IMG/VR virus record: IMGVR_UViG_3300048598_000287
Location: 32,001-96,000 of that record
Origin: a virus
Taxonomy: Duplodnaviria; Caudoviricetes
DNA: 64,000 bases
Reading direction: 5' to 3' (one strand)
Part shown: positions 1 through 64,000 of the stretch, one piece after another
How positions within the stretch are numbered: the stretch's first letter is position 1
Layout of the letters: each line of letters starts with the position of its first letter
Position numbers and translations under genes: made by a program
The notes under the pieces: generated by a model
Database searches by the model: none
Seen by the model: only the letters and a program-made list of their open reading frames with translations
What the model was told of the DNA's origin: nothing

Positions 1-360
1 ACAGCTAAAAAACACATCTACTTCATCACCACCGACACAGGCTCCCACCTCGTCATAGGTCATACCATCAATCTCTCCGCAAAGGAATACACCGCGGTCA
101 ACATCTTCTCCCCGTATTCCGCGGTCAAAACCGAAAACATCACCATCCTCACTTCCAAGATCAACACCGTCGAATCCCTCTCCCCGGAAGAAGCCACAGA
201 ATTCATCTGCATCAAATTCCCGTCCTTCCAGGAAGAATCGTGGGAATTCTGCAAGGAAATCAGATCCTACCGCAAAACCCACCACCCCGCATCCAAATCG
301 GACATCCTCTCCATCATCAAATACATATTCCCCGATCAATCAACAAAGGAATCCGTATGA
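1..360 (+). CDS. Hypothetical protein, 5' truncated
   Basis: Frame 1 open from base 1 (TAKKHIYFITTD...) to TGA at 358-360, overlapping the next ATG (ATGA); not in the ORF track because the start is missing. Confidence 0.7.
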   Translation, partial: TAKKHIYFITTDTGSHLVIGHTINLSAKEYTAVNIFSPYSAVKTENITILTSKINTVESLSPEEATEFICIKFPSFQEESWEFCKEIRSYRKTHHPASKSDILSIIKYIFPDQSTKESV

Positions 361-656
361 AAAAACCCGTCTCCGCACTCGTCATCGCACCGGACTGGAA
401 ATCCGCCGTCCAATGGACCAAGTCATTCTCCAAAAATAACTACGAATCCAGAATGAATAAATCCGGAATCTGGTTCTCCAGACCCCCGTGCTTCCTCTCC
501 ACGACGGGAACACCCGTCTCCAGCCTCGATCCGAAATCCATCTCGGACGCCCAGGCAGTCATCACTCAATACCACCTCCATGACGTATCCGACAAACTCA
601 TGGTCCTTAAACAATTCTCGCATTCCCTCGCATGGAATGTCAAACTCTTCCTCTAG
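357..656 (+). CDS. Hypothetical protein
   Basis: MKKPVSALV start preceded by AAGGA and coupled to the upstream stop; same C-rich codon usage as neighbours. Confidence 0.65.
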   Translation: MKKPVSALVIAPDWKSAVQWTKSFSKNNYESRMNKSGIWFSRPPCFLSTTGTPVSSLDPKSISDAQAVITQYHLHDVSDKLMVLKQFSHSLAWNVKLFL

Positions 657-668
657 GAGATATATAAT

Positions 669-881
669 ATGAAAAACCTCTTCTTCAGCCTCCTCAGCGT
701 CACCGCAGGACTCATCGCCATCGCCATCCTCGCTGGCGGATGCTTCGTCATCATCCCCCAGATCATCTCCCCGGACCACTCCAGGGTTGATCAGGACTAC
801 TGCCACCCCGCAAAGAACATCACCCAGGACGGAACAACAACCCCAGATGATAAACCATTCATCCCCACACCCCGTAACTGA
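669..881 (+). CDS. Small membrane-anchored protein
   Basis: AGGAG RBS; hydrophobic N-terminal helix. Confidence 0.65.
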   Translation: MKNLFFSLLSVTAGLIAIAILAGGCFVIIPQIISPDHSRVDQDYCHPAKNITQDGTTTPDDKPFIPTPRN

Positions 882-891
882 TAGATATATA

Positions 892-927
892 AATCGGCTA
901 GCTGCTTAAACTAGCCGATTATTTTTT
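892..927 (+). terminator. Intrinsic terminator
   Basis: AATCGGCTAG-loop-CTAGCCGATT followed by a T run. Confidence 0.7.
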
Positions 928-1070
928 CCATTTTTTATCCATCCTATCCCATCACCCTATCTCCGCATCCTCTCCCATATATTTTTTTTCATTTTTTTCC
1001 CCAATATATCCGAATTAATTATCTATATTATATTCTAACATATCATATCCATGTCAAAAGGAGGCATCAT

Positions 1071-1367
1071 ATGAAACTCACTCCTGAACTTATAGCCAAG
1101 GAATTGGAAGACGCATCGGACTCGCTCGAACATCATGCTCAAACAACATATATGGAATACCTCGCGAACATGGCTTCTTATATCCGCGTTGATACCAGAT
1201 ATGCTTCATGCACCATCAAACTGGACGGACTGACCATCCACTCCGACACCCGTTCCGTATCTTCCGAAACAATGAAGGCAACCTTCTCCACCCATGCGGA
1301 AAATGCCCTCGTACACTACTTCGTCCACTTCCTCGCCAACACATACAATAAACTCTCCATCTCCTGA
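1071..1367 (+). CDS. Hypothetical protein
   Basis: AGGAGG RBS, 98 aa. Confidence 0.7.
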   Translation: MKLTPELIAKELEDASDSLEHHAQTTYMEYLANMASYIRVDTRYASCTIKLDGLTIHSDTRSVSSETMKATFSTHAENALVHYFVHFLANTYNKLSIS

Positions 1368-1377
1368 TTCAACTATC

Positions 1378-1406
1378 TTGCTTTATCACAATTAATTATC
1401 TATATT
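1378..1406 (+). promoter_or_regulatory. Sigma70-type promoter
   Basis: TTGCTT-17 nt-TATATT upstream of 1438. Confidence 0.6.
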
Positions 1407-1437
1407 ATATCCATATCATCCATAGCAAGGAAACAAT

Positions 1438-2421
1438 ATGATAACCACTCTCACGCCCGATAAGCAATACCGCATCCGTATGCTCAGAGACACAATGTTC
1501 CATTCATCAGGAATCATCCATAGGGGAACATACCTCGTCATTTCCTCTTATATAGAACACCCGCATGGAATCTGTAAATGGATGGCTAAATACGGCGAAT
1601 ATAACCTCCTCTTCAACCCGGAAGACATCAACTCAATGTTCACCGTCACCGAAGAAATCAACGCGGTCAATGACTTCAATAAAATGATCGCTGAAGACAG
1701 AAAGGACGCCGAATCCTTCCTCCATAACTTCTCATTAAAGGAACTCAGGGATACCGCATCCGGTCTCCTCGCATCCGCCAAAGCCTTACGTAAACTATTC
1801 AAGAAAACCGATAAATTCGACCTCTATTCCCTCGCTAACTCCCTCGCCAACTCATTCCGGAAAGAATTCGGCATCTATCTCCCGGAACTCGCTAAATTCT
1901 CCGATGCTTCACCATATGAAACATCAAGGACCAGATGCATATCCATCTCCGCTAACCTCATCGCCATCTTCGACATATCCGCCCAGATCATCGCCAAATC
2001 CCCCTTCGACCAACACTCCATGGAAACCATCTCCTATATCCTCTCCCTTGCCGATGCCGATCCTTCCGAAGACCTCATCATCAAAACAGATACCGATAAC
2101 ATCCTCACTTTCCTCTCCATCCATGAAAAAACCACCATCGCTAAAGATACCGACATGAATGTCATCCTCGGCTTCTCTATGAAAACCCCCTCCGGAACCC
2201 TCATCGCTTCCGGTAACGCCATCTCCCTCGACAATCTCGATCCCGTCTCAACTAAAGTCATCAAAGATACCGCAGTCTTCAAATACTCCGGCTCAAATAT
2301 CTCCGTCCTCCTTAAACAATCCGGTGACCTGGCCATCATAGACATGTCAGCAAAAAAATACCTCTCTAAATCAACAATCCCCATTGCTCTAGCTAAACAT
2401 ATATACGAAAAATACATCTGA
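1438..2421 (+). CDS. Hypothetical protein
   Basis: 327-aa ORF with AAGGA RBS. Confidence 0.75.
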   Translation: MITTLTPDKQYRIRMLRDTMFHSSGIIHRGTYLVISSYIEHPHGICKWMAKYGEYNLLFNPEDINSMFTVTEEINAVNDFNKMIAEDRKDAESFLHNFSLKELRDTASGLLASAKALRKLFKKTDKFDLYSLANSLANSFRKEFGIYLPELAKFSDASPYETSRTRCISISANLIAIFDISAQIIAKSPFDQHSMETISYILSLADADPSEDLIIKTDTDNILTFLSIHEKTTIAKDTDMNVILGFSMKTPSGTLIASGNAISLDNLDPVSTKVIKDTAVFKYSGSNISVLLKQSGDLAIIDMSAKKYLSKSTIPIALAKHIYEKYI

Positions 2422-2696
2422 TGTATACCGGCGTATGATATAATGAATATTTTTTTTAATTTTTTATCAACCGAGGTAAATTAACCATAGGAAATCTATA
2501 AACAACTTATAAACTACACTAGCGTAACGGTCATGATAACCGGTTGATACACGCATATTAAGCTACACAGATCCGCCACATATTTCGCAGAATCTATCAA
2601 AATAGCTAATTAATTATCAATAATATCCAGAAGTAATTGCAACACGTCCGAAATCCATGGCGCATCCGTATAGAAGCATACGGGAATCATTTCATA

Positions 2697-3170
2697 TCAG
2701 GTGCAGATGCCAAGGACATAGTCATAGTATTGGTCCACATTCAGGTCTGCCAGGGAAGTATGACATGCGGTACGGAGGGTGTAGAGTCTGTTTGGGCATG
2801 GTAGTTCGTCGAACTGTCTGAAGACGGGTCCGTTATCGTGCCAGTACGCCGTCGTCTTATCTGGGGGGTTTTTTGATATCGGTGTCAGGGCCAGGTTCAC
2901 GTCTGATGTAGTGGACAGTGACAGGTATTGTTCTATCCATTCTTCGCATAAGGCAGTGAACTGTTTTGAGAGGGTTTTCATAGCGGATTTATAGGTTTCC
3001 GGTATGGGCATGGCAAGTTCGAACAATGGATAGTGTGGGTATGGGAGTCCGAACATCGTTCTGGAGAGGCATTTGCATCTATACTTGGTCAACATGGTGA
3101 CATTCAGTCCGAGCTTGTTTACGGCAGGTTTCTTTGACATATTTGGTCCAGGGTTAAGATATATGTTCAT
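2697..3170 (-). CDS. Hypothetical protein
   Basis: 157-aa ORF overlapping the upstream gene. Confidence 0.6.
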   Translation of the reverse strand: MNIYLNPGPNMSKKPAVNKLGLNVTMLTKYRCKCLSRTMFGLPYPHYPLFELAMPIPETYKSAMKTLSKQFTALCEEWIEQYLSLSTTSDVNLALTPISKNPPDKTTAYWHDNGPVFRQFDELPCPNRLYTLRTACHTSLADLNVDQYYDYVLGICT

Positions 3171-3438
3171 CTATCTTTTCTTTAATCATGCAAGCGATTT
3201 CTTTTGCCGATTTGTTTCTTACGATGAGCTCATAATAGGACATCGGATCCACATTGATATCAATCATATCAGGGTCATAATAGATTACATATCCGTGAAT
3301 ATGGAATTCTTGGTGCAGGTCGTCAGCTATTAAATCAGGATATGTTTTATATAATTCATATTTAAGATTCTCATATTTATCGGCGATAAGCAGATGTGCA
3401 ATGTGGCGCATCCATTTAAGAAAAGGGTTCTTTGTCAT
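3154..3438 (-). CDS. Hypothetical protein
   Basis: 94-aa ORF in the minus-strand operon. Confidence 0.6.
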   Translation of the reverse strand: MTKNPFLKWMRHIAHLLIADKYENLKYELYKTYPDLIADDLHQEFHIHGYVIYYDPDMIDINVDPMSYYELIVRNKSAKEIACMIKEKIDEHIS

Positions 3439-3490
3439 AGATGTTACGCCTCACGCATAGGATTTTCAGAGATGGGTTTCATATGGTTCC

Positions 3491-3584
3491 TTACATTATT
3501 CTTACATCTTTGAAATTGAACATGGGATTTAATGGCAGATCCCGGATCTTTTTGGCATATTCGGTACGTCTGGGTGAGTTTCAT
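3491..3584 (-). pseudogene. Internally deleted fourth copy of the LWDWLAKHP family
   Basis: ATG AAA CTC ACC (MKLT) joined out of frame to RRTEYAKKIRDLPLNPMFNFKDV, the family C-terminus. Confidence 0.65.
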
Positions 3585-3979
3585 ACGGAATCCTTGAAAT
3601 TATACATCGGGTTCAGGTTCATATCTCGGATCAGCATTGCATATTCCCTTCGTTTGGCATTGTCATAAGATCCTGGTCCATGGGAATTTATATATTTATT
3701 ATATAGTCCATTAAGACAAAGAGAATGAGTATTATGTATTAGTGGGCAAAATGAACAGAATAAGGTTTTCACATCTGGATCCAAGCCGTCTTTGACTTTG
3801 GTAACATAATCACAGGCATAGCACCCGGCTTCTGGAATTTCGTGTATGCAATGAATATTAAAATAATCGTCTTTATTCTTAGCCGGGTGTTTGGCGAGCC
3901 AATCCCACAGTTCATAGTGAAGGTCGTGTCTGAATGTGATGTCTTTTATCTTATCGAGCTGTTTATTTGAAAGTTTCAT
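3581..3979 (-). CDS. Cys-rich LWDWLAKHP family protein (paralog 1)
   Basis: CYAC...CSFCP...C pattern; paralogous to 3976-4356 and 5257-5646. Confidence 0.8.
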   Translation of the reverse strand: MKLSNKQLDKIKDITFRHDLHYELWDWLAKHPAKNKDDYFNIHCIHEIPEAGCYACDYVTKVKDGLDPDVKTLFCSFCPLIHNTHSLCLNGLYNKYINSHGPGSYDNAKRREYAMLIRDMNLNPMYNFKDSV

Positions 3980-4356
3980 ACGGAATCCTTGAAATTATAC
4001 ATCGGGTTCAGTTCCATGTCGCGGATCAACATTGCATATTTGTGTTTATCGTCTCTGGTGGCAGATGCGTATAGAGGATATATCCCATTAAGGCAAAACT
4101 TATCAAGGCTAGCATTAAAGGGGCAAAACAGGCAGGGATGTTTTCTAAAGGATGGATTCAATATTCCTTGAACTTTAATAGCGTAATCACAGGCATAGCT
4201 TGTCTGGTATGGAATTTTTCTAGGAATATGAAACTTAAAATACGCCAATACATCTTTATCGGGGTGTTTGGCAAGCCAGTCCCACAATTCATAGTGAAGG
4301 TCATGACGGAAAGTGATGTCTTTTATCTTATCGAGCTGTTTATTTGTGAGTTTCAT
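3976..4356 (-). CDS. Cys-rich LWDWLAKHP family protein (paralog 2)
   Basis: Start MKLTNK set by alignment with paralogs. Confidence 0.8.
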   Translation of the reverse strand: MKLTNKQLDKIKDITFRHDLHYELWDWLAKHPDKDVLAYFKFHIPRKIPYQTSYACDYAIKVQGILNPSFRKHPCLFCPFNASLDKFCLNGIYPLYASATRDDKHKYAMLIRDMELNPMYNFKDSV

Positions 4357-4750
4357 AGTTAATCCTATGTTCGGCGATTTTGCGTACAATCTCAAGTTGT
4401 TTTAACACTTCCTGAGCAATATCTGATAGGGAATGCCCATCTTTACCAATTAGTTCCAGATCCGTAATTCCGCCGTGTTTGCCCGATACATTAGACCATC
4501 TAATATCACTTAAAATAACAGAAGTTTCCGCTGGATCCGATTTGATAGTAAAAGAAATTGTTTCATATGGCGATACATTAGTAAGTATCAGGCAATCATC
4601 GAATGGTTCGGCTTGGGCGATACCATTCCAATAATCTCCAATATATGCTTCCCTTGATCGGGCATTGATATCATTTGCAAGGTTAGCATAGAACGCGGCA
4701 TCTGCAGTGGTTTCCATAGTGATCCTCATATTGACGGGTTTCTTTTCCAA
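4340..4750 (-). CDS. Hypothetical protein, paralog of 4800-5009
   Basis: MRITMETTADAAFYANLA vs MRIYMKTSTESEFYAKLA; shared ILTNVS/T motif. Confidence 0.7.
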   Translation of the reverse strand: MEKKPVNMRITMETTADAAFYANLANDINARSREAYIGDYWNGIAQAEPFDDCLILTNVSPYETISFTIKSDPAETSVILSDIRWSNVSGKHGGITDLELIGKDGHSLSDIAQEVLKQLEIVRKIAEHRINYETHK

Positions 4751-4799
4751 ATATAGTATATTTATTTCATTTTGGTATAGTTTAAACTTGAGGAAGGCA

Positions 4800-5009
4800 T
4801 TATTTTCCTGCTATGGCAGGCCATTTCACATCGGTTATCATGATGTGGATAATGGGAGATCCCTGGGAAATGGTCATGTTGGCGGTATAGTATGACGTTA
4901 CATTAGTGAGGATGGTACGTTCTTCAGATACATCGGTAATGGTGAACCATTCCTTAGCAAGTTTAGCATAGAACTCGGACTCGGTAGATGTTTTCATATA
5001 GATCCTCAT
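4800..5009 (-). CDS. Hypothetical protein, shorter paralog of 4340-4750
   Basis: See above. Confidence 0.6.
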   Translation of the reverse strand: MRIYMKTSTESEFYAKLAKEWFTITDVSEERTILTNVTSYYTANMTISQGSPIIHIMITDVKWPAIAGK

Positions 5010-5037
5010 GTTCGCTGACTGGCGGTATTCATTCTGT

Positions 5038-5241
5038 TCATATCATATGCTTCCGTTTATGGGCGATTAAATAGCCGAATAAATAATTTATTTTAGTTGA
5101 GCGATTGCCATTGACGGCATCTTTTGACAGGGCGGTTATTTCGTCGTGCAGGTTTATTTCTGCGTCATCATTGAAGTTGATGCTTAAAAACGGGATGGAC
5201 GACAGCGGCTTCTCGGAGAATTCAACTATGTTTCTTTGCAT
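5038..5241 (-). CDS. Hypothetical protein
   Basis: 67-aa ORF in operon context. Confidence 0.5.
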   Translation of the reverse strand: MQRNIVEFSEKPLSSIPFLSINFNDDAEINLHDEITALSKDAVNGNRSTKINYLFGYLIAHKRKHMI

Positions 5242-5256
5242 ACCATATAGTTTTCA

Positions 5257-5646
5257 TCAACAATCTTCGAAATTATACATCGGGTTCAGTTTCATATCCC
5301 TGATTTGTTTAGCATATTCTGCACGTTTATCAACAGTTCCATTAAACCAGTCGTCATACTTGCCATTTAGGCAGAGATCGCTAGTTCTACTATCAAGCTT
5401 AAACGGGCAGAAGTCACAGCGGGGATGTCTACATTTAGTATTCAAAATAGCTCTTACTTTAATGGCATAATCACAAGCATGGCATACAGCATCTCCTGCA
5501 TACTTCAACTCGTCAGGAAACTGCGCAAAATAATGCGATTTACAGTGCCACGGATGTTTGGCTAGCCAATCCCATAGCTTATAATGCAAATCATACCGGA
5601 AAGGAATATCTTTGATTTTATCAAGTTGTTCACTTGTTAATTTCAT
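5257..5646 (-). CDS. Cys-rich LWDWLAKHP family protein (paralog 3)
   Basis: CHAC...CDFCP...C; AAGGA RBS. Confidence 0.8.
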   Translation of the reverse strand: MKLTSEQLDKIKDIPFRYDLHYKLWDWLAKHPWHCKSHYFAQFPDELKYAGDAVCHACDYAIKVRAILNTKCRHPRCDFCPFKLDSRTSDLCLNGKYDDWFNGTVDKRAEYAKQIRDMKLNPMYNFEDC

Positions 5647-5724
5647 GATAACTATCCTTATAAGAAGTAAGCGGCGGAGTTTCCCGTTACGCTATTTATT
5701 GAAATATAGCTGATTATTAGATTA

Positions 5725-5925
5725 TCAACCGCCGCCAATAACATAATCGGAAAAATTTTCATATTCATGTATCGATAATCTACCCCAGTCATCGGGTTCA
5801 CGGCCCATCTTCTGCCTTATTTGTTCCATAGCTTCTTCTAGATCAGGTGCTATGGCAAATGCCAAGCCACATGTATAATCAGGGCAAAACTCATCCCATA
5901 CAAATAGCCGTAATTTACGTTTCAT
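5725..5925 (-). CDS. Hypothetical protein (LRLFVW domain)
   Basis: Homologous to the C-terminal half of 17884-18306. Confidence 0.7.
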   Translation of the reverse strand: MKRKLRLFVWDEFCPDYTCGLAFAIAPDLEEAMEQIRQKMGREPDDWGRLSIHEYENFSDYVIGGG

Positions 5926-5948
5926 CGTTATATTCCTTCATTATGGTT

Positions 5949-6431
5949 TTAATTCTGATTGGATTGTGATCTTTTAATCGCATCCCGAATTGTAGTAATG
6001 GATGCCGTACCAATCTTTAGTACATCTTTACCATCTATTTCCAGCAAAGAATCAGGTACTTGGTCATCTATGAGTAGAAATTCACCGGAGTTGTACTGAT
6101 TCTGGATATATGCTCTAAATGCTTCTGCTTTAGTATAGAAGTCTGACAATTCGGGATTATCAATATGTCGTCCTTCATGACCATTTTTATTCAAAATGGG
6201 TATCAACTCTTCTCTACTTTGAACGATATTAACTTTTTTACCGAAAAAAGACTCTATTTTAGGTCTGATCGACGTATTAAATAGATCCATATCTTCTTGA
6301 TTATAAATTGCGAATGTAAACAAATCTATACAATCCAATTGGTCTATTATTGGTTTAAGATCCGCAAAAATCTCAGGATTAAACCAAGAATCTATCAAAA
6401 CACCTTCTAGATCAAAAAACATGTGGTTCAT
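5949..6431 (-). CDS. HAD-superfamily hydrolase-like protein
   Basis: FFDLEGVL motif I variant; LIDD motif IV. Confidence 0.6.
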   Translation of the reverse strand: MNHMFFDLEGVLIDSWFNPEIFADLKPIIDQLDCIDLFTFAIYNQEDMDLFNTSIRPKIESFFGKKVNIVQSREELIPILNKNGHEGRHIDNPELSDFYTKAEAFRAYIQNQYNSGEFLLIDDQVPDSLLEIDGKDVLKIGTASITTIRDAIKRSQSNQN

Positions 6432-6494
6432 ATTTACCTCTTGATGTTAATATAGTAAATGGTCATGCGTTTAACAAGGGGATAACTACATTAA

Positions 6495-6896
6495 TTAAGT
6501 CTCTTTGAGATATTTAGAATTAATCCGGTTGCCATTAGAATCGTATTCGGCACAATATACGTATCCAGTGGAATGTTTTCTACGAATAATATTTCCTTTA
6601 GAATCATACCAGTCTTCTGATCCATTTGATGCCTTATAATGAACAAGTCGGCCCTGCTCATCATATTCATACCATTCTTTTAATCCGTCTGAATACTTCT
6701 TACGAATCATACGTCCATTAGAATCGTACCACTCTTCATATCCATCCGAATCCTTAGTATGGATCAGTTTTCCATCAAAATACCATCGTTCGTATCCAGA
6801 ATTATCCTTATCCCGAATAAGTTTCCCCTGGTATTCGGAAATCTTCCCACGGATCATTGAGATAGCATTTAGGATCTTGCTTATGATATGATTCAT
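6495..6896 (-). CDS. WYD-repeat (YD/MORN-like) protein
   Basis: Repeats of WYDxxGxxIHxKxSDG. Confidence 0.8.
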   Translation of the reverse strand: MNHIISKILNAISMIRGKISEYQGKLIRDKDNSGYERWYFDGKLIHTKDSDGYEEWYDSNGRMIRKKYSDGLKEWYEYDEQGRLVHYKASNGSEDWYDSKGNIIRRKHSTGYVYCAEYDSNGNRINSKYLKET

Positions 6897-6900
6897 TTAA

Positions 6901-7863
6901 TTAACTTCTTGTATTTTTACCTTTACTATTGACATCATAAAAATATTCGGTCCCGTCTGACCATTTTTCATGAATACTATTCCCATTGGCATCATTCCAA
7001 ATTTCAGAGCCATCGTAAAATTTGGTGTAAATACGGTTTCCTTGGTCATCATAGTCATACCAATATTCATCTCCAACGGAATCCTTATAATGAATCAGGT
7101 TTCTCTTATCATTGTATTCATACCACTTTTCTAATCCAGAATAATCCTTACAATGAATAAGATTTCTATTGGAATCATACCTCCATTCATCGCCATTAGA
7201 ATCCTTAGCATGAATAAGTTTACCTTTATTATCGAACCAGCTTTCAGCTCCTGTACTATCTTTCTTATGAATTACGTTGCCCTTAGCATCATACCATCGT
7301 TCTACTCCGTTGGGCCACTTCTCATGAATTATATTCTCATCGGAATCATACCAAAATTCATTACCATAGGAATTATTCACGTGAGTACCATTGATCGTTC
7401 CATTGGAATCATATTCATACCACTTATCTGCCCCGGTAGAATATTTTCTGTGAATAATATGCCTATCGGAATCAAACCAATATTCATCACCGTCGGAACA
7501 TATAGTGTGAATAGTATGTCCCTCAGCATCATATTCATGCCAACTCTCTAAGCCATCTTGATCCTTCTCATGAATCACGTTATTTTTATCATCATACCAT
7601 TTTTCAATTCCACCTGGAAATTTTGTATGAATGATGGTTCCCTTTGTATCGAACCATTCTTCGAATACATCGGAGAACTTAGTGTGAATCTTCTTCCCAT
7701 CTGAGTCATACTCATGCCAACGGTCAACACCATCTGAATGCTTCATATAAATGGTATTACCATCTTTATCATACTCATACCATTCTTCGGAACCATCTGA
7801 CCACTTCGTATGAATATTGTTACCTTCGCCATCGGATTCGCATTGAGTTTTTGAAATTTGCAT
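6901..7863 (-). CDS. WYD-repeat (YD/MORN-like) protein
   Basis: Made almost entirely of ~21-23-aa WY(EY)DxxGxxIHxKxSxG repeats. Confidence 0.85.
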   Translation of the reverse strand: MQISKTQCESDGEGNNIHTKWSDGSEEWYEYDKDGNTIYMKHSDGVDRWHEYDSDGKKIHTKFSDVFEEWFDTKGTIIHTKFPGGIEKWYDDKNNVIHEKDQDGLESWHEYDAEGHTIHTICSDGDEYWFDSDRHIIHRKYSTGADKWYEYDSNGTINGTHVNNSYGNEFWYDSDENIIHEKWPNGVERWYDAKGNVIHKKDSTGAESWFDNKGKLIHAKDSNGDEWRYDSNRNLIHCKDYSGLEKWYEYNDKRNLIHYKDSVGDEYWYDYDDQGNRIYTKFYDGSEIWNDANGNSIHEKWSDGTEYFYDVNSKGKNTRS

Positions 7864-8110
7864 ATTATTCTCCTATATTAATCAAATATAGTCAATTCGA
7901 TTGCGTTTCGCAATTATAAATGAAAATAATTGTTTTTTATCATTTTAACTAATCATATATGACTTAATACCCATATTTTATTACTTAAGTACTCATATAT
8001 GAATAATATAACCTTTCTAATTGATCTTAATCTTTTTCATTATTCCATATACAATTGGCATAAAATATTTTCACGGGCGCATCATCTATACTGATTCATC
8101 ATTTCTATCT

Positions 8111-8242
8111 GTCTAACATTGTTTTAACCTGCATTTGTGTTTTTTGCGCAGCAAAAAATTGGCGTAAAACTTGTGTGAAAAATCCGCAGGCTTTAGCACG
8201 TTTTATGACAAAACAAATGTCAGGTTGAAAACTGTGTTGGTT
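8111..8242 (-). mobile_element. Integron attC site, Treponema-like
   Basis: Minus strand: AACCAAC...TTTTCAACCTGACATTTGT...ACAAATGCAGGTTAAAAC...GTTAGAC; imperfect palindrome with two extrahelical bases and a GTTRRRY core, just downstream of the MTase stop. Confidence 0.8.
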
Positions 8243-8267
8243 GTTTTTTATGCAAGCAAAAATGTTT

Positions 8268-9164
8268 TTAATTCTTTTCAATATCAGATAATCGCTTTAG
8301 TGTCGTTTTATAATACTCTTTGTCTTGTTCAATCCCAATATACTTACGATGCAGCTTTAATGCTGCAACAAGTGTCGTCCCGCTACCACAAAACGGGTCT
8401 ACGACGATTTGATTTTCTGTTGTTGTTAATTCAATTAATAATTCCATAAGTTTTAATGGTTTTTGTGTCGGATGCAGTCCAGTATCAGAAGAGGAGGAAG
8501 AAATTGATATAATATTATTTGGATCAAGTCCATACTTAGCAAAAACCTTTTCATTATAGGCACCTACTTCATATTCAAGCATGTTGTCTGCTAAAGTACC
8601 TCCTATTTTATAAGGCTTCTGAAACCAAAGAATAGGCTCAAAAACAGGACGTAAATTTCCAAGTTTCCATCCTTCCCATTTTTCTGCAGACCCCTTATCT
8701 TCTCTTCGTTCATAAACAACACTTATTCTTTGTGCGCGATGAGCAGCTTTCACTTTATCCCAGGCGATCATATCTTTAAATGTAAATCCAGCATCTTCAA
8801 AAGCACATATACAACGAGGGGCAAGTCTTCGACCTGCAAAAACAAAAGCACTTGCACCAGGCTTTAAAACTCTATACCAATCAAACACCCATTCGGAAAC
8901 CCATTCATAATACTGCTTAGCAATCAGTTTATCTTCTTCTGACCATCCATTTAATGGCTTACCTCTTTTTTTAAATATATTACCTGCCTTTTCTTGTGCA
9001 GGACTTGAACCTAGTAATGCACTGTTTGTATTTGTATGCAAAACATCCCACGAATCGAAACTGATACCGTATGGTATATCACTTAAAATTAAATGAACTG
9101 AATTATCTTCAAGTTCTTTCATTTTCTGAATTGAATCAGCACAATAGACAGAATCAAATTTCAT
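8268..9164 (-). CDS. Beta-class N6-adenine DNA methyltransferase, M.HindIII-like
   Basis: SDIPY and DPFCGSGTT motifs; FKKRGKPLNGWSE, HRAQRIS and LRPVFEPILWFQKPY segments recalled from M.HindIII. Confidence 0.9.
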   Translation of the reverse strand: MKFDSVYCADSIQKMKELEDNSVHLILSDIPYGISFDSWDVLHTNTNSALLGSSPAQEKAGNIFKKRGKPLNGWSEEDKLIAKQYYEWVSEWVFDWYRVLKPGASAFVFAGRRLAPRCICAFEDAGFTFKDMIAWDKVKAAHRAQRISVVYERREDKGSAEKWEGWKLGNLRPVFEPILWFQKPYKIGGTLADNMLEYEVGAYNEKVFAKYGLDPNNIISISSSSSDTGLHPTQKPLKLMELLIELTTTENQIVVDPFCGSGTTLVAALKLHRKYIGIEQDKEYYKTTLKRLSDIEKN

Positions 9165-9210
9165 TTTAGCCTCTCAATGAATTTGTGAATTTAGTTATTG
9201 CTGGCATCTT

Positions 9211-9569
9211 GTACTTCGAATAGCTTATCGAACGTTTTCTTTTCATAAGTGCCTTACTTTTCAGCCTTCATAAGAATATTAGTAAATACCATCAATCCGG
9301 CAAAGAATAATCCTAATAGCATTATTACAACTAGCCAGCCAGATAATTCATTGGCCACTTGTATATTATTTAATAGCAGGTATAATCCCGTGCTAAGGGA
9401 TATAGACATCATCAAACTAGACATTACTAATTTCATATTGATTTCCTTAAGTTTTTACAATTAAATATACATAGAATTTATATTTTTCCACATGGTAAAT
9501 AGCAATATTGCTATTTACTTATCCAATGGGTTATAGTACCATGTATGATGTACTTCAGATATCCACTCA
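9211..9569. repeat. ~360-bp direct duplication of 12276-12634
   Basis: Near-identical sequence including a promoter region, the 60-aa membrane gene and the 3' end of 12580-13110. Confidence 0.9.
9254..9436 (-). CDS. Small two-TM membrane protein (copy 1)
   Basis: Two hydrophobic helices; near-identical to 12319-12501. Confidence 0.75.
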   Translation of the reverse strand: MKLVMSSLMMSISLSTGLYLLLNNIQVANELSGWLVVIMLLGLFFAGLMVFTNILMKAEK

Positions 9570-9713
9570 TGCCAACGTTCAACACTGTATCATAATGTTA
9601 CAGTAAAATGTAATTTATCAGAAGCAAGAGTTATTGACATCAATTTTATATTTCAATGGGATTTTAATGGTAACTTCGTCGGGATTATCGGTAGGCATCG
9701 CTACATATATTTC

Positions 9714-10631
9714 TTAATAATTTACCATTATGACTTCATGCGTTTCTGTGGATTTCTTTTTAGCTACTTTCTTGTAGTCGTATTCAAGTTCAATCATCTT
9801 GAACTTACCTGATTCCGACAGAAGATCCAGTAGCTTGCATCTTTCATCTCCATGGATGTCCGTTCCGGAAATCATCCATTTGGCATCGGAAAAATCGGAT
9901 ATGAACTTAAAAAGGCGTTCATCATCATTCTGTTTCCAGAATGCGTTATATCCCGCCTCCGTATTGGAATACGGTGGGTCTGCATAGAAGAATACATCGG
10001 ACATGTTTTGGACGCGCATGGAATTTGCTGAAACCGTTTCGAAATCACCCCAGATTATATCCACATTACGTATGGTTTTAAGAAGATTCCGCCACTCGGT
10101 GAGTTTCTTTTCCGTGGATTCATTGTACATACGTTTTCCGCAGGTCTGATTGAATAGCCCATGACGGTTGAACCTCATCATATTGTTTGTGCAGGACAGC
10201 ATGAGCCCGTACAGGCGGTAAGCCTTGTAATTAAGAAACGTGATCTTGTCGTTTATGTACTCCCCGCTTCCGGTAAAGTCGGATGTAAGAAGCGAATTGT
10301 ACTCATCCCGGAGAATCTGATATCTGTCATAGTCTGATGACGAGAACATTTTAAGGCACTCTATTAACCTTGCAAAATCAGTGTCGCTTCCTGTGGAGAG
10401 CACTTTCTGTATCCGTTGAATGTCAAATATATATTCATTAGATACCACATTTTTGAACATCCCTGCCAGATTGAATGACACCGTTCCTGATCCGCTGAAC
10501 AGATCAACAAGGGTCATATTATCAGTAGATTCCGGAAGATGTGCAACTAACTGCGGAAGAAGTTTGAACTTGTTCCCGGTGTAATTGAAAGGTGAATTAA
10601 CGTACATATGAATCCTTTGTGACAATGACAT
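9714..10631 (-). CDS. dam: Dam-family (T4 Dam-like) DNA adenine methyltransferase
   Basis: SPFNYTGNKFKLL, DLFSGSG, YADPPY. Confidence 0.85.
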   Translation of the reverse strand: MSLSQRIHMYVNSPFNYTGNKFKLLPQLVAHLPESTDNMTLVDLFSGSGTVSFNLAGMFKNVVSNEYIFDIQRIQKVLSTGSDTDFARLIECLKMFSSSDYDRYQILRDEYNSLLTSDFTGSGEYINDKITFLNYKAYRLYGLMLSCTNNMMRFNRHGLFNQTCGKRMYNESTEKKLTEWRNLLKTIRNVDIIWGDFETVSANSMRVQNMSDVFFYADPPYSNTEAGYNAFWKQNDDERLFKFISDFSDAKWMISGTDIHGDERCKLLDLLSESGKFKMIELEYDYKKVAKKKSTETHEVIMVNY

Positions 10632-10707
10632 ACTAAATATAGTAAATTATATTATTTTAGGTATAATATAAAAACAATGAAATCTGTGATCCTAACCCTA
10701 GAAATAA

Positions 10708-11154
10708 TTAAGGGAGCCTGGCTCCTTGAGATTCCAGGTATTCCACAACACCGAGATTCCCGTTCAGACTTGCACGGCGTATAGCATAGTTATTGTCATC
10801 AGTAACATCCAGTCCTTTGTCAACCAGCCACTTCCAGGTAGATAACTTAGATAAATCATGACGGTTTCCAAGGATTATATTTTCCGCCCGGTATTTAGAA
10901 TCCATCTTTACAACACGTTCGCCTTCAGGTAGAATTACTTCCCGGACATATACACTATCGAAATCATGCAAGTACAGTAAATGCATAACATCAGTGAAAT
11001 ACAGTCTAGATTGTGCTAATTCTTTATTGGTATCAGTATTACGTCCCGTCTTTAATTTTAACCCTTGATATGTTTCGGTGTCATTGGTAAACATTAAATA
11101 TACTGGATGTGTTTTCATATAGTACCTATACAAAAGATATTTTATATTGATCAA
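10708..11154 (-). CDS. Ankyrin-repeat protein
   Basis: GLDVTDDNNYAIRRASLNGNLGVVEYLESQGA ankyrin unit; N-terminal GxNTD...LYFTD...YVREVILP...KYRAENIILG domain. Confidence 0.75.
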   Translation of the reverse strand: MINIKYLLYRYYMKTHPVYLMFTNDTETYQGLKLKTGRNTDTNKELAQSRLYFTDVMHLLYLHDFDSVYVREVILPEGERVVKMDSKYRAENIILGNRHDLSKLSTWKWLVDKGLDVTDDNNYAIRRASLNGNLGVVEYLESQGARLP

Positions 11155-11269
11155 ATATAGTCAATTCGATTGTGTTTCGCGATTATAAATGAAAAATACT
11201 GGCATTTTCTCATTTTAAATAATCATCTATTGCTAAGTATAACAATAATGCTACATGTTTACCGGTGTA

Positions 11270-11995
11270 TTACTTGTTGGAAAGCTGCCATTCTACTAGG
11301 GATTTACCGTTGATATTTTTGTAGATATACTTGAATATACGGATATATCCGTCTTCGCTCTTTTCATAGATGCAATTCCCATTTGCATCATATTCATTCC
11401 ACCATTCTGATCCACGTGAATTTTTCTCATGAATAGTATTTCCTAGAGAATCACGGTCATACCATTTTTCGTATCCGTCGGCATCCTTATAGCGAATCGG
11501 CTTGCCGCTATCATCAAACCAATGTTCGGATCCGTTGGAATTCTTCGTATAGATCAGTTTTCCATTGGCATCACGTTCATACCAGCATTCGAATCCGTTC
11601 GACCACTTATCATGGATCCGATTTCCATGGCAATCATATTCGTGCCACCATTCGGATCCATCCGAACTCGTCTCATGAATTCTGTTTCCATTAGAATCAT
11701 ATGAATACCAACAATCGAAGGCTGGTACGAATTTAGTATGAATTAAGTTTCCTTTATCGTATTCGTACCACCTTGAGAATCCCACGGAATCCTTATCATG
11801 AATCAGGTTTCCCGTAGAATCATAGGAATACCACCGTTCATGTCCACTGGAGCAGGTAGCATGAATCTTATTACCATTGGAATCATATTCATTGTGAGTC
11901 CAGATATCGTAGCTATCACCGTTTAGGATAGCATTTCCTTTTACTATCGATACTTTAACTTCGGCTATCGTATCGCTGTTCTCGATACCGTTCAT
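11270..11995 (-). CDS. WYD-repeat protein
   Basis: Tandem WY(E/S)YDxxGNxIH repeats. Confidence 0.85.
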   Translation of the reverse strand: MNGIENSDTIAEVKVSIVKGNAILNGDSYDIWTHNEYDSNGNKIHATCSSGHERWYSYDSTGNLIHDKDSVGFSRWYEYDKGNLIHTKFVPAFDCWYSYDSNGNRIHETSSDGSEWWHEYDCHGNRIHDKWSNGFECWYERDANGKLIYTKNSNGSEHWFDDSGKPIRYKDADGYEKWYDRDSLGNTIHEKNSRGSEWWNEYDANGNCIYEKSEDGYIRIFKYIYKNINGKSLVEWQLSNK

Positions 11996-12318
11996 TTAAT
12001 TACCTATTTGGTTAAATCTTCCATTCGAATTCGTCGGAATGCTTCACATTACTAAGCGTTCCATTGACATCGTATTCGTGCCACCTATTTCTGGTTAATC
12101 ACTTTGCAGTACACTTCATAACATCGATTCGCTGCTTTCTCGCGTTCAGATGGACTTTCCCCGGCATCACCATATAGATTATCTATCTTAGTCATCATGT
12201 ATTCCACAGCATAACGCAAATCTACACATTTCTGCCTTAGCCAATTGCCATAGGAATCAGAATCCTTTATTTTAGGTACTTCGAATAGCTTATTGAACGT
12301 TTTCTTTTCATAAGTGCC

Positions 12319-12501
12319 TTACTTTTCAGCCTTCATAAGAATATTAGTAAATACCATCAATCCAGCAAAGAATAATCCGAATAGCATTATTACAACTAGC
12401 CAGCCAGATAATTCAGTGCAAGTTTGTATATTATTTAATAGCAGGTATAAGCCAGTGCTAAGGGATATAGACATCATCAAACTAGACATTACTAATCTCA
12501 T
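12319..12501 (-). CDS. Small two-TM membrane protein (copy 2)
   Basis: Duplicate of 9254-9436; AAGGAG RBS. Confidence 0.75.
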   Translation of the reverse strand: MRLVMSSLMMSISLSTGLYLLLNNIQTCTELSGWLVVIMLFGLFFAGLMVFTNILMKAEK

Positions 12502-12579
12502 TTCGATCTCCTTAAGTGTTTACAATTAAATATACATAGAATTTATATTTTTCCACATGGTTAATAGCAATATTGCTAT

Positions 12580-13110
12580 TTACTTATCCAATGGGTTATA
12601 GTACCATGTACGATGTACTTCAGATATCCACTCACTACCAGTCTCTCCATCTTCTTCAACGATCCAATTCACATCCGATGGAATACTCACTACCCTTAAA
12701 TGGATTCTGTTTTCTTCTAGAAATTTTTCATCCTTGGATTCTACTGCCTTTATAAGCTCAGGGTCTGTCCTAAGTACTGGGTTCATATCTAGGAATAAGT
12801 AGTTAGCATACGTTCTTTCCTTAGGTTGCACATATTTATCCCACAAGTCATGCACGCCCAACAGTGTGGCAGTATCCTCGTCAATTGAACTAGATCCATC
12901 GTGACCAATAATCACTTTAATTGTACCTACATCTTTAGATAAGGATAGATTATTTTTAAGTACCTTATGCGCATCAGAGCAATCAGAGAAACGATAATCT
13001 GGAAAGAATGTTTGATTAAGCCTAGTTGCTTCATCAAGGCATTGATTAAATAGTTGGCAGTCTTTGCATGTGGCATTAACCTCACTTATCATATAGCTCT
13101 CCTTAAACAT
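12580..13110 (-). CDS. Conserved phage hypothetical protein
   Basis: RTDPELIKAVE...LRVVSIP...EWISEVHRTW resembles a common phage family. Confidence 0.7.
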   Translation of the reverse strand: MFKESYMISEVNATCKDCQLFNQCLDEATRLNQTFFPDYRFSDCSDAHKVLKNNLSLSKDVGTIKVIIGHDGSSSIDEDTATLLGVHDLWDKYVQPKERTYANYLFLDMNPVLRTDPELIKAVESKDEKFLEENRIHLRVVSIPSDVNWIVEEDGETGSEWISEVHRTWYYNPLDK

Positions 13111-13318
13111 ATTTAATAATGCATTCTTTCTTCATACCGTCGCCCCAAAATTCATCATCGTCATAAATGTATTCTATATATGCAAAGCACGGATATTTTG
13201 GCAATCCGAATACTTTAGCAATAGACGATTCAGCGGCAGTTAGCCAATTAGTTGAGAAATTTTTAGATAAAAATGCTCGATAATCATTCAAATTTTCTAA
13301 CTTTTTCATCTTTGCCAT
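13103..13318 (-). CDS. Hypothetical protein
   Basis: GAGG RBS, 71 aa. Confidence 0.55.
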   Translation of the reverse strand: MAKMKKLENLNDYRAFLSKNFSTNWLTAAESSIAKVFGLPKYPCFAYIEYIYDDDEFWGDGMKKECIIKYV

Positions 13319-13319
13319 G

Positions 13320-13490
13320 CTATTTTACCTCTATGCATTTGAATGTGAATTCTTCGAAATGCTTCATAGATTCCACTTGCTTACTATACTCAAGGCACGT
13401 TTTTTGACTCGAAAATCCAGGTACTACTGCAAATGTAGGAGAAGCAGAGCACGCTCCGTAGCAATTTAGAATGATGAATAATGACCACAT
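13320..13490 (-). CDS. Small hypothetical protein (56 aa)
   Basis: MWSLFIILNC...FKCIEVK; GAGGAG RBS. Confidence 0.55.
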   Translation of the reverse strand: MWSLFIILNCYGACSASPTFAVVPGFSSQKTCLEYSKQVESMKHFEEFTFKCIEVK

Positions 13491-13508
13491 AAAATCTCCT
13501 CATATTTA

Positions 13509-14831
13509 GTGAACTACCCTCACCCTAAAGGGAGTGGGCTTCTTTTCGTTTCAACGGATCAGCTATGGAAGTTCCCTGCAAGCAGGGGACGGACAGGAGA
13601 TTCTCGACGGAGGGGCGTTCCGCCCGCTCGGCTCTGTGTGACGAGCCGATCAATAGAATGTTCTTTGCGGCATGAATATCCCTGTCCTCAGTCATGCCGC
13701 AGTCACAGGCGAAGATGCGCTTGCTGGGCGGCATATTGAGGAGGGAGCCGCATGCCGTGCACAGCCGGGTCGTGGGTTCCCATTTTGAGAGTTTAAATGA
13801 TGCAAAGCCTTCTTTCTGGATGAGTTTCTGTTTGATTCTTCCGAGGCATGAATGCTGGACGGCGCGGCCATAGCCGCGGCGTCTGCATCTTTGCCAGGAA
13901 GCGATCTGTTCATCCTGGAAATAGACAAAATCATAATTGGCATAGATCCAGTGAATGATCTTGTTGGCCTTGTCATCCCGCACATTGGATATGTGCTGAT
14001 ATTCACGCCGCACGAGCCGGAGAAGATGATTCCGTCGCTTGGATTCCTTATCGTGCTTCAGTGCCAGATGGCGCTGGAGCCGTGTAAGTTTCTCGGTTTC
14101 TTGCTCGGATACATCGAACTTCGTCCCGTCGGACACGGTCACCGTGTCCTTTATGCCCATGTCAATCCCGCAGGATCTGCCCGTCTTGGGCAAATCAGCG
14201 ATTTTAGCAGTCAGGCAAAGCTTTATATGGAAGCCGTCAGGCTTCCTCAATAGGCAGCTGTCATGCAGCTGATATGATTCAAATTTATTGAGATGTTCCA
14301 GACCGTGAACTTTCAGATTAGGAAATCCCGGGATCGTCATCATTGATCCGCTCTTTATCGTCATTCCCTGATGCCGGATCGGAAGGCTGCTCACCTCGCG
14401 GCGGAATCTCAGCTTCCCTACTTTTCCGCCTTTAAGTTTCTTCTTGTTAAGATTCTTAACGTCTTCCTTAAGTTTCTTTATCAGGTTCTGATGGATTCCG
14501 GTGTTGAGCGTGATCTCACGCTCAACCCGATTGTGTTCACGATCAAAACACAATACCTTGCGGTGCTCATTGTATTTATAACCGAAGATATCACCTGTCG
14601 ATATGGCGTCGTTTATCGACCACTTGGCCTCGACGAAGGCATGAGAAAGACGACGCAAGACGGACTTATCCGTCTTGCGCGCATTTACCTTCAAATCTAT
14701 CTGCCTTATCGCTTCCATCATTTATATAATTTATATCCTTGACTTTAATATACATTTTTATTATACTGTTATCTATGGCGGAATTCATCTCCCCGGACTA
14801 AATTCCGGGAGTTTTCTTCCGCAAATCTCCG
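13509..14831 (-). mobile_element. Non-autonomous IS200/IS605-type element carrying only tnpB
   Basis: Right end GAAGCCCACTCCCTTTAGGGTGAGGGTAGTTCAC; left-end hairpin at 14777-14822; candidate TAM TTTAT at 14832-14836; no tnpA. Confidence 0.8.
13525..14721 (-). CDS. tnpB: TnpB RNA-guided endonuclease
   Basis: RuvC-I GIDMG, QDE at RuvC-II, Zn finger CTAC...CDCG, RuvC-III DRDIHAAKNIL. Confidence 0.9.
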   Translation of the reverse strand: MMEAIRQIDLKVNARKTDKSVLRRLSHAFVEAKWSINDAISTGDIFGYKYNEHRKVLCFDREHNRVEREITLNTGIHQNLIKKLKEDVKNLNKKKLKGGKVGKLRFRREVSSLPIRHQGMTIKSGSMMTIPGFPNLKVHGLEHLNKFESYQLHDSCLLRKPDGFHIKLCLTAKIADLPKTGRSCGIDMGIKDTVTVSDGTKFDVSEQETEKLTRLQRHLALKHDKESKRRNHLLRLVRREYQHISNVRDDKANKIIHWIYANYDFVYFQDEQIASWQRCRRRGYGRAVQHSCLGRIKQKLIQKEGFASFKLSKWEPTTRLCTACGSLLNMPPSKRIFACDCGMTEDRDIHAAKNILLIGSSHRAERAERPSVENLLSVPCLQGTSIADPLKRKEAHSL

Positions 14832-14858
14832 ATAAACAAATCTTAACCTGCGTCTCAG

Positions 14859-15056
14859 CCTTGATTTCCGCGTCGCGGCGCTGGAGGTCGGAGTAACATC
14901 ACACAATCTGAACTGGATATTCACCAAGATGGAAAGGCGTTAATAGAATACAACAGGTGTAACATCAGACAAACCGAATCTAATCTTCATCCATTCTTTT
15001 GTACGCATCGCACCGCATGCAGGTGTAACATCAGACAAACCGAATCTAATCTTCAT
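14859..15056 (-). repeat. CRISPR-like mini-array A
   Basis: 35-bp repeats at 15022-15056, 14956-14990 and 14890-14924 (period exactly 66) with unique 31-nt spacers. Confidence 0.85.
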
Positions 15057-15428
15057 CTGATTCTTCATAAATCGTTGAATATCTTCATATTGCAATGAAT
15101 ACTTATCATAAAAAATCTCCCATACACGAGAACAACTTACCAAGAAATGCTTATTTTTTCCGGTTAACTGAATGTCAAACATCCATTCATCATCTGAATT
15201 GCGAAGATCTATACGATGGGTGGGTAGTTTGCTTTCATCACCATATTCATCCAGGAACACCGTATTTGTGCATTGTCCAAGTAGTTCCAGGAACGTCTTA
15301 TCAAATTCTTCCTGAGTAACCTCAGGTTTCTCTAATTCTGCTTTAGAGAACTTGGTGAGCATCAGGGATTTCATCTCATCCGATTCATTATAGATCTTTC
15401 TTGCTTCTTCAATTGTTAATTCTGCCAT
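14940..15428 (-). CDS. Array-associated MAELT-family protein
   Basis: Family leader plus WMFDI/HFWV-type domain; reads in frame through two repeats (MKIRFGLSDVTP x2). Confidence 0.85.
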   Translation of the reverse strand: MAELTIEEARKIYNESDEMKSLMLTKFSKAELEKPEVTQEEFDKTFLELLGQCTNTVFLDEYGDESKLPTHRIDLRNSDDEWMFDIQLTGKNKHFLVSCSRVWEIFYDKYSLQYEDIQRFMKNQMKIRFGLSDVTPACGAMRTKEWMKIRFGLSDVTPVVFY

Positions 15429-15452
15429 GGTAGGCCTCCATATAATATTTAA

Positions 15453-15600
15453 TAATCCAATCCGAATCTAATCGTCACCCTAGAAAACGCTCATGATAAA
15501 TCAATACCTGGTGTAACATCATTCAATCCGAACCGGATATTCACTACATGCTCCGTAGTCGGAACGATGTAATATCATCCAATCCGAACACGGTGTTCAC
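15453..15600 (-). repeat. CRISPR-like mini-array B
   Basis: Repeats 15566-15600, 15510-15544 and partial 15453-15478; spacers 21 and 31 nt. Confidence 0.8.
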
Positions 15601-15972
15601 CTGATTCTTCATAAGTCGTTGAATCGCATTATCTTGCAATGAATACTTATCCTTGAAAATCTTCCATACCCTAAAATAACTTACCCAAAAATGCTTATTT
15701 TTTCCTGTGAAGAGGATGTCAAACATCCATTCATCATTTGGTTTTCTAAGTTCTCTGCGGTTAGTGGGAAGTTTGCTTTCATAACTATTTTCATCCAAGA
15801 ACACCGTCTTGGTGCATTGTCCAAGTAGTTCCAGGAACGTCTTGTCGAATTCTTCCTGTGTAACCGCATGCTTCTCAAGGTCTTCCTTAGTGAACTTAGT
15901 GAGCATCAGGGATTTCATCTCATCCGATGATGCGTAGATCTTTCTAGCTTCTTCGATTGTCAATCCGGGCAT
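15544..15972 (-). CDS. Array-associated MAELT-family protein
   Basis: Paralog; AAGGAG RBS. Confidence 0.85.
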   Translation of the reverse strand: MPGLTIEEARKIYASSDEMKSLMLTKFTKEDLEKHAVTQEEFDKTFLELLGQCTKTVFLDENSYESKLPTNRRELRKPNDEWMFDILFTGKNKHFWVSYFRVWKIFKDKYSLQDNAIQRLMKNQVNTVFGLDDITSFRLRSM

Positions 15973-16000
15973 ATTTTATCTCCTTAATATGATGCAATTA

Positions 16001-16029
16001 AATATAGATATTTAATTGGTCATTGTCAA
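16001..16029 (-). promoter_or_regulatory. Sigma70-type promoter
   Basis: TTGACA-17 nt-TATATT. Confidence 0.75.
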
Positions 16030-16112
16030 CTACAAATGATACCAGAATTCGGATCAATTGGAATAATATGTATATCGGGTTTAATGGCCATTAAATTATT
16101 TATAGTCTCTTT

Positions 16113-16214
16113 GCTGTAACATCATCCAGCCCGAATCTAATCTTCACCATGTATCCGACAAATGTCATAATCCGTCTTGATTGTAACATCATCCAATCCG
16201 AACTGGATATTAAC
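16113..16214 (-). repeat. CRISPR-like mini-array C
   Basis: Repeats 16180-16214 and 16113-16147; 32-nt spacer. Confidence 0.75.
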
Positions 16215-16586
16215 CTGATTTTTCATAAGTCGTTGAATATCAATATCGTACATCGAATAGGTATCCACGAAAATCTTCCATACACGGTAATGACTTACCC
16301 AGAACCGCTTATTTTTCCCGGTGAACTTAATATCAATCATCCATTCGTTATTAGAATTTCTTAGTTCTATCGTGTTTGTGGGAAGATTGCTTTTTTCACC
16401 ATATTCATTCAGGAACGCAATCTTGGTGCATTGACCCAGTAATTTCAGGAACGTCTCGTCGAATTCTTCCTGAGTAACCGCATGCTTCTCAAGGTCTTCC
16501 TTAGTGAACTTGGTGAGCATCAGAGATTTCATCTCATCCGATGATGCATAGATCTTTCTTGCTTCTTCAATAGTCAATTCGGGCAT
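16137..16586 (-). CDS. Array-associated MAELT-family protein
   Basis: Start MPELT with GGAG RBS. Confidence 0.85.
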   Translation of the reverse strand: MPELTIEEARKIYASSDEMKSLMLTKFTKEDLEKHAVTQEEFDETFLKLLGQCTKIAFLNEYGEKSNLPTNTIELRNSNNEWMIDIKFTGKNKRFWVSHYRVWKIFVDTYSMYDIDIQRLMKNQVNIQFGLDDVTIKTDYDICRIHGED

Positions 16587-16626
16587 ATTACATCTCCGTT
16601 GATATCTTAAATATATTAGCCAAGGA

Positions 16627-17043
16627 TTAAACGGGTATTTTTCCATAACGGTATTTAATGAATTTCAAATCATTTTCATCAATATAGCCATCCTGGATGA
16701 GGTTGTTACCGATTGCCTGCTCATCATACCACTTTTCATATGTATCGGGCATATCCCTATTTTTTATATATTCGTCTAAAGTCTCATTATAGCCTTCATA
16801 TTTTTTCCATTCATCGTTGAAAACGAATCCTTTTGCATTTAATTCATGTTCTGAAAGAACGAATTCTTCACACAGGTCAGGTTTTATTATGCAAACCCAT
16901 TGCCACCTAGGTTCAGCATCGCAAGTATAGTTCAGCTGAGAAAGCAAATGCATAGAAGGGAAAATATATTTCGTTCCGGAAAACCGATATACGGGAGCAT
17001 CAAAATATGTGTCTAAAAGTTTACTTTTACATTGTGCTTTCAT
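16627..17043 (-). CDS. Hypothetical protein
   Basis: 138-aa ORF. Confidence 0.65.
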   Translation of the reverse strand: MKAQCKSKLLDTYFDAPVYRFSGTKYIFPSMHLLSQLNYTCDAEPRWQWVCIIKPDLCEEFVLSEHELNAKGFVFNDEWKKYEGYNETLDEYIKNRDMPDTYEKWYDEQAIGNNLIQDGYIDENDLKFIKYRYGKIPV

Positions 17044-17105
17044 AAATAGATACCTTCTGTTTCAATGTTTCCATAGCAGCATGCTAGGGTTTTAGTTAGC
17101 TTCAT

Positions 17106-17180
17106 CTAGATAGTTCTCGCGTATTCAATCGTCAACTCGGTCATGGTAGGCCTCCGTATAATATTTAATTATCCAATCAA
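17106..17180 (-). pseudogene. Relic of the MAELT-family leader and its RBS block
   Basis: GATTGGATAATTAAATATTATACGGAGGCCTACC followed by MTELTIEYARTI*. Confidence 0.7.
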
Positions 17181-17186
17181 ATCCTG

Positions 17187-17450
17187 TTATTCATCCTGGT
17201 ATTTCTTAGATGCATCACATGTTATTGTCGGATAGTTAGGAAACTCATAGAACTTCAGTGGTTTTATGTTTGGTGTGTCAAATGGGCCTCGCAATGCCCA
17301 GTGAATTCCGTCATTGTCGTTCGCCTGTTTCTTCAATTCTTCCAGCGAAAACAAATATTCAATGAGGGCCACCTTTTCCGCATTGCTTAGGGAATCTGAT
17401 GTCATGATTAGGGTCTTCAGTTTTTCTGAACTATTCATATTATCATTCAT
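17187..17450 (-). CDS. Hypothetical protein
   Basis: 87 aa, AAGGA RBS. Confidence 0.6.
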   Translation of the reverse strand: MNDNMNSSEKLKTLIMTSDSLSNAEKVALIEYLFSLEELKKQANDNDGIHWALRGPFDTPNIKPLKFYEFPNYPTITCDASKKYQDE

Positions 17451-17581
17451 TTAATTATCCTTTCCTGGAATATATTTCCAAGTTCAATCTGGTGATTGGT
17501 AATTCAATCTCTATAGGTAAACTATATTTTCTGCGATACCGTTACGATAGGAATTCACGGTACTGTCCGTTTCTGGGTGTT

Positions 17582-17878
17582 CTAATGTGGGAAATGACGT
17601 ATGTCAATATCAACCGATATAGATTTCGCAGATTCGTTAGTTACAATCAATGCATATTGTTCTCTACCGTTAATTATTGTAGATGTGTATTTTGTCACAC
17701 GCATCGACTTAGCAATGGACATGGTGTCAATATCTATTTCAGCATCGCCGGCTATTTTACGGGAATCAATGATATATGCAGAAAATTTTGAGCCCGATAA
17801 TACATTCACCGATGTCCATCCCGTGATAGAAATAGGCAAATTTACGGCGATCAATTTATTAGGACCTAGGATAGCCAT
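17582..17878 (-). CDS. Hypothetical protein
   Basis: 98 aa, GGAGG RBS. Confidence 0.6.
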   Translation of the reverse strand: MAILGPNKLIAVNLPISITGWTSVNVLSGSKFSAYIIDSRKIAGDAEIDIDTMSIAKSMRVTKYTSTIINGREQYALIVTNESAKSISVDIDIRHFPH

Positions 17879-17883
17879 TTAGC

Positions 17884-18306
17884 TCAGCCTCCGCCTTGTA
17901 CACAGTTCGCATACGGTTCGTTAAGTGGATGAATGGATAGCGTACCCCAGGCGTTTGGTTCACGACAAGTACGGGATTTAATCTGTGCCATAGCTTCTTC
18001 GGTAGTATGCGCTATGGCAAATGCCACGCCACGTGTATAAGCTGAGCAAAAATCTGTCCAGACAAATAACCGTAAGTTTTCGTTCATAATAATCTTAGGT
18101 ACTTCATCTGGAATAGTTGGCGCTGAGATAGTCGATCTAGACGATAATCCTTTGAAACCATACCATTTGTCGCGTTTCTGAACGGTTTCCGAATATATAT
18201 CAAGACATCCCTTTAGATATTCTGCCAGAACAAAATCAGGCGTATCCGATTCGTTTTCCTTACTGTACTTATTGATCAGCAATTCAAGCTCATTTTCAAA
18301 TTCCAT
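17884..18306 (-). CDS. Two-domain hypothetical protein
   Basis: ENESDTPDFVLAEYL domain fused to a homolog of 5725-5925. Confidence 0.7.
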   Translation of the reverse strand: MEFENELELLINKYSKENESDTPDFVLAEYLKGCLDIYSETVQKRDKWYGFKGLSSRSTISAPTIPDEVPKIIMNENLRLFVWTDFCSAYTRGVAFAIAHTTEEAMAQIKSRTCREPNAWGTLSIHPLNEPYANCVQGGG

Positions 18307-18333
18307 TATCGTCCTCTATGTAAAATATCAATT

Positions 18334-18531
18334 GATGTGACATCATCCAATCATAACCGGATATTCACTACATGCTCCGTAGTCGGAACGATGTAATATC
18401 ATCCAATCCGAACACGGTGTTCACCCACTGATTGATACATATCCTGATGGAGGAATGTGTTCACCCACTGATTGATACATATCCTGATGGAGGAATGATG
18501 TAATATCATCCAATCCGAACACGGTATTCAC
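18334..18531 (-). repeat. CRISPR-like mini-array D
   Basis: Repeats 18497-18531, 18390-18424 and 18334-18368; first spacer tandemly duplicated (18417-18456 = 18457-18496); second spacer identical to 15545-15565. Confidence 0.85.
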
Positions 18532-18904
18532 CTGATTCTTCATAAGTCGTTGAATCGCATCATCTTGTAATGAATATGTATTCGCAAAAATCTTCCATAT
18601 CCTAAAATAACTTACCCAGAAATGTTTATTTTTTTCCTGTGAAGAGGATGTCAAACATCCATTCATCATTTGGGTTTCTAAGTTCTATACGATTGGTGGG
18701 AAGCTTGCTTTTATAACCATGTTCATTCAGAAACACCGTATTTGTGCATTGTCCAAGTAGTTCCAGGAACGTCTTATCAAATTCTTCCTGAGTAACCTCA
18801 TGTTTCTCAAGTTCACTTTTAGAGAACTTGGTGAGCATCAGGGATTTCATCTCATCCGATGATGTGTAAATCTTTCTTGCTTCTTCAATAGAAATTTCTG
18901 CCAT
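18421..18904 (-). pseudogene. Frameshifted MAELT-family gene
   Basis: A7 tract at 18629-18635 vs A6 in the paralog at 15698-15703 splits the ORF. Confidence 0.75.
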
Positions 18905-18950
18905 AGTAGACATCCTTATAGTTAATCACCAATACGAACATTGCAATCAG

Positions 18951-19095
18951 CCTAGAAAGCGAGCATGATAACTACCTGATGTAACATCAGTCAATCCGAA
19001 CAGAGGGTTCACCTCCCGTTCCATTATGCACGTCCGTGAAACGGGTCCTACAGGCCCCACATTGTAACATCATCCAATCCGAATCTAATCTTCAC
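18951..19095 (-). repeat. CRISPR-like mini-array E
   Basis: Repeats 19061-19095 and 18978-19012; 48-nt spacer; distal spacer related to 15479-15509. Confidence 0.75.
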
Positions 19096-19467
19096 CTGAT
19101 TAGTCATAAGTCGTTGAATATCAATATAGTTCAATGAATAGGTATCCGCTAAAATATTCCATACCCGGAAATTATTTAACCAGAAATGCTTATGTTTTCC
19201 TGTGAAGCAAATGTCAAACATCCAATCGTTATTTGAATTTTTGAGTACTATGCGGTTTGTGGGAAGCTTGCTTTCAACCCAATCTTCATCCAAGAACACC
19301 GTCTTGGTGCATTGTCCAAGTAGTTCCAGGAACGTCTTATCAAATTCTTCCTGAGTAACCTCATGCTTCTCTAATTCTGCTTTAGAGAACTTGGTGAGCA
19401 TCAGGGATTTCATCTCATCCGATTCATTATAGATCTTTCTTGCTTCTTCAATTGTTAATTCTGCCAT
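19048..19467 (-). CDS. Array-associated MAELT-family protein
   Basis: Paralog; AAGGAGG RBS. Confidence 0.85.
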   Translation of the reverse strand: MAELTIEEARKIYNESDEMKSLMLTKFSKAELEKHEVTQEEFDKTFLELLGQCTKTVFLDEDWVESKLPTNRIVLKNSNNDWMFDICFTGKHKHFWLNNFRVWNILADTYSLNYIDIQRLMTNQVKIRFGLDDVTMWGL

Positions 19468-19497
19468 AGTAGGCCTCCTTATATAAGTTAATTAGAT

Positions 19498-19717
19498 AAT
19501 CCGAACTGGATATTCATCTGATTCCAAAGGATCTGAACGGCGGCACGGATGTAATATCATCCAATCCGAACTGGTTATTCATCTATGATATCAATGGGAA
19601 CGTTATTCATGCAAGGTGTAACATCATTCAATCCGAATCTAATCTTCACCCAAGTTTCTGAGCAACCCGTATGATTTTCCTTGGTGTAACATCATTCAAT
19701 CCGAATCTAATCTTCAC
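19498..19717 (-). repeat. CRISPR-like mini-array F
   Basis: Repeats 19683-19717, 19615-19649, 19548-19582 and partial 19498-19517; spacers 33, 32 and 30 nt. Confidence 0.85.
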
Positions 19718-20089
19718 CTGATTCTTCATAAGTTTAGTAATATCATTATCTTGCAATGAATACTTATCCTTGAAAATCTTCCATACCCTTTCAGAACTTA
19801 CCCAGAAATGTGGGTAGTTTCCTATGAAGAGGATGTCAAACATCCATTCATCATTTGGGTTTCTAAGTTCTATACGATTGGTGGGAAGATTGCTTTTATA
19901 ACCATGTTCATTCAGGAACACCGTCTTGGTACATTGCCCAAGAAATTCCAGGAAGATCTTATCGAATTCTTCTTGAGTAACCTCATGCGGTTCAAGTTCA
20001 TCTTTCGTGAACTTAGTGAGCATCAGGAATTTCATCTCATCCGATGATGCGTAGATCTTTCTTGCTTCTTCAATTGTCAGGTCTGGCAT
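19646..20089 (-). CDS. Array-associated MAELT-family protein
   Basis: Start MPDLT with AAGGAG RBS. Confidence 0.85.
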   Translation of the reverse strand: MPDLTIEEARKIYASSDEMKFLMLTKFTKDELEPHEVTQEEFDKIFLEFLGQCTKTVFLNEHGYKSNLPTNRIELRNPNDEWMFDILFIGNYPHFWVSSERVWKIFKDKYSLQDNDITKLMKNQVKIRFGLNDVTPRKIIRVAQKLG

Positions 20090-20117
20090 TGTATATCTCC
20101 TTAATGTGATGTAATTA

Positions 20118-20146
20118 AATATACATTTTTTACACCTCATTGGCAA
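20118..20146 (-). promoter_or_regulatory. Sigma70-type promoter
   Basis: TTGCCA-17 nt-TATATT. Confidence 0.7.
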
Positions 20147-20156
20147 GTGAGTTTAA

Positions 20157-20417
20157 TCATTTCATATCAAGATGACTAGATATGTATGAATGTACACTTT
20201 TCCAAAGCTGGTCCACATCCGAATCGCATCGTACGATTACGTCAGCAACTTTCTGCTTATTGATGTGCACGGACACCTGACCAGTTGAATCCGATATCGT
20301 AATCGAATCTTCACCTGATCCGTAAAAAATAACATGGACGGCGTCGCCTACTGTCACATGCATGATACGTACGGCATTGATGAAGATTTGATCATCAGTT
20401 ATCACACTTATTTTCAT
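20157..20417 (-). CDS. Hypothetical protein
   Basis: AGGAGG RBS, 86 aa. Confidence 0.65.
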   Translation of the reverse strand: MKISVITDDQIFINAVRIMHVTVGDAVHVIFYGSGEDSITISDSTGQVSVHINKQKVADVIVRCDSDVDQLWKSVHSYISSHLDMK

Positions 20418-20487
20418 ATGTTCCCTCCTGTATTGAGCTCTAGCTCAGAATACCTATAATGAATCATATTTCCATTGACATCATACA

Positions 20488-21081
20488 TTAATACCACCAT
20501 TCATGTCCATCTGACCTTTTATTATGAATAATGCTCCCATCGGCATCGTACCAATCTTCATGCCCATAGGAATCCTTATAATGAATGCATTTTCCATCGG
20601 AATCGTAATCCCACCAGTGTTCATATCCGTCAGTAAGTTTCTTATGAATGCATTTTCCATCGGAATCATAGTAATACCATATTTCTGATCCGTCGGTATC
20701 CTTATAGCGAATCGGCTTCCCGCTCTCATCAAACCAATGTTCGGATCCGTTGGAATTTTTCGTATAGATCAGTTTTCCATTGGCATCGTACCACCATTCG
20801 AATCCATCTGAGGCCGTATAATGAATAAGATGCCGATTTCCATAGGAATCATATTCATACCATTTTTCAGATCCGTTGGGATACTTCGTATGAATCATGT
20901 TCCCATCGGCATCGTACCACAATTCATTACCCATTAAATCCTTCAGATGACTCGATTTATCAGAGTCCGATGAATCATCGGCTTCAAGGATTTTCTTGGA
21001 GAATTTGGTGAGCATCAGGGATTTCAGCGCATCAGAGTTGTGATAGATATTTCTTGCTTCTTTAATAGTCAATTCCGCCAT
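20488..21081 (-). CDS. MAELT leader fused to WYD repeats
   Basis: MAELTIKEARNIY...TKFSKKILE followed by WYD repeats. Confidence 0.85.
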   Translation of the reverse strand: MAELTIKEARNIYHNSDALKSLMLTKFSKKILEADDSSDSDKSSHLKDLMGNELWYDADGNMIHTKYPNGSEKWYEYDSYGNRHLIHYTASDGFEWWYDANGKLIYTKNSNGSEHWFDESGKPIRYKDTDGSEIWYYYDSDGKCIHKKLTDGYEHWWDYDSDGKCIHYKDSYGHEDWYDADGSIIHNKRSDGHEWWY

Positions 21082-21181
21082 GGTAGGCCTCCTTAAATAA
21101 TGATAAATCATAATTGATATTTAACTATCTTCCATTATGATATGTTGTAGATTCAATTAAAATATATGAAATTCTCCTTTG

Positions 21182-21925
21182 TCACTCAACTTTTTCTGCA
21201 TGACCAGAATACTCAACGAACTGATTGAATAGCTTTCTGGCAAGGCATCCTAATTCACCGCATTCATCACCATCAAGAAGCCCGAGATCTATAGCGTCCA
21301 TCTGATCCTTGAAATCATCGTAGTCTGCATATCCGCGCTTCAAGATGTCGGTAAGGATAGATAGCACGGCAGCCTTGCACGCATGCTGGTCCAGATATCC
21401 CCGCTCTTTATATTTGAATGTCCTGATTAGGCTGGAAAGAGGGTATTCGGAATGAATATATTCACTTCTTCTGGTCAAGAGATATTTCATATAATTATCA
21501 GTGAACTTAACATCTGATATATAATGTAATATTCCAGGTTCCCTATGCCTGACTTCCACACCTACCTGAACATGTGAAAAATCAAAGGTATTGATTAGTT
21601 GGTCAAGCGTAGGCTGGCGGTAAGAACAGAACTGCACCGGATAAGGGAACGTTTTCATGCGGACCGTGATTGCATTCTTCGTAGTGCTCAATACATCTAC
21701 TTCGGATATGTTATTCATCCGAAGGCGAAAATCTTCTCCGAATTCGTCCGAATCTGAGCCAGGATATACGTCGATATCATGCGGAGTATCTACGTTGCAT
21801 GAATTACCGGCGATGCGTACAGGATGATCAATCCCAATAGCATTGAACAACGCAGAAGGAATACGATACATCATTCTGCTCCTGATTTCATTAATAACTA
21901 GGTCATTCATAAATCTATAATACAT
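21182..21925 (-). CDS. Pol-beta-superfamily nucleotidyltransferase-like protein
   Basis: IAGNS...DIDVY and TFDF motifs. Confidence 0.65.
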   Translation of the reverse strand: MYYRFMNDLVINEIRSRMMYRIPSALFNAIGIDHPVRIAGNSCNVDTPHDIDVYPGSDSDEFGEDFRLRMNNISEVDVLSTTKNAITVRMKTFPYPVQFCSYRQPTLDQLINTFDFSHVQVGVEVRHREPGILHYISDVKFTDNYMKYLLTRRSEYIHSEYPLSSLIRTFKYKERGYLDQHACKAAVLSILTDILKRGYADYDDFKDQMDAIDLGLLDGDECGELGCLARKLFNQFVEYSGHAEKVE

Positions 21926-22066
21926 AATGCTGTCCTTTGCTTAAAATATGAATATAATCAGTTTTCCACGCTAAATATAGCATATTATCAACACATTGTA
22001 AATCAATTTCAGAAATATTGATAAAATCATATTGAATTTTCATATATATTTTCTATATTTAACGGT

Positions 22067-22783
22067 ATGAAAACTATTAGATTCAATACATTTGAAACAA
22101 ATTCCAGCTCAACACATGCGCTTGCCATATGCAAGAAACCCCGCACGGGCGAAGAATTCACCGATCCGGACGAGTACGGAATTCTATGGATACGGCTTGA
22201 CAAATATTTCACCTCAACCCATCAGATATGTTATAATGAGGGGTATATCGACACCGGGGAAACATGTAGCTATGATGTATCCACCCAAATAAAATATCTT
22301 GTGACTCAGGCAGTATCATCGGCGATTAATAAATGCTGTAACAATAAAGGAAATGATTATGATAAGGCATACATCCAGATGCAACGGAATCTTTCCATTC
22401 TGAGACGTAAAATAATAGCTCCTGTATATTCCGAGCTGAATATGGATCTCGTTAAAAGTATAACCCCATATTATCTATTGGACGGCAAGCGGGTGATAAT
22501 ATCCGCATCCAGCATGCCTAAGCTATATGGCATGGGAATAGGGATTGATCCCGATGACATGTATAGCGATGATTTCGCGAGTGCCATTCGCACACAGGTA
22601 GAGGACTATTCTAATTTACATTGGAAACGCAAAACCACCCTTGAAGAAGCGATTGGCATATCGGGCGAAATAGATCGTCAATATGGAAAAAACTATGATA
22701 AGAGAACTATAGCTGAACTGACATTCAAGCTATGGCGCCTATCACTGACACACTATAGCGTGCAATATTTCTATCATACATGA
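22067..22783 (+). CDS. FETNSSS-motif protein
   Basis: N-terminal IRFNTFETNSSSTH motif. Confidence 0.7.
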   Translation: MKTIRFNTFETNSSSTHALAICKKPRTGEEFTDPDEYGILWIRLDKYFTSTHQICYNEGYIDTGETCSYDVSTQIKYLVTQAVSSAINKCCNNKGNDYDKAYIQMQRNLSILRRKIIAPVYSELNMDLVKSITPYYLLDGKRVIISASSMPKLYGMGIGIDPDDMYSDDFASAIRTQVEDYSNLHWKRKTTLEEAIGISGEIDRQYGKNYDKRTIAELTFKLWRLSLTHYSVQYFYHT

Positions 22784-23008
22784 AATGCATTATCCATTTA
22801 ATTATTATGCGAACCAGTATTTTGTATGATATATACCATAAGAAACACCAGCGACTTTCGTATGGTGAGGTGAATCATGTTGTGTAAAAATGTATATTAC
22901 CAATGGTAGAGTTAAGTATCAAAAGGAACACCGCACGCCGATGTCCTTCGCGTAAGTTGGTGGTTAATTTGCCGGATTATCTAATTAATTTATATAAGGA
23001 GGCCTGAC

Positions 23009-23443
23009 ATGGCTGAATTGACAATTGAAGAAGCCCGAAAGATCTACGCAACAACGGATGATATGAAATCCCTGATGCTTACTAAGTTCTCTAAAAGTGA
23101 ACTTGAGAAACATGAGGTTACACAGGAAGAATTCGATAAGACCTTCCTGAGATTACTTGGGCAATGCACCAAGACTGTGTTCCTGGATGAAGCGGGTGAT
23201 GAAAGCCCGCTTCCCACTAACCGTATCGAACTCAGAAATTCAGATAACGAATGGATGTTTGACATCCAGTTCACTGGTAAAAATAAGCATTTCTGGGTAC
23301 ATTATTCTCGGGTATGGTGGATTTTCAAGGATAATGATTCATTGCAATATGAAGATATTGTACGACTTATGAAGAATCAGATGAACTCACGGTTCGGATT
23401 GGCTGATGTTAAACCCCTAATTAAGGAAATCATATTTTTTTAA
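23009..23443 (+). CDS. Array-associated MAELT-family protein
   Basis: Paralog; AAGGAGG RBS. Confidence 0.85.
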   Translation: MAELTIEEARKIYATTDDMKSLMLTKFSKSELEKHEVTQEEFDKTFLRLLGQCTKTVFLDEAGDESPLPTNRIELRNSDNEWMFDIQFTGKNKHFWVHYSRVWWIFKDNDSLQYEDIVRLMKNQMNSRFGLADVKPLIKEIIFF

Positions 23444-23510
23444 CACCCGGTTCGGATTGGGTGATGTTCAATCCATAACGGGATGAATAACATGGTTGGA
23501 TTGGATTATT
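23381..23510 (+). repeat. CRISPR-like mini-array G (degenerate)
   Basis: Repeats at 23381-23415, ~23440-23474 and degenerate 23483-23510. Confidence 0.7.
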
Positions 23511-23532
23511 AACTAATATAAGGAGGCCTGAC

Positions 23533-23961
23533 ATGGCTGAATTGACAATTGAAGAAGCTAGGAAGATCTACGCATCATCGGATGAGATGAAATCGCTGAT
23601 GCTCACCAAGTTCTCTAAAGCCGAATTAGAGAAACACAACCTTACACAGGAAGAATTTGATAAGATCTTCCTGGAATTGCTTGGCCAATGTATTAAGACC
23701 GTGTTCCTGGATAAACACGGTCATGAAAATAAGATTCCTAATAACCGGGTAAGATTAATAGATGCCACTGATAATTGGCTGTTTGATATTCAATTCACAG
23801 GAAAAGATAAGCATTTCTGGGTAAGTAATTCCCGGATATGGAATTGTTTAGCGGATACATATTCATTGAACTATAGTGATATCCAACGACTTATGAAAAA
23901 TCAGATGAACACCCGGTTCGGAATGGGTGATGTTACACCCTTCATTTTTTCACATACGTAG
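23533..23961 (+). CDS. Array-associated MAELT-family protein
   Basis: Paralog. Confidence 0.85.
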   Translation: MAELTIEEARKIYASSDEMKSLMLTKFSKAELEKHNLTQEEFDKIFLELLGQCIKTVFLDKHGHENKIPNNRVRLIDATDNWLFDIQFTGKDKHFWVSNSRIWNCLADTYSLNYSDIQRLMKNQMNTRFGMGDVTPFIFSHT

Positions 23962-24031
23962 CGGAACACGTTGAACACTGGGTTAGGATTAAACCATAAC
24001 GGGATGAATAACATGGTTGGATTGGATTATT
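23905..24031 (+). repeat. CRISPR-like mini-array H (degenerate)
   Basis: Repeat 23905-23939, 31-nt spacer, truncated repeat from 23971 (period 66), terminal block shared with arrays G and J. Confidence 0.7.
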
Positions 24032-24053
24032 AAATAATATAAGGAGGCCTACT

Positions 24054-24482
24054 ATGGCTGAATTGACAATTGAAGAAGCCAGGAAGATCTATGCAACAAC
24101 GGATGATATGAAATCCCTGATGCTCACCAAATTCACTAAGGAAGCCCTTGAGAAGCATGAAGTTACTCAGGAAGAATTCGATAAGATCTTCCTGGAATTG
24201 CTTGGCCAATGCTCCAAGACGGCGTTTCTGAATGAAGTGGGTGATGAAAGCCAGCTTCCCAATAACCGTATAGAACTCAGAAATTCAGATAACGAATGGA
24301 TGTTTGACATCCAGTTCACTGGTAAAAATAAGCATTTCTGGGTACATTATTCTCGTGTATGGAAGATTTTCATGAATACTTATTCGTTGGAAGATGTTGA
24401 TATTAAACTACTTATGAAGAATAAGATACATATTAGGTTCGGATTGGATGATGTTACCCCTTGTAGTTATTGGAAATGTTGA
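24054..24482 (+). CDS. Array-associated MAELT-family protein
   Basis: Paralog. Confidence 0.85.
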   Translation: MAELTIEEARKIYATTDDMKSLMLTKFTKEALEKHEVTQEEFDKIFLELLGQCSKTAFLNEVGDESQLPNNRIELRNSDNEWMFDIQFTGKNKHFWVHYSRVWKIFMNTYSLEDVDIKLLMKNKIHIRFGLDDVTPCSYWKC

Positions 24483-24633
24483 TCTGCGAAGATACATATT
24501 AGGTTCGGATTGGATGATGTTACCCCAGAGACGGCTATGCTGACGCGGCAGTAGAAGATACATATTAGGTTCGGATTGGATGATGTTACACCCTGCTACA
24601 ATTCGTATTTCTACAGGGTGGGATTGAATTATT
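24423..24633 (+). repeat. CRISPR-like mini-array I (cleanest copy)
   Basis: AAGATACATATTAGGTTCGGATTGGATGATGTTAC(C/A)CC at 24423, 24489 and 24555 (period 66) with unrelated spacers. Confidence 0.9.
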
Positions 24634-24655
24634 AAATTATATAAGGAGGCCTACC

Positions 24656-26209
24656 ATGGCTGAATTGACGATTGAAGAAGCAAGAAAGATCTACGCATCA
24701 TCGGATGATATGAAATCCCTGATGCTCACCAAATTCACTAAGGAAGACCTTGAAGAGGATTATACATCGTCCTCTTATGATAACCAGAATCACGGGCATG
24801 ATTCCCAGGGTAATGATTTTTGGTGCGATATCAATGGGAACGTAATTCATAAGAAAGCTCCAAATGGATTCGAAGCATGGTTCAATACAGATGGAAAAGT
24901 GATTCATAAGAAGCATTCTGACGGGTTTGAGGAATGGGTTGACTATGATTCTTATGGAAGAACTAATCATGTGAACGATTCCGATGGGTCAGAACGCTGG
25001 TACGAATACAATGCTAATGGGACAATATCACACGCTAAGTTTTCTGATGGGGAGGAATGGTGGTGCAATATCAATGGAAATAAGAGTCATTCCAAGTGGT
25101 CCGACGGATCCGAATCGTGGTACGATGCCAATGGAAATGACATTCATGGAAAAAATTCCGATGGATCGGAATGCTGGCATGATTTTGATAGCAATAAAAA
25201 ACTGATTCATAAGAAGTATTCCAATGGATTGGAAGAGTGGTATGATGCCACGGGGAATATGATCCGGTTGAAAGATTCCCTCGGATATGAAATGCGGTAT
25301 GAATATGATGCCAATGGCCACCTCATGCGCGAGAAGGATTCCTTAGGATGGGAAAAGTGGTGTGAATATGATGCCAACGGGCATCTGATTCACTCAAAGG
25401 ATTCAAATGGATTCGAACGGATGCATGAATATGCTACCGATGGGCACCGCATTCATGAGAAGGATTCGGACGGGCGCGAAAAATGGTATGATGCCAATGG
25501 AAAAATCATTCATTCTAAGTCTTCCGACGGAGTAGAAAAGTGCGAATCATGGTTCGATACCAATGGAAAACTGATTCACTTGAAATGTTCCGACGGTTTC
25601 GAATATTGGTATGATGCCGATGGGGAACTGATCCATTATAAGGATTCCGACGGAGATGAATATTGGTATGATGCCATAGGAACCCTTATGCATAAGAAGA
25701 TTTCCGATGGATCAGAAGAATGGTATGAATATAATGCTAATGGAAGGCTAATTTATGCAAATAATTCCGATGGATTTGAATCTTGGTATGAATATGGAGC
25801 CAATGGGCGAATGATTCATAATAAGACTTACGATGGATCAGAAGAATGGTATGCTACCGATGGGCACCGCATTCATGAGAAGGATTCGGACGGTTTCGAA
25901 TATTGGTATGATGCCAATGGGAATATCATTCATGAAAAGGATTCCGATGGATCAGAAGGTTGGCGGGATTTTGATAACAATAAAAAATTGATTCATAAGA
26001 AGTATTCCGACGGATTAGAACACTGGTATGATGCCAATGGGAACGTAATTCATAAGAAAAATCCAAATGAATTAGAATATTGGTGGAAATATGATGCCGA
26101 TGGGAAATTGAGTAATGAAATATGTTCTGATGGGTCAACCCGATGGTATTCTTATGATGCCCATGGGAATATGATTCATATGAAGATTTCCAATAGAACA
26201 TCTATTTGA
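24656..26209 (+). CDS. MAELT leader fused to a long WYD-repeat domain
   Basis: 517 aa, about 20 repeats; internal DNA duplication at 25431/25851. Confidence 0.9.
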   Translation: MAELTIEEARKIYASSDDMKSLMLTKFTKEDLEEDYTSSSYDNQNHGHDSQGNDFWCDINGNVIHKKAPNGFEAWFNTDGKVIHKKHSDGFEEWVDYDSYGRTNHVNDSDGSERWYEYNANGTISHAKFSDGEEWWCNINGNKSHSKWSDGSESWYDANGNDIHGKNSDGSECWHDFDSNKKLIHKKYSNGLEEWYDATGNMIRLKDSLGYEMRYEYDANGHLMREKDSLGWEKWCEYDANGHLIHSKDSNGFERMHEYATDGHRIHEKDSDGREKWYDANGKIIHSKSSDGVEKCESWFDTNGKLIHLKCSDGFEYWYDADGELIHYKDSDGDEYWYDAIGTLMHKKISDGSEEWYEYNANGRLIYANNSDGFESWYEYGANGRMIHNKTYDGSEEWYATDGHRIHEKDSDGFEYWYDANGNIIHEKDSDGSEGWRDFDNNKKLIHKKYSDGLEHWYDANGNVIHKKNPNELEYWWKYDADGKLSNEICSDGSTRWYSYDAHGNMIHMKISNRTSI

Positions 26210-26230
26210 ATGCTCGCCATATAAGATAAC

Positions 26231-26271
26231 TGCCTATGGATGGGTTCATTAAGTAAACCCATCCATAGGCA
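26231..26271 (+). terminator. Stem-loop, probable terminator
   Basis: TGCCTATGGATGGGTT...AACCCATCCATAGGCA. Confidence 0.6.
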
Positions 26272-26302
26272 TTAATTTAAATGAATATGATAGAAGGTAA
26301 CA

Positions 26303-27343
26303 ATGAATGACATATCACATGCATTTCCTAATCCTCAATATCTTGGATGCAAATACAGACATTTAGACTGGATAGGACATTATATTCCGGGCGGGGTATC
26401 TAAAGTCGCGGATGGATTTGCCGGATCGCAGTCAGTATCATATTTCATGAAAGGGAAAGGCTATGAAGTATATGCCAATGATTTCATGAATTATAGCAAT
26501 CAGATAGGAAAGGCTCTTATAGAAAACTCATCGGATAGATTATCGGATGACGATGTTCAGATGTTGTTTTCGGGAAATTCAAATCCTGAATATTACAATT
26601 TGATAGAAACTGAATTTTCCGATCTGTTCTTTAGCAGAGAAGATGCAAGATTGATTGACGCATTCAGAAGCAATGTAGATAGGCTTAATTCCGAGTACAA
26701 GAAGGCCCTTGCATTTTCCATAATCAACCGTACGCTTACCCGCAAAATAACAATGGGGCACTTCGCTCATACAAAAGCGCTTTCATATGCTAATGATGCA
26801 GATAGAATAAAAAGAAATGCCAGCCTTGCCCGCCCCATAAAAGATATGTTCAACGAATTTTTAACTGAATATAACGCGGCGGTATTTGACAACGGACGGG
26901 AAAACCATAGCTTCTGCGGAGATGTAATGAATTTCATAGAAGCGCTTCCTCCAGTAGATATGATATACTTAGATCCACCTTATGTAAATTCCCATCCGGA
27001 TTACCAAGGATACTATCATCTGCTAGAAACATTAGTGAATTATTGGAAAGACAAGAAATTCATTAATTCCATACATAGGTATGAACCAAAGATACATAGT
27101 GGATTCGACACGAAGAAAGATATAATGGCCTCTTTCGGAAGATTGTTTCTTCTATCAAAGAAAATACCTTATTGGCTGATAAGTTATAATGACCGATCGT
27201 ATCCGGATAAAAAAACAATACTTGATATGATTGAACCATATAAGAGAGTAGAGGTGATAGAGAAGCCATACATGAATAGCGTAGGCGGGAAAGGAAGTGT
27301 AAAAGGATGTAACGAGCTGCTGTTCATATGCCGCCCGTATTGA
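26303..27343 (+). CDS. D12-class N6-adenine DNA methyltransferase
   Basis: PQYLGCK, DGFAGSQSVS, YLDPPY. Confidence 0.85.
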   Translation: MNDISHAFPNPQYLGCKYRHLDWIGHYIPGGVSKVADGFAGSQSVSYFMKGKGYEVYANDFMNYSNQIGKALIENSSDRLSDDDVQMLFSGNSNPEYYNLIETEFSDLFFSREDARLIDAFRSNVDRLNSEYKKALAFSIINRTLTRKITMGHFAHTKALSYANDADRIKRNASLARPIKDMFNEFLTEYNAAVFDNGRENHSFCGDVMNFIEALPPVDMIYLDPPYVNSHPDYQGYYHLLETLVNYWKDKKFINSIHRYEPKIHSGFDTKKDIMASFGRLFLLSKKIPYWLISYNDRSYPDKKTILDMIEPYKRVEVIEKPYMNSVGGKGSVKGCNELLFICRPY

Positions 27344-27356
27344 TCACGATATGAGC

Positions 27357-27809
27357 TCAAAGATGTCCTGATGGCCATATATACGGAAGATCCGTTCGGG
27401 TGGTCCAGAATTTTTTCCTAGCATAATATTCCGGACATTTTCGCAGCAAGTTTGATTGATGCGCCAGATGAAACTCTCTGCATCCTATCCATTCCGGGTC
27501 ATTTTCTGAAACATCGTGATGCATGATATATGAAGAAAAAACATCTGATCTGGAATAATTAATGAATCGAATTCGCATGGAATCCTTGTATTTCCGGTTG
27601 ATCCATTGATCACATATTGCCATTCCATACCGTATCAATGCAAGTTCATGCCCTTTCCACATAGCTACGGCAGGATGATGTATCCATCCTCTATTTTCAA
27701 CCAGTGCAATGAGTATTTGCATGGCTTCTATACGCTGTTTGCCTAATCGTCTGTAATCTAGGCATTTTGCACTCTCATTGAAATCTGGAAATGGAAGAAA
27801 TGTTTGCAT
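27357..27809 (-). CDS. Pyrimidine-dimer DNA glycosylase-like protein (MSMEG_6728/DenV-like)
   Basis: MQTFLP, LDYRRLGKQRIE, HPAVAMW, HQSNLLRK. Confidence 0.8.
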   Translation of the reverse strand: MQTFLPFPDFNESAKCLDYRRLGKQRIEAMQILIALVENRGWIHHPAVAMWKGHELALIRYGMAICDQWINRKYKDSMRIRFINYSRSDVFSSYIMHHDVSENDPEWIGCREFHLAHQSNLLRKCPEYYARKKFWTTRTDLPYIWPSGHL

Positions 27810-27881
27810 ATGAAGAATATAGAAAGATTAATGGATCTTGGCTAGATTCTCCGTATTTTAGTTAATTAAAAATGATAATCA

Positions 27882-28307
27882 TTACTGCATTGTTTTCTTC
27901 TGGTGGGCATCTCGTATTTTCATGAGAAGCTTTCCAAGGTTATTAGCGCCAAATTCATCAACTCCCCAGAAATGATCTCCCCATGTATTTCCTTCAACCA
28001 GTTCTTCATTACCTGTATCGATAAGCCGTTTCATTAACGTCGGATTTTGAGCGAATTTTGCATTAAGAACCATTTCCATCATTCCGAGTCGCAGATCATC
28101 CCAGTTAGGGCGGATTGTAACGGATCTTCCAAGTTTCCTTGCATCTTTTCCTGCAAGATATGAAAATTTATCCCTAACCTTAGGGTCGATGGTTTTCATC
28201 GACATATACGCGCCTTCGCTGCAGGAATACATCCTGTTATCAACCATTAACGCGCATGGATAGAAATTAGATAGAAAATAATATTTTCCACGGAAATCGT
28301 TGATCAT
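27882..28307 (-). CDS. NADAR (YbiA-like) protein
   Basis: FLSNFY, ARKLGR, KFAQN, LVEGNTWGDHFWG, NNLGKLLM. Confidence 0.9.
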   Translation of the reverse strand: MINDFRGKYYFLSNFYPCALMVDNRMYSCSEGAYMSMKTIDPKVRDKFSYLAGKDARKLGRSVTIRPNWDDLRLGMMEMVLNAKFAQNPTLMKRLIDTGNEELVEGNTWGDHFWGVDEFGANNLGKLLMKIRDAHQKKTMQ

Positions 28308-28354
28308 GTATTCTCCTATTATATGTTGTATGGATGAGATGCCATGCAATTTCG

Positions 28355-29527
28355 TTAGATATCATCGTCGTCGAGGTCATGAGAAAAAATACCTGATGGT
28401 TTCCATATATGTTTTAAACTTTTAAAGAAACATTCGGGAAGGAATTTTCCATGATAATAGATCGACAGCAACGTTCCAACAAATTCTTTACCGGAATAGG
28501 CATGCTTTATCAGCATTGACGATATGAGTTTAATCTGCATGAAATATTCATATACTTCTTTTCTAGGGGAATCTCGTCTAACGGACGCAGCTTCCCATAC
28601 ATTGTCCAGCAATGCGTTTATTTCATCAGCCATGCGGGCCGCTTTCTCTGAAAGATCCGGATATTCTTCCGGAGCGGTATCCTTGTCAATGATGACATGG
28701 CGGAGTTCAGCATCAAGCGCCAGGTGGTCGAATACATTTTCAATGTTCAACGAATGAAATTTCTTCTGCAGTTCTAAAAACTCATTTCCCTTTATTTTAA
28801 GTTTGAATCCATTTTCGAATGTTACCACCACGCCTTCATGCTCGACGGGAAGGGCTTTTGCAAAATTATATACTTCTTCCATGGATTTAAATTCATATAC
28901 AGCCGGCATAGGGATCTTTATTTTAAGTGATTCCGATTTAAGACCGGAAAGAGGTAGTTCTATGCCCGTATTTGTTTCTGTTACGCCAATAAGATAAAGG
29001 CCCTCTGAATAATATTTTGTCAGCGGATGGATGTCCTGCTTATATACTATTTCAAATAGGTATGTGCGGGAATTGTCCATAGCTGATATATCAGCGTTTC
29101 TTCTTATCCATTCGGTAGCCCATTCGGCCTGATAACTATCAAAAGATCCTCCGGTTTTGACATACCATTTGCCATTCCAGAAGAATGCTATTCCAAGGCA
29201 TCCGTCGATTTTTTCTGTCACATAGAACGGCATCTGCATGTTTATTAAAAAATTGCTGCTGCCATAATTAGTCATAAGAATCGGTTCAGCATCGGAAATC
29301 GCCTTTCGTATGGACGACGCCCGCAAGGTTCCATCAAAAAGTTCTTCATAATTGAAAAATTTCACAAAAGGAAATGCCACCACATTATGATAAAGATCAT
29401 AGACTATTCCACGGGAAACCAATGACTCATAATCCCATGCGGTCTTGAAAATAGTCATTTCATCATATTTATATCCCATAAGCCCCTGAAGTTCTGGCTT
29501 ACATGAAGTGTGCAATCTAACTGTCAT
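28355..29527 (-). CDS. RNA ligase, T4 Rnl1-like
   Basis: KFFN, EKIDG, LFEI, EGVVV, KLKIK nucleotidyltransferase motifs. Confidence 0.8.
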   Translation of the reverse strand: MTVRLHTSCKPELQGLMGYKYDEMTIFKTAWDYESLVSRGIVYDLYHNVVAFPFVKFFNYEELFDGTLRASSIRKAISDAEPILMTNYGSSNFLINMQMPFYVTEKIDGCLGIAFFWNGKWYVKTGGSFDSYQAEWATEWIRRNADISAMDNSRTYLFEIVYKQDIHPLTKYYSEGLYLIGVTETNTGIELPLSGLKSESLKIKIPMPAVYEFKSMEEVYNFAKALPVEHEGVVVTFENGFKLKIKGNEFLELQKKFHSLNIENVFDHLALDAELRHVIIDKDTAPEEYPDLSEKAARMADEINALLDNVWEAASVRRDSPRKEVYEYFMQIKLISSMLIKHAYSGKEFVGTLLSIYYHGKFLPECFFKSLKHIWKPSGIFSHDLDDDDI

Positions 29528-29608
29528 ATGGATCCTTTTTTTTCACCAAATATATACAAAAAAAATCTGGACGGCAACCGTCCAGAATGAGAAAGTTTAC
29601 CAGGTAAG

Positions 29609-31843
29609 TTAAATTCCTCCTGGATTCTTGGAGATTTCATATTCTTTTATTTCCTTCACCCATTCAGGATATGATATCCAGGTGTTTATATTCTCCTTGA
29701 ACGCGTCAGGAGTATCCTGTTCGCCGTAAGAATCGCAACATATAGCGCCGATTTTGTCTAACGGAATCTGGTCGAACATCATTTGCAAAGATTCCGCATC
29801 ATTTTTCAGTTTTGCCTGACCCTCAAAGCAAAAATCGCTATACACCAGCACATAATCGAAATCATCGGCAAAAATCAGGTGATTCTTATTTATTTCATCT
29901 TCATTATATTTTATCTCCCGCTGATCGTTTTCATCATTAGGAGGATATACATATGGAGATAGCCGATCGGCCAGACATCGTATGTCAGTTCCACTTCCTC
30001 CGACATGGGTTGACACTTCGCTTCCGGAATCCTTCAGTGATGGGTTTCCTCCGGAAGAGATTGCATCGGCGATGGATGCATCAAACGGGCGGGGAATGTC
30101 GCAAGAATCATCCCAGAAGACATAGTATACATTCTGCCCGCCTAGCTGGGTTGCTATGCTTCCTAAAAGATTCATGGCACCTTTGAGAAGAATGGAAGGA
30201 TGCCACATGGATCCTGATGCATCTATTGCTATGAGTATGTTGGAAGAATATTCCGCCTGGTCTTGCATTTTGTTGGTTTGAAACGTGGTCTTCTGAAAAC
30301 GGATATGTCCGGGTTTACGTTCGCTCTGATCCGAGCTTGCATTCTGTATCATGGATACTATTCGGTTTGCTATTTCCAATTCTGCATGAGAGGACACTTT
30401 CATCTTGCTGCTTTCGGATTCACCGATTTTATCCAATGATGCGAATGCGTTTGCGGAAGGCCCGCCTTTCTTGCTCATGATATTGATGTTTCCCGCTATA
30501 TCGCGCGCGGACTGTGCAAAATTACCTATGGGCGCACTACCGGGATTTCCCGCATTGGAAAAATTGGTGGGATCATTGGCGAACTTGGCGAGATTTCCAG
30601 GCAGTCCCTGAATTTTCTGCGTAGTAGCTTCCTTCACCTCGTTTGCGATATCGGTGAGCTCATTTACATTGTTCAGGGCATTTGAATCTATTTTGTTAGT
30701 TCCTGGTTTTGAACTTTTTACGGAAGATTCTCCATTTTCGGATTCCTTCCCGTCTTTACCTTGCTGGTTGACGCTTCCTGATGTCTTCGCCCCCAAAGCA
30801 TCACCAGGTGCATGTTCCCCGTTACCTGATGTGTTTCCAGATTCACCTGATTTACCGTTATCTTCGGATGGAGATCCATTTTCTCCACCGTTTTCCGAAG
30901 GTTTCGACACTCCGGTATTTGTAGAAGATTCACCATCTCCGGTATTCTGACTTTCATCACCGGAGTCATCTTCTCCTTTATCGCCGTCATCGGCAAATGT
31001 ATATCCTGCTTCCCTGGCAGACTGCTTCTCTTCAGGCGTAAGTCCGGACGTATCGCCGGCGCCATTTTCATCCTTCTTGGATCCGGGAGGTTCTTTTTCT
31101 GAATATGATCCTGATTTCTGACTAGGAGAATTAGGCTCAGACGGGGTCTGCCCGTTTTTACCTTCTCCTGACTCGGATCCGCCTTGCGGTTGAGTTTGCC
31201 CGGACGATCCACCTGAAACAGACGGTGGAGTCGCCCCGGCATTGATGAGATATGCTATATATTGTCTAATGGTTTCCAGATTCCAGTCTTCTGTTCCGAA
31301 ATTCCCAGGAGCAGACGTGCCAGCCCCGCTTGGATCATGATATGCAGTGGTATTCATTACTGCATATGCTTTCTTTACGCCATCCATCAAAGATTCATTG
31401 GCGAATGCATTTTCAAGAGCAGAAAGGGCAGCGTTAAGCGCGCCGTTACTAGTACGGATCTTATTAAACACGCCAAGATGGGAAAGCATTATCTGAACAG
31501 CTTTGGTATGAGGAATACCTATTCCGTTCCTCACGCCATAATATCCGCATCGTATTGCAAGTCCTATTGTAGCGCATATAGCATAAAATGCTACATAATC
31601 CTTATCTTCATATAGTTGGTGGATATATGCCGGATTGTATACTATGCATCCGGCGTCTGATTTTCCATATTCGGCGAACAATGATATGGTCTCGGTATCC
31701 ATATCGCTTTTTGCCGGTATCCATGCATATTGCGCCAATGCGCTAGTGAACATAAGCACCGGCGAATTAGGCGCCTCTGCTGCATCTTTTAGTTCTTTTA
31801 GCTCACTTTTTATCTGGCCTTCTGAAAATGCGGTTCTGCTCAT
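29609..31843 (-). CDS. VWA-domain protein with a long Gly/Ser/Glu linker
   Basis: IAIDASGSM MIDAS motif, GGSGTD, YSD. Confidence 0.75.
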   Translation of the reverse strand: MSRTAFSEGQIKSELKELKDAAEAPNSPVLMFTSALAQYAWIPAKSDMDTETISLFAEYGKSDAGCIVYNPAYIHQLYEDKDYVAFYAICATIGLAIRCGYYGVRNGIGIPHTKAVQIMLSHLGVFNKIRTSNGALNAALSALENAFANESLMDGVKKAYAVMNTTAYHDPSGAGTSAPGNFGTEDWNLETIRQYIAYLINAGATPPSVSGGSSGQTQPQGGSESGEGKNGQTPSEPNSPSQKSGSYSEKEPPGSKKDENGAGDTSGLTPEEKQSAREAGYTFADDGDKGEDDSGDESQNTGDGESSTNTGVSKPSENGGENGSPSEDNGKSGESGNTSGNGEHAPGDALGAKTSGSVNQQGKDGKESENGESSVKSSKPGTNKIDSNALNNVNELTDIANEVKEATTQKIQGLPGNLAKFANDPTNFSNAGNPGSAPIGNFAQSARDIAGNINIMSKKGGPSANAFASLDKIGESESSKMKVSSHAELEIANRIVSMIQNASSDQSERKPGHIRFQKTTFQTNKMQDQAEYSSNILIAIDASGSMWHPSILLKGAMNLLGSIATQLGGQNVYYVFWDDSCDIPRPFDASIADAISSGGNPSLKDSGSEVSTHVGGSGTDIRCLADRLSPYVYPPNDENDQREIKYNEDEINKNHLIFADDFDYVLVYSDFCFEGQAKLKNDAESLQMMFDQIPLDKIGAICCDSYGEQDTPDAFKENINTWISYPEWVKEIKEYEISKNPGGI

Positions 31844-31941
31844 TTATTTCTCGGAAAAATCAAATATAGTTTATATAAGATTGGCGAAAGAATATATGAA
31901 TTACGCATTCTATCATGAGAAACTTTCCATTAGCAATGCAT

Positions 31942-32448
31942 TCAGCACGTTTTGCATACCGCCGCTACATTAGTGATGTACCGTTTAATTATTTCCACCA
32001 CAGTTGATTCACACCCGTCGCACATTATCTCCGGAACATATGATTCATATACTCCGTCAGTAAGAATGAAATTTTCAGCCATTCCTGACATTATCAGGTC
32101 TTTTCGATACAATTCCTTTTCCGTCACCCGTTTAACAAAGACGAGCTTGCCATCTACGGATATCATGGGAAGGAAGAGCCATAGATTTCTGATGAATGGT
32201 GATCCCCCATCGTCGGAGAAGGTATCCATATAAATAATTTCAGTCTCTCCGGGAGAGAACATGTTTTCCGGTACATGCTTCTGTGTAAGGCACATGGCGA
32301 ATCCGCATTCCCCGGGGGATATTATCCTGGGCGTCCATTTTCCCTTCTTTATGGGGACAGTTACGCCAAGCTCTGACATGGATTTTATGGGATCTTCTGA
32401 AAGACCGCATGACCGGCAAAGAGACAGTATGCTTTCTATAAGGTTCAT
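31942..32448 (-). CDS. Hypothetical protein
   Basis: Probable start MNLIES coupled to the upstream stop. Confidence 0.6.
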   Translation of the reverse strand: MNLIESILSLCRSCGLSEDPIKSMSELGVTVPIKKGKWTPRIISPGECGFAMCLTQKHVPENMFSPGETEIIYMDTFSDDGGSPFIRNLWLFLPMISVDGKLVFVKRVTEKELYRKDLIMSGMAENFILTDGVYESYVPEIMCDGCESTVVEIIKRYITNVAAVCKTC

Positions 32449-32912
32449 TTTCCTGGTTCCTTCAGGGTAACCGTATAATCGGCTGACTCTGCGCATGTTT
32501 TCATTGTTTCAAACGCGTCCTTCATATTCATGAGAAGTTCTACATCGGTGAACCTAATCATTTTGCATATCCGTGATGCCTCATCTTTAATGAACTCGAT
32601 CCTCTGAATGACATCTTCCCTGAAAATTCCGAACTTGAATCTTGACAGATCAGAAAGCAGTTCATCTATGTCGTCATATATTATGCACCGTGATCCTATA
32701 AGAAGGACGATGTCGATGCGTTCCTTGTCTTTCATAATGGGCATGTCTATGACGAATGTAGTGCCTTTTGGAAATTCGACGCCGGCTATATTAGCCATGG
32801 ATAGCAATTCATATTTTTCCCCGAGAGGTAGAATGAGGTCGCATTTCTTTCTGTAAGAAGAATACATATCCAGATAATCCTTCCCGTTTTCTATGAAAGA
32901 ATGAATGTCCAT
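32445..32912 (-). CDS. Hypothetical protein
   Basis: 155 aa, GAGGA RBS. Confidence 0.65.
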   Translation of the reverse strand: MDIHSFIENGKDYLDMYSSYRKKCDLILPLGEKYELLSMANIAGVEFPKGTTFVIDMPIMKDKERIDIVLLIGSRCIIYDDIDELLSDLSRFKFGIFREDVIQRIEFIKDEASRICKMIRFTDVELLMNMKDAFETMKTCAESADYTVTLKEPGK

Positions 32913-32920
32913 ATTATTCC

Positions 32921-33262
32921 TCAGTATCCATGGCGAATGTGCGCTGCATTGTCATTGCATAGGCCTTCAGTTTCTGATGCACACATTCCGGCGCGATAAG
33001 ATTCCACTTCTTTGACTAGCCTGGCATTTTCACTTGACAGGGATTCTATCTTGTCCCGGCTTCGGCGGATAGTCTCTTGCTGCTGCATGACGGTCTCCTG
33101 TATATGCCGGATCGTTTTGTCCTTTTCATTCACTTCATTGTACAGGGAATTTATCTTTTGGGACATGCTTGCGATGTCTTCCGGTCGATTGCATTCTGGC
33201 TTCTGCCGTAGGGAATCCATAAAAGCATCCCATCCGCCACGATCATACATAGTGTGCATCAA
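32921..33262 (-). CDS. Coiled-coil hypothetical protein
   Basis: Heptad-like central region. Confidence 0.6.
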   Translation of the reverse strand: MMHTMYDRGGWDAFMDSLRQKPECNRPEDIASMSQKINSLYNEVNEKDKTIRHIQETVMQQQETIRRSRDKIESLSSENARLVKEVESYRAGMCASETEGLCNDNAAHIRHGY

Positions 33263-33287
33263 ATCTCCTTTGAATCAATTTAAATTA

Positions 33288-33683
33288 TCATTTTGGATTT
33301 TTTGAAAGCGCCGAGCTAAGAAAGGACAACGCATCGTCTATTCCAGTCCTGCATTCTTCACGATAGCCAATCGAATCAGGATCGCCTGCATCGAACGAGA
33401 AATCCACAGATTCACCGCCGATTGACATATCTTTAATTGACCGAAACATTCCAATTTCCGTATCAGGCGTAACGGTGAAGTCAACCATTGTTTCACGGTA
33501 AATAAAATGATATCGCATTCCATCATCAGCAGTGTTTTCTTTACTTTTGAACAAAAGACCTATGGACTGGGCATCCTGCCTCATGCGGACATCTTCCTGC
33601 ACTCCGGGCTCCATTCTATTTACTGTTCTATGCATTTCTTCCATATATTCATTTCTCACGTAGTTTATATAGACTATTTTCAC
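33288..33683 (-). CDS. Hypothetical protein
   Basis: 131 aa, coupled to the upstream gene. Confidence 0.6.
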   Translation of the reverse strand: MKIVYINYVRNEYMEEMHRTVNRMEPGVQEDVRMRQDAQSIGLLFKSKENTADDGMRYHFIYRETMVDFTVTPDTEIGMFRSIKDMSIGGESVDFSFDAGDPDSIGYREECRTGIDDALSFLSSALSKNPK

Positions 33684-35398
33684 GATAGCAATTCGTTCTT
33701 AACTATTTCTGAAACATCTATACATTTATAGAACTGAGCCGGTCCGGACTTTGGTATATGGAATATCCACAGTGGCCCTATTTTCAGGTTGCTATTGCAT
33801 TCCACTATTGCCTTATATGCGCTTAGCTGAACGCAATAATGATAAAAATTTAGGTCATCAAAATTCTCAAACGGGTGAAGCATCTTTTTAGTATATGGCT
33901 TTGGAACAGTATCTATGCATGCGTTTGAGTTATGCGTTGGTATGAACGCTCCTGTGCATAGATATGTATGCGTAGGGCTGTCAACTTCTATGCACTGCGT
34001 CGGATAGGTAAATGTCTGGTGCACCTCAGATATTATCCGTGCGTTATGCGGCGTATGCATTTTTGATAAGTCTATGCCGGAATTAGTCACCAAGAACGGC
34101 ATTGTCCCATCAGTAATGAAATCAATGACATATTCACTTGACATGTCGAATGCATCTGATTCGCGCGGATTGATGGATACATCTGACATTCCTAGACTGC
34201 ATAAAAGTGATCCGAATGATTCCATCATGGTGCGGTCAGAGAATGAAATAGAAAATCGCTGATTTCCAATGCATCTTCCACGGGAATCCATTAGTCCCCT
34301 GAGAAGATCAAGCCGCTGCTCATATGATGCCCGTTGATAACTCATTGGAATGCATCTGGTGGATGCTATGTCATTTGCAATTTCCGGAGAAGTGGCATAA
34401 ATGCAGCCTATTCCAGTGCATTCATCGGCATCATATCCATATCCTCTTGATGAAATCTCATCCATCATTGACGAATCATGCCCTTCCTCGGTATACGATT
34501 CACCAAGCCAGCATCCGAGGACATATGGATCTATTGGAAGATCCGCCGTATTCGTCTTAATAGGGAGAGCATCGGCGATTTCCAGTTTATCCCCGCAGGA
34601 AATATTATGCATAATTTCCGCAGTCGTCATTACAGTGATCTCAGGACTTCCGTGATGCCGTATTTCCCATCGGTGATCCATATCCGCTATTATATATCCA
34701 CCAGAAGAAAACACGATTTCACAGCACGGATTATAATGAACAGATGACTTTGCCTTTATCTTCGTCATGTCGCCGTTCTTGTCGAATACGGTGTCGCCTA
34801 CGCGCAGATCTTTCATGGATGTGAATCCGGACGGGGTCGGGATATCCGTGTCCAGGGGCAATCCCTTCCAGTCCATTATGACTAGTTCGCTCTTGAGCGT
34901 GTCGTAGCATAGAAAATCTATGGTCCCGCATAATGAATGCTTCACGTCATATACAGGAAGCTCATTTTTTATAGGCACATACCGTGGGCTAAGTTTTTCA
35001 TACAGATTCAGGCACTCGGGTATTCTGGCGTCAAAATCAGCCTGTATGTCGTCATATTTGAACTTATCATGAAATATATGATGATACGCCTTGCGTTGCC
35101 ATGCGTTTTCCATCACTAGATGTATCTGGGTGCCTAGAATTTTAGAATAATCGTTTTTATCTTTCCACATCGCAAGCGTATCATTCACGGAAATTCCGAG
35201 TTTTTTAGCGGTGAACGGAGCAATCTTGGCTGCGTCGAACTTATGAGTAAATTCCTCGATAAGACTGGTTACGGATTTGAACTTGGTGCCTAGAGAATTG
35301 GTGTATCGATGCACACCCGGTCCTTCCTCGAACCAGATGTCACGGAACGAATCCCACAGTATCTTTGATATTTCAGCGGATATAGGAAATTCTGCCAT
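33680..35398 (-). CDS. PD-(D/E)xK exonuclease containing an intein
   Basis: SVT, GTQIH, E..., GTID, DWK|S, YCVQLSAY motifs, interrupted after DWK. Confidence 0.85.
   Translation of the reverse strand: MAEFPISAEISKILWDSFRDIWFEEGPGVHRYTNSLGTKFKSVTSLIEEFTHKFDAAKIAPFTAKKLGISVNDTLAMWKDKNDYSKILGTQIHLVMENAWQRKAYHHIFHDKFKYDDIQADFDARIPECLNLYEKLSPRYVPIKNELPVYDVKHSLCGTIDFLCYDTLKSELVIMDWKGLPLDTDIPTPSGFTSMKDLRVGDTVFDKNGDMTKIKAKSSVHYNPCCEIVFSSGGYIIADMDHRWEIRHHGSPEITVMTTAEIMHNISCGDKLEIADALPIKTNTADLPIDPYVLGCWLGESYTEEGHDSSMMDEISSRGYGYDADECTGIGCIYATSPEIANDIASTRCIPMSYQRASYEQRLDLLRGLMDSRGRCIGNQRFSISFSDRTMMESFGSLLCSLGMSDVSINPRESDAFDMSSEYVIDFITDGTMPFLVTNSGIDLSKMHTPHNARIISEVHQTFTYPTQCIEVDSPTHTYLCTGAFIPTHNSNACIDTVPKPYTKKMLHPFENFDDLNFYHYCVQLSAYKAIVECNSNLKIGPLWIFHIPKSGPAQFYKCIDVSEIVKNELLS
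33929..34864 (-). mobile_element. Class 3-type intein (312 aa) with degenerate LAGLIDADG domain
   Basis: GLPLDTDIPTP start, DHRW, TQCIEVD, PTHN/S end; PYVLGCWLGE and LLRGLMDSRG blocks. Confidence 0.85.
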
Positions 35399-35410
35399 TA
35401 TATCTCCGTA

Positions 35411-35656
35411 TCACATCAGTGGATTTGATTTGTTACTGGGATCGGAAACTTTTTCCGGATCTTCCCCGTCTTCATATACGGGAGATGGGGTTATCGATTT
35501 TTTCCCCATAAGGATCTCTCCGGACGAGCCCGGCATGTTACCATAGGCATTTGCCTTACCGTCGGATGATTTCACAATAAGTTCCGCAAAATTCACTACG
35601 GCATCCTGCTGATCCTTAGAAAGAGAATTAAATGCATTTTTCACGTTTGTTTCCAT
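35411..35656 (-). CDS. Hypothetical protein
   Basis: GAGG RBS, 81 aa. Confidence 0.6.
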   Translation of the reverse strand: METNVKNAFNSLSKDQQDAVVNFAELIVKSSDGKANAYGNMPGSSGEILMGKKSITPSPVYEDGEDPEKVSDPSNKSNPLM

Positions 35657-35724
35657 ACATGACCTCTAGTTAACGTGAAATATATGAAATATATCCGCTT
35701 TTGGCAATACCAATCGGTCGGCAT

Positions 35725-35733
35725 TATAAACTA
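35725..35733 (+). promoter_or_regulatory. Putative late promoter TATAAACTA
   Basis: Same 9-mer 23-27 nt before starts at 35761, 31843, 55402, 56262 and 61816. Confidence 0.6.
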
Positions 35734-35760
35734 TTACCGTTAATAACAGTTGAGCGTTGT

Positions 35761-37509
35761 ATGACAAAAAAAGAACAGTTTGAGCATGATGCGGAAAAAA
35801 TAATGTCCGTCGCACAGTTGGAAGCCGTGATGATGATTCATTCCGCAATTTTTGAGGGCCCGGAAGATGCATTGCTCCGGGCGGCTGGAACGGCTGTGAT
35901 GAAAGACACCGTAGAAAAGGTGGTGGACGGAGTAAAGGATGCGGTTAATGCTGCTGTTAGTGACGCCGTGTCTGATACGGTTGATTCTGCCGATGATAAA
36001 TCTGATTCCCCTGAATGTCAGGGAGACTGTGTTCAGAAACCATGTGACGGCGATGCGGCTGAGCTTACCGAAGCTATGAAAGGAATGTCTGACGAAGACA
36101 TCCGCGGGTTCCTTGAAAGTCTAGATCCGAATGACAGGGAAATCCTAATGGAGGGGGTTCTCGGAACGGTTCTTAAAGGAATGGGGAAAGCGGCGAAATT
36201 TGTCCGTCCGGCGATAAGCAAGGCCCTTCCTGAAATAGAGAAATTCGGCGGAAAGTTAAAAGGCGACCTGGCATCGGCGTTCAGTGCTCTGAAGAATAGT
36301 CCGGCGTTCTCAAAAGATGCCAGAAATGCAAACATCCTGGATAAATTTTCTAAAAACACTAACGAGTTGAATATTCTGCGCCAGCTTAATCCTACTGCTC
36401 GTACAGCAAAAAGAATGTCCGAATTATCCAAAGAAAATGAAGCGCTAAGCGCCAGCATTAACAACACACTGGCCAACGCTACAAGAAAGGGTAACACAAA
36501 GGCTATCGATGACCTAGTGGCGTCAAGCGCCAGAAAAAATGCAAGCTCGATATCACCGTTGCTAGCTAATAAAAATTTAGCGGCAAAGCAGGCGGCTAAG
36601 GATGCGCTGATGAAAGAAAAGACCGCCGCATTGAAAGACATCGATGGTCAGATAGCGGAAAAGAGCCAGCTGCTTGACATCAATAGCGGAACAGCCGAAG
36701 AAGATGAAATTAAAAAAGAGCTCATTGCACTAAAAACTCAGAGAGTGGGCATAGAAAGCGAATGGAATAAGAACAATGCCGATGCTGTTTCCAAGCTGGA
36801 TGAAGAAATAAAGGAGGCTGGACATTTTGCCGGTCATCAGCCGAATAACGTGGGAGTAGATGCGACGCGTGCTACGATGAACGGAAACGGCGGGCAGGCC
36901 TACCCAATGAACGGGCAGCAATCCGGAGACATGAACGCTCTGCTTAATGCTAGCAGGGGAACCATGATGAACATAGGCGGGAATACCTATATACGCACCA
37001 AGGACGGTATAAAAAATATCGGATTGATCAATAACATCATAAGCAAAGTCCCGTTTATCGGAAGCATTAATAAAGCCCGTATTGCAACCAAGACCGCATA
37101 TCCGATCTTGTCAAAGGCAGTCATACTCGGAGGAATAGGCGCCGGTGGATATTATGCACTTAAACCGAATGATGCTTCCGGAGAAGGATCAGGAATAATT
37201 GAGAACGTCGCTAAGGCGGCTGCCGTAATAGGCGCAGGATATGTTGGCTATAAAGGGGCCGAGGCGCTAGGCTGCGGTTCTGGAGGAAAGACCATAGGCG
37301 CCCTTGCCGGAAGTGCGGTGGTCGCATATCTGGTTTGGTTAAATGACGGAGATGAGAAGAAAGGTAACGATATGTATAATGCATTATCAAATCTTCCCCT
37401 TGATCAGCAAGCGGTTGCATCCAAGGCGCTTGGAATTCCCAATGTGCAGAATTCTATGCTTTCCGCATTCAACATGAATCCGTCAATGCTTTCTTCATTT
37501 GCACTATAA
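35761..37509 (+). CDS. Large Ala/Gly-rich, possibly virion or membrane protein
   Basis: Coiled-coil middle; glycine-zipper-like hydrophobic C-terminal segments. Confidence 0.75.
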   Translation: MTKKEQFEHDAEKIMSVAQLEAVMMIHSAIFEGPEDALLRAAGTAVMKDTVEKVVDGVKDAVNAAVSDAVSDTVDSADDKSDSPECQGDCVQKPCDGDAAELTEAMKGMSDEDIRGFLESLDPNDREILMEGVLGTVLKGMGKAAKFVRPAISKALPEIEKFGGKLKGDLASAFSALKNSPAFSKDARNANILDKFSKNTNELNILRQLNPTARTAKRMSELSKENEALSASINNTLANATRKGNTKAIDDLVASSARKNASSISPLLANKNLAAKQAAKDALMKEKTAALKDIDGQIAEKSQLLDINSGTAEEDEIKKELIALKTQRVGIESEWNKNNADAVSKLDEEIKEAGHFAGHQPNNVGVDATRATMNGNGGQAYPMNGQQSGDMNALLNASRGTMMNIGGNTYIRTKDGIKNIGLINNIISKVPFIGSINKARIATKTAYPILSKAVILGGIGAGGYYALKPNDASGEGSGIIENVAKAAAVIGAGYVGYKGAEALGCGSGGKTIGALAGSAVVAYLVWLNDGDEKKGNDMYNALSNLPLDQQAVASKALGIPNVQNSMLSAFNMNPSMLSSFAL

Positions 37510-37519
37510 GGAGATGAAC

Positions 37520-40084
37520 ATGAACACGTTAAAAAAATATGACGAATCGATTTCAAAATGCAAGAGCAAGAAACTTGCAGAAAGAAGGAAGATAAAGGCA
37601 TTTACCGAAGCAATAAAATCTATCGTCGAAGAGCCCCTTCTGGAAAATATAGTGAACGCACATTGCGCTCTATATGAATCAAGATTTGGCCGATTTGCAA
37701 AAGGCGTACATCATTATATCACCAATCAGGCGGAAAATCCTGAAAAGAGCAACGATTGGAGCATAAAGGATGTATATCAGGATAAGTATCACCAGAACAT
37801 TCCCGGACAGCCGCAGCGTCCGACGAGTGGATATCCAGGTACCGGATGGCGGATTCAGCAGGGAAGCAATGATACACATAATCCAAGAACATATGCGCCT
37901 ATTGTCAGAAACTATACATATCAGCGGCAATCGGTTCCGCAAGAAATGCCGGACGACAATCAAGTGATTGATAATCCTCCTCCCCAGGAGCCGGTTACCC
38001 CGCCCGTTCAGCCATCCCCCACTCCGGAAACACCAAAACCCGCCGCATGTGTTACACCCCCATGCCCGACATCCGAAGAAACTAAGGTAGTCAAGAAAAT
38101 AGAAACCCCGGCTCAAGGATCAAATGCCGTGAAGGTTCCGCCAAAGAAAAAAGCGATAAGCAATCCTGCAGTAACATATAAATGGCAAGATAAGGATTTT
38201 TCCGCAGTGACGACATCGTCATGCATGCCTAGCCATCCATATGTAATCCATGTCGCATCGTATGATACCGACGATAAGGATGGCGCAGAACGTCTTGCAT
38301 ATTGTCTTTCAAATGGTATAGATGTCAATTACAAGAAAGGCGGGAAACCAGTAAGCGGGGTATATCTATATCAGCTTAACGGGCAAGGGAAGGGAAGTAC
38401 CCGGTCAAAGGTCTGGCGTGTCAGGGTTGGCTTCTTTGCGTCTCCACAGGCGGCAAGCTATTATGCAACGAATTTCATCACCCCTCTAACAAAGGTCGGG
38501 CGGTTTAGTCAATCCCGGGCTGGCGGAAAGAATGAAGTCACTAAAGGATGGTGGATAGATAAATGTGAAAACGATAAATTCATAGAAGGCACATGGGAAC
38601 TGGGAACTGCGGTAAGCAGCGACTGCTTGGATACAAGCGTATCTCAGACATCGGCATCTAATGAAACTAATGCCGCAGAAGGCGGAGCAGTGAAATCACC
38701 GGCTCAGCCCATGGGAAATGCTGATGCTAAACAACAGTATGATATGTCTGGCTATGATGCCAGCGGATCGTCTTCAAAACTAAGTGACGATATAAATACT
38801 TGGAACGGTGTCATTGATTCGTTCAGCGGATTAGATGGCGATTTCGATGACTGGTATTATGCCAATGGCGCCTTTACTGAGGAAGGCAGGAATCTATTAA
38901 CTCTAGACCCAGATTCTTCTGACAATGGAGTTAAAAAATTTGCCCTCCGCATGTTCTATATATACAAAAATGTGATTGCCTTCGGCGCATATTGTGACAA
39001 ACTTCCAGGAAGCATAAAGGGCGTAGTTATGGATGATCACTGGTATTCATCCGATTCCATCGAAAGCTCAAAGAAAGACATGGTTGATGTGCTGGATGAC
39101 ATGATGGATGAGCTTAAGTCGATATACGGCAAAGACCATGATGTCGAGGAGAGGGACGACTTCTTTGATGAGGTAAACGATTTCAATGACGAGATAAAGA
39201 GCATATATGATGCCCTGGATAACGTCGCCGGTATGACTAACGGTGATTCCGCCGCGACCAAATTCGCACAGGACAATAACGGATACAAGGCCGCCAGCAA
39301 AGGTAAGCCGAGTGCTAAGAATCTCAGCGGATATCTGAAATGGATGGCTATAAACCAGTACCGCATTCAGGTAATAAAGACCAGTTCAGAGCCTGGTGCG
39401 CAAGAGTTCAGTTATTTCAATCCGCAGGATGATTTCAAAGAAGATAAGGATATCCGTCTCAGCGACACCGAAGAAGACTACATAGATACAAAACGGGCAG
39501 CAGCGCTGGTTCCTCAGAATAAAATAGATGAGGTATTAACGAAATTCAGGTCCGGAGAAATGAATCAGGATCAGGCGAACGACGAGCTCAACAGCATGTA
39601 TTCTGTTTCTCTTGACAATATGAAAAAGTCAATGAATGTTCTGTTCAGATTCTCCGGAATAACGGATGATAATCCTAATGCGAACAAGATAAAGCAATAT
39701 TTCATAGATACCCATAATAAGCTTGATGAACCTAATGCCAAGAAAAACTGGGATAAGCTTGTGTCTAACTATAAGGAAAAGCTTACCGAACGCATAGCTG
39801 ACTTCGATAAAGTAAATAAAGACGGAATGACTCCGCAATTGCAAAACATACGGAAGAAATATTCCGACCTTCAGGTTAATGCCGATATGCTAATGAAGGA
39901 TATAAATGCAAATGACGGGGATAGGCTAATAAAAGACTGTCAGGAAATATCTGTTATATTAGAAACCGCAGGAAAAGACGAGGAAACGGAAAAGGCATCA
40001 CCGGCTCCAGTTGTTCCGGCAACTAATAAAGAGAAGATTCAGAAGCCGGTTAAGCCAATTGTTCCAAATCCAAAAAAGAAATGA
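37520..40084 (+). CDS. Large protein with a SPOR-like domain
   Basis: YVIHVASY...AERL...WRVRVGFFASPQAA after a Pro-rich linker; AAGGAG RBS. Confidence 0.7.
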   Translation: MNTLKKYDESISKCKSKKLAERRKIKAFTEAIKSIVEEPLLENIVNAHCALYESRFGRFAKGVHHYITNQAENPEKSNDWSIKDVYQDKYHQNIPGQPQRPTSGYPGTGWRIQQGSNDTHNPRTYAPIVRNYTYQRQSVPQEMPDDNQVIDNPPPQEPVTPPVQPSPTPETPKPAACVTPPCPTSEETKVVKKIETPAQGSNAVKVPPKKKAISNPAVTYKWQDKDFSAVTTSSCMPSHPYVIHVASYDTDDKDGAERLAYCLSNGIDVNYKKGGKPVSGVYLYQLNGQGKGSTRSKVWRVRVGFFASPQAASYYATNFITPLTKVGRFSQSRAGGKNEVTKGWWIDKCENDKFIEGTWELGTAVSSDCLDTSVSQTSASNETNAAEGGAVKSPAQPMGNADAKQQYDMSGYDASGSSSKLSDDINTWNGVIDSFSGLDGDFDDWYYANGAFTEEGRNLLTLDPDSSDNGVKKFALRMFYIYKNVIAFGAYCDKLPGSIKGVVMDDHWYSSDSIESSKKDMVDVLDDMMDELKSIYGKDHDVEERDDFFDEVNDFNDEIKSIYDALDNVAGMTNGDSAATKFAQDNNGYKAASKGKPSAKNLSGYLKWMAINQYRIQVIKTSSEPGAQEFSYFNPQDDFKEDKDIRLSDTEEDYIDTKRAAALVPQNKIDEVLTKFRSGEMNQDQANDELNSMYSVSLDNMKKSMNVLFRFSGITDDNPNANKIKQYFIDTHNKLDEPNAKKNWDKLVSNYKEKLTERIADFDKVNKDGMTPQLQNIRKKYSDLQVNADMLMKDINANDGDRLIKDCQEISVILETAGKDEETEKASPAPVVPATNKEKIQKPVKPIVPNPKKK

Positions 40085-40092
40085 TGCTGATG

Positions 40093-40127
40093 AAAAAAGA
40101 GACCCGGATATCCGGGTCTCTTTTTTT
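40093..40127. terminator. Bidirectional intrinsic terminator
   Basis: AAAAAAGAGACCCGGATATCCGGGTCTCTTTTTTT between convergent genes. Confidence 0.9.
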
Positions 40128-43099
40128 CAGAATAGTTCATTCATTATTTCTTCCTGATTTTCTTCTATGTTATCGCCCCATCCTACCGCCTTGAACAGAC
40201 GGCCAAGGATATTAGATACGGTGACTTTCCAGTGGCCTTCCCAATCCGGGGTAAACAATTTAAGAAGACGAGGAGGAACGGTATCTCCGGTATATCCTAT
40301 GGATGATATGCCAAACGGATTTTCGCACACCTTTATGTATTTCATCTTATCGCCGGAGTGAATCGGTTCATATGGATATTTAGAAAGCTCTCGGTCATTC
40401 AATATAAGATAATTCCACACGCTTGCACTCTTACGTCTCCAGTCTATCTTTTTCAACATTTCCTGATCGAAATGTATCATTTCCTCATATGGAGGAGGTT
40501 CTTCCTTTACGCCGGACGGGCAGGATATTTCAGAGAATGCGCCTTCTATTATTTTTTGACAGTATTCATCCTTTATTTCTATCACGCGTTTTCTAAGCGT
40601 GACCTTATCCATTGTATCAAGCATAAGCTCTACCGTTGTCATCATTCTACCCTTTGAGAACATCGTCGTCGAGCTGCGGACTATTTCCAGTCCGGTTATT
40701 GCAAAATGCGGCTTAATATGTAAATCAGGATCCTTCTTGTCTAGATATACGATGTCTTCGTTGCTTTCGGCAACGCAGATGTATTTCTTCTTGGCGGTAA
40801 CGATTGTCTTGTATATGCATTTCTCTCTTTTGAGGAAAAGTTCATTCGTTCTGAAATTAAACTGATTAGCATAGCCAAGCATGTATTCGGCAAGTTTATC
40901 TTCTAGTATGGACGCATCCAGCATACGGCAAAAATCAGTAAGCCGATATCGGTTTAGAATGACCCTATATTTTTTATTGCTTATCATTCCATCATGATAC
41001 ATTATCTGTAGTTTAGAGAATTTAATCGTGCTGTGTTTTATCTCCTGCAATTCCCTATTTTTAGGGTTCGAGTAAACATCATTGCAGTATGTCTTTGCCG
41101 TGTTCGCAAAAAAGGTCTTATACTGAATCTCATCTTCAGACCTAAATTGCTTCCTAGATAATAGCGAATGTCCATCAAATACAACGACTTCTACTGCTTT
41201 CCCCTGATTCTGCTTAAACTCGGCAAAAATGTCGGAGAACTTAGCATAAAATGAATCGGTGTCTCCATGCGACATTCTCTTCTGCAATACATCCCCTGTT
41301 ATGTCATATCCCCATTCGGATGCCGCATCGACATCCTCAAAGTCTACTTTGCTTTCATCCCAGAATATTTCCCCTACATATTCTGGATTTATCTTAGGAG
41401 AGTATCCGAACGTGTTAATGAACCGTTCATCATGCGAAAGATCATGGTTTATATATTCCGCAAGATGCTTGCATGTATATTTTATGAGTCCCTGGCCGAA
41501 TCCTGTGATTGACGCGGCATTGTCAATGTCATAGAACGCGAAATATGGCGTTCCAAGAAGTCCGTAAAGCGAGTTTCCGAGAACTTTGTATACCTTCTGC
41601 ATCATGTCATAGATGTTCATTAGGTAATCGTCGCCGGCCTTTTCCGCCTGTTTCTTCTTTATCTTAAGCTCTGCGCGTCCATTGAAAAGCTTCCGGGTCA
41701 CCTGAGGAACGACGCCTTCTATGTCGTTACGATAGAATACCTGATATTGTCCGTTATGCGTCCATGGAGACCGGATAAGATATTTCTTTTCCTCTGCGGT
41801 AAGCACATAGCCCAGCGGCTTTATCACCTTGGTTTCCGGACTTATGTTAAACGTCATCATGATGGATGGATACAGAGATCGGTAATCGTACGATACTTCC
41901 GTAGTATAAAATCCGGGGACGGAATATACAAATGCGCCAGGATATTCTTCCTTGACGGTTGGGCGGTACACAGGGAATACCTGATGTTGCTTGTGCAGAT
42001 GGTTAAGCACAAATCCGACCATCATCTTTTTAGATTCGAACACTGAGCTTATAGGAACACGCGCTTCAGCCGATGACATAAGGGCCAGATCGAACATCTT
42101 CGTTTCTTCAAACAGAAGACGCAGAAGCTTTACATCCTTGAAGTTATAATATGCATACTGAGGAAAATAATTCTTCCATGAAAGATATCCATCAGGGAGC
42201 GGTTCCTTATGTTCCCCTACAGTTATCTCTCCTATGTAATCAAGCTTATATGACGACTGTTCCGAAAAAGTATATTTCTTATATAGAGCCAGGAAATCCA
42301 TCACTTCCGTGCCGGCTATATGCAGCTCCTTCTTTTTATCGTCAAAATATACATTTTTATACCCATCGGGCATTCTTGACATCAAGTCAAGAGGCACTTT
42401 AAGTTTTTTTGCTCTCCTGACCATGTATTCGGTATCATAGGAAAAGTTCCATCCGGAAAGGATGGATACGTTGTTGACTCCTATGTCACGGAAAACCGAA
42501 GTGAGAAGTTCCGCTTCTGACTGACACTTTACATATGTGCAGTTCTCGGTTTTATATTTTGCCTCGACATCTGCATCGATGTCTCCAGTACCGTACTGGA
42601 TATATCTATTTTCCTTAGTATAATGTATTGCGACTAGGTTTATCGGATATTCAGCCAGCCACGGAACAGGGAACCTTCCTACCGTTGCAACTTCGATATC
42701 TAGGAATCCTATATTTAAATCGCATACATTTGGATGATCTATTTCATATCCGTCATATAGCTGCTGTAAAAAACGGCAGCGCTGGTCTATGTCTATCTCA
42801 TTGAAATGGTTTAACTGTCCCTCATACCTGCCTTTTATCTCACGCTCTTCCTCATTTGATAAATAGAATTCATACACATCATTCCCAAATATGTCTTTCA
42901 TCCCGCATTCGACGGCGCCGAATTCTCCTTTACGGTTAGTGTATGAACGGTGTCTTACCGGTAGTATTTCCTTCTTACCGTCCACATACCACATGAACAT
43001 CTGATCACTTTTCTTGTCGTGGTAGATGCATTCCCACATCGGTTTGGTCTTTGACTGTGTAGCTTCCATTATATCCTCTGAAATATGCATTTCTTGCAT
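40127..43099 (-). CDS. Family B DNA polymerase (T4 gp43-like)
   Basis: ExoI DIE, GWN, YKLDYI, DYRSLYPSI, KVLGNSLYG, GDTDS, KKKY. Confidence 0.95.
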   Translation of the reverse strand: MQEMHISEDIMEATQSKTKPMWECIYHDKKSDQMFMWYVDGKKEILPVRHRSYTNRKGEFGAVECGMKDIFGNDVYEFYLSNEEEREIKGRYEGQLNHFNEIDIDQRCRFLQQLYDGYEIDHPNVCDLNIGFLDIEVATVGRFPVPWLAEYPINLVAIHYTKENRYIQYGTGDIDADVEAKYKTENCTYVKCQSEAELLTSVFRDIGVNNVSILSGWNFSYDTEYMVRRAKKLKVPLDLMSRMPDGYKNVYFDDKKKELHIAGTEVMDFLALYKKYTFSEQSSYKLDYIGEITVGEHKEPLPDGYLSWKNYFPQYAYYNFKDVKLLRLLFEETKMFDLALMSSAEARVPISSVFESKKMMVGFVLNHLHKQHQVFPVYRPTVKEEYPGAFVYSVPGFYTTEVSYDYRSLYPSIMMTFNISPETKVIKPLGYVLTAEEKKYLIRSPWTHNGQYQVFYRNDIEGVVPQVTRKLFNGRAELKIKKKQAEKAGDDYLMNIYDMMQKVYKVLGNSLYGLLGTPYFAFYDIDNAASITGFGQGLIKYTCKHLAEYINHDLSHDERFINTFGYSPKINPEYVGEIFWDESKVDFEDVDAASEWGYDITGDVLQKRMSHGDTDSFYAKFSDIFAEFKQNQGKAVEVVVFDGHSLLSRKQFRSEDEIQYKTFFANTAKTYCNDVYSNPKNRELQEIKHSTIKFSKLQIMYHDGMISNKKYRVILNRYRLTDFCRMLDASILEDKLAEYMLGYANQFNFRTNELFLKREKCIYKTIVTAKKKYICVAESNEDIVYLDKKDPDLHIKPHFAITGLEIVRSSTTMFSKGRMMTTVELMLDTMDKVTLRKRVIEIKDEYCQKIIEGAFSEISCPSGVKEEPPPYEEMIHFDQEMLKKIDWRRKSASVWNYLILNDRELSKYPYEPIHSGDKMKYIKVCENPFGISSIGYTGDTVPPRLLKLFTPDWEGHWKVTVSNILGRLFKAVGWGDNIEENQEEIMNELF

Positions 43100-43170
43100 A
43101 TCTAATTAATCGCGGAATCCGTTACAAAAAATCCACCAAAATCGATCATGCGACCGCCTTGGCTGATTCT

Positions 43171-43482
43171 CTAGGTTTGTAAACCCTGTAACGGAGCGAC
43201 AACAGTATTTACCTCATATTCTTTTATGATTTCAATTATATGCTCATATCTGATGCCAATAACGCCAGTCTTATTCTTTTGCTCCGAGAAAATCACGCGC
43301 CGGATTTGCACTTTATCACATAGATTATCTAAACATAACCTAGGGTCAAATATGACAACATCTTGCCATGTTCTATATTCAATATCATCATTAGGGATAA
43401 TTGGGTTAACTGGAATTATATGTGATGCAAATAGCGTAGGTTCGGTTTTTTTAATACGGGGGATTTTCATAGAATACACCAA
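43171..43482 (-). CDS. Hypothetical protein
   Basis: 103-aa ORF. Confidence 0.5.
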   Translation of the reverse strand: MVYSMKIPRIKKTEPTLFASHIIPVNPIIPNDDIEYRTWQDVVIFDPRLCLDNLCDKVQIRRVIFSEQKNKTGVIGIRYEHIIEIIKEYEVNTVVAPLQGLQT

Positions 43483-43817
43483 GTGATGATTATCTGGATT
43501 AAATGGTACAACTGATCGCGGGTAAGGCTGATAGAATGCTTGTTCGCCTTTTCATCATCTATTGCATAATGGACCGCAGCATTCACCGAAAACATTATGA
43601 AGAACAAGAATGTCACATGATGGCATATAAACAGGGGAAGCATTACGATGAACGTCCATTCCACTGAATGAATGAGCAAGGCAGTTTTATAATCATTGGC
43701 GCATAGTTCTTGCGGGCAATGATTTTTCCACCAGTCCTTGCATTTAAGATTTGCCAGGCAGCCCTGCAAGTGGAAATCTGCTATAATATGCAAAATGATC
43801 ATTATGAAAAGTATCAT
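43467..43817 (-). CDS. DUF3307-like membrane protein
   Basis: HIIADFHLQ, HYAID, DQLYH motifs. Confidence 0.8.
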   Translation of the reverse strand: MILFIMIILHIIADFHLQGCLANLKCKDWWKNHCPQELCANDYKTALLIHSVEWTFIVMLPLFICHHVTFLFFIMFSVNAAVHYAIDDEKANKHSISLTRDQLYHLIQIIITWCIL

Positions 43818-43908
43818 GGTTATCCTTATGAAAAAGCTATTTAGCTTAAATATATTCAGTTTTGCAACTATTCAGACATTTAAAAAACAAATCATCTAAT
43901 TCAGCAGG

Positions 43909-44451
43909 TCATTTTCTAGGAAGAGTCAATATTTCATCATGGATCTGATGAACATATGAATTTCCGCCAAGATTGCAGTAAACATCATAAAGTGCAAGGA
44001 AATTCTGCTTTTGAAAATCAGATATGCCTTCGTTTTTCATGGCTAGGTCATATATTCGGGTAAGCGCGTCTCTTGCCGTGCATAAAGCATGTGCTTTTAA
44101 TAATGCAATATCTGTACTATGGCTTGTATCGGTTTTCTGCATTTCTTTAACTATCTTGTTAAGTTCATCCAGAGCTTTCTTTGTGCACGCTTCTCCTTCC
44201 TGATGGTCCTTCTTTATGTCATCAAGAAGTGAATGCATAGTTTCCGATTCTTTCTTTTGCTCTTTTATGTCGGCGATAGCTTCGCTCACTGATGCGTATA
44301 ATTTTTTCTTTGTCTCGATATCGCTAAACAATCTAACTATGGCCGTTCTAACCGGTTTAACTATCACCGCCAGTACGGTTAATATAGCCGTTACACTACC
44401 AGCAACCGTTCCTGCAAAACTCATAACTGATGATATATCGCCCATCGTCAT
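43909..44451 (-). CDS. Membrane-anchored protein, possibly lysis-associated
   Basis: N-terminal TM, coiled coil, C-terminal YxxYxxLGGN motif. Confidence 0.6.
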   Translation of the reverse strand: MTMGDISSVMSFAGTVAGSVTAILTVLAVIVKPVRTAIVRLFSDIETKKKLYASVSEAIADIKEQKKESETMHSLLDDIKKDHQEGEACTKKALDELNKIVKEMQKTDTSHSTDIALLKAHALCTARDALTRIYDLAMKNEGISDFQKQNFLALYDVYCNLGGNSYVHQIHDEILTLPRK

Positions 44452-44553
44452 CGAACATTCTCACATCTTATTGCCATATATTGTTTATAAGTTTTTGATA
44501 ACAATTAAAACAGATTATTCATGAAAATGCAAAAAATAATAGCCAATTGGCAA

Positions 44554-45216
44554 TCATCTCTGCTTAGGCTTCCTGAACGAATATTTATCGAATCCCTTCG
44601 ATTCCGCTATCACCTTGTCGGATCCTACAGGCATCTCCGGATGCCCGTCATGCGCCAGCTGATTTCCTATGAACATCTGCAGTTCCTGCACTGCCGTATA
44701 AGGATCGATTACTGACGCAAACCCAAGTCGTTTAAGTTCCGGGTTCTTCTCGGCGACAACTGATCCATGAACATCATACCGCATTGCATAGATGGGGGCG
44801 TCCAGCGTGACGAACATGTCCTCGGTAATAGCCTTCATATTAGATACATCCGGCATAACGACCAGCCCGGAGAACAGGTACCTGTAGTATGCGTTGTGGC
44901 ATTCCATGAATTTCGCATAGTCAACATTTATCCATTTGTCATCCATGGCATCCGGCGTCCTGTCAGGAATCTTCTTTATCATATAATAGATCTTACCGCA
45001 GAATCCGACGATAATACGATCATAATCATCTTCTCTACACAGTCCTCGGTATATATTATCATATAGTGTGCACGTCGATTCTTTCTTAAAGATGGACCCG
45101 CCGGCATTAGAAATCAGGATGACATCTTCCGATTTCCTGATATATACTGGATCCTCTGAATAGAATGCCTTCAATGCACCATCATAGTAATCGTGAAATT
45201 TAGAAATCAGTCTCAT
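44554..45216 (-). CDS. Conserved phage hypothetical protein
   Basis: SKFHDYYD, IVGFCGKIY, KGFDKYSFRK. Confidence 0.7.
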   Translation of the reverse strand: MRLISKFHDYYDGALKAFYSEDPVYIRKSEDVILISNAGGSIFKKESTCTLYDNIYRGLCREDDYDRIIVGFCGKIYYMIKKIPDRTPDAMDDKWINVDYAKFMECHNAYYRYLFSGLVVMPDVSNMKAITEDMFVTLDAPIYAMRYDVHGSVVAEKNPELKRLGFASVIDPYTAVQELQMFIGNQLAHDGHPEMPVGSDKVIAESKGFDKYSFRKPKQR

Positions 45217-45419
45217 ATATCAAATCTCCTGTGCATGTCAGCATCCGACATGGTAAATGACCTAATCTCTGCAGCATCGCGTTTCGCATTCCGTTCCATC
45301 ATTTTCGCCAGCTCAGTGACATCGGTCGTAGTTGGCTTAATGACCGCCGAATCTCGTTTAGCATTATGTTCCATCCTGTTAGCAAGAGATGTCAGATAAT
45401 CATCATTATTAATGTCCAT
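45213..45419 (-). CDS. Small protein with an internal repeat
   Basis: LAxxMExNAKRD twice. Confidence 0.6.
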   Translation of the reverse strand: MDINNDDYLTSLANRMEHNAKRDSAVIKPTTTDVTELAKMMERNAKRDAAEIRSFTMSDADMHRRFDI

Positions 45420-45444
45420 AGTGTATCACCTCAACGTACGGAGC

Positions 45445-45765
45445 CTATTTCTCCACTATTTGATAGTTTACATTTTCGCCGAACTCCCACATTGTATGGA
45501 GTAGATCTATATTATGTTCGGAACAGAATTTTTCCGCCGCTTCATGGTTATCGAATGCGATGAATTCAGATTCGCCTCCTTTTCCAATCCAGGCGTATTG
45601 ATAGTATAGATTATTATCCTCTATAAATCTGCACGTTCTATACGAATCGGGTTCACGATATATACCTAAAATGGCGTGATAATCCGTAGTTGTACAGGGG
45701 AATTCTAATCCATTACTCATCTTCTCTATATAGAAGGCCATAGTATCCTCACTCGATACATTCAC
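45445..45765 (-). CDS. Hypothetical protein
   Basis: 106 aa, coupled to the upstream gene. Confidence 0.6.
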   Translation of the reverse strand: MNVSSEDTMAFYIEKMSNGLEFPCTTTDYHAILGIYREPDSYRTCRFIEDNNLYYQYAWIGKGGESEFIAFDNHEAAEKFCSEHNIDLLHTMWEFGENVNYQIVEK

Positions 45766-46916
45766 CTTTTTTGCAGAAGGTATTCATTCGATACTGCCTT
45801 GAACGAATGCATGCCATCTGTGCTTCTGAAAACGATGCCTTCGCGGATCTTTCCGTCAATTACGGACATTCCATCAGCCATCGTAAGAATTGTATGCGCG
45901 TCATCGGGAATATCTATCTCCCCGAATCCTAATGTAGGAACCCAGGGAATACCGTATTCAGCTAGAATTTTCTTTCCTTCTATGCTTCCATATCGCTTTC
46001 CATCCACGATCAGGTTAAATGCTGCGATATCCTGACCCTGAAGAGAATAAGTCCGTTTCTGCACACCCTTCCCGTATATTTCTCCCTGGATCGTCACATA
46101 CGACTTAGCACCGTGCGACTTAGCTATCCTAGAAAGAACCGAGTTAATCTCATACCGTTTAGAGATATCAGTATACTTTCCTGATGCAGATGGATGAATG
46201 ACCCGGTTTCTACTGCATATGTAATACCGGTCACGTTTAAACAGCGAACCTATTTTAAGGGTGAATGTGGAGCTGGTTCCATCGATTTTCTCCGTTGCTA
46301 TCCACTTTCCATGGTAAATGGCCTTAAGCCTGCCTATGTTTATGTTCTGGCAGCGTTCTTCGTCTGTCTTGATAACCCATGCAGGCCAGGAGAATTCAGG
46401 CTTAGCGAGCTTAGTTGCAACACGGACGGCATGCTGTATGATGGCACGGGTTGCCGAGAATTTCATGAAGAATCTAATAATCGGGACGCTCATAAGTTTC
46501 TTGTTTGCCTTTTTCTCAATGGTCTCCGAGTTTTCCTTTTCCGATGCGTCATCCGAATCATAATAGGTAACGCCAAGAAGTGCGGTGCAATCGGCATCGT
46601 CATCCGTCGGAATAGGCACATCGAAAGCCGTGACAGGCAGAGCAAGACCCTGGGAAATGACGCCGAATTTTCCAAGTTTCATCGTCTTGATTTTGTATTT
46701 CCGGGAAGCAAGGAATTCGCTCCATGGCTTTTCAGGAACCTTCGAGTCTATTTCGAAATACACGCACTGGTCTCCTTTCCTGAATTCACCCTTCTTAGCG
46801 ACGAGTGTCCATGAATTAACCATTACCAGCTCAATATTATCCGCCCCATCGATGGGAAGGACATTGGCTATACGTTCCGTATACGCCAGCATTCGGTTCT
46901 GATTTTTATCAAGCAT
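45762..46916 (-). CDS. RNA ligase, DRB0094 family
   Basis: PIDGADNIE, YFEIDS, SQGL, KTDEERCQN, TEKIDGTS, QGEIYG, REGIV, SFKAVSNEYL. Confidence 0.9.
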   Translation of the reverse strand: MLDKNQNRMLAYTERIANVLPIDGADNIELVMVNSWTLVAKKGEFRKGDQCVYFEIDSKVPEKPWSEFLASRKYKIKTMKLGKFGVISQGLALPVTAFDVPIPTDDDADCTALLGVTYYDSDDASEKENSETIEKKANKKLMSVPIIRFFMKFSATRAIIQHAVRVATKLAKPEFSWPAWVIKTDEERCQNINIGRLKAIYHGKWIATEKIDGTSSTFTLKIGSLFKRDRYYICSRNRVIHPSASGKYTDISKRYEINSVLSRIAKSHGAKSYVTIQGEIYGKGVQKRTYSLQGQDIAAFNLIVDGKRYGSIEGKKILAEYGIPWVPTLGFGEIDIPDDAHTILTMADGMSVIDGKIREGIVFRSTDGMHSFKAVSNEYLLQKR

Positions 46917-46966
46917 GACATTTCTCCTGTGAGGTAAAATATGAAATCATGAATATGATACCATTG

Positions 46967-47215
46967 CTAATTAAGGTACCGTGTTCCCGTATGTTCCGTT
47001 TGCAGCGACCAATTAGTATATGACATGCAAATCGTTCCTAGTATTAGGGTGCAATCGAAACAGGAATCTTTGTTTTTACGTCTGCCGCCATTTTCATGAA
47101 ACGCGATCCGAGGCGTCCATTCTTTATGATCAGCATTTATGCTGATAGATTTTGTACCTTTATCAAACCATAAGCTGAAGGATCGTTTACCTAGTTTCTG
47201 GATATACATAATCAT
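46967..47215 (-). CDS. Hypothetical protein
   Basis: AAGGAG RBS before MIMYIQ. Confidence 0.55.
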   Translation of the reverse strand: MIMYIQKLGKRSFSLWFDKGTKSISINADHKEWTPRIAFHENGGRRKNKDSCFDCTLILGTICMSYTNWSLQTEHTGTRYLN

Positions 47216-47223
47216 TTCTCCTT

Positions 47224-47616
47224 TTAATGAATTAGTGACCATACCGCGCATGTTAGAAACGTGCACATTTTTTTGAAGACTGGAAATCCCTTGTCATCAA
47301 TATACAAATCCGATGTTATCTTCCGTCCATAAAGATGTCCGCATTCTCCCCATTTCTCGCCTACGTTGCCGTTAACGGCATTGAACTCAAGCCCGTAGCT
47401 ATGGCAAAAAGAAATAGCATCAGCAAGATAATTGCCATCAGGATACCATTTCCCCCCGTAATTTTCCCGGCAAGTCCATAGGATTATACTATCGCCCATA
47501 TTTTTGCGGTGCTTCAGCCACCATATCAAGAACCGGTTGGGGCACCCGTTATGCGCCATGGGAAAGGAGCATCCCGTAGCAATAGTTCCGTCAAAGTCAA
47601 CAGCTATTGTAGCCAT
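47224..47616 (-). CDS. HAD-superfamily phosphatase
   Basis: IAVDFDGTI, LWTCR, LYIDDK. Confidence 0.85.
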   Translation of the reverse strand: MATIAVDFDGTIATGCSFPMAHNGCPNRFLIWWLKHRKNMGDSIILWTCRENYGGKWYPDGNYLADAISFCHSYGLEFNAVNGNVGEKWGECGHLYGRKITSDLYIDDKGFPVFKKMCTFLTCAVWSLIH

Positions 47617-47617
47617 G

Positions 47618-48400
47618 TCATACCTCTATGATGAAATCATTCTGTGACAGATTATTTAGACTATATGGATGCTCTGTACCGTCAAACCCAGAATAATATC
47701 CATACGGATTGCATAAGATGACCGTATCCTTGTACCGAGACACATGAGCATCATGGGTATGACCGCATATCCAGTATTTCACCCCTGACCAGTCGTAGTT
47801 ACCCGGATAGAAATAGAAATACTTGTTAGCGGCACTCCACTTGTATTCCGGATTTGTATTTATCGTGACTGGTGCGAAATGTGTCATCATTATGTCCGGA
47901 TGCTGAGCCAGGACAGCCCTGAGCTTCCCCTGCTCCTTAACCGTTGCACTGCGGAGATTGCCATAGTTCATATTGGCACCGTCGAACCATTCATGTTTCC
48001 ATCGGAACTCTACCAGAGGATCATCAAAATCAGGATCCCACCACCCAGTACATCCCCCGATCCGGAAAGATCCTAATGGTTCCACCGTGCCGTCAAGCAT
48101 ATGAAGGTTCGTGTGGGATGATGAAAAAGTGCGGACCGCATCTATCTTCCTTTCCGTGGTGCCGATCGTCTTAGCGTCCCAATGCACGCACAGGTCGTGG
48201 TTACCAAGACAGAAGAAACATTGCGGGTATGCGTCTGACGCAGCTGACAACGCGGACTGTATTTCATCGATGGAGTTTCCGAAATCTCCTGCCATCAGTA
48301 TGGCGTCAGCCGGATACTTATCGGCGGAAATAATTTCCTCCGGTGTCTTAACTCCTTTCCAGCTATCTATGTGAATGTCAGACAGAACGCGAAGTTTCAT
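47618..48400 (-). CDS. Metallophosphoesterase
   Basis: SDIH, AGD, GNHD, THFAP, GHTH, NPYGY. Confidence 0.9.
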   Translation of the reverse strand: MKLRVLSDIHIDSWKGVKTPEEIISADKYPADAILMAGDFGNSIDEIQSALSAASDAYPQCFFCLGNHDLCVHWDAKTIGTTERKIDAVRTFSSSHTNLHMLDGTVEPLGSFRIGGCTGWWDPDFDDPLVEFRWKHEWFDGANMNYGNLRSATVKEQGKLRAVLAQHPDIMMTHFAPVTINTNPEYKWSAANKYFYFYPGNYDWSGVKYWICGHTHDAHVSRYKDTVILCNPYGYYSGFDGTEHPYSLNNLSQNDFIIEV

Positions 48401-48441
48401 AGAAATCCCTTGGTATAATGTTCATATTTATATACTATCTC

Positions 48442-48924
48442 TCATATTTGTAGCATTTTATGAACGATATTGCAATCAGCGGCACATACAATATGGACAT
48501 GCTTGGAGTCAAATCCATACTTTGCTTCGGCGAAAAGGCAAAGCCGTCGAAGTACAGCATCAACGTCCATACCAGTTCTATGAATGAGGGCATCACATGC
48601 TAATCCAGATATGGTAAAATGCCTAGAGTCCCCATATTCCTGAATGTCGAACAGCAATTTACCGCTGATGGTACACAGCAACATACGAGACGAGTTATTA
48701 TCTATACTCGATCCAACAGGGTCAATATACTTCTTTTCAACGCAATTATTAAATAGATTCCTTAGCACATAATCAAAATCTTCATATGTAACTGTATCAA
48801 CATCAACGGCGGTTACTCGATTCTTTTCAAGGTCATCATCAGAAAAAGATGCCGACAGCGCATAGGCTTCTGGATGTATGGACTTATACATCAATATCGC
48901 TTCATCTTTGGTAAATTCAATCAT
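48442..48924 (-). CDS. Divergent MAELT-family homolog without an array
   Basis: MIEFTKDEA, F.DDDLEK, VTYEDFD, LLFDIQ, HF and YGF align with the family. Confidence 0.65.
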   Translation of the reverse strand: MIEFTKDEAILMYKSIHPEAYALSASFSDDDLEKNRVTAVDVDTVTYEDFDYVLRNLFNNCVEKKYIDPVGSSIDNNSSRMLLCTISGKLLFDIQEYGDSRHFTISGLACDALIHRTGMDVDAVLRRLCLFAEAKYGFDSKHVHIVCAADCNIVHKMLQI

Positions 48925-48970
48925 ATCTCTCTCCTATAATAATACCCAAATATAATATATTCTTTTGTTG

Positions 48971-49351
48971 TTACGAACCTATTTTTTCATTACATGATTC
49001 ATATTTTTGAATCGCGGCTTCGGCCATCTTAACTGTCAATGTTAAATGCTGCGGATAATCTCCACATACAACTGCCGACGATACATTACCACGATCTTTA
49101 TATATTGTTATAACGATGAATGACGGGCCCGGATCGCATCCGTTATTCCATCCAGATGAATCACTTTCAGATAGCATATCTTCGCTTACATCCACCGGGA
49201 TAAGTTCAATGTGAACATCGTCATTGAAACGTTCCGATTCCAAAGATTCTGCTATAGACCGAAGTTTGTTCATTGTTCCACATGATTCATTATCAGTAGA
49301 AAATTCATCGCCTCGAAAAGCGCATCGGATCTGACCTTCGTATATTCCCAC
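48971..49351 (-). CDS. Hypothetical protein
   Basis: 126-aa ORF. Confidence 0.5.
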   Translation of the reverse strand: MGIYEGQIRCAFRGDEFSTDNESCGTMNKLRSIAESLESERFNDDVHIELIPVDVSEDMLSESDSSGWNNGCDPGPSFIVITIYKDRGNVSSAVVCGDYPQHLTLTVKMAEAAIQKYESCNEKIGS

Positions 49352-49467
49352 ATTGGACGTGGTAGCATTTACCTCATTTTTTTATCTTTGCATGATGCAC
49401 AATCGGCATCATAAATGTGTTGCTCTTTAACAATTATCATAATTATTTCCTTTTTCAAATATGTTAA

Positions 49468-49881
49468 TCATATTGTTCCTATTATATTCATTTCCGAAGG
49501 TCCGATTTGCTCATATATGGTACCTGATATGAAATCATATATGTACGATGGCTTCCCGGAATCAGCCGCCTTGGTAAGATCATCTTTCGTTCCATGGCTT
49601 TTCATGTCCCATAGAGCTATAATGATATCGGAATCTCTGATGATGTATCCATTACGAATGAAACCTGCCCGGCGTCCATATCTCTTCCAATCCGCTGGAT
49701 ACACTAGCTTAGGAATTCCATTGGCGTCGGCATATTCTTCCCCGATACGGTCTGCTCCGGCTGCTCCTCCAGATACCATAAGGCTCATAGATATGCCACG
49801 CTTATGAAGAATCCACGCTATTGCGCAGAATCCCTTTGCACGGTCATCAAACGACCGAGATCCTACGATGCCTATCTTCAT
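49468..49881 (-). CDS. SLOG/DUF2493 (YspA-like) protein
   Basis: IVGSRSF, VSGGAAGAD, YGRRAGFIRN, WDMKSHGT. Confidence 0.85.
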   Translation of the reverse strand: MKIGIVGSRSFDDRAKGFCAIAWILHKRGISMSLMVSGGAAGADRIGEEYADANGIPKLVYPADWKRYGRRAGFIRNGYIIRDSDIIIALWDMKSHGTKDDLTKAADSGKPSYIYDFISGTIYEQIGPSEMNIIGTI

Positions 49882-49968
49882 GGCTTTACCTGCATCGGGT
49901 AATGCTCTGCCATTTTTTGCTTCTTCAGAGTTCACTTCAACCATAGCAGCATCCTATTATTAGATATA

Positions 49969-50313
49969 TCAATATCCTTTACATTTCTTCGGTATATAAG
50001 AACTAATGGATTTGAATGTATATTGAAAATTATGGGCGACGTCATCAGCATAAGCTATGCATGCGGCCACATTTTTTGGCGATCTTTCTTTGAGTATGTT
50101 AGCATTTAATGTATTATATCTAACAAGGGTGGTTTCTAACGTGGCATATCTAACGCAATATGCATCATATATAGAGCAACCAATAAAAAGGAGGATTAGC
50201 ATTATCACACTGTCGATTATGCACGTTCCCTCACATATGCCAAATATTATGAGTAGCAGAACAGCGGATGAACCCAGAATGGTAACGATAAGCAATAATA
50301 TATTAATGGACAT
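49969..50313 (-). CDS. Membrane protein
   Basis: Two N-terminal hydrophobic helices; AGGAGG RBS. Confidence 0.65.
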   Translation of the reverse strand: MSINILLLIVTILGSSAVLLLIIFGICEGTCIIDSVIMLILLFIGCSIYDAYCVRYATLETTLVRYNTLNANILKERSPKNVAACIAYADDVAHNFQYTFKSISSYIPKKCKGY

Positions 50314-50635
50314 ATGCTGCCTCCTTTTTATGCAACTGATTTATTTTCTTTTTCTCTAATTTTTGCAGTTTCTCATACTTTCTCAACTGCACTACACTCT
50401 CAGAGAAATCTCGGAACAGCTCGGCATTTTTGATGAGATTTGTATACGTGACTTTAGGCAATTTGGCCTTACTCTCAATAAGTACCTTCGACAAATGAGT
50501 TATGCAAGAGCTTCTTATATCGATGATGCGCTGCGATTTACTAATAGAATCCCGCAGATTCTCCAATATAGAAGGGGGTTTCTTTAACGATGATACGCAA
50601 ATCTTTCTTGCTTCTTCAATCGTCAATTCAGCCAT
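50303..50635 (-). CDS. Partial MAELT leader fused to an unrelated basic helical domain
   Basis: MAELTIEEARKI followed by non-family sequence. Confidence 0.6.
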   Translation of the reverse strand: MAELTIEEARKICVSSLKKPPSILENLRDSISKSQRIIDIRSSCITHLSKVLIESKAKLPKVTYTNLIKNAELFRDFSESVVQLRKYEKLQKLEKKKINQLHKKEAAYVH

Positions 50636-50657
50636 GTCTGGCCTCCTTATATTATTT

Positions 50658-50913
50658 AATAATTCAATCATATTATTCATACCGTTATAGCGGTAACATC
50701 ATCCAATCCTAACGTGGTGTTCACCGAGCAGTCGACCAGCTCCACGCTGCAACATCATCCACTCCGAATCTAATCGTTGCCCCAGTTTAGAATAGTACTA
50801 CGACATCCGTTTGGTGTAACATCATTCAATCCGAACTGGATATTCATCATCGGGAAATCCGGCTTAAGTCCGGAGTTTGGTGTAACATCATTCAATCCGA
50901 ACTGGATATTCAT
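50658..50913 (-). repeat. CRISPR-like mini-array J
   Basis: Repeats 50879-50913, 50813-50847, 50746-50780 and 50690-50724 plus a degenerate terminal block; spacers 31, 32 and 21 nt. Confidence 0.85.
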
Positions 50914-51279
50914 CTGATTTTTCATAAGTCGTTTAATATCCTCATCTTCCAATGAATCCGTATCCTTGAAAATCTTCCATACACGGTAATAACTTACCCA
51001 GAAACGCTTATTTTTTCCGGTGAACTGAAGGTCAAACAGCCATTCATTATTTGAATTTCGAAGTTCGATTCTGTTAGTGGGAAGCCGGCTTTCATTCCCC
51101 TTTTCATCAAGGAACCTCTTCTTGGTGCATTGCCCAAGTAGTTCCAGGAACGTCTTGTCGAATTCTTCCTGAGTAACACCTTCTAGTTCACTTTTAGAGA
51201 ACTTGGTAAGCATCAAAGCTTTAAGGGCATCCGATTTTTTATAGATCGTTCTTGCTTCTTCAACAGTCAGCTCTGCCAT
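50770..51279 (-). CDS. Array-associated MAELT-family protein
   Basis: Reads through two repeats (MNIQFGLNDVTPN x2). Confidence 0.85.
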   Translation of the reverse strand: MAELTVEEARTIYKKSDALKALMLTKFSKSELEGVTQEEFDKTFLELLGQCTKKRFLDEKGNESRLPTNRIELRNSNNEWLFDLQFTGKNKRFWVSYYRVWKIFKDTDSLEDEDIKRLMKNQMNIQFGLNDVTPNSGLKPDFPMMNIQFGLNDVTPNGCRSTILNWGND

Positions 51280-51307
51280 GTTAGGCCTCCTTAATGATAC
51301 ACTGATA

Positions 51308-51336
51308 AATATACAAATTTCATTGGCTATTGGCAA
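51308..51336 (-). promoter_or_regulatory. Sigma70-type promoter
   Basis: TTGCCA-17 nt-TATATT. Confidence 0.7.
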
Positions 51337-51339
51337 CTA

Positions 51340-51579
51340 CTAGTACATCCGCCACTCTGGCCAGCCGGAATACTTATCATACATCCGGTTTCCATCGGCA
51401 TCGTACCAAAACTCATCACCATCGGAATCTTTCGCGTGACTCAGGTTATCACCATCCGGTTCAATTGATTCATTTGGAAACGTGGTGCACATCATGAATT
51501 TCATCTCCGTCGATATTTTGTAGAGTTTTCTTGCTTCTCCAATGTATTCATTTGATATTAATCTCATCAGCATAATCAA
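51340..51579 (-). CDS. Degenerate MAELT leader plus one WYD repeat
   Basis: IGEARKLYKISTEMKFMM...KDSDGDEFWYDADGN. Confidence 0.55.
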   Translation of the reverse strand: MIMLMRLISNEYIGEARKLYKISTEMKFMMCTTFPNESIEPDGDNLSHAKDSDGDEFWYDADGNRMYDKYSGWPEWRMY

Positions 51580-52286
51580 TCCATCATCTCAGGCCGGTCC
51601 GCGTACAGCGCCACAGTAGCTCCGGCTGGAGATTTATCCGTGATGTACATACCGCCTATATTCTTTATGTTATATTCCATCGCCGCAGAATCATATGACT
51701 TCGACATATAGTCAACCGTTGTTCCGTCGCCCATATGGAGCCTGTACGATTCGGCCGCCCGGTCATCAGAGAACGGTTCGCATATCTTTTCGAATTCATC
51801 ATCAGTTATGATGCGGTACTGCATACGCAGGATGTCATTTGCTGAAAGAACGACATAAGTTTCCAGTCCGGTATATGTATGCACCGAAAGGCTCACATTC
51901 GGCATCCCAGACGACGGGTTCCGGTAGTATCCTCCGCCGATGATCCTGAAATACGATCGCGCATACGCAACCACAGGGATACTAGTGATTAAGTTGCCAT
52001 CATACGGATACGACGCATGTGCATCCACAGAATACGCGCTTTCAGGGCAGCGTATCCGTTGATATGAACCATCGCCACATCCAGACGTGGAATCCGATGT
52101 ATACGCGATGACCACGGGATTTATATATGATACACACTTACCGGACAGGTACATACCAACGAAATGCCGTACGAATCTGTCACGTCCGCGAATTACCCCG
52201 TTATTTAAATCGGAATACCTCATCAGCTTCGCGAAGAACCGGTCCGCGCGGGCCTTCCCAACAAGCATATATCTACAATGTATCAT
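51576..52286 (-). CDS. Hypothetical protein
   Basis: 236 aa, GGAGG RBS. Confidence 0.65.
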   Translation of the reverse strand: MIHCRYMLVGKARADRFFAKLMRYSDLNNGVIRGRDRFVRHFVGMYLSGKCVSYINPVVIAYTSDSTSGCGDGSYQRIRCPESAYSVDAHASYPYDGNLITSIPVVAYARSYFRIIGGGYYRNPSSGMPNVSLSVHTYTGLETYVVLSANDILRMQYRIITDDEFEKICEPFSDDRAAESYRLHMGDGTTVDYMSKSYDSAAMEYNIKNIGGMYITDKSPAGATVALYADRPEMMD

Positions 52287-52377
52287 ATGGTTACCTCCAA
52301 ATGTTGGCTATATGCTAAAGAGTCATCGGCCCCGTTAGAATATTTTTTGCGAATCATATTTCCATTGACATCATACA

Positions 52378-53181
52378 TTAATACCACCATTCATGTCCAT
52401 CTGACCTTTTATTATGAATAATGTTCCCATTGGCATCGTACCAATATTCATATCCATCGGAATCCTTCTCATGGATCAGTTTTCCATTGGCATCGTACTT
52501 ACATTCTCGGCCAAAGGCATCTTTCGTACTACGAAGTGTGCCCTTATCGTCGTACCACGATTCGTATCCGTCGGAAGACTTCTCATGGATCTTATTCCCA
52601 TTGGTATCGTACCAATATTCGGCCCCGTTAGAATATTTTTTGCGAATCACTTTTCCATTGACATCATACCAGCATATTGTTCCAGTGGAAGCATTCTTAT
52701 GACTCATGCCTCCATTGGCATCGTACCAATCTTCATATCCATCGGAATCCTTCTCATGGATCAGTTTCCTATTGGTATCAAAGTCATGCCATTTTTCGTA
52801 TCCACTAGCTGCCTTTTCATGAATCATGTTACCTTTGCCATCATACCATTCTTCACGTCCATCGGGATGTTTGCAGTGAAGCCATCTTCCCGTAGGCGTA
52901 TACCACGATTCGTATCCGTCAGAAAATTTCACATGATTTGTGTTACCATCGGCATCTGGCCAGAATTCGTATCCATTGGACAATTTCCTATGCATAAGAT
53001 GTGCAGTCCCAGTGTCATCATATTCATACCACGATTCTGATCCGTCAGAAAATTTCATATGAGTCAGATTTCCATTGACACCGTCAAGTGCTTCCTTAGT
53101 GAACTTAGTGAGCATCAGGGATTTCATCTCATCCGATTTTTTATAGATCTTTCTTGCTTCTTCAATAGTCAACTCTGCCAT
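52378..53181 (-). CDS. MAELT leader fused to WYD repeats
   Basis: Leader plus about 10 repeats; 3' end identical to that of 20488-21081. Confidence 0.85.
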   Translation of the reverse strand: MAELTIEEARKIYKKSDEMKSLMLTKFTKEALDGVNGNLTHMKFSDGSESWYEYDDTGTAHLMHRKLSNGYEFWPDADGNTNHVKFSDGYESWYTPTGRWLHCKHPDGREEWYDGKGNMIHEKAASGYEKWHDFDTNRKLIHEKDSDGYEDWYDANGGMSHKNASTGTICWYDVNGKVIRKKYSNGAEYWYDTNGNKIHEKSSDGYESWYDDKGTLRSTKDAFGRECKYDANGKLIHEKDSDGYEYWYDANGNIIHNKRSDGHEWWY

Positions 53182-53198
53182 GTCAGGCCTCCATTAAT

Positions 53199-53726
53199 TC
53201 AGAAATTCCGCTTATAGAAAAAATCATTATATGATGCAATCGCCTTGCACCGTGCTAGGTTCTTTGGAGTAGTTCCGCCGAGCTTGAACTCCGGTATGAC
53301 ATACCGGTAATCCGGAACGAAATTATCCGGCATGATTTGCATTCCGCGATGCGTTCCTTGGCCAACAAGCATGTTTACTCCTATCCATACGGATTTCTGT
53401 TTACCCGGAAATGAAATATATCGTTCGGTATTGAATTGCGATGTATCTCCATCACCATAGCAATCTCGTGTTAATCCGTTGCTAATAAGCCAGGACCATA
53501 CCTTGTAATAATCCTTTTCATTTATTCCATACGTATTTCCAAAACATAATATACGTTCATTATCCGTGCCTCCTTCGCTAACCACGAATGAAAGCACTCT
53601 ATGGACAAGTTTTCCGGAAACTTTATGTATCCGGTTCATATCGTCCAGCTGCCGGAAAAGCTTCCTTACCTTCGCAGGATCAGCGAAAAACCGATCTATG
53701 TCAGCCTGAAAAGAATCCGGCGTCAT
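53199..53726 (-). CDS. Hypothetical protein
   Basis: 175 aa, coupled. Confidence 0.65.
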   Translation of the reverse strand: MTPDSFQADIDRFFADPAKVRKLFRQLDDMNRIHKVSGKLVHRVLSFVVSEGGTDNERILCFGNTYGINEKDYYKVWSWLISNGLTRDCYGDGDTSQFNTERYISFPGKQKSVWIGVNMLVGQGTHRGMQIMPDNFVPDYRYVIPEFKLGGTTPKNLARCKAIASYNDFFYKRNF

Positions 53727-53962
53727 TTCGCATCCTTGTATGGTGGCTCATCTACTATGGTGAGAATACATGCCGGAGCTGAAGCGTACGTATATGGATA
53801 AGGATAACCAATATCTACAATATAGGTCAGTCCAATACCAGGGATAGCATTGTTAGAGATACCTTTAATCCTACCAGTGAATGTTTTGCCATCTATTACA
53901 TATTTAACGAGGGTATTTTCTTTTAGACATTCGATGTCAGTGGTGGTTGTTTCCGCGTTCAT
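53723..53962 (-). CDS. Hypothetical protein
   Basis: AAGGAG RBS; TTGCAA-17-TATATT promoter at 54003-54031. Confidence 0.65.
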   Translation of the reverse strand: MNAETTTTDIECLKENTLVKYVIDGKTFTGRIKGISNNAIPGIGLTYIVDIGYPYPYTYASAPACILTIVDEPPYKDAK

Positions 53963-54040
53963 TGTTACTCCTTTGTATTAGTCGTCCATTTCATATAGAA
54001 TGAATATAGCAATTATCCAGCCATATTGCAAGGTATTATT

Positions 54041-54070
54041 AAAAACCCGCGGAATTAATTCCGCGGATTA
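54041..54070 (-). terminator. Intrinsic terminator
   Basis: CCGCGGAATTAATTCCGCGG palindrome followed by a T run on the minus strand. Confidence 0.7.
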
Positions 54071-54091
54071 ACTATTGTAAGCAGGCAAAAA

Positions 54092-55402
54092 TCAGTCGTC
54101 GTCGGTTCCTTCCGGGAAATTCTCCATCGATGCAGATAGCCTATTCACCAGATCCTTACTTAGGGTCGCTTCGCGGGTCTTTACTTTTCCAAGATCGGAC
54201 TTAGCCTTTATAGCGGCAGCGGTAGGCTTCAGTTTTCCATCGTTCTTCTTTCCGCTGGTGTTCTTGGATGTTCCTATATCTGCCATTGATTTTTCTATGT
54301 GCTTCTTTTCTGCGTTCCATCCGGATACGTCTTCTCTTGAATGATGCTTAGTGCGGAAAGCGGACATGGAAGATGCAGTGGCGTCCAATTCTCCCTGTAT
54401 GATATGAAAGGCAAAGATGGCGGATATAGCCTTTTCCGCTATATCATCCTGGGAAATACCTAGCATTTCATATCCGCCATCCTGACGTGAATTCTGCCCG
54501 TGCCGTTTCTTATAATCAAGAAACGATACCAGATTCTTGGTTCCGGTTACAATGTCTTCTTCAGGAAGATCTATTCCGGTGACCTCAACGTCGAACCGAA
54601 GCTTTCCATCTTCAGATGGCTTCCCTGAAGGGATTATCTCCATTATCAATTTAGATGTAGATGATTCGGTCACATCTATAGCGGGATATCCACCATTTTC
54701 TTTATCCCCAGGAACATACTTGACCAGATACGAGAGCATTTTTGATTTAAGATTTTCATTTATCACGGTTTCCATGTATTCACTGAGCGACTGCATGAAA
54801 ACCCCTGCCTCATCGCCAGACGATATGCGCTTATATGTATCTATATCTTTATAATGCTGCTCGGCAAGGTTTGACTGCCCGGATATCTTATCGTCAAGGA
54901 TGCCGATAATTTCCTTTATGGGAAGCCGGATAGCATCCATAACTGGTATGATGTACTTAGTTCCGTTGTTATATTTGCTTGCGCATATCTTAATCTTAAG
55001 CTTCTTTTTTAGCTCATTTAGTGCGTCTATGTTATTTTCCGGAAGTTTTAGCGTTGAAACTATGGCTTTCCGTTTATCCTGGGATGAATCTCTAGGAGAG
55101 AACTTATCGGAATAATATTTTTCGGCAAGTGCCCATACCTCGTTCTCCATGGGGTCATCAGCAAGCTTCTCCAGATCGGATTTCATCTTTTTGGCGACGG
55201 TTCCTATGTCAGTGAACTTCTCGTTATATGACTTTTCGATAGTCTCCTCGCTTAGGGTTTCCGGATCAATTCCATACCGGGTGGTAAGATCAGTCAGGGA
55301 AGTGTCAGGATGACTTTTCTTATACTGTTCATGATATTTTCCGAATTCATTGTTGAAATCGGAATCGTTACGCGGGGTTTTTATGAGAGAATTAAAGTCC
55401 AT
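54092..55402 (-). CDS. Hypothetical protein (putative late gene)
   Basis: 436 aa; TATAAACTA upstream. Confidence 0.75.
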   Translation of the reverse strand: MDFNSLIKTPRNDSDFNNEFGKYHEQYKKSHPDTSLTDLTTRYGIDPETLSEETIEKSYNEKFTDIGTVAKKMKSDLEKLADDPMENEVWALAEKYYSDKFSPRDSSQDKRKAIVSTLKLPENNIDALNELKKKLKIKICASKYNNGTKYIIPVMDAIRLPIKEIIGILDDKISGQSNLAEQHYKDIDTYKRISSGDEAGVFMQSLSEYMETVINENLKSKMLSYLVKYVPGDKENGGYPAIDVTESSTSKLIMEIIPSGKPSEDGKLRFDVEVTGIDLPEEDIVTGTKNLVSFLDYKKRHGQNSRQDGGYEMLGISQDDIAEKAISAIFAFHIIQGELDATASSMSAFRTKHHSREDVSGWNAEKKHIEKSMADIGTSKNTSGKKNDGKLKPTAAAIKAKSDLGKVKTREATLSKDLVNRLSASMENFPEGTDDD

Positions 55403-55431
55403 GTCCGTTACCTTATTATTTCGTTAATAGT

Positions 55432-56262
55432 TTATAATGCCGGAGATCCGGCGTCCGGTGATTCATCGTTTCCATACTGATATTTTCCGGGTTTCGTTGG
55501 ATCCAGCGTATTAATGTCATACAATTTTTCCCATTCCTTGCTGTCATTCGGATGTCCGCCGTCTGAATATAGTTTTTCCATTATGTTCCCCGGGAGGGTC
55601 TCATAACCGGCATTGACAAGATTCTGATTATTGACGGCCTTTATTGCCCGTATGGCTTCCTCGCTGAATCCATACTTTACCGCGTCACAGCAGCATAGCC
55701 AATATGTCTCCATCTCATTAGCCTTCTTATAGTTCCGCTTTGCGGTCATGTCATTTCCCGTTGACATCGTCCTTGACATTATTCCCCTGGCAGTGTCCTG
55801 ATCGATGAATTTCAGCAGCATCTTTGAATTCGGCTGCAAATATTTTCCATGATTCACGAACCGGTGCACCGCATGGTTTGTCTCATGCAGAAGGATTACC
55901 GCATTATACAGCCCAAGTTTAAGCAAAATTGTCTTTTTAAGCGGATCCGATGAATCTTTCTGCCGGTGATATGTCATGGACTCTTCTGATTTAGGGGTGC
56001 TTATTATAGGCTTTCCCTGCATGGACGTCATTGTTCCTATTCCATGAGTTCCACCTACGCCCCGGCCAAGATTTTCATCGTTGAGCACCAGTTCAGCAAC
56101 GGCGAACACATTGTCCCCGCTGGCGGAATCATTGATCCGCACAAGATTATCAAAAATAGCCTTGCCCACTTTTCCGCCGTTGTCAGGGGTAACTATGTCA
56201 ATTTTATAGAAAAGGCTTCCTGGTATGCTTTTAGTTCCAGTAAATCTCTGCCACTCGTCCAT
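55432..56262 (-). CDS. Putative HExxH zinc metallopeptidase-like protein
   Basis: LLHETNHAVH with downstream NEMETY. Confidence 0.55.
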   Translation of the reverse strand: MDEWQRFTGTKSIPGSLFYKIDIVTPDNGGKVGKAIFDNLVRINDSASGDNVFAVAELVLNDENLGRGVGGTHGIGTMTSMQGKPIISTPKSEESMTYHRQKDSSDPLKKTILLKLGLYNAVILLHETNHAVHRFVNHGKYLQPNSKMLLKFIDQDTARGIMSRTMSTGNDMTAKRNYKKANEMETYWLCCCDAVKYGFSEEAIRAIKAVNNQNLVNAGYETLPGNIMEKLYSDGGHPNDSKEWEKLYDINTLDPTKPGKYQYGNDESPDAGSPAL

Positions 56263-56517
56263 AACGGTTCCATCAGGTATATGCAGAAATAGTTTATATA
56301 TCAAAAAACGCGCCCCCGCGGAGGCTGAATGTTTTCCAGCACGCGGAAGTGTGGGGGGTATATTAAATATAATAAATCAATCATTAACCGTCAAGCGGTT
56401 ATTGCAAATAATATCATCCGTTAGGAAGAGTTGTTAATATTTCATATATGGCTTGCCAATATGATTTTAATTAATTATATTATATCTATAATTCATCCGT
56501 AATTAAAAGGAACAAAA

Positions 56518-57207
56518 ATGGTATATCTATTCGACAAAGTCGCCAAGGTTTATGCACATTGCACTATAGGGGCAAAGCCAAGCGTAGTCGCGAGCATTAA
56601 AGATGCCGCAACGTATAAATCCGAAAGAACAGCTCGCAATGATGCCACGACATTCGGGCGGACGCTTGCCAAATATAAATTTGACACGTTTTATCTCACC
56701 GATTCCGGAAAATATAAGGAGGGATCCACAGGTATAGAATATGATTCTCCCGAAGATAGCGTAGCTGCGGAACCGCAGGCTAGAATTAATGAACATTCAT
56801 CGGATACGCAGGAAATGAAAACCATTGACTCTCAGGCCAATATCAACTGTAAGTGTTCCAGGGAAGAGTTAGAAAAATCATTGGATAATCTCGGACATAT
56901 ACTTACTGAGATGCATGCCGAAGAAAATATCCTTAAGGAAGAACTGGGAAAAGTAGACCGGAAAATATCGGATGTCATGCATTATATTGAGCTGAATGCT
57001 TTCAATGCATCCAAAGGATATCAATTATGCAAGAAGCTAAAGGATCTTAGGATTGAACGGAGAGGCATAAAGGACCGTATGGCATGGAACTTCATCATCA
57101 AACAGATGAATTATACGTCAGTGATCACAGGAAGCACAGTCAATTCCCTTAAAGGCCTTGATACCAGGAAATACACCCCTAGAGAAGATGACTATGAAAA
57201 TGAATGA
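56518..57207 (+). CDS. Coiled-coil hypothetical protein
   Basis: DVMHYIE...NASKGY...RRGIKD; TTGCCA-17-TATATT promoter upstream. Confidence 0.7.
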   Translation: MVYLFDKVAKVYAHCTIGAKPSVVASIKDAATYKSERTARNDATTFGRTLAKYKFDTFYLTDSGKYKEGSTGIEYDSPEDSVAAEPQARINEHSSDTQEMKTIDSQANINCKCSREELEKSLDNLGHILTEMHAEENILKEELGKVDRKISDVMHYIELNAFNASKGYQLCKKLKDLRIERRGIKDRMAWNFIIKQMNYTSVITGSTVNSLKGLDTRKYTPREDDYENE

Positions 57208-57234
57208 AAAAGGCCGGATCATCCGGCCTTTTTT
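57207..57234. terminator. Bidirectional terminator
   Basis: AAAAAGGCCGGATCATCCGGCCTTTTTT. Confidence 0.8.
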
Positions 57235-57800
57235 GCATGGCTTTTAATATATAATTCCCGGGTTTCTTTAATGTATTTATCCGCGGAATCGTTAACCGTT
57301 TTTTTCCGTATTGCTATCTGTCTGCTCCAGTATCGCATCGACATGAGCCGCATGAAGTCTACCCGCATCTTGTCCGTTATCTTGCGCACATTCTTGCGTG
57401 CTTCAGCGATCTTATAGATATATGGCTTCATCATATGGTGCATCGGAGAAACAATTACCAACCCGGCTCCTTCAGGAAGATTCTGCACTGCCCATTCTCC
57501 GATAAATTCAGGAACGGCATAATATAGATATTTTACATATCCGCTCTCGTGATGATGCCGTTTTTTGAAATCCGCCTTGAAATCGGATTTGGAAATCTTG
57601 ATCTCAATCTCGGTCACATATCCGGAGTCAGAAAGGACAAGCATGTCAGCTTCATGTCCGACAAGATCTTTAGTCCGGTTAACCACGAGATGCTGCGTGA
57701 AGGAGAACGGACTGGAGTTTCTGGAAACCAGCGCGTTCTCCATGTCCACCGTAGTCACCGGAAACTTTAACGGGTTCATTTCGGTAGATGCACTATTCAT
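57219..57800 (-). CDS. PD-(D/E)xK nuclease-like protein (MmcB-like)
   Basis: EADML...EIEIKISKSDFKAD. Confidence 0.7.
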   Translation of the reverse strand: MNSASTEMNPLKFPVTTVDMENALVSRNSSPFSFTQHLVVNRTKDLVGHEADMLVLSDSGYVTEIEIKISKSDFKADFKKRHHHESGYVKYLYYAVPEFIGEWAVQNLPEGAGLVIVSPMHHMMKPYIYKIAEARKNVRKITDKMRVDFMRLMSMRYWSRQIAIRKKTVNDSADKYIKETRELYIKSHAKKAG

Positions 57801-58294
57801 TATAGGGAAAGCTTGTGGATATTGTCATTGATACTAATGATACTTGTATGGATGCTATCCAGTGCTTTGGTCAGTTTGGCATTTCTATCCATAAGTATAT
57901 TCAATTCGCCATAGCCAAACTCAGCCTCGGCATTGCACAATTTCTTAATAATTGCCCGATTTGGGGTTCCATTTTTGTTCAATGTCGCATATTTATTAAC
58001 AGCAAGCTTGCAAGCGTTCGCAATATCGGGAAATATTTCTAATGTTCCATCTGAATCGATTAAGCCAATTTCCGCATCGATACCGTATGCATTTATGCAT
58101 ACTGTGTAATAACTTACAGAAGGCTCTGCCGTGTTGCATCCATGCTCGTAAGCATCCTCCGAAAATACGGGATTCCTGTATATATTGTATACTTCTCCAA
58201 GCAGTTCCACCGATTTTTCCACAGGACGCATTGAATACATCCTATTGACTTCCTTTCCCCATGCCTTTCCGTTCTTCATCTTCTTGTTATACAT
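57800..58294 (-). CDS. Hypothetical protein, tandem paralog
   Basis: Highly similar to 58309-58803. Confidence 0.7.
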   Translation of the reverse strand: MYNKKMKNGKAWGKEVNRMYSMRPVEKSVELLGEVYNIYRNPVFSEDAYEHGCNTAEPSVSYYTVCINAYGIDAEIGLIDSDGTLEIFPDIANACKLAVNKYATLNKNGTPNRAIIKKLCNAEAEFGYGELNILMDRNAKLTKALDSIHTSIISINDNIHKLSL

Positions 58295-58308
58295 GGCGAC
58301 CTTCTTTA

Positions 58309-58803
58309 TTACGAAGACATCTTGTGGATGCTATTCAGTTTTTCAGCCATTTCGTCTTTTTCTGTTGATATGACATTTAACGCTCCATGAGCAAACGCAT
58401 TCTTGGCATTGCACAATTTATTAATTGCTGCCAGGTTAGGGGTTCCGTTTTTGTTTAATGTCGCAAACTTACCCACATATTCATCATTGATTAAATTGCA
58501 AACCTTACCAATGGGTGTAAATAGGACAAACGTTCCATCGAGGCGGATAAAACCGATTTCTACATCCACCCCGAATGCATCTATGCATACCGTGTAGTTA
58601 CTCAAATTATCGTTCAGTTCACATCCATTATCGTCTTCACTATCGGTTTCAATAGGATGCCGGTATATGTTATATACTTCTCCAAGAAGTTCCGCCGATT
58701 TTTCCGCAGAGCTATTAGAATATAGTGTGTTGACGTCCTTTTCCCATGCCTTTCCACTTTTCATCCTTTTGTTGTACATAATGTCCTCATTTATTAAAAA
58801 CAT
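58309..58803 (-). CDS. Hypothetical protein, tandem paralog
   Basis: Highly similar to 57800-58294. Confidence 0.7.
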   Translation of the reverse strand: MFLINEDIMYNKRMKSGKAWEKDVNTLYSNSSAEKSAELLGEVYNIYRHPIETDSEDDNGCELNDNLSNYTVCIDAFGVDVEIGFIRLDGTFVLFTPIGKVCNLINDEYVGKFATLNKNGTPNLAAINKLCNAKNAFAHGALNVISTEKDEMAEKLNSIHKMSS

Positions 58804-58882
58804 ATCCTTAATATATATTACTGAACTGCAAATCTGGCATTCTATATTAAATATATTTGCTGAAATACAAATCCGTTATTGT

Positions 58883-59833
58883 TCACCATGCGGTCGTCGT
58901 TTTTGCGAACAAATCTTCTATCCGTTCCTTTCCTATGAAACCGAACCTATTATTAAGATTTGCCGTTGACATACGGGCAACGGTCATATTAGGAACATCC
59001 ATATACATGGTGGCGCATGTTATATTGCCATCTGCGTCATGCACGTCGGTGTCGTCTCCCTGGAAAAGCATATTATACTCGGCGTCGCTAATGTTAAGCC
59101 CGGATTTAGGATTAATCTGAGAAATGCCAAGGCAGTCGAAAGACATCACGCGGAATTTCTCGGACAGCAATTTGACGTTATTCCTGAGCCATTCCATTCT
59201 CCCGTCCATCATAGATTCCGCCCTGTTCATATACGCATGACCGCGGCGAAGGTCCTTGTATCCAAGGACGAGCACTTTCCGGCCTTCCAGCGATGGAATG
59301 TCCTTTTCAGACAATATCCCGGCTATGGTATGAATGACCACGTTTTCGCCAAGAGTATCTATGAAATCGAAAATCTCATGGTCCGAACTGTCGGTAAGGG
59401 AAATTCCTATGCCATGCACAAGCCCGGATCCAACGATGTCGGATATGATCCCGGAGAACGGCCTTAGATGACGCTGATTTATGGTTATGTTAGATACTAT
59501 TCCCGTATCCTTAAGTTTTTCAAGGAACGGGATGATGGCCGGATGTGCAAGCGCGTTTCCTCCGCCTATGGCAAGCTCCGTACCGGGATGAAGACTATCC
59601 ATGGTTCCGCTTATCGCATCAAGATCGCCGTGACGCCCGGATAATGTGGAATCCTCGTGGCAATACGGGCATCCGCCGTCGCAATAGTCAGTTATTTTTA
59701 TGTCCATGTTCTCCGGAAACTCATATGTGAAATGATCCTCTGCAGGATCCATAGTTTCCTTCACTTTTGTCCCGTCGTCATACAGATTCACTGTATGATT
59801 TCCATTTGTATAGTTAGCGATTAGTTTTTTCAT
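58883..59833 (-). CDS. Radical SAM protein
   Basis: CDGGCPYC motif, ELAIGGG. Confidence 0.9.
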   Translation of the reverse strand: MKKLIANYTNGNHTVNLYDDGTKVKETMDPAEDHFTYEFPENMDIKITDYCDGGCPYCHEDSTLSGRHGDLDAISGTMDSLHPGTELAIGGGNALAHPAIIPFLEKLKDTGIVSNITINQRHLRPFSGIISDIVGSGLVHGIGISLTDSSDHEIFDFIDTLGENVVIHTIAGILSEKDIPSLEGRKVLVLGYKDLRRGHAYMNRAESMMDGRMEWLRNNVKLLSEKFRVMSFDCLGISQINPKSGLNISDAEYNMLFQGDDTDVHDADGNITCATMYMDVPNMTVARMSTANLNNRFGFIGKERIEDLFAKTTTAW

Positions 59834-59912
59834 AAATATAATATACAAAAAATACTTCCGGATAGGAAGGCTTTTGAAATATAATATATTAGGTTTAACC
59901 GTTAAAGATAGT

Positions 59913-60125
59913 TTACTTCACATGCCTAGTTTCACGAAATATGTTTTTAACCGCGCGTAACTCTTCTATTGCACGGTATTCGATCTCCCGGCAAAGTGAT
60001 ATTTCAGCATCGTGCAAATCTGCATAGGAAAATGGGCCATCACCATAAAGAGATGGCGCATCATATCCTATCGATTTAATGAGATTTTGCTGCAATACGT
60101 CGATGTCTGATTTTTTCATATCCAT
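59913..60125 (-). CDS. Hypothetical protein
   Basis: AAGGA RBS, 70 aa. Confidence 0.55.
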   Translation of the reverse strand: MDMKKSDIDVLQQNLIKSIGYDAPSLYGDGPFSYADLHDAEISLCREIEYRAIEELRAVKNIFRETRHVK

Positions 60126-60152
60126 GAATATCCTTTGCTTAATTGGCTGCGA

Positions 60153-61010
60153 TCATTCTATCATGTACGGATGTATTATCTTTCCATAGACGCTCGGGCG
60201 TATATACCGGCGGGAATCCACTACCACCGGAGTAGATGTCCCATGCGTGTACATCGTGATATAGCTGGATTGCATCACATGTTGTGAAAATAGGAAGAAC
60301 CGAGTTCCGGAAAAATACGTGGATATCACATATGTTAGCACCGTTTGGTCAAGTCTTGCTGATTCTCCTCCGTGACCGGTAAGGATAAGCATCGCCCACG
60401 TTATATCGTCGATTACATTCACCACCTTGCTGTTTTTCCGAAGTATCAGTGCTGACTGGAACAGAACGGCCCGGTTGAAATATGTCTTCCCAAAGAGTCT
60501 TTTCTGTGAGTCGGATTCTTCCCTGGGAAGACCCCGGAAAGATATCCATGTGGAAATCTCCTCATAAACGTTAGCCCGGTATGGATGGATGCCTATCCCT
60601 ATGTCAGAGGATGAAGACGAGAAATCGTCGTACAGCTTATCCAGGGATTTGTTTATCCTCATGCTGCCGTCTATGTATATGGATATCTCGGTATCTGCGA
60701 ATTCAAACGGATGATACCTGACATAGTTTACCTTGCTTATGGGTGACCGGTATTTTGAAAGGGCGGGAAATTCGTCGCAGTTCCGTACTTCCCATGTACG
60801 GCTTTTTACACCTTTACCGTCAGTCACCAATATATATCGGACATCGGAAGGCGCGTTGGCGACTTCTCTTACCGGCTCATACCCGCCCATTATGCATGAT
60901 ATTACGGTATACCGGTAACGCTTCTTTGGAGGTGAAACCGGCGGATCAGCCGTTGGTGTGCTTTCTGAATCTTTCCGACGCCTCAGACGCGACAGTAAGC
61001 CATTTATCAT
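60153..61010 (-). CDS. DUF616-like glycosyltransferase
   Basis: SCIMGGYE, LVTD, YIDGSM, HPYR..VYEE, DQ. Confidence 0.75.
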   Translation of the reverse strand: MINGLLSRLRRRKDSESTPTADPPVSPPKKRYRYTVISCIMGGYEPVREVANAPSDVRYILVTDGKGVKSRTWEVRNCDEFPALSKYRSPISKVNYVRYHPFEFADTEISIYIDGSMRINKSLDKLYDDFSSSSSDIGIGIHPYRANVYEEISTWISFRGLPREESDSQKRLFGKTYFNRAVLFQSALILRKNSKVVNVIDDITWAMLILTGHGGESARLDQTVLTYVISTYFSGTRFFLFSQHVMQSSYITMYTHGTSTPVVVDSRRYIRPSVYGKIIHPYMIE

Positions 61011-61719
61011 CAGTCAAGAGCTCCTTTATTCTGCTTCCAATGTTCGAAAGCGTGCAATATACGACAGAATTTCCGGCATATGAATCATTCCTTGACTTTT
61101 CAGTTAGGACGCATCTGCCGTTTATGAGAGGATAAAACAACCGGACGATTTCTTGATTCATGTAATCGTCGAACGCATGTATGTTAAGGATTATTTTCGA
61201 ATGGGAAATAAGATAATCCAGTGATTCGCCCGATACTCCAGTGGCCGTTACTATTTTTAACTTACGGTCATTTATCATTATGCCATGGAGTATCCGGTAT
61301 CTCCTAAGCGTTTCCTCTCCGTAAAACAGGACGTCATAAAGCATGTCGTCAGGTTTTATTTCGGGAAGTGTCTTGAGGGAATTAACCCATTTAATGGGAT
61401 GATACTTAACTCCGGATATGCCGTTCCTGGCTAAATAATTGATGTTCTCAAGATTATAATCCCATATTTCATCTGATTTTCTAAACCAAATCAGGGAGTC
61501 ATGGTTAACCCATGGAGAACCGTCATACAGCTGTTCTAAATTATAGACGGCAAGCTTGCACCCCGGATGCTTAGACCGTATGTCATCTATGTTATTGGGA
61601 TTCATCACGTTGTATCCTAAAACAACTACGGTATCGTCATAATTAGATGACGTGCATAAGCCTTCTATCATTGTCTTTACATGCTTGAACACAAATGGGT
61701 GATTATCTATTACATACAT
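60946..61719 (-). CDS. Glycosyltransferase-like protein
   Basis: YNLEQ, IWDY, DVLFYG, SKIILNIH, E..RL. Confidence 0.7.
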   Translation of the reverse strand: MYVIDNHPFVFKHVKTMIEGLCTSSNYDDTVVVLGYNVMNPNNIDDIRSKHPGCKLAVYNLEQLYDGSPWVNHDSLIWFRKSDEIWDYNLENINYLARNGISGVKYHPIKWVNSLKTLPEIKPDDMLYDVLFYGEETLRRYRILHGIMINDRKLKIVTATGVSGESLDYLISHSKIILNIHAFDDYMNQEIVRLFYPLINGRCVLTEKSRNDSYAGNSVVYCTLSNIGSRIKELLTDDKWLTVASEASERFRKHTNG

Positions 61720-61815
61720 TATGGAATCTCCTTGAAAGAATATACAAAAATATCATTCGTACGGCAAGCGCAAATCTCATATAAACTATATTATATGTTT
61801 AACTGATATAGATAT

Positions 61816-63618
61816 ATGAGAATTCCAGAGAAAATGCGGCTGCTCAGAGAAATGCAAAAGAAGCAAGACTTACTTTCCATTAAGGGAGGTAAATCGTTCG
61901 AAGATCTTGAGATATGGAAAACACCTAAAAAAGTAACTGAATATGCAGGCAATCGCAAAAGAATTCATTTAATTCACTGGTATGCAAAAAACAGATCGAG
62001 TCTAGAACTTACGGATGTAGAGAAATTTCATTTTACGATGCTATATCTATCGGATTTCGATTGCAAGTTTGATGAAATATACTTTACTGTCGCAATAGAT
62101 GATATGGATGCTGATCCGCTAAAAGAGTTTATCTCAGATAAAATTAATGAATTAACTAAATATGGAACTGCTAAATTGCATGTAAATTTCATAAAAAATA
62201 ATGTCAGCACGGGAGAGCTTGATACCTGGTTAAAATTGTTTGATTTCATTTATGACGATGATGAAGAGGCATTGCTTTTTTATTCGCATTTTAAAGGAAC
62301 AGGAAGGCATAATGATTCGAAAACTAATTTAAATGTAAAATACTGGGCATATCTACTGTATCAAGGATGCCTAATTGACGGATGGGAGACTAGTCAATCC
62401 GTATTAAATGATAAGGCATCATTCGGCGCATGTATAAATGAAAAAAACATAGACATAGAATATTATAAGGCGGAATTTCCATTTTGGAACGTCGTGCAGA
62501 ATGTTCAAAACAGAAAAGTATATACCGGAACGTTTTACTGGATTAATTCGCTGCATGCAAAACATATGCTGTCGGATAGAAAAATATGTAAGCAGGACAT
62601 ACATGATATACGTAACCTAAATAAAAGAGTAAATACGGGTAATTATCTAGCCGCCCCATGGTTCGCCGAATATTCTATTCCTAGCATTCTTAATGAACAG
62701 CCCACCGCATATTTCAGAAACTCAAATAAATATGATTTTCACGAATATGAATTGTATAATACCCGACATTTACCTGAATATATAAATAAATTCAACAATT
62801 TATATAATATGTGCATGGATAGAAAAGCAGTAGCCTCTATTACGCATAGCAGATGCATTCTATCTTGCATATTTAATAATTATGAAAAGGTTCATGAAAT
62901 AAGGCAACGATCTCCGGAAATCGACTATGTGATGATAACTGATGATCCGGACCTCAAATCTGACACCTGGACGGTGATTCATGAAAACGAATATCCTGAA
63001 TTAACTAAATTATCAGATCCTATTGCAAAATGCTGGTATGTCAGATTTCACCCGTTTGAATTCTGCCCAAGTGCGCAAACCGTATTTAAAATAGACGGGG
63101 ACATGGAGATAAATAAAACGCCGGAGAAATTATTCAATGATTTCGAAGCGGGCAAGAAAGACATAGGATTTGCAATACATCCATATAGATCTGATGTATA
63201 TTCAGAAATAGATGAATGGAAAAGGATAAGACCGGATAGGGCAAAACTTGCACAGCAGGAGCAATTTTTCAATAGCAAAAAATATAAATCAACCGGACTA
63301 ATAGAAAGCGGATATTTAATGATAAGCCATTCTGACCGTGCTAAAGAAATCCTTGACGTATCATGGAAGCTATGTGTTGATTGCCGGCCTGAAGGAAAAG
63401 AAGCCAGCCCGGTAGATCAAACATTGTTCACGTATTCAGTACATATGAATTTCGGGAATGGAGATAACTTCATGGTATATGATAGGCATCTGGTATCAAA
63501 TAGTTACATAACAATAATGGGGCATAATTCAAACATACCCGCTGCATTATTTGAAGATCCAAAATTGCCGGAAAGAACCATTTTCAATATTAAAATTAAC
63601 CCTTATTATATAGAGTGA
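61816..63618 (+). CDS. Two-domain glycosyltransferase with C-terminal DUF616-like domain
   Basis: YSHFKG/GTFYW N-terminal domain; C-terminal half paralogous to 60153-61010. Confidence 0.75.
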   Translation: MRIPEKMRLLREMQKKQDLLSIKGGKSFEDLEIWKTPKKVTEYAGNRKRIHLIHWYAKNRSSLELTDVEKFHFTMLYLSDFDCKFDEIYFTVAIDDMDADPLKEFISDKINELTKYGTAKLHVNFIKNNVSTGELDTWLKLFDFIYDDDEEALLFYSHFKGTGRHNDSKTNLNVKYWAYLLYQGCLIDGWETSQSVLNDKASFGACINEKNIDIEYYKAEFPFWNVVQNVQNRKVYTGTFYWINSLHAKHMLSDRKICKQDIHDIRNLNKRVNTGNYLAAPWFAEYSIPSILNEQPTAYFRNSNKYDFHEYELYNTRHLPEYINKFNNLYNMCMDRKAVASITHSRCILSCIFNNYEKVHEIRQRSPEIDYVMITDDPDLKSDTWTVIHENEYPELTKLSDPIAKCWYVRFHPFEFCPSAQTVFKIDGDMEINKTPEKLFNDFEAGKKDIGFAIHPYRSDVYSEIDEWKRIRPDRAKLAQQEQFFNSKKYKSTGLIESGYLMISHSDRAKEILDVSWKLCVDCRPEGKEASPVDQTLFTYSVHMNFGNGDNFMVYDRHLVSNSYITIMGHNSNIPAALFEDPKLPERTIFNIKINPYYIE

Positions 63619-63621
63619 ACC

Positions 63622-64000
63622 ATGCGAATACTTCTTACTAATTTGGCAATGAAATTCATTGGTGGAACTGAAGTATATGTATATTCCATAGCTGAAGAGC
63701 TTATTCGCCGTGGCTATATAGTATATTATTATACTCCAAATGATGGGGACATCGGATTCAGGCTAAGGCAAATCGGCGTGCATCGCTATTCTGATCAGCA
63801 GGTGGATCTTATATTATGCAATCATGATACGGTGAATGACCTTATGGGAACTGCTCCGGTTATTCAGACCTGCCATGGAATACTAAAGGAAGAGTTTCCT
63901 ATACGCGAAGCAAATAAATATATCGCGATAAGTGAAGAAATCCAGGAATTGTTGAAAGGCAAAGGAATACATGCAGAAATAATACGAAATGGGGTGAACC
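63622..64000 (+). CDS. GT4-like glycosyltransferase, 3' truncated
   Basis: MRILLTN...GGTEVY...QTCHG...IAISEE...IRNG. Confidence 0.75.
   Translation, partial: MRILLTNLAMKFIGGTEVYVYSIAEELIRRGYIVYYYTPNDGDIGFRLRQIGVHRYSDQQVDLILCNHDTVNDLMGTAPVIQTCHGILKEEFPIREANKYIAISEEIQELLKGKGIHAEIIRNGVN

Follow-up and report, generated by a model that had tools for sequence, protein, structure and literature searches.

A probable fragment of a Treponema-type integron cassette, carrying an orphan HindIII-type methylase gene and an attC site, in the genome of a giant wastewater phage

How did an AT-rich DNA methyltransferase gene, followed directly by a long imperfect palindrome, come to be part of a phage genome? 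This question is raised by the locus at 8111–9210 of the stretch of DNA analyzed here (the window), which comprises 64,000 nucleotides and corresponds to positions 32001–96000 of the IMG/VR virus record IMGVR_UViG_3300048598_000287. A preliminary description had read the locus as an integron cassette captured by the phage, with a HindIII-like methyltransferase gene and an attC site, and had taken it to point to a spirochaete host. The record is a single contig of 277,197 bp, with an estimated completeness of 66%, and its source is a giant phage. Its predicted products include a family-B DNA polymerase, a pair of RNA ligases, TnpB, a terminase-large-subunit-like protein and many YD/RHS-repeat proteins, and the window alone encodes three DNA methyltransferases. 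Sequence near-identical to the contig is present in wastewater metagenomes of many studies. A megablast comparison of window positions 5000–13000 with 50,697 phage records returned no match, and an Rfam search of the window returned no family. The YD/RHS-repeat ORFs of the window (6495–7863, 11270–11995 and 24656–26209) contain periodic repeats of 57–63 nt, and as many joints between repeat units are found in wastewater contigs, this region appears to be highly recombinogenic or variable.

The methylase gene occupies 8268–9164 on the minus strand and encodes a protein of 298 aa that matches the PF01555 (N6_N4_Mtase) profile with an E value of 1.9e-49 over positions 1–219 of its 221, with intact catalytic motifs IV (DIPY, residue 29) and I (FCGSGTT, residue 258). 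Its GC content is 35.5%, which equals that of the donor-like contig L007, is below the 40.9% of the phage contig and lies within the lowest 4% among the 900-nt windows of the latter. Of 5.8 billion proteins searched, the nearest two to the methylase share 97% and 94% amino acid identity with it, the former being P0001 (contigs L007 and L008) and the latter being encoded by L006 and L133–L136. Each of these relatives lies 1 nt behind a RE_HindIII (PF09518) gene in a bacterial-looking contig, and the nuclease of L007 aligns over its full length with R.HindIII of Haemophilus influenzae (PDB 3A4K; E 2e-67, ~50% identity), which bears out the description of the methylase as HindIII-like. Several named homologs from Treponema and Spirochaetaceae are ~70% identical. 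On the basis of its profile match and its homologs, we assign the product as an orphan M.HindIII-type N6-adenine DNA methyltransferase. The homologs have 305 aa, the difference in length reflecting the loss of 1 nt late in the phage gene, which alters its last seven codons only. At three further homolog loci (L001–L003) no attC site follows the methylase gene, and the Treponema metagenome-assembled genome (MAG) that holds L003 has Xer-like recombinases only and no integron integrase.

In contrast to its relatives with 94–97% identity, in which the nuclease gene is linked to the methylase gene, the phage itself keeps only a remnant of such a nuclease. Window positions 9203–8192 have 93% nucleotide identity to L007, and the match begins at 9203, so that it takes in the final 38 nt of the nuclease gene; translations of 9166–9203 likewise match the 3′ end of that gene. 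The remnant (about 9166–9203, minus strand) thus comprises the last 11 codons and the stop codon of a HindIII-type restriction endonuclease (AITKFTNSLRG*). In L007 and L008, the nuclease gene is preceded by an attC site that scores 35 bits (E 4e-5) with the covariance model R1 described below, and a weaker long-type attC site of 19 bits, with a ~55-nt deletion in its center, is found behind the methylase gene. Because an attC site is also present upstream of the nuclease gene, we regard the restriction (R) and modification (M) genes of L007 as a two-gene cassette. Since the blastn homology starts inside the nuclease gene and 11 of its codons are kept, the phage appears to hold the 3′ 1.09 kb of such an R-M cassette, with an undeleted attC site and no nuclease. 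A whole unit running from a TTRRRY left boundary to the attC site is not what is found, as the nuclease gene is cut off at the left end. The earlier claim of a cassette captured from an integron stands with regard to an integron origin, but what is present is the 3′ part of a two-gene R-M cassette with 11 nuclease codons and not the whole of it.

The palindrome occupies 8111–8242 (132 bp, minus strand) and, as had been described, is imperfect, with extrahelical bases and a GTTAGAC core. Based on the covariance model, its identity to array sites and its fold, it represents an attC site of the Treponema-family long type. The site starts 25 nt downstream of the methylase stop (stop at 8268, R″ at 8242) and has the same orientation as the gene. 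Read on the gene strand, R″ (AACCAAC, 8236–8242) is followed, after a 3-nt spacer, by L″ (GTTTT-C-AACCTG-A-CATTTG, about 8214–8232), a branched and variable center located between L″ and L′, L′ itself (CAAATG-CAG-GTT-AAAAC, about 8121–8137), a spacer AAT and R′ (GTTAGAC, 8111–8117), all on the minus strand. Inverse core sites AAC/GTT are thereby present at both ends of 8111–8242, and these AAC/GTT pairs are invariant in 89 distinct members of the family. When the site is folded, the extrahelical G8227 and T8220 form single-base bulges 6 bp apart on the plus (bottom) strand, the same spacing of extrahelical bases as in the aadA7 attC site. It is the bottom strand that folds best, with −31.5 kcal/mol and a z of −4.3 (DNA folding), and 0 of 200 shuffles folded as well. 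No second copy of the palindrome was found in the 277-kb contig, and no integron integrase (TIGR02249) was found in it either, so that the absence of an integrase first noted for the window extends to the whole contig (about 66% complete). The contig thus has neither a complete integron nor a CALIN, and with one match to R1 and no match to TIGR02249 it carries a single, SALIN-like attC site.

Comparisons with bacterial integron arrays place this site in a particular attC family. A search for the integron integrase (TIGR02249) in 251 genomes from the family to which a Treponema MAG belongs gave scores over the curated cut-off in 76 of them. The 20 kb on each side of ten integrase genes (loci L033–L052) were then inspected, and one-sided, AT-rich repeat arrays with a repeat spacing of about 0.8–1 kb were present beside eight of the ten, with repeats that read like the window site (e.g. 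..CTAAC-AACTGC-TTCAACCTGAC...GCAGGTTAAGCAAATGTTAG). In the arrays L033, L036, L039, L041, L044, L050 and L052 most cassettes open with a short GC-rich hairpin immediately after R′ (e.g. GGACGCCCGCACTGGGGCGC). The covariance model R1 was made from 47 distinct long-type attC sites in the arrays of three Treponema-family genomes, with the window left out. Over the whole 277-kb contig R1 gave one match, at 8113–8240 (minus strand), which is full length, has a score of 61.2 bits (E 2.5e-11) and aligns with only 2 non-standard pairs; the next best match had an E value of 2 or more. At the attC site, the gene strand scored 61 bits versus 15 bits for the other strand. The site is thus accepted by a model specific for its family. 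A scan with fixed motifs, which permitted up to 5 mismatches per end, had overlooked it owing to 6 mismatches in the 5′ motif, and a covariance model was needed for its detection.

The structure of the attC family is well defined, as 98.8% of the pair cells among the 89 distinct members are standard pairs, versus at most 41% for slid partners, and compensatory changes occur at 17 of the 30 pairs. Over its whole length, the window site is 86–90% identical to array sites in the genomes G333, G370 and G386, and it is up to 93% identical to array sites in 31 metagenome contigs. The similarity is always confined to 8238–8107 and stops at the GTTAG core, as would be expected of a cassette boundary. 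A metagenome search with a pattern spanning the junction between the methylase 3′ UTR and the attC site gave 0 matches. Matches to R1 were found in 52 of 151 Treponema-family genomes versus none of 151 genomes from the phylum to which a Lentisphaeria MAG belongs. The likeness to Treponema attC sites pointed out in the preliminary description is thus borne out. In length, too, the window site agrees with the long type of 115–132 bp that Wu et al. (2013, PMC3607928) reported from T. brennaborense and T. succinifaciens, its 132 bp matching the long sites of the latter species.

The edges of the foreign DNA are marked by phage repeats. Upstream of the insert is D5 (9211–9569, minus strand), an intergenic module with a 60-aa ORF (9254–9436), whose second copy at 12276–12634 is 95% identical over 359 nt; the two copies diverge exactly at 9210/12275. 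The module also carries a perfect 24-nt palindrome at 9495–9518. Between D5 and the nuclease remnant are 7 nt (AAGATGC, 9204–9210, minus strand) that, when both copies of D5 are aligned with L007, can be ascribed neither to the phage nor to the donor, and a GTT/GWT core is absent from this upstream junction. Downstream, the attC site is separated from the repeat D9 by an AT-rich stretch of 150 nt (7961–8110, minus strand; 26.5% GC). It is identical in sister strains, but neither the rest of the phage contig, nor 401 Treponema-family genomes, nor the 31 metagenome array contigs contain anything that matches it. This stretch could be the start of the donor’s next cassette or phage DNA, and because no relative with an empty insertion site was found, the downstream edge of the foreign DNA is placed at either 8110 or 7961. 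D9 itself (7874–7960, minus strand) is the upstream region of the next gene (6901–7863) and has a second copy at 11143–11230 with 87.5% identity over 88 nt. The D5 and D9 modules bracket what look like exchangeable slots, one with the methylase block and the paralogous one with a YD/RHS-repeat gene.

A neighboring gene for a Dam-type (D12) methylase (9714–10631, minus strand) has 94.6% nucleotide identity to positions 53–955 of L010, a GC-richer and otherwise unrelated viral contig. The similarity does not extend beyond the gene, and the Dam gene therefore represents a further exchanged methylase module. L010 was considered as a relative that lacks the insert and was rejected, as the Dam gene alone is common to both.

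We consider it probable (roughly 0.85) that the locus, from 7961 or 8111 to 9210, derives from part of an integron cassette of bacteria and has become fixed in a giant phage genome. We infer both the direction and the route of this capture. The donor would have been a Treponema-family bacterium, or a close source, with a HindIII-type R gene and then an M gene in one two-gene cassette ending in a long-type attC site. Of this cassette, 11 codons from the end of R would have been retained in the phage together with all of M and an entire attC site, between its own repeated intergenic modules. The attC site itself would be a passenger, but one that is structurally intact and could still serve as a substrate for the integron integrase of a host.

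The spirochaete host proposed in the preliminary description is supported by the distribution of the attC family, by the ~70% identical homologs from Treponema and Spirochaetaceae and by the setting of a chromosomal R-M copy with a 94%-identical M, whose flanking ndk (88% nucleotide identity) and gpsA (77%) are syntenic to a Treponema-family genome. On balance, a Treponema-family host for the phage is somewhat probable, and the proposal is a reasonable one, although it is not secure. The alternative, which we consider less probable but which still merits serious attention, is that the block came from a Treponema-type integron into a phage that does not infect spirochaetes, with the DNA having arrived via another phage or mobile element or via a host of another phylum. 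It would accord with the presence in the same phage of two GC-rich elements with attC-like 3′ ends, for which there was no match in 401 Treponema-family genomes. These elements (L060:10790–10945 and L060:15860–16027, the latter on the reverse strand; about 205.6 and 210.8 kb of the contig) are two inverted copies of about 113–145 nt with 80% identity, which end in ..GCAGGTTAGCTAGTCGTTAGGC and ..GTGAGTTAGTTAGTCGTTATGA, that is, with GTTAGGC and GTTATGA; they look like the L′-spacer-R′ ends of a different attC family, and no matching 5′ arm was seen. The closest named relatives of the phage TnpB (13525–14721) are from Synergistaceae and would fit the same alternative, but at ~35% identity this search was uninformative as a clue to the host. 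Against a non-spirochaete host are the 86–93% identity of the attC site to array sites and the R-M copy located beside ndk and gpsA in Treponema-family synteny. In addition, the mostly synonymous nature of a 224-nt patch of strain variation, described below, suggests later recombination with another functional allele, and this attC type occurs in at least five other viral contigs, where a methylase gene either precedes one of the sites or lies within the array.

A second alternative relates to the route of entry. The integron integrase of the host could have inserted a circular R-M cassette by recombining the attC site of the cassette with a secondary site of the attG type (GWT) on phage DNA undergoing replication. 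The result would have been a SALIN from which the nuclease gene and the left junction were later deleted. The intact attC site and the end of its similarity to array sites at the G|TT core are in keeping with this route, as are the documented insertion of cassettes outside att sites (bioRxiv 10.1101/2022.09.11.507474) and the multi-cassette arrays of the same attC type in other viral contigs. However, the left junction lies in the nuclease gene and has no GTT, so that a second event, a deletion, must be assumed, and the AGA after the GTT matches the consensus of the donor family, as would fit a fragment that runs past the crossover point. We regard this route as unlikely. Joining that was not site-specific would account for the cassette fragment more simply than insertion by an integrase with subsequent loss of the nuclease gene.

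Far less probable is a misassembly that joined bacterial DNA to the phage, for which the flanking repeats D5 and D9 might be held responsible, as repeats can mislead assemblers. Four wastewater runs, each belonging to a different study, provided contigs for comparison with this stretch, and pieces from the runs X1, X2 and X6 span the D5/insert junction, the junction between the attC site and the downstream DNA, or both, with independent wastewater contigs covering 7916–9259, 8200–9569, 8024–8229 and 8047–8261. The contigs of run X3 leave 8003–8670 uncovered, and nothing is drawn from that gap. Moreover, L137, a 9.9-kb contig from another sample, has the same gene order as the window. Least probable of all, and in our view refuted, is a chance resemblance to attC, with the palindrome serving as an ordinary terminator or as a regulatory hairpin of the phage, since, although it follows the stop codon closely and attC sites can be weak terminators (PMC9892861), its AT-rich stem leads into AGATAGAAATG with no T-run, unlike the GC-rich stem plus T-run of an intrinsic terminator, and it has both a full-length covariance-model match (E 2.5e-11) and ~90% identity over 128 nt to sites repeated in arrays beside intI genes.

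Sister strains provide information on the history of the insert within the phage. Three contigs from three other samples (L137, L138 and L139) have 100% identity to the window across both junctions, and the 1-nt deletion in the methylase gene is common to all. They differ from the insert of the window only in a 224-nt patch at 8321–8544 (89.7% identity), which has 17 synonymous and 4 non-synonymous codon differences. Because the differences in the patch are mostly synonymous, they suggest gene conversion or a later exchange with another functional allele. One of the non-synonymous differences is Q252*, which in the three sister strains truncates the methylase ahead of motif I, and some strains at least can therefore do without the gene.

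With regard to function, we propose that the methylase is transcribed by read-through from the upstream phage module and that it modifies the adenine in AAGCTT on the phage DNA, a specificity suggested by its family membership. The phage contig has 101 AAGCTT sites versus 95 expected from a Markov model (observed/expected 1.07). These sites are not depleted, and evasion of HindIII-type cleavage through the loss of sites is therefore not seen in the phage. If expressed, an orphan methylase of AAGCTT specificity would protect the phage, as methylation would shield its 101 sites from the HindIII-type nucleases of hosts.

The locus is part of a wider pattern. Exact-pattern scans of IMG/VR identified 22 viral contigs with this attC type, many of them with small arrays. 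An N6_N4 methylase gene is located directly in front of an attC site in at least four of them (L066, L068, L076 and L078) and inside an array in L072; L068 also encodes a portal protein, a terminase and DnaB, and L086 encodes a T7-type head-tail connector protein. The Treponema-type attC sites in such IMG/VR contigs (e.g. L068:11795–12729 and L078:5119–7709) are often in arrays with a spacing of ~300 nt, and L078 has two direct repeats with GTTAT cores upstream of its methylase gene. A more far-reaching idea is that phages of Treponema-family bacteria routinely use the chromosomal integrons of their hosts as a store of anti-restriction genes, the kept attC site being a live docking site at which the host integrase moves cassettes in and out of phage DNA during its replication. 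We consider this idea decidedly unlikely, but if true it would account for the single sites and small arrays in unrelated viral contigs, as well as for the adjacency of methylase gene and attC site in the four contigs above and the methylase gene within the array of L072.

Our findings also bear on how captured cassettes may be used. The attC family was lineage-specific in the samples searched (52/151 versus 0/151 genomes), and captured cassettes could therefore be used as tracers of hosts or donors for uncultured phages. The locus is an unusually legible case of what appears to be a phage disarming a host defense, as the attC site and the nuclease stump together reveal where the methylase came from and what was lost. 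It represents further evidence that chromosomal integrons, long held to be sedentary, exchange DNA with viruses, a principle that has already been published.

Several known systems provide points of comparison. The HindIII R-M system of H. influenzae (PDB 2E52/3A4K) has a beta-class N6-adenine methylase of the same type and the same order of R and then M, whereas the phage retains M alone, with a specificity predicted from its family. Orphan methyltransferases that phages have acquired from the R-M systems of their hosts likewise consist of a methylase without its nuclease, in phages whose target sites are not depleted; the difference is that here the attached attC site reveals by what probable route the methylase originated, namely from an integron cassette. 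The chromosomal integrons of Treponema share the attC family of the window site, with AAC/GTT cores, a protruding G and long sites, but their arrays are sedentary and, according to Wu et al. (2013, PMC3607928), have no association with mobile elements, whereas the window copy is in a virus. SALINs, as defined by Loot et al. (bioRxiv 10.1101/2022.09.11.507474), are single isolated cassettes of bacterial genomes, whose origin was put down to insertion by the integrase at GWT sites. The phage locus is similar in being one isolated cassette-type ORF with an attC site and without an integrase or other att sites nearby, but its recipient is a phage and its upstream junction is unlike that of an integrase-driven insertion.

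The closest counterparts are the integrons and attC clusters (CALINs and cassettes) identified in 21 phages by Qi et al. (2023, PMC9892861), so that phage-borne attC sites and methylase cassettes are already known from published work. In that study, five of six tested phage attC sites recombined with attI1, and five phage cassettes encoded DNA methyltransferases, including N6_N4_Mtase, which were read as anti-restriction cargo. As in those phages, attC and cassette DNA is present here in a phage genome with no nearby integrase; in contrast to them, there is one attC site, whereas at least two were required in that study. The contribution of the present locus lies in its lone attC site within a giant phage from wastewater, as yet uncultured, in a donor attC lineage that can be named and in a restriction-gene stump that appears to record the disarming of an R-M cassette.

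Follow-up and report, generated by a model that had tools for sequence, protein, structure and literature searches.

Arrays B and D of this giant sewage phage are probably two copies of one CRISPR-type mini-array, of which D later gained a 31-nt spacer (S31) beside its gene. The first repeat (R1) of each array forms part of the 3' end of a protein gene, and this gene end would act as the leader side. The two loci would have exchanged a block of about 100 nt, which begins with the last 28 nt before R1 and continues through R1 and the spacer S20 to nt 15 of the next repeat. After the exchange, the D lineage would have gained one 31-nt spacer adjoining the gene, and the 36-nt repeat would have been duplicated, which is the hallmark of integration of Cas1-Cas2 type. 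The spacer and 9 nt of repeat would then have been doubled as a 40-bp tandem, at once or very soon after the gain. The present work provides a strain-level polarity test of the B/D pair, the proof of the tandem and evidence of head exchange between paralogs.

The window, the whole stretch of 64,000 nucleotides that was analysed, corresponds to bases 32001-96000 of a linear viral record of 277,197 bp in IMG/VR, with a completeness of 66% by CheckV. The DnaB-like helicase of the phage has just 26-28% identity to the counterparts of T4-like phages, and the stretch 15300-19100 is present in wastewater metagenomes from 13 studies (2018-2025). The window carries ten paralogous genes of about 140 aa each, which form a small-protein family of MAELT type. 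All 25 copies of the 36-nt repeat in the genome sit behind these ten genes. When the 20-nt repeat core was searched with up to 3 mismatches, 25 matches were found in the window versus 0.01 expected, and no copy in repeat context was found at this threshold elsewhere in the 277-kb genome. R1 is coding sequence in every paralog and encodes the final conserved residues (V/M)xxxFGLxDVT. Downstream of R1, each array has one to three more repeat copies with unrelated spacers between them, giving about ten arrays of 2-4 repeats per genome, one behind each paralog.

The arrays show 36-nt direct repeats with spacers mostly of 30-32 nt, as in a CRISPR array, and the repeat period is 66-68 in arrays A, C, F, J and K and in the relative L023. 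Spacers between identical repeats are 30-32 nt long. The deviating spacers are 20-22 nt or 47 nt, and repeat subtypes are mixed within arrays; three of the 20-22-nt spacers separate repeats of different subtypes. The two repeats nearest the gene are identical in arrays A, F, K and J, as expected if R1 is copied at each gain, and those farther away differ or are degenerate. The relative L023 (60% amino acid identity) is laid out alike, with a period of 66 and a last repeat that has degenerated and sits over the ribosome-binding site of the following gene. In IMG/VR contigs of 33-36 kb (L021 3001-3414, and L022), a T4-like phage fragment carries a single-copy homologue with 64% amino acid identity. 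The L021 homologue ends in ...FGLDEKIIT* and has no array behind it, so the gene family is wider than the array habit. Taken together with the array of L023, this array-less homologue suggests that the repeat probably started as an ordinary gene end.

On the sense strand, array B reads gene, R1, S20, R2, 30-nt spacer and degenerate R3, and array D reads gene, R1, S31, 9 nt of repeat, S31, R2, S20 and R3 (Table 1). The repeat-spacer-repeat segment common to both (15509-15601 versus 18333-18425) is 93 nt long with 95% identity. An earlier note on this DNA had described a shared 21-nt string (15545-15565 and 18369-18389) as a spacer that is first in B and second in D. The order is correct, the spacer is 20 nt long by the 36-nt repeat boundaries, and these are its only two copies in the genome. 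The extra gene-proximal spacer of D and its duplication, which the same note had claimed, were confirmed by the repeat boundaries and by Tandem Repeats Finder (18417-18497, period 40, 2.0 copies, 100% matches). The 40-bp unit is composed of the 31-nt spacer and the first 9 nt of the following repeat. In D-R3, the 3' half has 5 mismatches and the invariant TTCGG core is broken.

Table 1. Positions of the genes, repeats and spacers of arrays B and D in the window.
Feature	Positions	Strand	Description	Source
Gene B	15544-15972	-	142 aa, MAELT-type small-protein family	ORF list, family alignment
Array B R1	15566-15601	-	36 nt, within coding sequence; 36/36 to D-R2	
Spacer S20, array B	15546-15565	-	20 nt; first after gene	
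Array B R2	15510-15545	-	Other subtype than R1; homologous to D-R3	
Array B distal spacer	15480-15509	-	30 nt; 29/30 to own DnaB-like helicase gene	
Array B R3	15444-15479	-	Terminal, degenerate; overlaps ribosome-binding site of gene A	
Gene D	18421-18913	-	Two ORFs in record; 160 aa intact in other assemblies	
Array D R1	18497-18532	-	Within coding sequence; 1 nt off D-R2 and B-R1	
Spacer S31, gene-proximal copy	18466-18496	-	31 nt, D-specific; codes start of protein tail	
Repeat 5' end	18457-18465	-	9 nt; non-spacer portion of 40-bp tandem unit	
Spacer S31, second copy	18426-18456	-	Identical to gene-proximal copy	
Array D R2	18390-18425	-	Identical to B-R1	
Spacer S20, array D	18370-18389	-	Second spacer	
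Array D R3	18334-18369	-	Terminal; first 15 nt = B-R2; 3' half degenerate	
Non-family gene	17884-18306	-	140 aa, after array D; marks end of homology with B locus	

The final 64 nt of genes B and D, R1 included, have 98.4% identity versus 88% over the whole genes. Together with S20 and 15 nt of the next repeat, they make a block of about 99 nt with a single mismatch within genes whose bodies are 12% diverged, which indicates that the B and D loci share a recently exchanged block. The ten paralogs (14940-20146, 23009-24482, 50849-51279) are mosaic. For successive 50-100-nt segments of gene B, the nearest paralog is C (93%), E (91%), D (92%), F (98%) and D (98%) in turn. These mosaics point to frequent recombination within the family.

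The 40-bp tandem is real and not an assembly artefact. Tandem copies cannot be counted in the contigs of the wastewater runs, where unitigs break at repeated 31-mers, and protein tails were used instead. The tandem-specific tail is present in twelve distinct proteins of other (ENA) assemblies, one of them on 20 contigs, and the single-copy tail is absent among the S31-type proteins from ENA assemblies. With twelve tails of the duplicated form and none of the single-copy form, the tandem is present wherever S31 was seen. For the shared segment, unitigs from the unique flank stop at 18384 in three of the four runs. This is precisely the point at which identity to B sets in, and a stop there is expected only when the sample contains both contexts. 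Further unitigs span 15399-15560 and 18468-18556, and the distal part of D and the junction of S31, R1 and the gene are each covered by contigs. The earlier note had named an assembly artefact as the finding that would overturn its claim. That the assembler made the shared segment or the tandem is hardly conceivable against these data, although one site of gene D in this record is probably an error or a private variant. There, an extra T in a run of seven T (18629-18635) splits the gene. Contigs from three of the four wastewater runs (X1, X10 and X13) have six T at this site, and the intact 160-aa protein is common in ENA assemblies. The frameshift is private to this record and is probably either a true variant or a homopolymer error.

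The array states of other strains were read from the protein tails of other assemblies, not from DNA. Orthologous arrays were compared across strains, as the earlier note had proposed, and three different heads were found on an identical D body (0/124 amino acid differences each), with a fourth on a near-identical body. One protein (P0144) has S20 first. Another (P0121), found on 20 contigs, has S31 with the tandem first. A third (P0134) has a different 30-nt unit (TFGSVGSLLM), followed by a repeat and then S20. In the fourth type (P0124 and P0128, 2-6 differences), a further unit ([F/S]MMRPFDAAL) and a repeat precede S31 with the tandem. The same nesting recurs in five other arrays (WGL, FIFSHT, NGCRSTILNWGND, TGACPQSF and AHQPGDREGK), where each spacer is first in some strains and second in others, and two different units were seen ahead of the shared spacer in the case of WGL. 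In total, six nested series could be read from the protein tails, and R1 equals R2 in arrays A, F, K and J and matches it at 35 of 36 positions in D. More units of 30-38 letters with repeats on both sides turn up in contigs of four wastewater runs, each from a different study. At least three of them (X1/X7; X10; X7/X10) have no counterpart in this genome, and two match it imperfectly, at 191146 (2 mismatches) and at 2760 (4 mismatches). These results show that the arrays change faster than the genes.

The heads also move between paralogs, as seen in one protein (P0149) whose body is that of B without a difference (0/124) and whose head is that of D. Given such head exchange, P0144 could be a D gene that received the head of B and not the ancestral state. 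In one contig of run X1, a new unit lies between two repeats of B-R2 type, a repeat that is internal in this genome. Nested and branching heads are the pattern predicted by polarised gain, and on this comparison a stepwise gain beside the gene in the D lineage is likely, over a loss in B. For the B/D pair of this genome itself, gain is the direction that we infer from these strains. The earlier note had left the choice between polarised gain next to the gene and loss by repeat-repeat recombination. This interpretation is supported; the strain series favours gain, and loss and head exchange also occur.

A loss in B would mean that the ancestor of the shared block had S31 ahead of S20 and that B lost one unit by recombination between R1 and R2. 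Spacer deletion through repeat recombination is established for CRISPR arrays, the nearly identical D-R1 and D-R2 are good deletion substrates, and the mosaic gene bodies show that homologous recombination is frequent in the family. However, such a loss leaves unexplained why identical D bodies have either of two units (S31 or TFGSVGSLLM) in front of S20 and why a third unit precedes S31. Loss alone would require an ancestor with all of the units, followed by precise proximal deletions. B-R1 has the R2 variant at the sole position where the two D repeats differ, so that the crossover of a loss would need to lie within the first 6 nt of the repeat. We consider the loss in B unlikely. Import by exchange is quite unlikely as the whole account of the D array. 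In that case the whole head including S31 was copied to D from a paralog or a co-infecting strain by homologous recombination or gene conversion, and nothing was acquired at D. The protein with B body and D head and the near-identical block of about 99 nt between B and D speak for such copying, but it merely relocates the acquisition, since S31 must at one time have been placed before S20, and nine of the twelve sequences with the S31 head have D-type bodies.

The arrays could also have nothing to do with CRISPR, the repeats being leftover gene 3' ends from unequal recombination of tandem paralogs and the spacers being junction debris. The repeats of different paralog subtypes within one array, the three 20-22-nt spacers between different subtypes, and the array-less single-copy homologue with the same FGLD motif end in a more distant phage fit this origin. 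In contrast, unrelated pieces of 30-32 nt from distant genes (helicase, YD-repeat) are not placed between identical 36-nt copies by unequal recombination. Nor does such recombination account for the period of 66-67 in five arrays and L023, or for new units that differ among strains with identical genes. This origin is very improbable. The mixed repeat subtypes do count against the mechanism of stepwise gain, since pure copying of R1 does not explain them, and recombination among paralogs must be added to R1 copying. In a further reading, which we regard as doubtful, the phage has in these arrays an adaptive memory that is self-contained, with the gene 3' end as both leader and first repeat. 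A non-Cas1 integrase, phage-encoded or of an unrecognised kind, would insert the units, the transcripts would direct an effector of the phage or the host against competing giant phages, and each acquisition would give a new C-terminal tail.

Sources could be assigned to some of the spacers of the gain reading, and most spacers are without a match. The distal spacer of array B matches the DnaB-like helicase gene of the phage itself at 29 of 30 positions (genome 228365-228394) and is antisense to that gene. A spacer of array F matches a YD-repeat gene at 30 of 31 positions. For S31, the matches are partial. Its first 19 nt are the same as genome 16680-16698, which is intergenic between two YD-repeat genes (E about 2e-5). 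In all four runs, a contig with at least 255 nt of unrelated sequence shares 29-30 nt of S31. This contig resembles a protospacer in co-occurring DNA, which might belong to a rival phage or to the missing third of the same genome. All spacer matches to the own genome are imperfect, with 1-4 mismatches or 19 of 31 nt, and the S31 match is fuller in the co-occurring DNA. No match was found in IMG/VR to the full S31, its 29-nt part, the repeat core or the 30-nt foreign flank. Among GenBank phages, S31 gave chance-level matches only (E 0.8).

Two readings of the spacer sources were rejected. The 16.68-kb site is not supported as a deleted homologue of the foreign protospacer, because the 30-nt foreign flank aligned to it with a score lower than the null mean, which leaves only the exact match of 19 nt. 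The antisense orientation does not hold as a rule, since two spacers follow it and one fails. In array E, a diverged homologue of the helicase spacer of B is located at about 18950-18977. The YD/RHS-repeat genes, which also supply spacers, encode proteins (20488-21111 on the minus strand, 24656-26209 on the plus strand, and genome 15.8-19 kb) that share an N-terminal module of about 33 aa (MAELTIEEARKIY...) with small array-linked genes. An ENA contig of 791 nt (P0015) shows the gene, R1 and the TFGSVGSLLM unit, followed directly by the antisense frame of a YD-repeat gene. This is either an assembler jump at a shared 30-mer or a real recombinant between spacer and source.

Translation passes from R1 into the first spacer. 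In gene B, the last 12 folded-frame residues (VNTVFGLDDITS) come from R1 and the 6-aa tail FRLRSM comes from S20. The C-termini are ...ITSFRLRSM* for B and ...ITSFLHQDMYQSVGEHIPPSGYVSISG* for D, and without the tandem the D tail would read ...SVGEHRVRIG. The nearly identical gene 3' ends with different tails were thus as the earlier note had described them, and its statement that the array event rewrites the protein tail follows directly from the translation of B and D. In all 36-nt repeats (for example 19683-19718), the two non-coding frames carry a stop, with TGA at positions 3-5 and TAG or TGA later. Read-through of a spacer will therefore terminate in the repeat behind it, except where the spacer measures exactly 30 nt and is open. 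The AlphaFold model of the small protein is weak (pLDDT 65), and the repeat-encoded residues and the tail are its least confident part (pLDDT 32-44), suggesting that the tail is probably a disordered by-product. As translation runs from R1 into whatever follows, each array event would replace this predicted disordered C-terminal tail.

Gene B had no match in Pfam, NCBIfam or PHROG. For the small protein, the best hit of Foldseek against PDB had an E of 0.02 and a TM of 0.2, the best Z of VIA-align wide was 3.6, and the ESM Atlas gave no usable match. In a codon-level test of nucleic-acid constraint, the share of major codons was 0.965 in the repeat core versus 0.83 in the gene body, a difference from just 6 columns, too small a number to carry weight. 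No match was found among GenBank phages with the DNA of the B locus or in IMG/VR with the neighbour gene. The neighbour gene found nine distant relatives in metagenome contigs, none with repeats.

To the profiles of cas1, cas2 and cas4 (PF01867, PF09827, PF01930), no match was found in the 277-kb record, which is 66% complete. When one genome per species was scanned for the exact repeat core (185,579 species), six single matches were obtained, about the number expected by chance, and no array; such a scan would miss a diverged host repeat or an unsampled host. Both negative results count against the mechanism of stepwise gain. Two divergent genes of the TnpB family, RNA-guided nucleases by profile match, are present in addition to the ten arrays, and both also match type V models weakly. 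One is located at 13525-14721 on the minus strand, 168 nt behind the last repeat of array A (guided_TnpB 99 bits). The other lies just outside the window at genome positions of about 96.1-97.4 kb (L020 1369-2667, minus strand; guided_TnpB 68 bits). Near both genes, no repeat or anti-repeat was above background (local alignment scores of 8-10 versus a null mean of 10.3). With ten arrays, two TnpB genes and no anti-repeat, a linkage of TnpB/Cas12 type was not found.

An end-to-end hairpin of the repeat was rejected. There was no covariation, 76.5% of cells were paired versus 78.9% in shuffles, and 494 of 500 shuffles were at least as high. One pair of the hairpin is unpaired in 14 of the 22 sequences, and the folding energies are inside the range of the shuffles. 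A scan for sigma-70 promoters and terminators gave fewer sites than in shuffles, and the Rfam and tRNA searches gave nothing.

Judged by their sequences, the phage arrays behave as a CRISPR array does: spacers are apparently acquired at the leader end, the terminal repeat decays, old spacers are shared and new ones are private. They have in common with CRISPR-Cas arrays, in which Cas1-Cas2 acquires at the leader end, the 36-nt direct repeats with spacers mostly of 30-32 nt, growth at one fixed end by new units that each bring a second copy of the neighbouring repeat, and a last repeat that is degenerate. In both, old spacers are shared, new ones are strain-specific, and some sources can be identified. 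Unlike in CRISPR-Cas arrays, the first repeat of the phage is coding and its leader is a gene, each of the about ten arrays in the genome has only 2-4 repeats and these are of mixed subtypes, no cas genes were found in the 277-kb record, and no hairpin is supported. Off-target ('neo-CRISPR') integration of spacers at repeat-like genomic sites was reportedly described by Nivala et al. in 2018 as a rare event in a laboratory E. coli strain. An integrase that accepts and duplicates a non-CRISPR site would explain how a coding 3' end became the first repeat. In contrast to such rare laboratory events, the phage feature is conserved, multi-copy and evolving in a gene family. The term 'neo-CRISPR' occurs in 10.1101/148544 and PMC6698737.

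The mini-CRISPR arrays of Sulfolobales viruses are short and Cas-less, and their spacers match close relatives or near-self sequences, which suggests inter-virus conflict (Medvedeva et al. 2019, PMC6858448). The phage arrays are likewise short, Cas-less, carried on a viral genome and with near-self spacer matches. However, the Sulfolobales mini-arrays have the host's own repeats in non-coding DNA, whereas the phage repeat is a conserved gene end and no host array was found in the 185,579 species genomes. Huge phages reportedly have arrays as well as compact CRISPR-Cas loci, in many cases with no acquisition module (Al-Shayeb et al. 2020, PMC7162821). The present phage is similar in having a very large genome with arrays and no acquisition module found. 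The arrays of those huge phages are conventional, intergenic and usually beside an effector gene, and a fusion to a gene or one array per paralog is not known to be described for them. Arrays linked to TnpB, intermediates from transposon to CRISPR, have a parallel in the TnpB-family gene behind array A and in the second one just past the window. In contrast to them, there are ten arrays for two TnpB genes, no anti-repeat near either, and no TnpB within 3.7 kb of the L023 array. The literature search found no paper that describes an array with a coding first repeat.

If the gain reading of the B/D pair is true, a CRISPR-type array can live in the end of a protein gene and still acquire spacers, in a virus without recognisable adaptation genes. 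This would bear on how new CRISPR arrays arise from non-CRISPR sequence and on where the Cas-less arrays of large phages obtain acquisition and interference. Together with its strain variants, the B/D pair would form a concrete and datable acquisition series. As the phage recurs in 13 wastewater studies, the steps of this series could be tracked in sewage sampled over time. Because heads are traded between paralogs, the order of the spacers is harder to read as a history.

Array E, upstream of gene D, showed further variation. Its first spacer (19014-19060) is 47 nt long instead of about 30 nt and contains an inverted repeat (CCCGTT...AACGGG). At this site, some strains have a 31-nt spacer and an extra repeat (tail AHQPGDREGK in P0012). 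At the degenerate end of array E (18921-18985), 7 other letters replace 65 bases in contigs of runs X1, X7 and X10, which is a strain-level rearrangement at the array end.

Follow-up and report, generated by a model that had tools for sequence, protein, structure and literature searches.

Spacer F1, a stretch of 31 bases enclosed by two 36-nt repeats in a bacterial jumbo phage genome, is very likely a CRISPR-type spacer that was taken from a WYD gene through an integrase-like, polarised process. The window in which it lies is the whole 64,000-nt stretch of DNA analysed here, corresponding to bases 32,001-96,000 of a 277,197-bp virus record (CheckV completeness approximately 66%), and it was compared with sewage-metagenome contigs of near-identical strains and more divergent relatives. 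The explanation that we consider best, and to which we give about an even chance of being correct, is that the array harboring F1 is a Cas-less virus-borne mini-CRISPR that is filled by a Cas1-Cas2-type integrase acting in trans and probably serves in conflict between phages. The original prediction was right that the stretch is a real, gene-derived spacer, but the gene at 24656 that it named as source, antisense pairing as a rule and the 19646 protein as effector were not supported.

Structure of array F and the related arrays

Array F lies downstream of a minus-strand gene of the MAELT family (19646-20089) and is co-oriented with it, as had been proposed. Read in the gene-sense direction, it consists of R1, F2, R2, F1, R3, F0 and a truncated repeat, beyond which lies the ribosome-binding site of the next paralogue. 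The proposed spacer proved to be a genuine one; it is flanked by 36-nt repeats, and the distal unit of the array is common to strains. The elements of array F and the locations of its relatives are:

19646-20089, (-): MAELT-family gene F, approximately 147 aa; repeat R1 is made up of its last conserved codons, VKIRFGLNDVTP
19683-19718, (-): repeat R1, the gene-terminal 36-nt repeat, coding; sense sequence GGTGAAGATTAGATTCGGATTGAATGATGTTACACC
19651-19682, (-): spacer F2, 32 nt, the newest; carried by this genome only
19615-19650, (-): repeat R2, same sequence as R1
19584-19614, (-): spacer F1, 31 bases; sense sequence TTGCATGAATAACGTTCCCATTGATATCATA
19548-19583, (-): repeat R3, an older variant, GATGAATAACCAGTTCGGATTGGATGATATTACATC
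19519-19547, (-): spacer F0, the oldest; WYD-like, its reverse complement reading DSKGSERRH
19496-19518, (-): terminal repeat, truncated; immediately followed by the ribosome-binding site of gene E
14891-24591, strand unspecified: nine MAELT-family genes with mini-arrays A-I, containing repeat copies in the window
50691-51279, strand not given: tenth MAELT-family gene with array J, containing repeat copies in the window

The coding sequence for the last conserved residues of the protein forms the first repeat, and the C-terminal tail of gene F is encoded by the first spacer. A non-coding leader upstream of the first repeat is absent, the sequence at this position also being coding (LMKNQ). There are ten such array-linked paralogues (approximately 140 aa), each with the N-terminus MAELTIEEARKIY and the C-terminus MKNQ-xxxx-FGLDDVTP, and each ending in a 36-nt unit that recurs one to three times downstream. 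The record contains 25 repeat copies, every one of them inside the window. The arrays have periods of 56 nt and 65-68 nt, the repeats are 36 nt long, and the spacers measure 29-32 nt in 25 of the 31 catalogued cases; in repeat length and in the regular geometry of their spacers, they conform to the definition of a CRISPR array. The distal repeats diverge by up to one third.

The predicted RNA fold of the repeat (-1.3 to -4.3 kcal/mol) was no better than that of shuffled sequences, and an end-to-end hairpin was not found. Nucleotide-level constraint on the repeat was considered and rejected, as its synonymous identity was 0.81 against a gene background of 0.76; the six codons just upstream of the repeat, with a synonymous identity of 0.89, were no outlier. 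A scan for promoters and terminators gave results no different from those of shuffles. The arrays sit in tightly packed co-oriented operons, and are probably transcribed together with them. Given the co-orientation of array F with its minus-strand gene, a gene-sense transcript would be complementary to the WYD coding strand.

Two irregularities were observed at array D and its gene. A perfect 40-bp tandem duplication crosses a repeat-spacer border (18417-18497) and is common to several strains, and, because of one extra A at position 18635 compared with strain L014, paralogue D is broken into two ORFs (18626-18913 and 18421-18669). In the strains, this paralogue is an intact 160-aa gene.

Source of spacer F1

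The 23/24 match between 19587-19610 and 24827-24850 on which the original prediction was built was reproduced, with both segments on the (+) strand, and 100 dinucleotide-preserving shuffles gave no match whatsoever. The weaker matches mentioned near 26027 and in the 52378 gene were also found, each at 21/24 positions, at 26030-26053 (+) and 52414-52437 (-). The feature matched in the window is:

24827-24850, (+): paralogous WYD unit, 23/24 to F1, inside the WYD/RHS-repeat gene 24656-26209

However, an array-masked comparison with the whole record revealed a better source outside the window, in a WYD gene at genome 18.1 kb. The best match, at genome 18,156-18,186 (+), agrees with F1 at 30/31 positions (30/32 if the ambiguous border base is counted), a score that was reached by none of 200 shuffled spacers. 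This site corresponds to codons 22-32 of a 308-aa WYD gene, away from its start site, and contains the codons YDINGNVIHA; the lone internal mismatch to F1 is a synonymous Gly codon. The matches of F1 in the window are paralogous WYD units, an echo of the true source. Gene 24656-26209 and the WYD genes carry the Pfam domains RHS_repeat and MORN_2.

The F1 sequence is unchanged across 11 strain contigs. A perfect 32-nt protospacer was absent from the 277-kb genome, the JGI metagenome contigs and IMG/VR, and the only sequence that F1 retrieved from the JGI contigs was an orthologue of the 24656 gene. WYD/RHS-repeat genes, at least seven in number, are densely clustered at genome positions 13.9-21.7 kb (L011, outside the window), and three matched spacers (F1, s26 and the array D spacer) have their source in this region. 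The best genome match of F0 was no better than those of shuffles. The possibility that F0 and F1 tile one WYD unit was rejected, as the residues upstream of the F1 protospacer, NKCNWTFD, are unrelated to F0.

Sources of the other spacers

Significant source matches were obtained for six of approximately 33 spacers. Each spacer was compared with 100-200 shuffles, none of which reached the real score for the five genome matches. Two of the matched spacers lie in the window:

18426-18497, (-): proximal spacer of array D (D2), 31 nt plus the perfect 40-bp tandem duplication
15480-15509, (-): spacer s6, distal in array B; 29/30 to the phage's own DnaB/gp41-like helicase gene, antisense

The array D proximal spacer partially matches the WYD cluster, at 19/19 positions of an intergenic site (genome 16,680-16,698), and s26, found in strains L017 and L046, matches WYD units (best site 27/30; best local block 25/26). 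The mismatch between s6 and the phage's own helicase gene changes N to K. Spacer s21, present in arrays of L007, L015, L017 and L018, matches at 31/31 positions a conserved 641-aa ORF in this genome and in L045. The exact protein is present in at least 58 contig blocks, and the s21-bearing strains L015, L017 and L018 very probably carry the perfectly matching gene, i.e., they would be self-targeting. The new spacer of L047 matches at 30/30 positions a tape-measure-like ORF in an unrelated, myovirus-like IMG/VR contig with 52% GC. The expectation that the spacers derive from real genes is therefore borne out by a WYD gene, a helicase gene, the 641-aa ORF and the tape-measure-like gene of an unrelated phage, and the matched spacers, like those of CRISPR arrays, are copies of mobile-element DNA.

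The sources lie up to approximately 190 kb away in the contig, or in another phage. Most spacers have no target in the genome; only two of the seven recent ones match it at its 66% completeness, and the newest ones (F2, the L046 spacer, s25 and n1) had no source in the genome, IMG/VR, INPHARED or PLSDB. The spacers of this genome show one or two mismatches to its own genes (F1 30/32, s6 29/30), while s21, which comes from other strains, matches this genome perfectly. In addition, the spacers of WYD origin find matches in many WYD units of the phage itself, which argues against a simple DNA attack on WYD genes. Protospacer flanks revealed no common motif or PAM among the five protospacers, which is a small sample.

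When read gene-sense, F1 and s26 are complementary to the WYD coding strand, and F0 is probably so as well. Over all protospacers, three have the antisense orientation relative to the target ORF and two (those of s21 and the L047 spacer) the sense orientation. The arrays thus lack the consistent pairing with target mRNA that would be expected of an antisense regulator, and the antisense orientation that was predicted from F1 is not a property of the system.

Growth of the arrays among strains

From position 19924 down to 18300, the window and strain L014 differ only by the 68-bp unit composed of R1 and F2 (19651-19718) and by a 1-nt indel. In 11 strain contigs, array F is present as R-F1-R-F0 only, F2 being absent from all of them. 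Comparable differences were found in other arrays. In array E, L046 and L047 each carry a different additional 30-nt spacer, each insertion being exactly 66 bp, and the new units contain a perfect second copy of the paralogue-specific repeat ending in AAT. In array D, alternative proximal spacers precede a common distal one, with L017 and L046 carrying another proximal spacer. An additional proximal spacer is present ahead of A2 and A1 in L015 and L020, and L007 has two more proximal spacers than L006. At the other end, the distal spacer F0 recurs in five array contexts, including those of divergent relatives; it is located at the distal array end in L004, L006, L007 and L038.

Units of 66-68 bp were gained one at a time, beside the gene, with exact duplication of the gene's own terminal repeat, and the arrays therefore show the polarised one-unit growth with first-repeat duplication that is characteristic of CRISPR arrays. 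The C-terminal tails, i.e., the residues after VTP that are encoded by the first spacer, are diverse, with 66 distinct tails among 115 homologues. Exact duplication of a repeat, a ruler-like insert length and one-sided growth together form the signature of a Cas1-Cas2-type integrase, as established for CRISPR adaptation, and unequal crossing-over on its own is insufficient to account for this growth pattern.

Genes and array segments are clearly being reshuffled by recombination between paralogues as well. In gene F, the 5' third (19925-20063) shows 30 differences in 140 nt from L014, and the next 1.6 kb are identical, which is indicative of mosaic recombination among paralogues.

Cas genes, TnpB and the genomic neighborhood

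Pfam searches of the 277-kb record (approximately 66% complete) detected no Cas1, Cas2, Cas4, Cas6 or RAMP protein. No bacterial CRISPR with the phage repeat was found in 185,579 species genomes (exact match at 16/20 positions of the repeat core); the scan returned 12 matches, all of them single and coding for FGLDD(V/I)T. The repeat also matched none of the CRISPR-DR families of Rfam.

The record contains two TnpB genes, both in mobile IS elements. One of these elements lies close to array A:

13510-14837, (-): TnpB-only IS element encoding a 398-aa TnpB, Cas12f-like according to PADLOC; inserted past the last repeat of array A, at a distance of approximately 54 nt

A 96% identical copy of this 398-aa TnpB, with conserved element ends, occupies a different locus in L008. 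TnpB as an effector of the arrays was rejected, as it belongs to a mobile IS and the other arrays have no TnpB neighbor; the arrangement likewise lacks the adjacent nuclease at a fixed locus that would be expected for a TnpB omega-RNA or a type V-U or V-F system. In relatives, an IS607 (resolvase and 577-aa TnpB) is inserted inside an array spacer in L004/L005, with an empty site in L006, and an IS605 (Y1 TnpA and TnpB) lies just after the homologue in L001/L003, with an empty site in L002. Three independent co-oriented IS insertions are thus found beside MAELT-family genes.

Other genes in the surroundings are also of note. A D12-class N6-adenine DNA methyltransferase (26303-27343, (+)) and a pyrimidine-dimer DNA glycosylase of the T4 endonuclease V family (27357-27809, (-)) are encoded near the WYD gene. 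A gene assigned to Tad3 by Pfam is located approximately 2.3-5 kb downstream of the paralogue/array cluster in L004 (12722-13429) and L006 (8394-9101), with the IS607 between cluster and Tad3 gene in L004, and an ankyrin-repeat gene is found among the paralogues in L004/L005. In relatives, the paralogue/array region looks like an accessory or counter-defence island.

The MAELT-family protein

The metagenomic contigs contain 234 homologues of the MAELT-family protein, none of which is annotated, and the protein had no match in Pfam, PHROG or PADLOC; relatives were absent from IMG/VR and INPHARED. An AlphaFold2 model of the approximately 140-aa protein (pLDDT 87) found no convincing PDB relative by Foldseek (E > 0.1 only) and gave weak VIA-align matches (Z <=4.7) to MCM N-terminal and winged-helix DNA-binding domains; in the ESM Atlas, it resembles only small viral hypothetical proteins. 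The gene-plus-array design persists across the family at protein identities of 64-78%. However, the homologue encoded by a more distant phage (L001-L003) lacks an array, and the protein is therefore not dependent on an array. With neither a known fold nor a constant link to an array, the 19646 protein gives no sign of being the effector.

The N-terminal approximately 33 aa (MAELTIEEARKIY..MKSLMLTKF.K) also head WYD/RHS-repeat proteins and an unrelated 125-aa protein. The genes with this common head are located at 20488-21111 (-), 24656-26209 (+), 52378-53181 (-) and 50303-50680 (-). This head might represent a portable leader that serves, for instance, in targeting or packaging, or else a module for recombination. 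In L002, the region downstream of the homologue without an array contains two 36-nt hairpin-containing direct repeats located 42 nt apart (10574-10651), and the same stretch carries the IS605 insertion in L001/L003.

Possible explanations for the arrays

Our preferred explanation, a mini-CRISPR filled in trans, would operate as follows. A Cas1-Cas2-type integrase, supplied either by the host or from the third of the phage genome that is missing from the record, would insert units via staggered cuts 36 bp apart. The MAELT-family gene would occupy the position of the leader, so that the arrays would be read in the gene-sense direction, and the spacers would guide Cas effectors, likewise supplied in trans, against phages infecting the same cell, whether closely related or unrelated. 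Mismatches would protect the phage's own copies, and the complementarity of F1 to WYD mRNA would be a by-product of the captured strand and not a dedicated antisense control. The anatomy of the arrays, the polarised single-unit gains, the spacer sources and the mismatches to the phage's own genes all lead to this explanation. Several observations count against it: with neither cas genes nor a host repeat, the required trans machinery lacks a candidate; divergence of distal repeats by up to one third is unusual for a working array; s21 and the WYD spacers would amount to self-targeting; and the five protospacers gave no PAM, while the repeat folds no better than shuffles.

Several of these objections are what would be expected if the arrays were by-products or decoys, the main rival explanation, which we regard as possible, if somewhat unlikely. 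Here, the 3' end of the gene would mimic a leader-repeat junction, by chance or through selection, and the host Cas1-Cas2 would write into it prespacers mostly from the phage and in some cases from co-resident phages; the spacers would guide nothing, and the arrays would persist as neutral scars (neo-CRISPR loci) or else act as sinks drawing adaptation away from the host array. Such an origin would account for the spacers that match the phage's own lineage, including the probable perfect self-matches of s21, for the WYD spacers that would match many own genes, and for distal repeats that, as though free of selection, decay or preserve earlier forms of the gene end. It also agrees with the lack of effector genes, with the array-less homologue in L001-L003, whose gene needs no array, and with the fact that each insertion merely rewrites a variable protein tail. 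However, the frequent gains between strains that are identical over kilobases indicate an efficient rather than an accidental site, only two of the seven recent spacers match the 66%-complete genome, the design has persisted across a family at 64-78% protein identity, and the spacers of this genome mismatch its own genes. Recombination debris, in which the repeats would be 3'-end remnants of paralogues left by unequal crossing-over and the spacers trapped junk, is scarcely credible. Although the paralogues are mosaic, array segments have been shuffled between contexts and array D contains a 40-bp tandem duplication, this scenario leaves unexplained the recurrent exact 36-bp duplications, each with a 29-32-nt insert, and the inserts come from loci up to approximately 190 kb away or from another phage and always enter at the gene-proximal side.

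Rather than by trans-acting Cas proteins, the arrays might be served by the phage itself, which we consider doubtful. In such a phage-owned adaptive system without classical Cas, the 3' end of the gene would act as leader and first repeat, and an unrecognised phage integrase would insert 30-nt records of DNA that is either co-infecting or the phage's own; the MAELT-family protein, its tail rewritten at each insertion, or another phage factor would use these records, and the partner protein might bind the repeat that it encodes and take part in insertion or guide use. The strict linkage of one gene to one array in ten paralogues with paralogue-specific repeat variants would fit this idea, but this linkage follows trivially from the fact that each gene supplies the repeat with its own coding end, and the homologue in L001-L003 has no array. 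Similarly, cas genes and a host repeat were not found, and the AlphaFold2 model has no solved relative and weakly resembles DNA-binding domains (Z <=4.7); yet the N-terminal 33 aa are common to WYD proteins, suggesting a cargo or targeting module and not a nucleic-acid enzyme, the fold otherwise resembles only small viral hypothetical proteins, and the synonymous-site identity of the repeat (0.81) is barely above background (0.76). The first interpretation of F1, in which the array transcript is an antisense RNA regulating the phage's WYD genes, appears quite improbable. It would agree with the orientation of F1, s26 and probably F0 toward the WYD coding strand and with the probable transcription of the arrays together with their tightly packed, co-oriented operons, but three of three spacers would share an orientation by chance in one of four cases. 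Moreover, s21 and the L047 spacer are sense-oriented, one target lies in a foreign phage, F1 corresponds to codons 22-32 of its source gene, away from the start site, and most spacers have no target in the genome.

Comparison with known systems

Integration by Cas1-Cas2 duplicates the sequence between the staggered cuts, which becomes a new 'repeat' at a leader-repeat-like site, and coding sequence can be struck in this way. Nivala et al. reportedly showed in 2018 that non-canonical (ectopic) integration of this kind creates neo-CRISPR loci, as rare events in laboratory host chromosomes. In contrast, the events described here are recurrent, apparently efficient and polarised, and they occur family-wide in a phage genome. 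RNA anti-CRISPRs (Racr), which Camara-Wilpert et al. are said to have described in 2023 as phage mimics of a known host repeat without true spacers, are also CRISPR-repeat-like units borne by phages beside small accessory genes. However, the present spacers are copies of real genes, and a host repeat was not found.

The closest known kind comprises the mini-CRISPR arrays of the Sulfolobales viruses SPV1 and SPV2, together with solitary repeat-spacer units in phages. The SPV1 and SPV2 arrays are virus-borne and have been linked to interviral conflict (Medvedeva et al. 2019, PMC6858448). Like them, the present arrays are viral, contain one to three spacers and are devoid of cas genes; their spacers turn over at the same position between closely related viruses, may match close relatives with point mismatches to the carrier's own locus, and include one aimed at an unrelated mobile element. 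In their one or two spacers, lack of cas genes and turnover between related viruses, they are mini-arrays. They differ from those of SPV1 and SPV2 in that the first repeat is the 3' end of a coding gene, which replaces the leader, and in that one genome carries approximately ten arrays in a paralogue family with paralogue-specific repeat variants. In addition, no similar host repeat or leader was found (185,579 species genomes scanned with the repeat core), some perfect self-matches are probable, and the carrier is a bacterial jumbo phage instead of an archaeal virus.

Huge phages are known to harbor compact arrays that lack Cas1, Cas2 and Cas4 and target core genes of other phages, and the use of host Cas proteins was proposed as their mechanism (Al-Shayeb et al. 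2020, PMC7162821). The present phage resembles these in being huge and in having short arrays without adaptation genes, and its spacers likewise match such core genes. However, the previously described arrays usually lie beside an effector (Cas12j, a type I variant or Cas14) or have host repeats, whereas those reported here are without an effector and are fused to small genes. Taken as a whole, the coding first repeat, the gene as leader, the approximately ten arrays per paralogue family and the lack of an identifiable host counterpart are unusual.

If the arrays are functional, each phage would carry approximately ten independently evolving immune memories aimed at other phages, and the arrays would be to bacterial jumbo phages what mini-CRISPR arrays are to archaeal viruses, in a previously undescribed architecture. 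If they are by-products, they would reveal a CRISPR integrase that naturally and recurrently writes into phage coding DNA, which would bear on the birth of CRISPR loci and on the diversion of host adaptation by phages. As the gains between strains are clean, direct tests of the integration mechanism and of the spacer source are feasible. Either way, the arrays provide a dated record of phages meeting in the same sewage cells.

Follow-up and report, generated by a model that had tools for sequence, protein, structure and literature searches.

At this locus, genes with unrelated cargo domains open with one and the same short N-terminal segment, the MAELT leader, which raises the question of what a leader common to different cargoes does and how it came to stand in front of them. 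The window, by which we mean the whole 64,000-nucleotide stretch analysed here, belongs to a 277-kb phage record, and by scanning all six frames and searching with an HMM of the leader we found full 33-residue leaders (consensus MAELTIEEARKIY..SDEMKSLMLTKF.K..LE) on 13 genes in the window and on one elsewhere in the record (genome 16875+), where it heads a 385-aa YD protein (g16875). HMM E-values for these 14 copies ranged from 1e-15 to 1e-23, with no further match in the 277 kb better than E = 2.5. In ten of the 14 the cargo is an A domain of ~105 aa, the 3' end of whose gene is the start of a repeat-spacer mini-array, and in the other four it is YD repeats ("WYD"; RHS_repeat, TIGR01643). The original prediction had placed the leader before both an array-linked domain and YD repeats, which was borne out across 14 genes and two cargo families, and it was also correct that the YD genes at 6495, 6901 and 11270 lack the leader, with other heads being found there. 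Neither the A domain nor the leader matched any Pfam, PHROG or NCBIfam family at E ≤ 0.01, and PDB sequence profile searches with the leader and with the A family likewise gave no match. In window coordinates, the features are as follows:

14940–15428, minus strand: A-family gene, leader at 15330–15428; the 3' end enters a repeat array with a 66-nt period.
15544–15972, minus strand: A-family gene, MP-variant leader at 15874–15972; early promoter at 16001–16029.
16137–16586, minus strand: A-family gene, MP-variant leader at 16488–16586.
17109–17185, minus strand: relic in which a partial repeat and the RBS block GGAGGCCT are followed by 12 codons of the leader (MTELTIEYARTI) and a TAG stop.
18421–18904, minus strand: A-family pseudogene, leader intact at 18806–18904; a TAA breaks the frame.
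19048–19467, minus strand: A-family gene, leader at 19369–19467.
19646–20089, minus strand: A-family gene, MP-variant leader at 19991–20089; early promoter at 20118–20146.
20488–21081, minus strand: YD-repeat protein of 197 aa, leader at 20983–21081, followed by an acidic Ser-rich linker (LEADDSSDSDKSSH).
23009–23443, plus strand: A-family gene, leader at 23009–23107.
23533–23961, plus strand: A-family gene, leader at 23533–23631; used for an AlphaFold2 model.
24054–24482, plus strand: A-family gene, leader at 24054–24152; then a three-repeat array at 24418–24595.
24656–26209, plus strand: YD-repeat protein of 517 aa, leader at 24656–24754; homology to A genes from −36 to ~+100.
48442–48924, minus strand: far-diverged A-family paralog, its leader diverged alongside (MIEFTKDEAILMYKS...).
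50303–50635, minus strand: hybrid ORF in which the RBS block and first 12–16 leader codons run into unrelated sequence; follows closely on the array of gene 50770–51279.
50770–51279, minus strand: A-family gene, leader at 51181–51279, junction LEGV; early promoter at 51308–51336.
51340–51573, minus strand: decayed leader and two YD repeats.
52378–53181, minus strand: YD-repeat protein of 267 aa, leader at 53083–53181, junction LDGV; GGTGT common to gene 50770–51279.

Besides the 14 full leaders, the list includes two remnants that are truncated, a decayed copy, and an A paralog that has diverged far. The relic that had been noted near 17106 exists, although its position was refined to 17109–17144 (leader codons, then stop) with the RBS block at 17145–17185, and the partial leader at 50303 was confirmed but extends over the first 12–16 codons only. 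Likewise, a leader is present at 51340 but is degenerate, with 14/33 residues identical. All intact genes retain 33/33 leader residues, and the copies cut at codons 12–16 are the stop-terminated relic and the hybrid ORF.

We assessed selection on the leader using nine A paralogs, for which leader pS was 0.43 and pN 0.11, and pS and pN in the remainder of the gene were 0.385 and 0.17, respectively. Because leader pS equals that of the remaining gene, conservation of the leader lies at the amino-acid level. Leader pN/pS was 0.28 for A–A pairs, 0.33 for A–B pairs and 0.52 for B–B pairs, and there are two conserved blocks, codons 1–13 and 17–27 (pN 0.05–0.08), with a hypervariable turn at codons 14–16 between them; Y13, K20 and L22–F27 are among the conserved residues. 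The YD gene at 20488–21081 and g16875 have the same post-leader linker, which indicates that they derive from one fusion, and their leaders differ at 13 residues; 12 of these differences fall at the 15 positions that vary among A leaders and only one at the 18 A-invariant positions (Fisher p = 1.4e-5). Analysis of dN/dS had been suggested as a check on the leader, and with pN/pS of ~0.3 and this substitution pattern in the YD lineage, neutral evolution is ruled out. This demonstrates that the leader is constrained at the amino-acid level, independently of its cargo.

The leader is also optional for each cargo. Contig L001, from a related phage, encodes the A domain in three forms: leader-bearing, fitted with another head of 40 aa, and headless, the last of these aligning to residues 37–136 with 44% identity. 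In the same contig the leader is also found on a small unrelated cargo; metagenome proteins provide further leader–cargo combinations. Using hhalign, we detected a match between the A family and a 160-aa phage family with the motif AMAQLSQLM (97.7% probability, E = 2e-12) that covers the leader columns only. The latter family is found on 31 IMG/VR contigs with at least four alternative N-terminal heads, and between the two families the module is kept as protein while the DNA is beyond alignment. AlphaFold2 models of the two families show a matching set of three short helices, at residues 6–14, 16–23 and 29–34 of the A protein (pLDDT ~60, moderate confidence) and at 10–16, 21–30 and 33–37 in the AMAQLSQLM family (pLDDT 88–90). 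In all three cargo families the module is strictly N-terminal, starting 0–8 residues past the initiating Met. In P0146 and P0154 the module seems to be internal, but a Met stands 6–7 residues ahead of it; because both starts are probably mis-called, these copies were not used as evidence against an N-terminal signal. The top profile match, P0121, is a repeat protein covering leader positions 1–14 only and was taken as a chance resemblance. Searches with both models using Foldseek (PDB and BFVD) and VIA-align wide returned nothing above noise (best Z 4.2 and 3.9), and nothing usable came from querying the ESM Atlas with the leader, such that neither fold nor sequence searches provided a functional analogue for the leader. 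Megablast of 22900–26300 against isolate phages gave no match, and a search for related loci returned two when the A-family alignment was the query and none with a single A protein.

Examination of gene boundaries showed traces of exchange. Between −12 and ~+160, the A genes starting at 15428 and 19467 (A15428 and A19467) differ by two mismatches only, with the rest of both genes ~80% identical, which we read as a 170-nt conversion tract. Homology between A and YD genes begins at −13 to −36 and stops at +98 to +105, with three distinct leader/YD junction sequences, and the truncated hybrids have their breakpoints at codons 12–16. What the genes have in common at the DNA level is the RBS block followed by 99 coding nt, and this stretch serves as a homology patch for 5'-end exchange between genes. 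The RBS block GGAGGCCT occurs 14 times genome-wide, with a chance expectation of ~3.6 by our own estimate from base composition, and ten of the 14 sites are directly upstream of the leader or its relic, in agreement with the earlier statement that such a block usually precedes it; GGAGAT takes its place in three A genes (15972, 16586, 20089), the same three that start with MP, not MA. Differences between the junctions suggest repeated grafting onto YD genes. We dropped a claim of independent YD fusions from phylogeny, as the leader DNA tree is unresolved and the AU test leaves a single YD-leader clade standing (p = 0.35).

Turning to expression, an early sigma70-like promoter, TTG(A/C)CA-N17-TATA(T/A)T, occurs 18 times compared with 0.85 in shuffles, and is directly upstream of four of the 14 leader genes. 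A late motif, TATAAACT, stands before large structural genes, and none of its 45 occurrences is within 150 nt upstream of any leader gene or between 14 and 27 kb of the window. At the level of these motifs, the leader genes probably belong to the early class.

One of the original suggestions was that the leader is part of a recombining expression cassette, and the conversion tract, junctions and hybrids uphold its recombination component, but a cassette alone is not enough of an explanation, as what is conserved in the leader is the protein and not the DNA. In its strongest form, this reading would make the leader functionless in YD proteins, where it would hitchhike as a homology patch with a strong translation start and be conserved only through the needs of the A family. 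The shared segment does hold a strong SD (AAGGAGG) with a truncated array repeat upstream, the conversion tract and truncated hybrids are as such hitchhiking would leave them, and pN/pS is higher in B–B than in A–A pairs. The nearest precedent is the promoter-early stem-loop (PeSL) cassettes that shuffle T4-type hyperplastic regions (PMC2839356, PMC4122927), which are also short gene-start segments serving as exchange points between unrelated sequences, and the leader patch likewise sits in paralog-rich hyperplastic early regions of a T4-type genome. However, a PeSL is a non-coding early promoter plus stem-loop, whereas the leader patch is mostly coding (RBS and 33 codons), is selected at the amino-acid level, and has an early promoter directly attached in only 4/14 copies; in this sense it is the coding counterpart of a PeSL shuffling patch. 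Since YD-lineage substitutions avoid the A-invariant positions, leader pS matches that of the remaining gene, the protein sequence of the module is retained between families beyond DNA alignment, and only the relic and hybrid ORF carry cut copies, we consider it unlikely that the leader is without function in YD proteins.

A capsid-targeting tag cleaved after Glu had also been proposed. The T4 CTS is a short propeptide of 10–19 aa ending at the gp21 site L/I-x-E (PMC9026906), and is all that the diverse T4 internal proteins (IPI-III, Alt) have in common (PMC9026906, PMC3012670); by analogy, the MAELT leader would bind the prohead core, load A and YD proteins, and be cut by the prohead protease. 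The two are alike in being one N-terminal segment on unrelated proteins (here 14 genes and two cargo families), and the phage, a distant T4 relative whose PolB is 27% identical to T4-like phage PolB, encodes a T4-type gp21-like prohead protease (Peptidase_S77, 54–56 bits, genome 267640–268362). Furthermore, I-x-E-A occupies leader residues 6–9 in 13/14 copies (one with V at 6), and a near-invariant L-E closes the leader. However, early promoters and not the late motif stand in front of leader genes, and the leader is two to three times the length of the T4 CTS. The leader/cargo boundary is x-L-E, not L/I-x-E, and is unlike a gp21 site because P3 is E, D, A or M in 13/14 copies. A cut at E8 would leave the strongly conserved block 17–27 on the protein, and in the wider module family the E8 equivalent is often Q or K. 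In addition, the same phage has a different leader on at least six late-region proteins, likewise an N-terminal segment common to unrelated proteins, that is a better CTS candidate: four of the copies carry (L/I)-(Y/F/L)-E, one such gene is directly upstream of the prohead protease gene, and the late motif directly precedes at least one. This late-protein leader has no similarity to MAELT (hhalign probability 0.1%), and searches of the head-module genes against PHROGs and Pfam recognised the protease alone. A T4-type capsid-targeting role for the MAELT leader is therefore unlikely. An N-terminal regulatory tag, for timed degradation or chaperone recognition, would give early proteins a common lifetime or folding route, and would agree with a leader that is strictly N-terminal in three cargo families, optional for each cargo and on early-class genes; no homology supports it, and known short degrons do not resemble a three-helix fold in which many charged positions are conserved, which leaves this reading very doubtful.

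The function that best fits a cargo-independent constraint on the protein is probably that of a docking or oligomerisation handle, the latter having also been put forward in the original prediction. We propose that the MAELT leader forms an independent module of three helices and ~33 residues, that its native place is on the small A proteins, with their array-anchoring genes, and that recombination grafted it onto YD-repeat genes, and in a few cases onto other reading frames, within early, fast-changing regions of a T4-like giant phage. As a protein–protein docking handle it would, early in infection, bring different cargoes (the A domain or the binding scaffold made of YD repeats) to a single common partner, for which further proteins with the leader, or a common target in host or phage, are candidates, and it would not be removed as a capsid-targeting propeptide. 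Taken as a whole, we give this explanation about an even chance.

Polymorphic toxins offer a partial parallel, in which N-terminal trafficking or adaptor domains (LXG, PAAR, Rhs N-termini) carry exchangeable tips on a fixed handle. Both arrangements combine a conserved N-terminal handle with exchangeable downstream parts, and in both YD repeats are involved. However, the leader proteins are small (140–517 aa) and phage-encoded, and it is the MAELT handle that moves between cargo families, whereas toxins move tips on a fixed handle. The YD proteins with a leader contain YD repeats only, with no RHS core (RHS_core 92 bits vs a cut-off of 2000) and no recognisable toxin domain.

The leader is a mini-domain without annotation and under constraint of its own, gained and lost by giant phages on at least three families of small proteins that are unrelated, and it provides a way into the targets of abundant "hypothetical" early proteins. 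One phage can also run two separate shared-leader systems, early and late, and N-terminal leaders in megaphages should therefore not all be taken for capsid tags. The leader ties the array-anchoring A proteins to YD-repeat proteins, which matters if the mini-arrays prove to be a functional system. A long shot is that the leader acts as the assembly handle of a Cas-less, gene-anchored array system, in which A would bind the 36-nt repeats at its own 3' end and the leader would tether YD proteins, the genes of which were the source of at least one array spacer, into the same complex; if true, this would be a new kind of phage ribonucleoprotein machine. Finally, synonymous sites in codons 17–27 are in part unusually uniform, rare CTC and CTG codons among them, and this part of the leader may therefore have an added role at the nucleotide level.

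The source record is 277,197 bp in length (66% complete by CheckV), with the window covering its bases 32001–96000, and the phage is a distant relative of T4. Among its products are a T4-type prohead protease (Peptidase_S77) and a family-B DNA polymerase (40127–43099); the latter is ~27% identical to the polymerases of Vibrio phage nt-1, Klebsiella phage Marfa and phages like them. A six-frame BLOSUM scan, together with an HMM trained on the leader copies, gave 13 instances of the 33-residue MAELT leader inside the window and a fourteenth at genome 16875 (coordinates of the whole record). With the same HMM, the next best ORF of the genome fell far short of the leader scores, at E = 2.5. Among the ten A-gene copies 18 of the 33 positions never vary, and among the 13 window copies 16 do not. 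The leader is followed in ten copies by the A domain (~105 residues), which has no match in Pfam, PHROG, NCBIfam or PDB, and in four copies by YD repeats (RHS_repeat, TIGR01643). The original prediction that one leader is shared by unrelated cargo was therefore correct, with small refinements of coordinates and counts. It had also placed part of the leader before unrelated sequence at 50303 and a relic near 17106, both of which were found, and a leader before YD repeats at 51340, where two repeats are present but the leader is decayed:

50303–50635, hybrid ORF, having in common with leader genes the RBS block and first 12–16 codons only
17109–17185, relic, RBS block and 12 leader codons followed by a stop
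51340–51573, decayed-leader ORF, with two YD repeats after the leader

The RBS block, GGAGGCCT, occurs 14 times in the genome, with 10 of these before a leader or relic. An A paralog at 18421–18913 (−) has an intact leader and a frame interrupted by a TAA stop.

Leader and cargo proved to be separable. A contig from a related phage (L001, IMGVR_UViG_3300037067_007569) encodes the A domain in several arrangements, namely joined to the leader (two co-diverged versions), joined to another head of 40 residues, and headless, the last aligning to residues 37–136 with 44% identity; the leader is also present there on an unrelated 77-residue protein, whose gene lies among MORN-type repeat genes. Likewise, the YD genes of our phage have at least three alternative heads (MK.IAKRKKTVSHKVRIV.G..., MKN(I/V)I..IR.AI..., or none), and the leaderless YD genes originally noted at 6495, 6901 and 11270 do carry alternative N-terminal heads. 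The YD genes recombine freely, as seen in metagenome protein P0125, in which the front part of gene 20488–21081 is fused to a tail like that of gene 11270–11995. A far-diverged A paralog (48442–48924) retains a co-diverged leader, and the leader is therefore old in the A family. Searching 1.84 billion representative proteins with a profile of the 13 window copies gave 34 matches, made up of A and YD proteins, a number of further short cargoes and a third family (E about 1e-4). Alignment of the A and third families with hhalign gave 97.7% probability (E = 2e-12) over the leader columns alone. This third family (~160 aa, AMAQLSQLM) is found in 31 IMG/VR contigs, with at least four alternative N-terminal heads. 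From these homologue forms, every combination of leader presence or absence with A, YD, third-family or other cargo is seen, which shows that the leader is a protein module in its own right, N-terminal and optional. This module is real, widespread in phage metagenomes and unannotated, with a putative docking function.

We also observed that the third family carries the motif FATEKQAKSALAMAQLSQLM ... FLAFKT..RD.FL, and that a cluster of MORN-type repeat genes (YYESGAL..E.PYKNGK..GI.K), at L001:8970–9287 and 16381–20074, surrounds the leader-bearing genes of that contig, paralleling the YD-repeat clusters here. More than 20 YD-repeat genes with alternative heads lie at genome 8197–28026, outside the window, and in the window at 6495–6896, 6901–7863 and 11270–11995.

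The same patch of DNA is exchanged between genes. In DNA alignments and pairwise views, homology between A and YD genes starts 13–36 nt before the ATG and ends at +98 to +105, and in tandem units the block upstream of the RBS begins with a truncated array repeat. The three YD junctions all differ (LE/ADDSS, LE/EDYTSS and LDGV/NGN), with the last having GGTGT in common with the neighbouring A gene 50770–51279, and the breakpoints of the two truncated leader copies fall in codons 12–16. Genes A15428 and A19467 (named by minus-strand start) are identical from −12 to about +160 save two mismatches, with ~80% identity in the remainder, which is a clear conversion tract. The leader is thus exchanged via a homology patch formed of the RBS block and leader. 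The leader-DNA tree has poorly resolved branching and is compatible with one origin for all YD leaders (AU p = 0.35), so these may stem from one graft or from several.

Of the earlier proposal of a recombining expression cassette, the exchange patch stood, with its conversion tract and sharp homology ends, but the leader is selected as a protein. Across nine intact A paralogs (Nei-Gojobori proportions) the leader had a pS of 0.43 and pN of 0.11, compared with 0.385 and 0.17 in the rest of the gene; neither constant conversion nor a nucleotide-level element keeps the leader uniform. Among all 14 copies pN/pS was 0.28 for A-A, 0.33 for A-YD and 0.52 for YD-YD pairs; the leader is under purifying selection as a peptide, and the dN/dS check came down against neutral evolution. 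Constraint is concentrated in codons 1–13 and 17–27 (pN 0.05–0.08), with a semi-variable tail and a hypervariable three-residue turn between helices 1 and 2 (codons 14–16; pN 0.51 vs pS 0.25). In this very small sample, the turn may be under diversifying selection. YD genes 20488–21081 and genome 16875 have the post-leader linker LEADDSS.SDKSSH in common and so go back to a single fusion. Of the 13 residue differences between their leaders, 12 are at the 15 positions variable among A genes and one is at the 18 that A genes keep invariant (Fisher p = 1.4e-5), and therefore the same constraints have acted after joining different cargo. This shows purifying selection on the leader to be cargo-independent.

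The closest known systems are PeSL cassettes and T4 capsid targeting sequences (CTSs). PeSL cassettes (PMC2839356, PMC4122927) have the same evolutionary role of exchange patch, but in our phage the patch is coding sequence and under selection at the protein level. T4 CTSs are 10–19 residues long and end in L/I-x-E, the site of the prohead protease gp21 (PMC9026906). The principle is the same, but at the level of sequence and motif the MAELT leader fails four defining CTS features. Its boundary with the cargo reads x-L-E, and in 13 of 14 copies the P3 residue is E, D, A or M. Its sole regular I-x-E-A lies at residues 6–9, and cleavage at that point would not remove the best-conserved block; across the wider module family this Glu is often replaced by Gln or Lys. 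Timing was read from promoter motifs. An early sigma70-like promoter, TTG(A/C)CA-N17-TATA(T/A)T embedded in TTTAATTATCTATATT, has 18 genome copies compared with 0.85 in shuffles, and stands directly before four leader genes (15972, 20089, 51279 and genome 16875), with a related −10 block 110 nt upstream of 23009. In the window it occurs at:

16001–16029 (−), early promoter
20118–20146 (−), early promoter
35679–35707 (−), early promoter
51308–51336 (−), early promoter
56453–56481 (+), early promoter

This promoter, also written CCCTTGACA-N9-TTTAATTATCTATATTAT, is highly conserved, each copy lying 20–40 nt before an RBS and ATG. A second motif, TATAAACT(A), is likewise strongly enriched, is of late type, resembles the T4 late promoter TATAAATA, and has 45 genome copies, often 30–45 nt before large structural genes (up to 1828 aa). 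Examples in the window are:

31875 (−), late-type motif
33669 (−), late-type motif
35725 (+), late-type motif
55436 (−), late-type motif
56298 (−), late-type motif
61780 (+), late-type motif

Window 14–27 kb has no copy of this motif, and no leader gene has one in the 150 nt upstream of it. Going by these motifs, the leader genes belong to the early class. Furthermore, a second leader, M..Y.IF.ES...G(L/I)....A....(L/I)(Y/F)E, is present on at least six late-region proteins, all encoded outside the window:

genome 108611, second-leader gene
genome 130388, second-leader gene
genome 131008, second-leader gene
genome 140196, second-leader gene
genome 201719, second-leader gene
genome 266617 (L035:8617–9304), second-leader gene

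The Peptidase_S77 protease gene (L035:9641–10363) is immediately preceded by one of these genes, one gene has a late motif, and four of the proteins carry (L/I)-(Y/F/L)-E; hhalign detected no similarity to the MAELT leader. The second leader is the better capsid-tag candidate, and MAELT is therefore probably something else. The suggestion that MAELT is a capsid tag cleaved after Glu is unlikely in view of its x-L-E boundary, early promoters, lack of a late motif and this rival late-protein leader.

AlphaFold2 models show the module as three short helices, in an A protein (6–14, 16–23 and 29–34; mean pLDDT 69.7, leader about 60) as well as in the third family (10–16, 21–30 and 33–37; mean pLDDT 90.8, module 88–90). 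Many of the invariant residues are hydrophobic (I12, Y13, L22, M23, L24, F27 and L32, with I6 and M19 nearly invariant); these would form a core, leaving the conserved charged or polar residues E8, R10, D17, K20, T25, K26, K29 and E33 for a surface. Module-bearing models had no match above noise among solved and predicted viral structures, and the third-family model had no fold match in PDB. The favoured reading is that this module would dock its cargoes onto one partner. That partner may be other leader-bearing proteins, tying A to YD proteins as originally proposed, or a target in host or phage that they have in common.

The mini-arrays are anchored by A genes, each of which ends in a ~38-nt repeat encoding (M)N/K-I-R-F-G-L-D-D-V-T-P that recurs 1–3 times with a 66–68-nt period:

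14888–15057, repeat array
15508–15601, repeat array
16111–16215, repeat array
18333–18532, repeat array
18976–19096, repeat array
19493–19718, repeat array
23373–23468, repeat array
23897–23942, repeat array
24418–24595, repeat array

The reading frame continues through the array in several metagenome homologs (66 nt = 22 codons), and spacer 19584–19610 (family D10) matches a leader-bearing YD gene at 24824–24850. A link between leader and mini-arrays is suggestive only. Array 14888–15057 is followed, ~170 nt after its last repeat and on the same strand, by a TnpB-like ORF (13525–14721, −) with OrfB_IS605 and a Cas12f1-like TNB domain.
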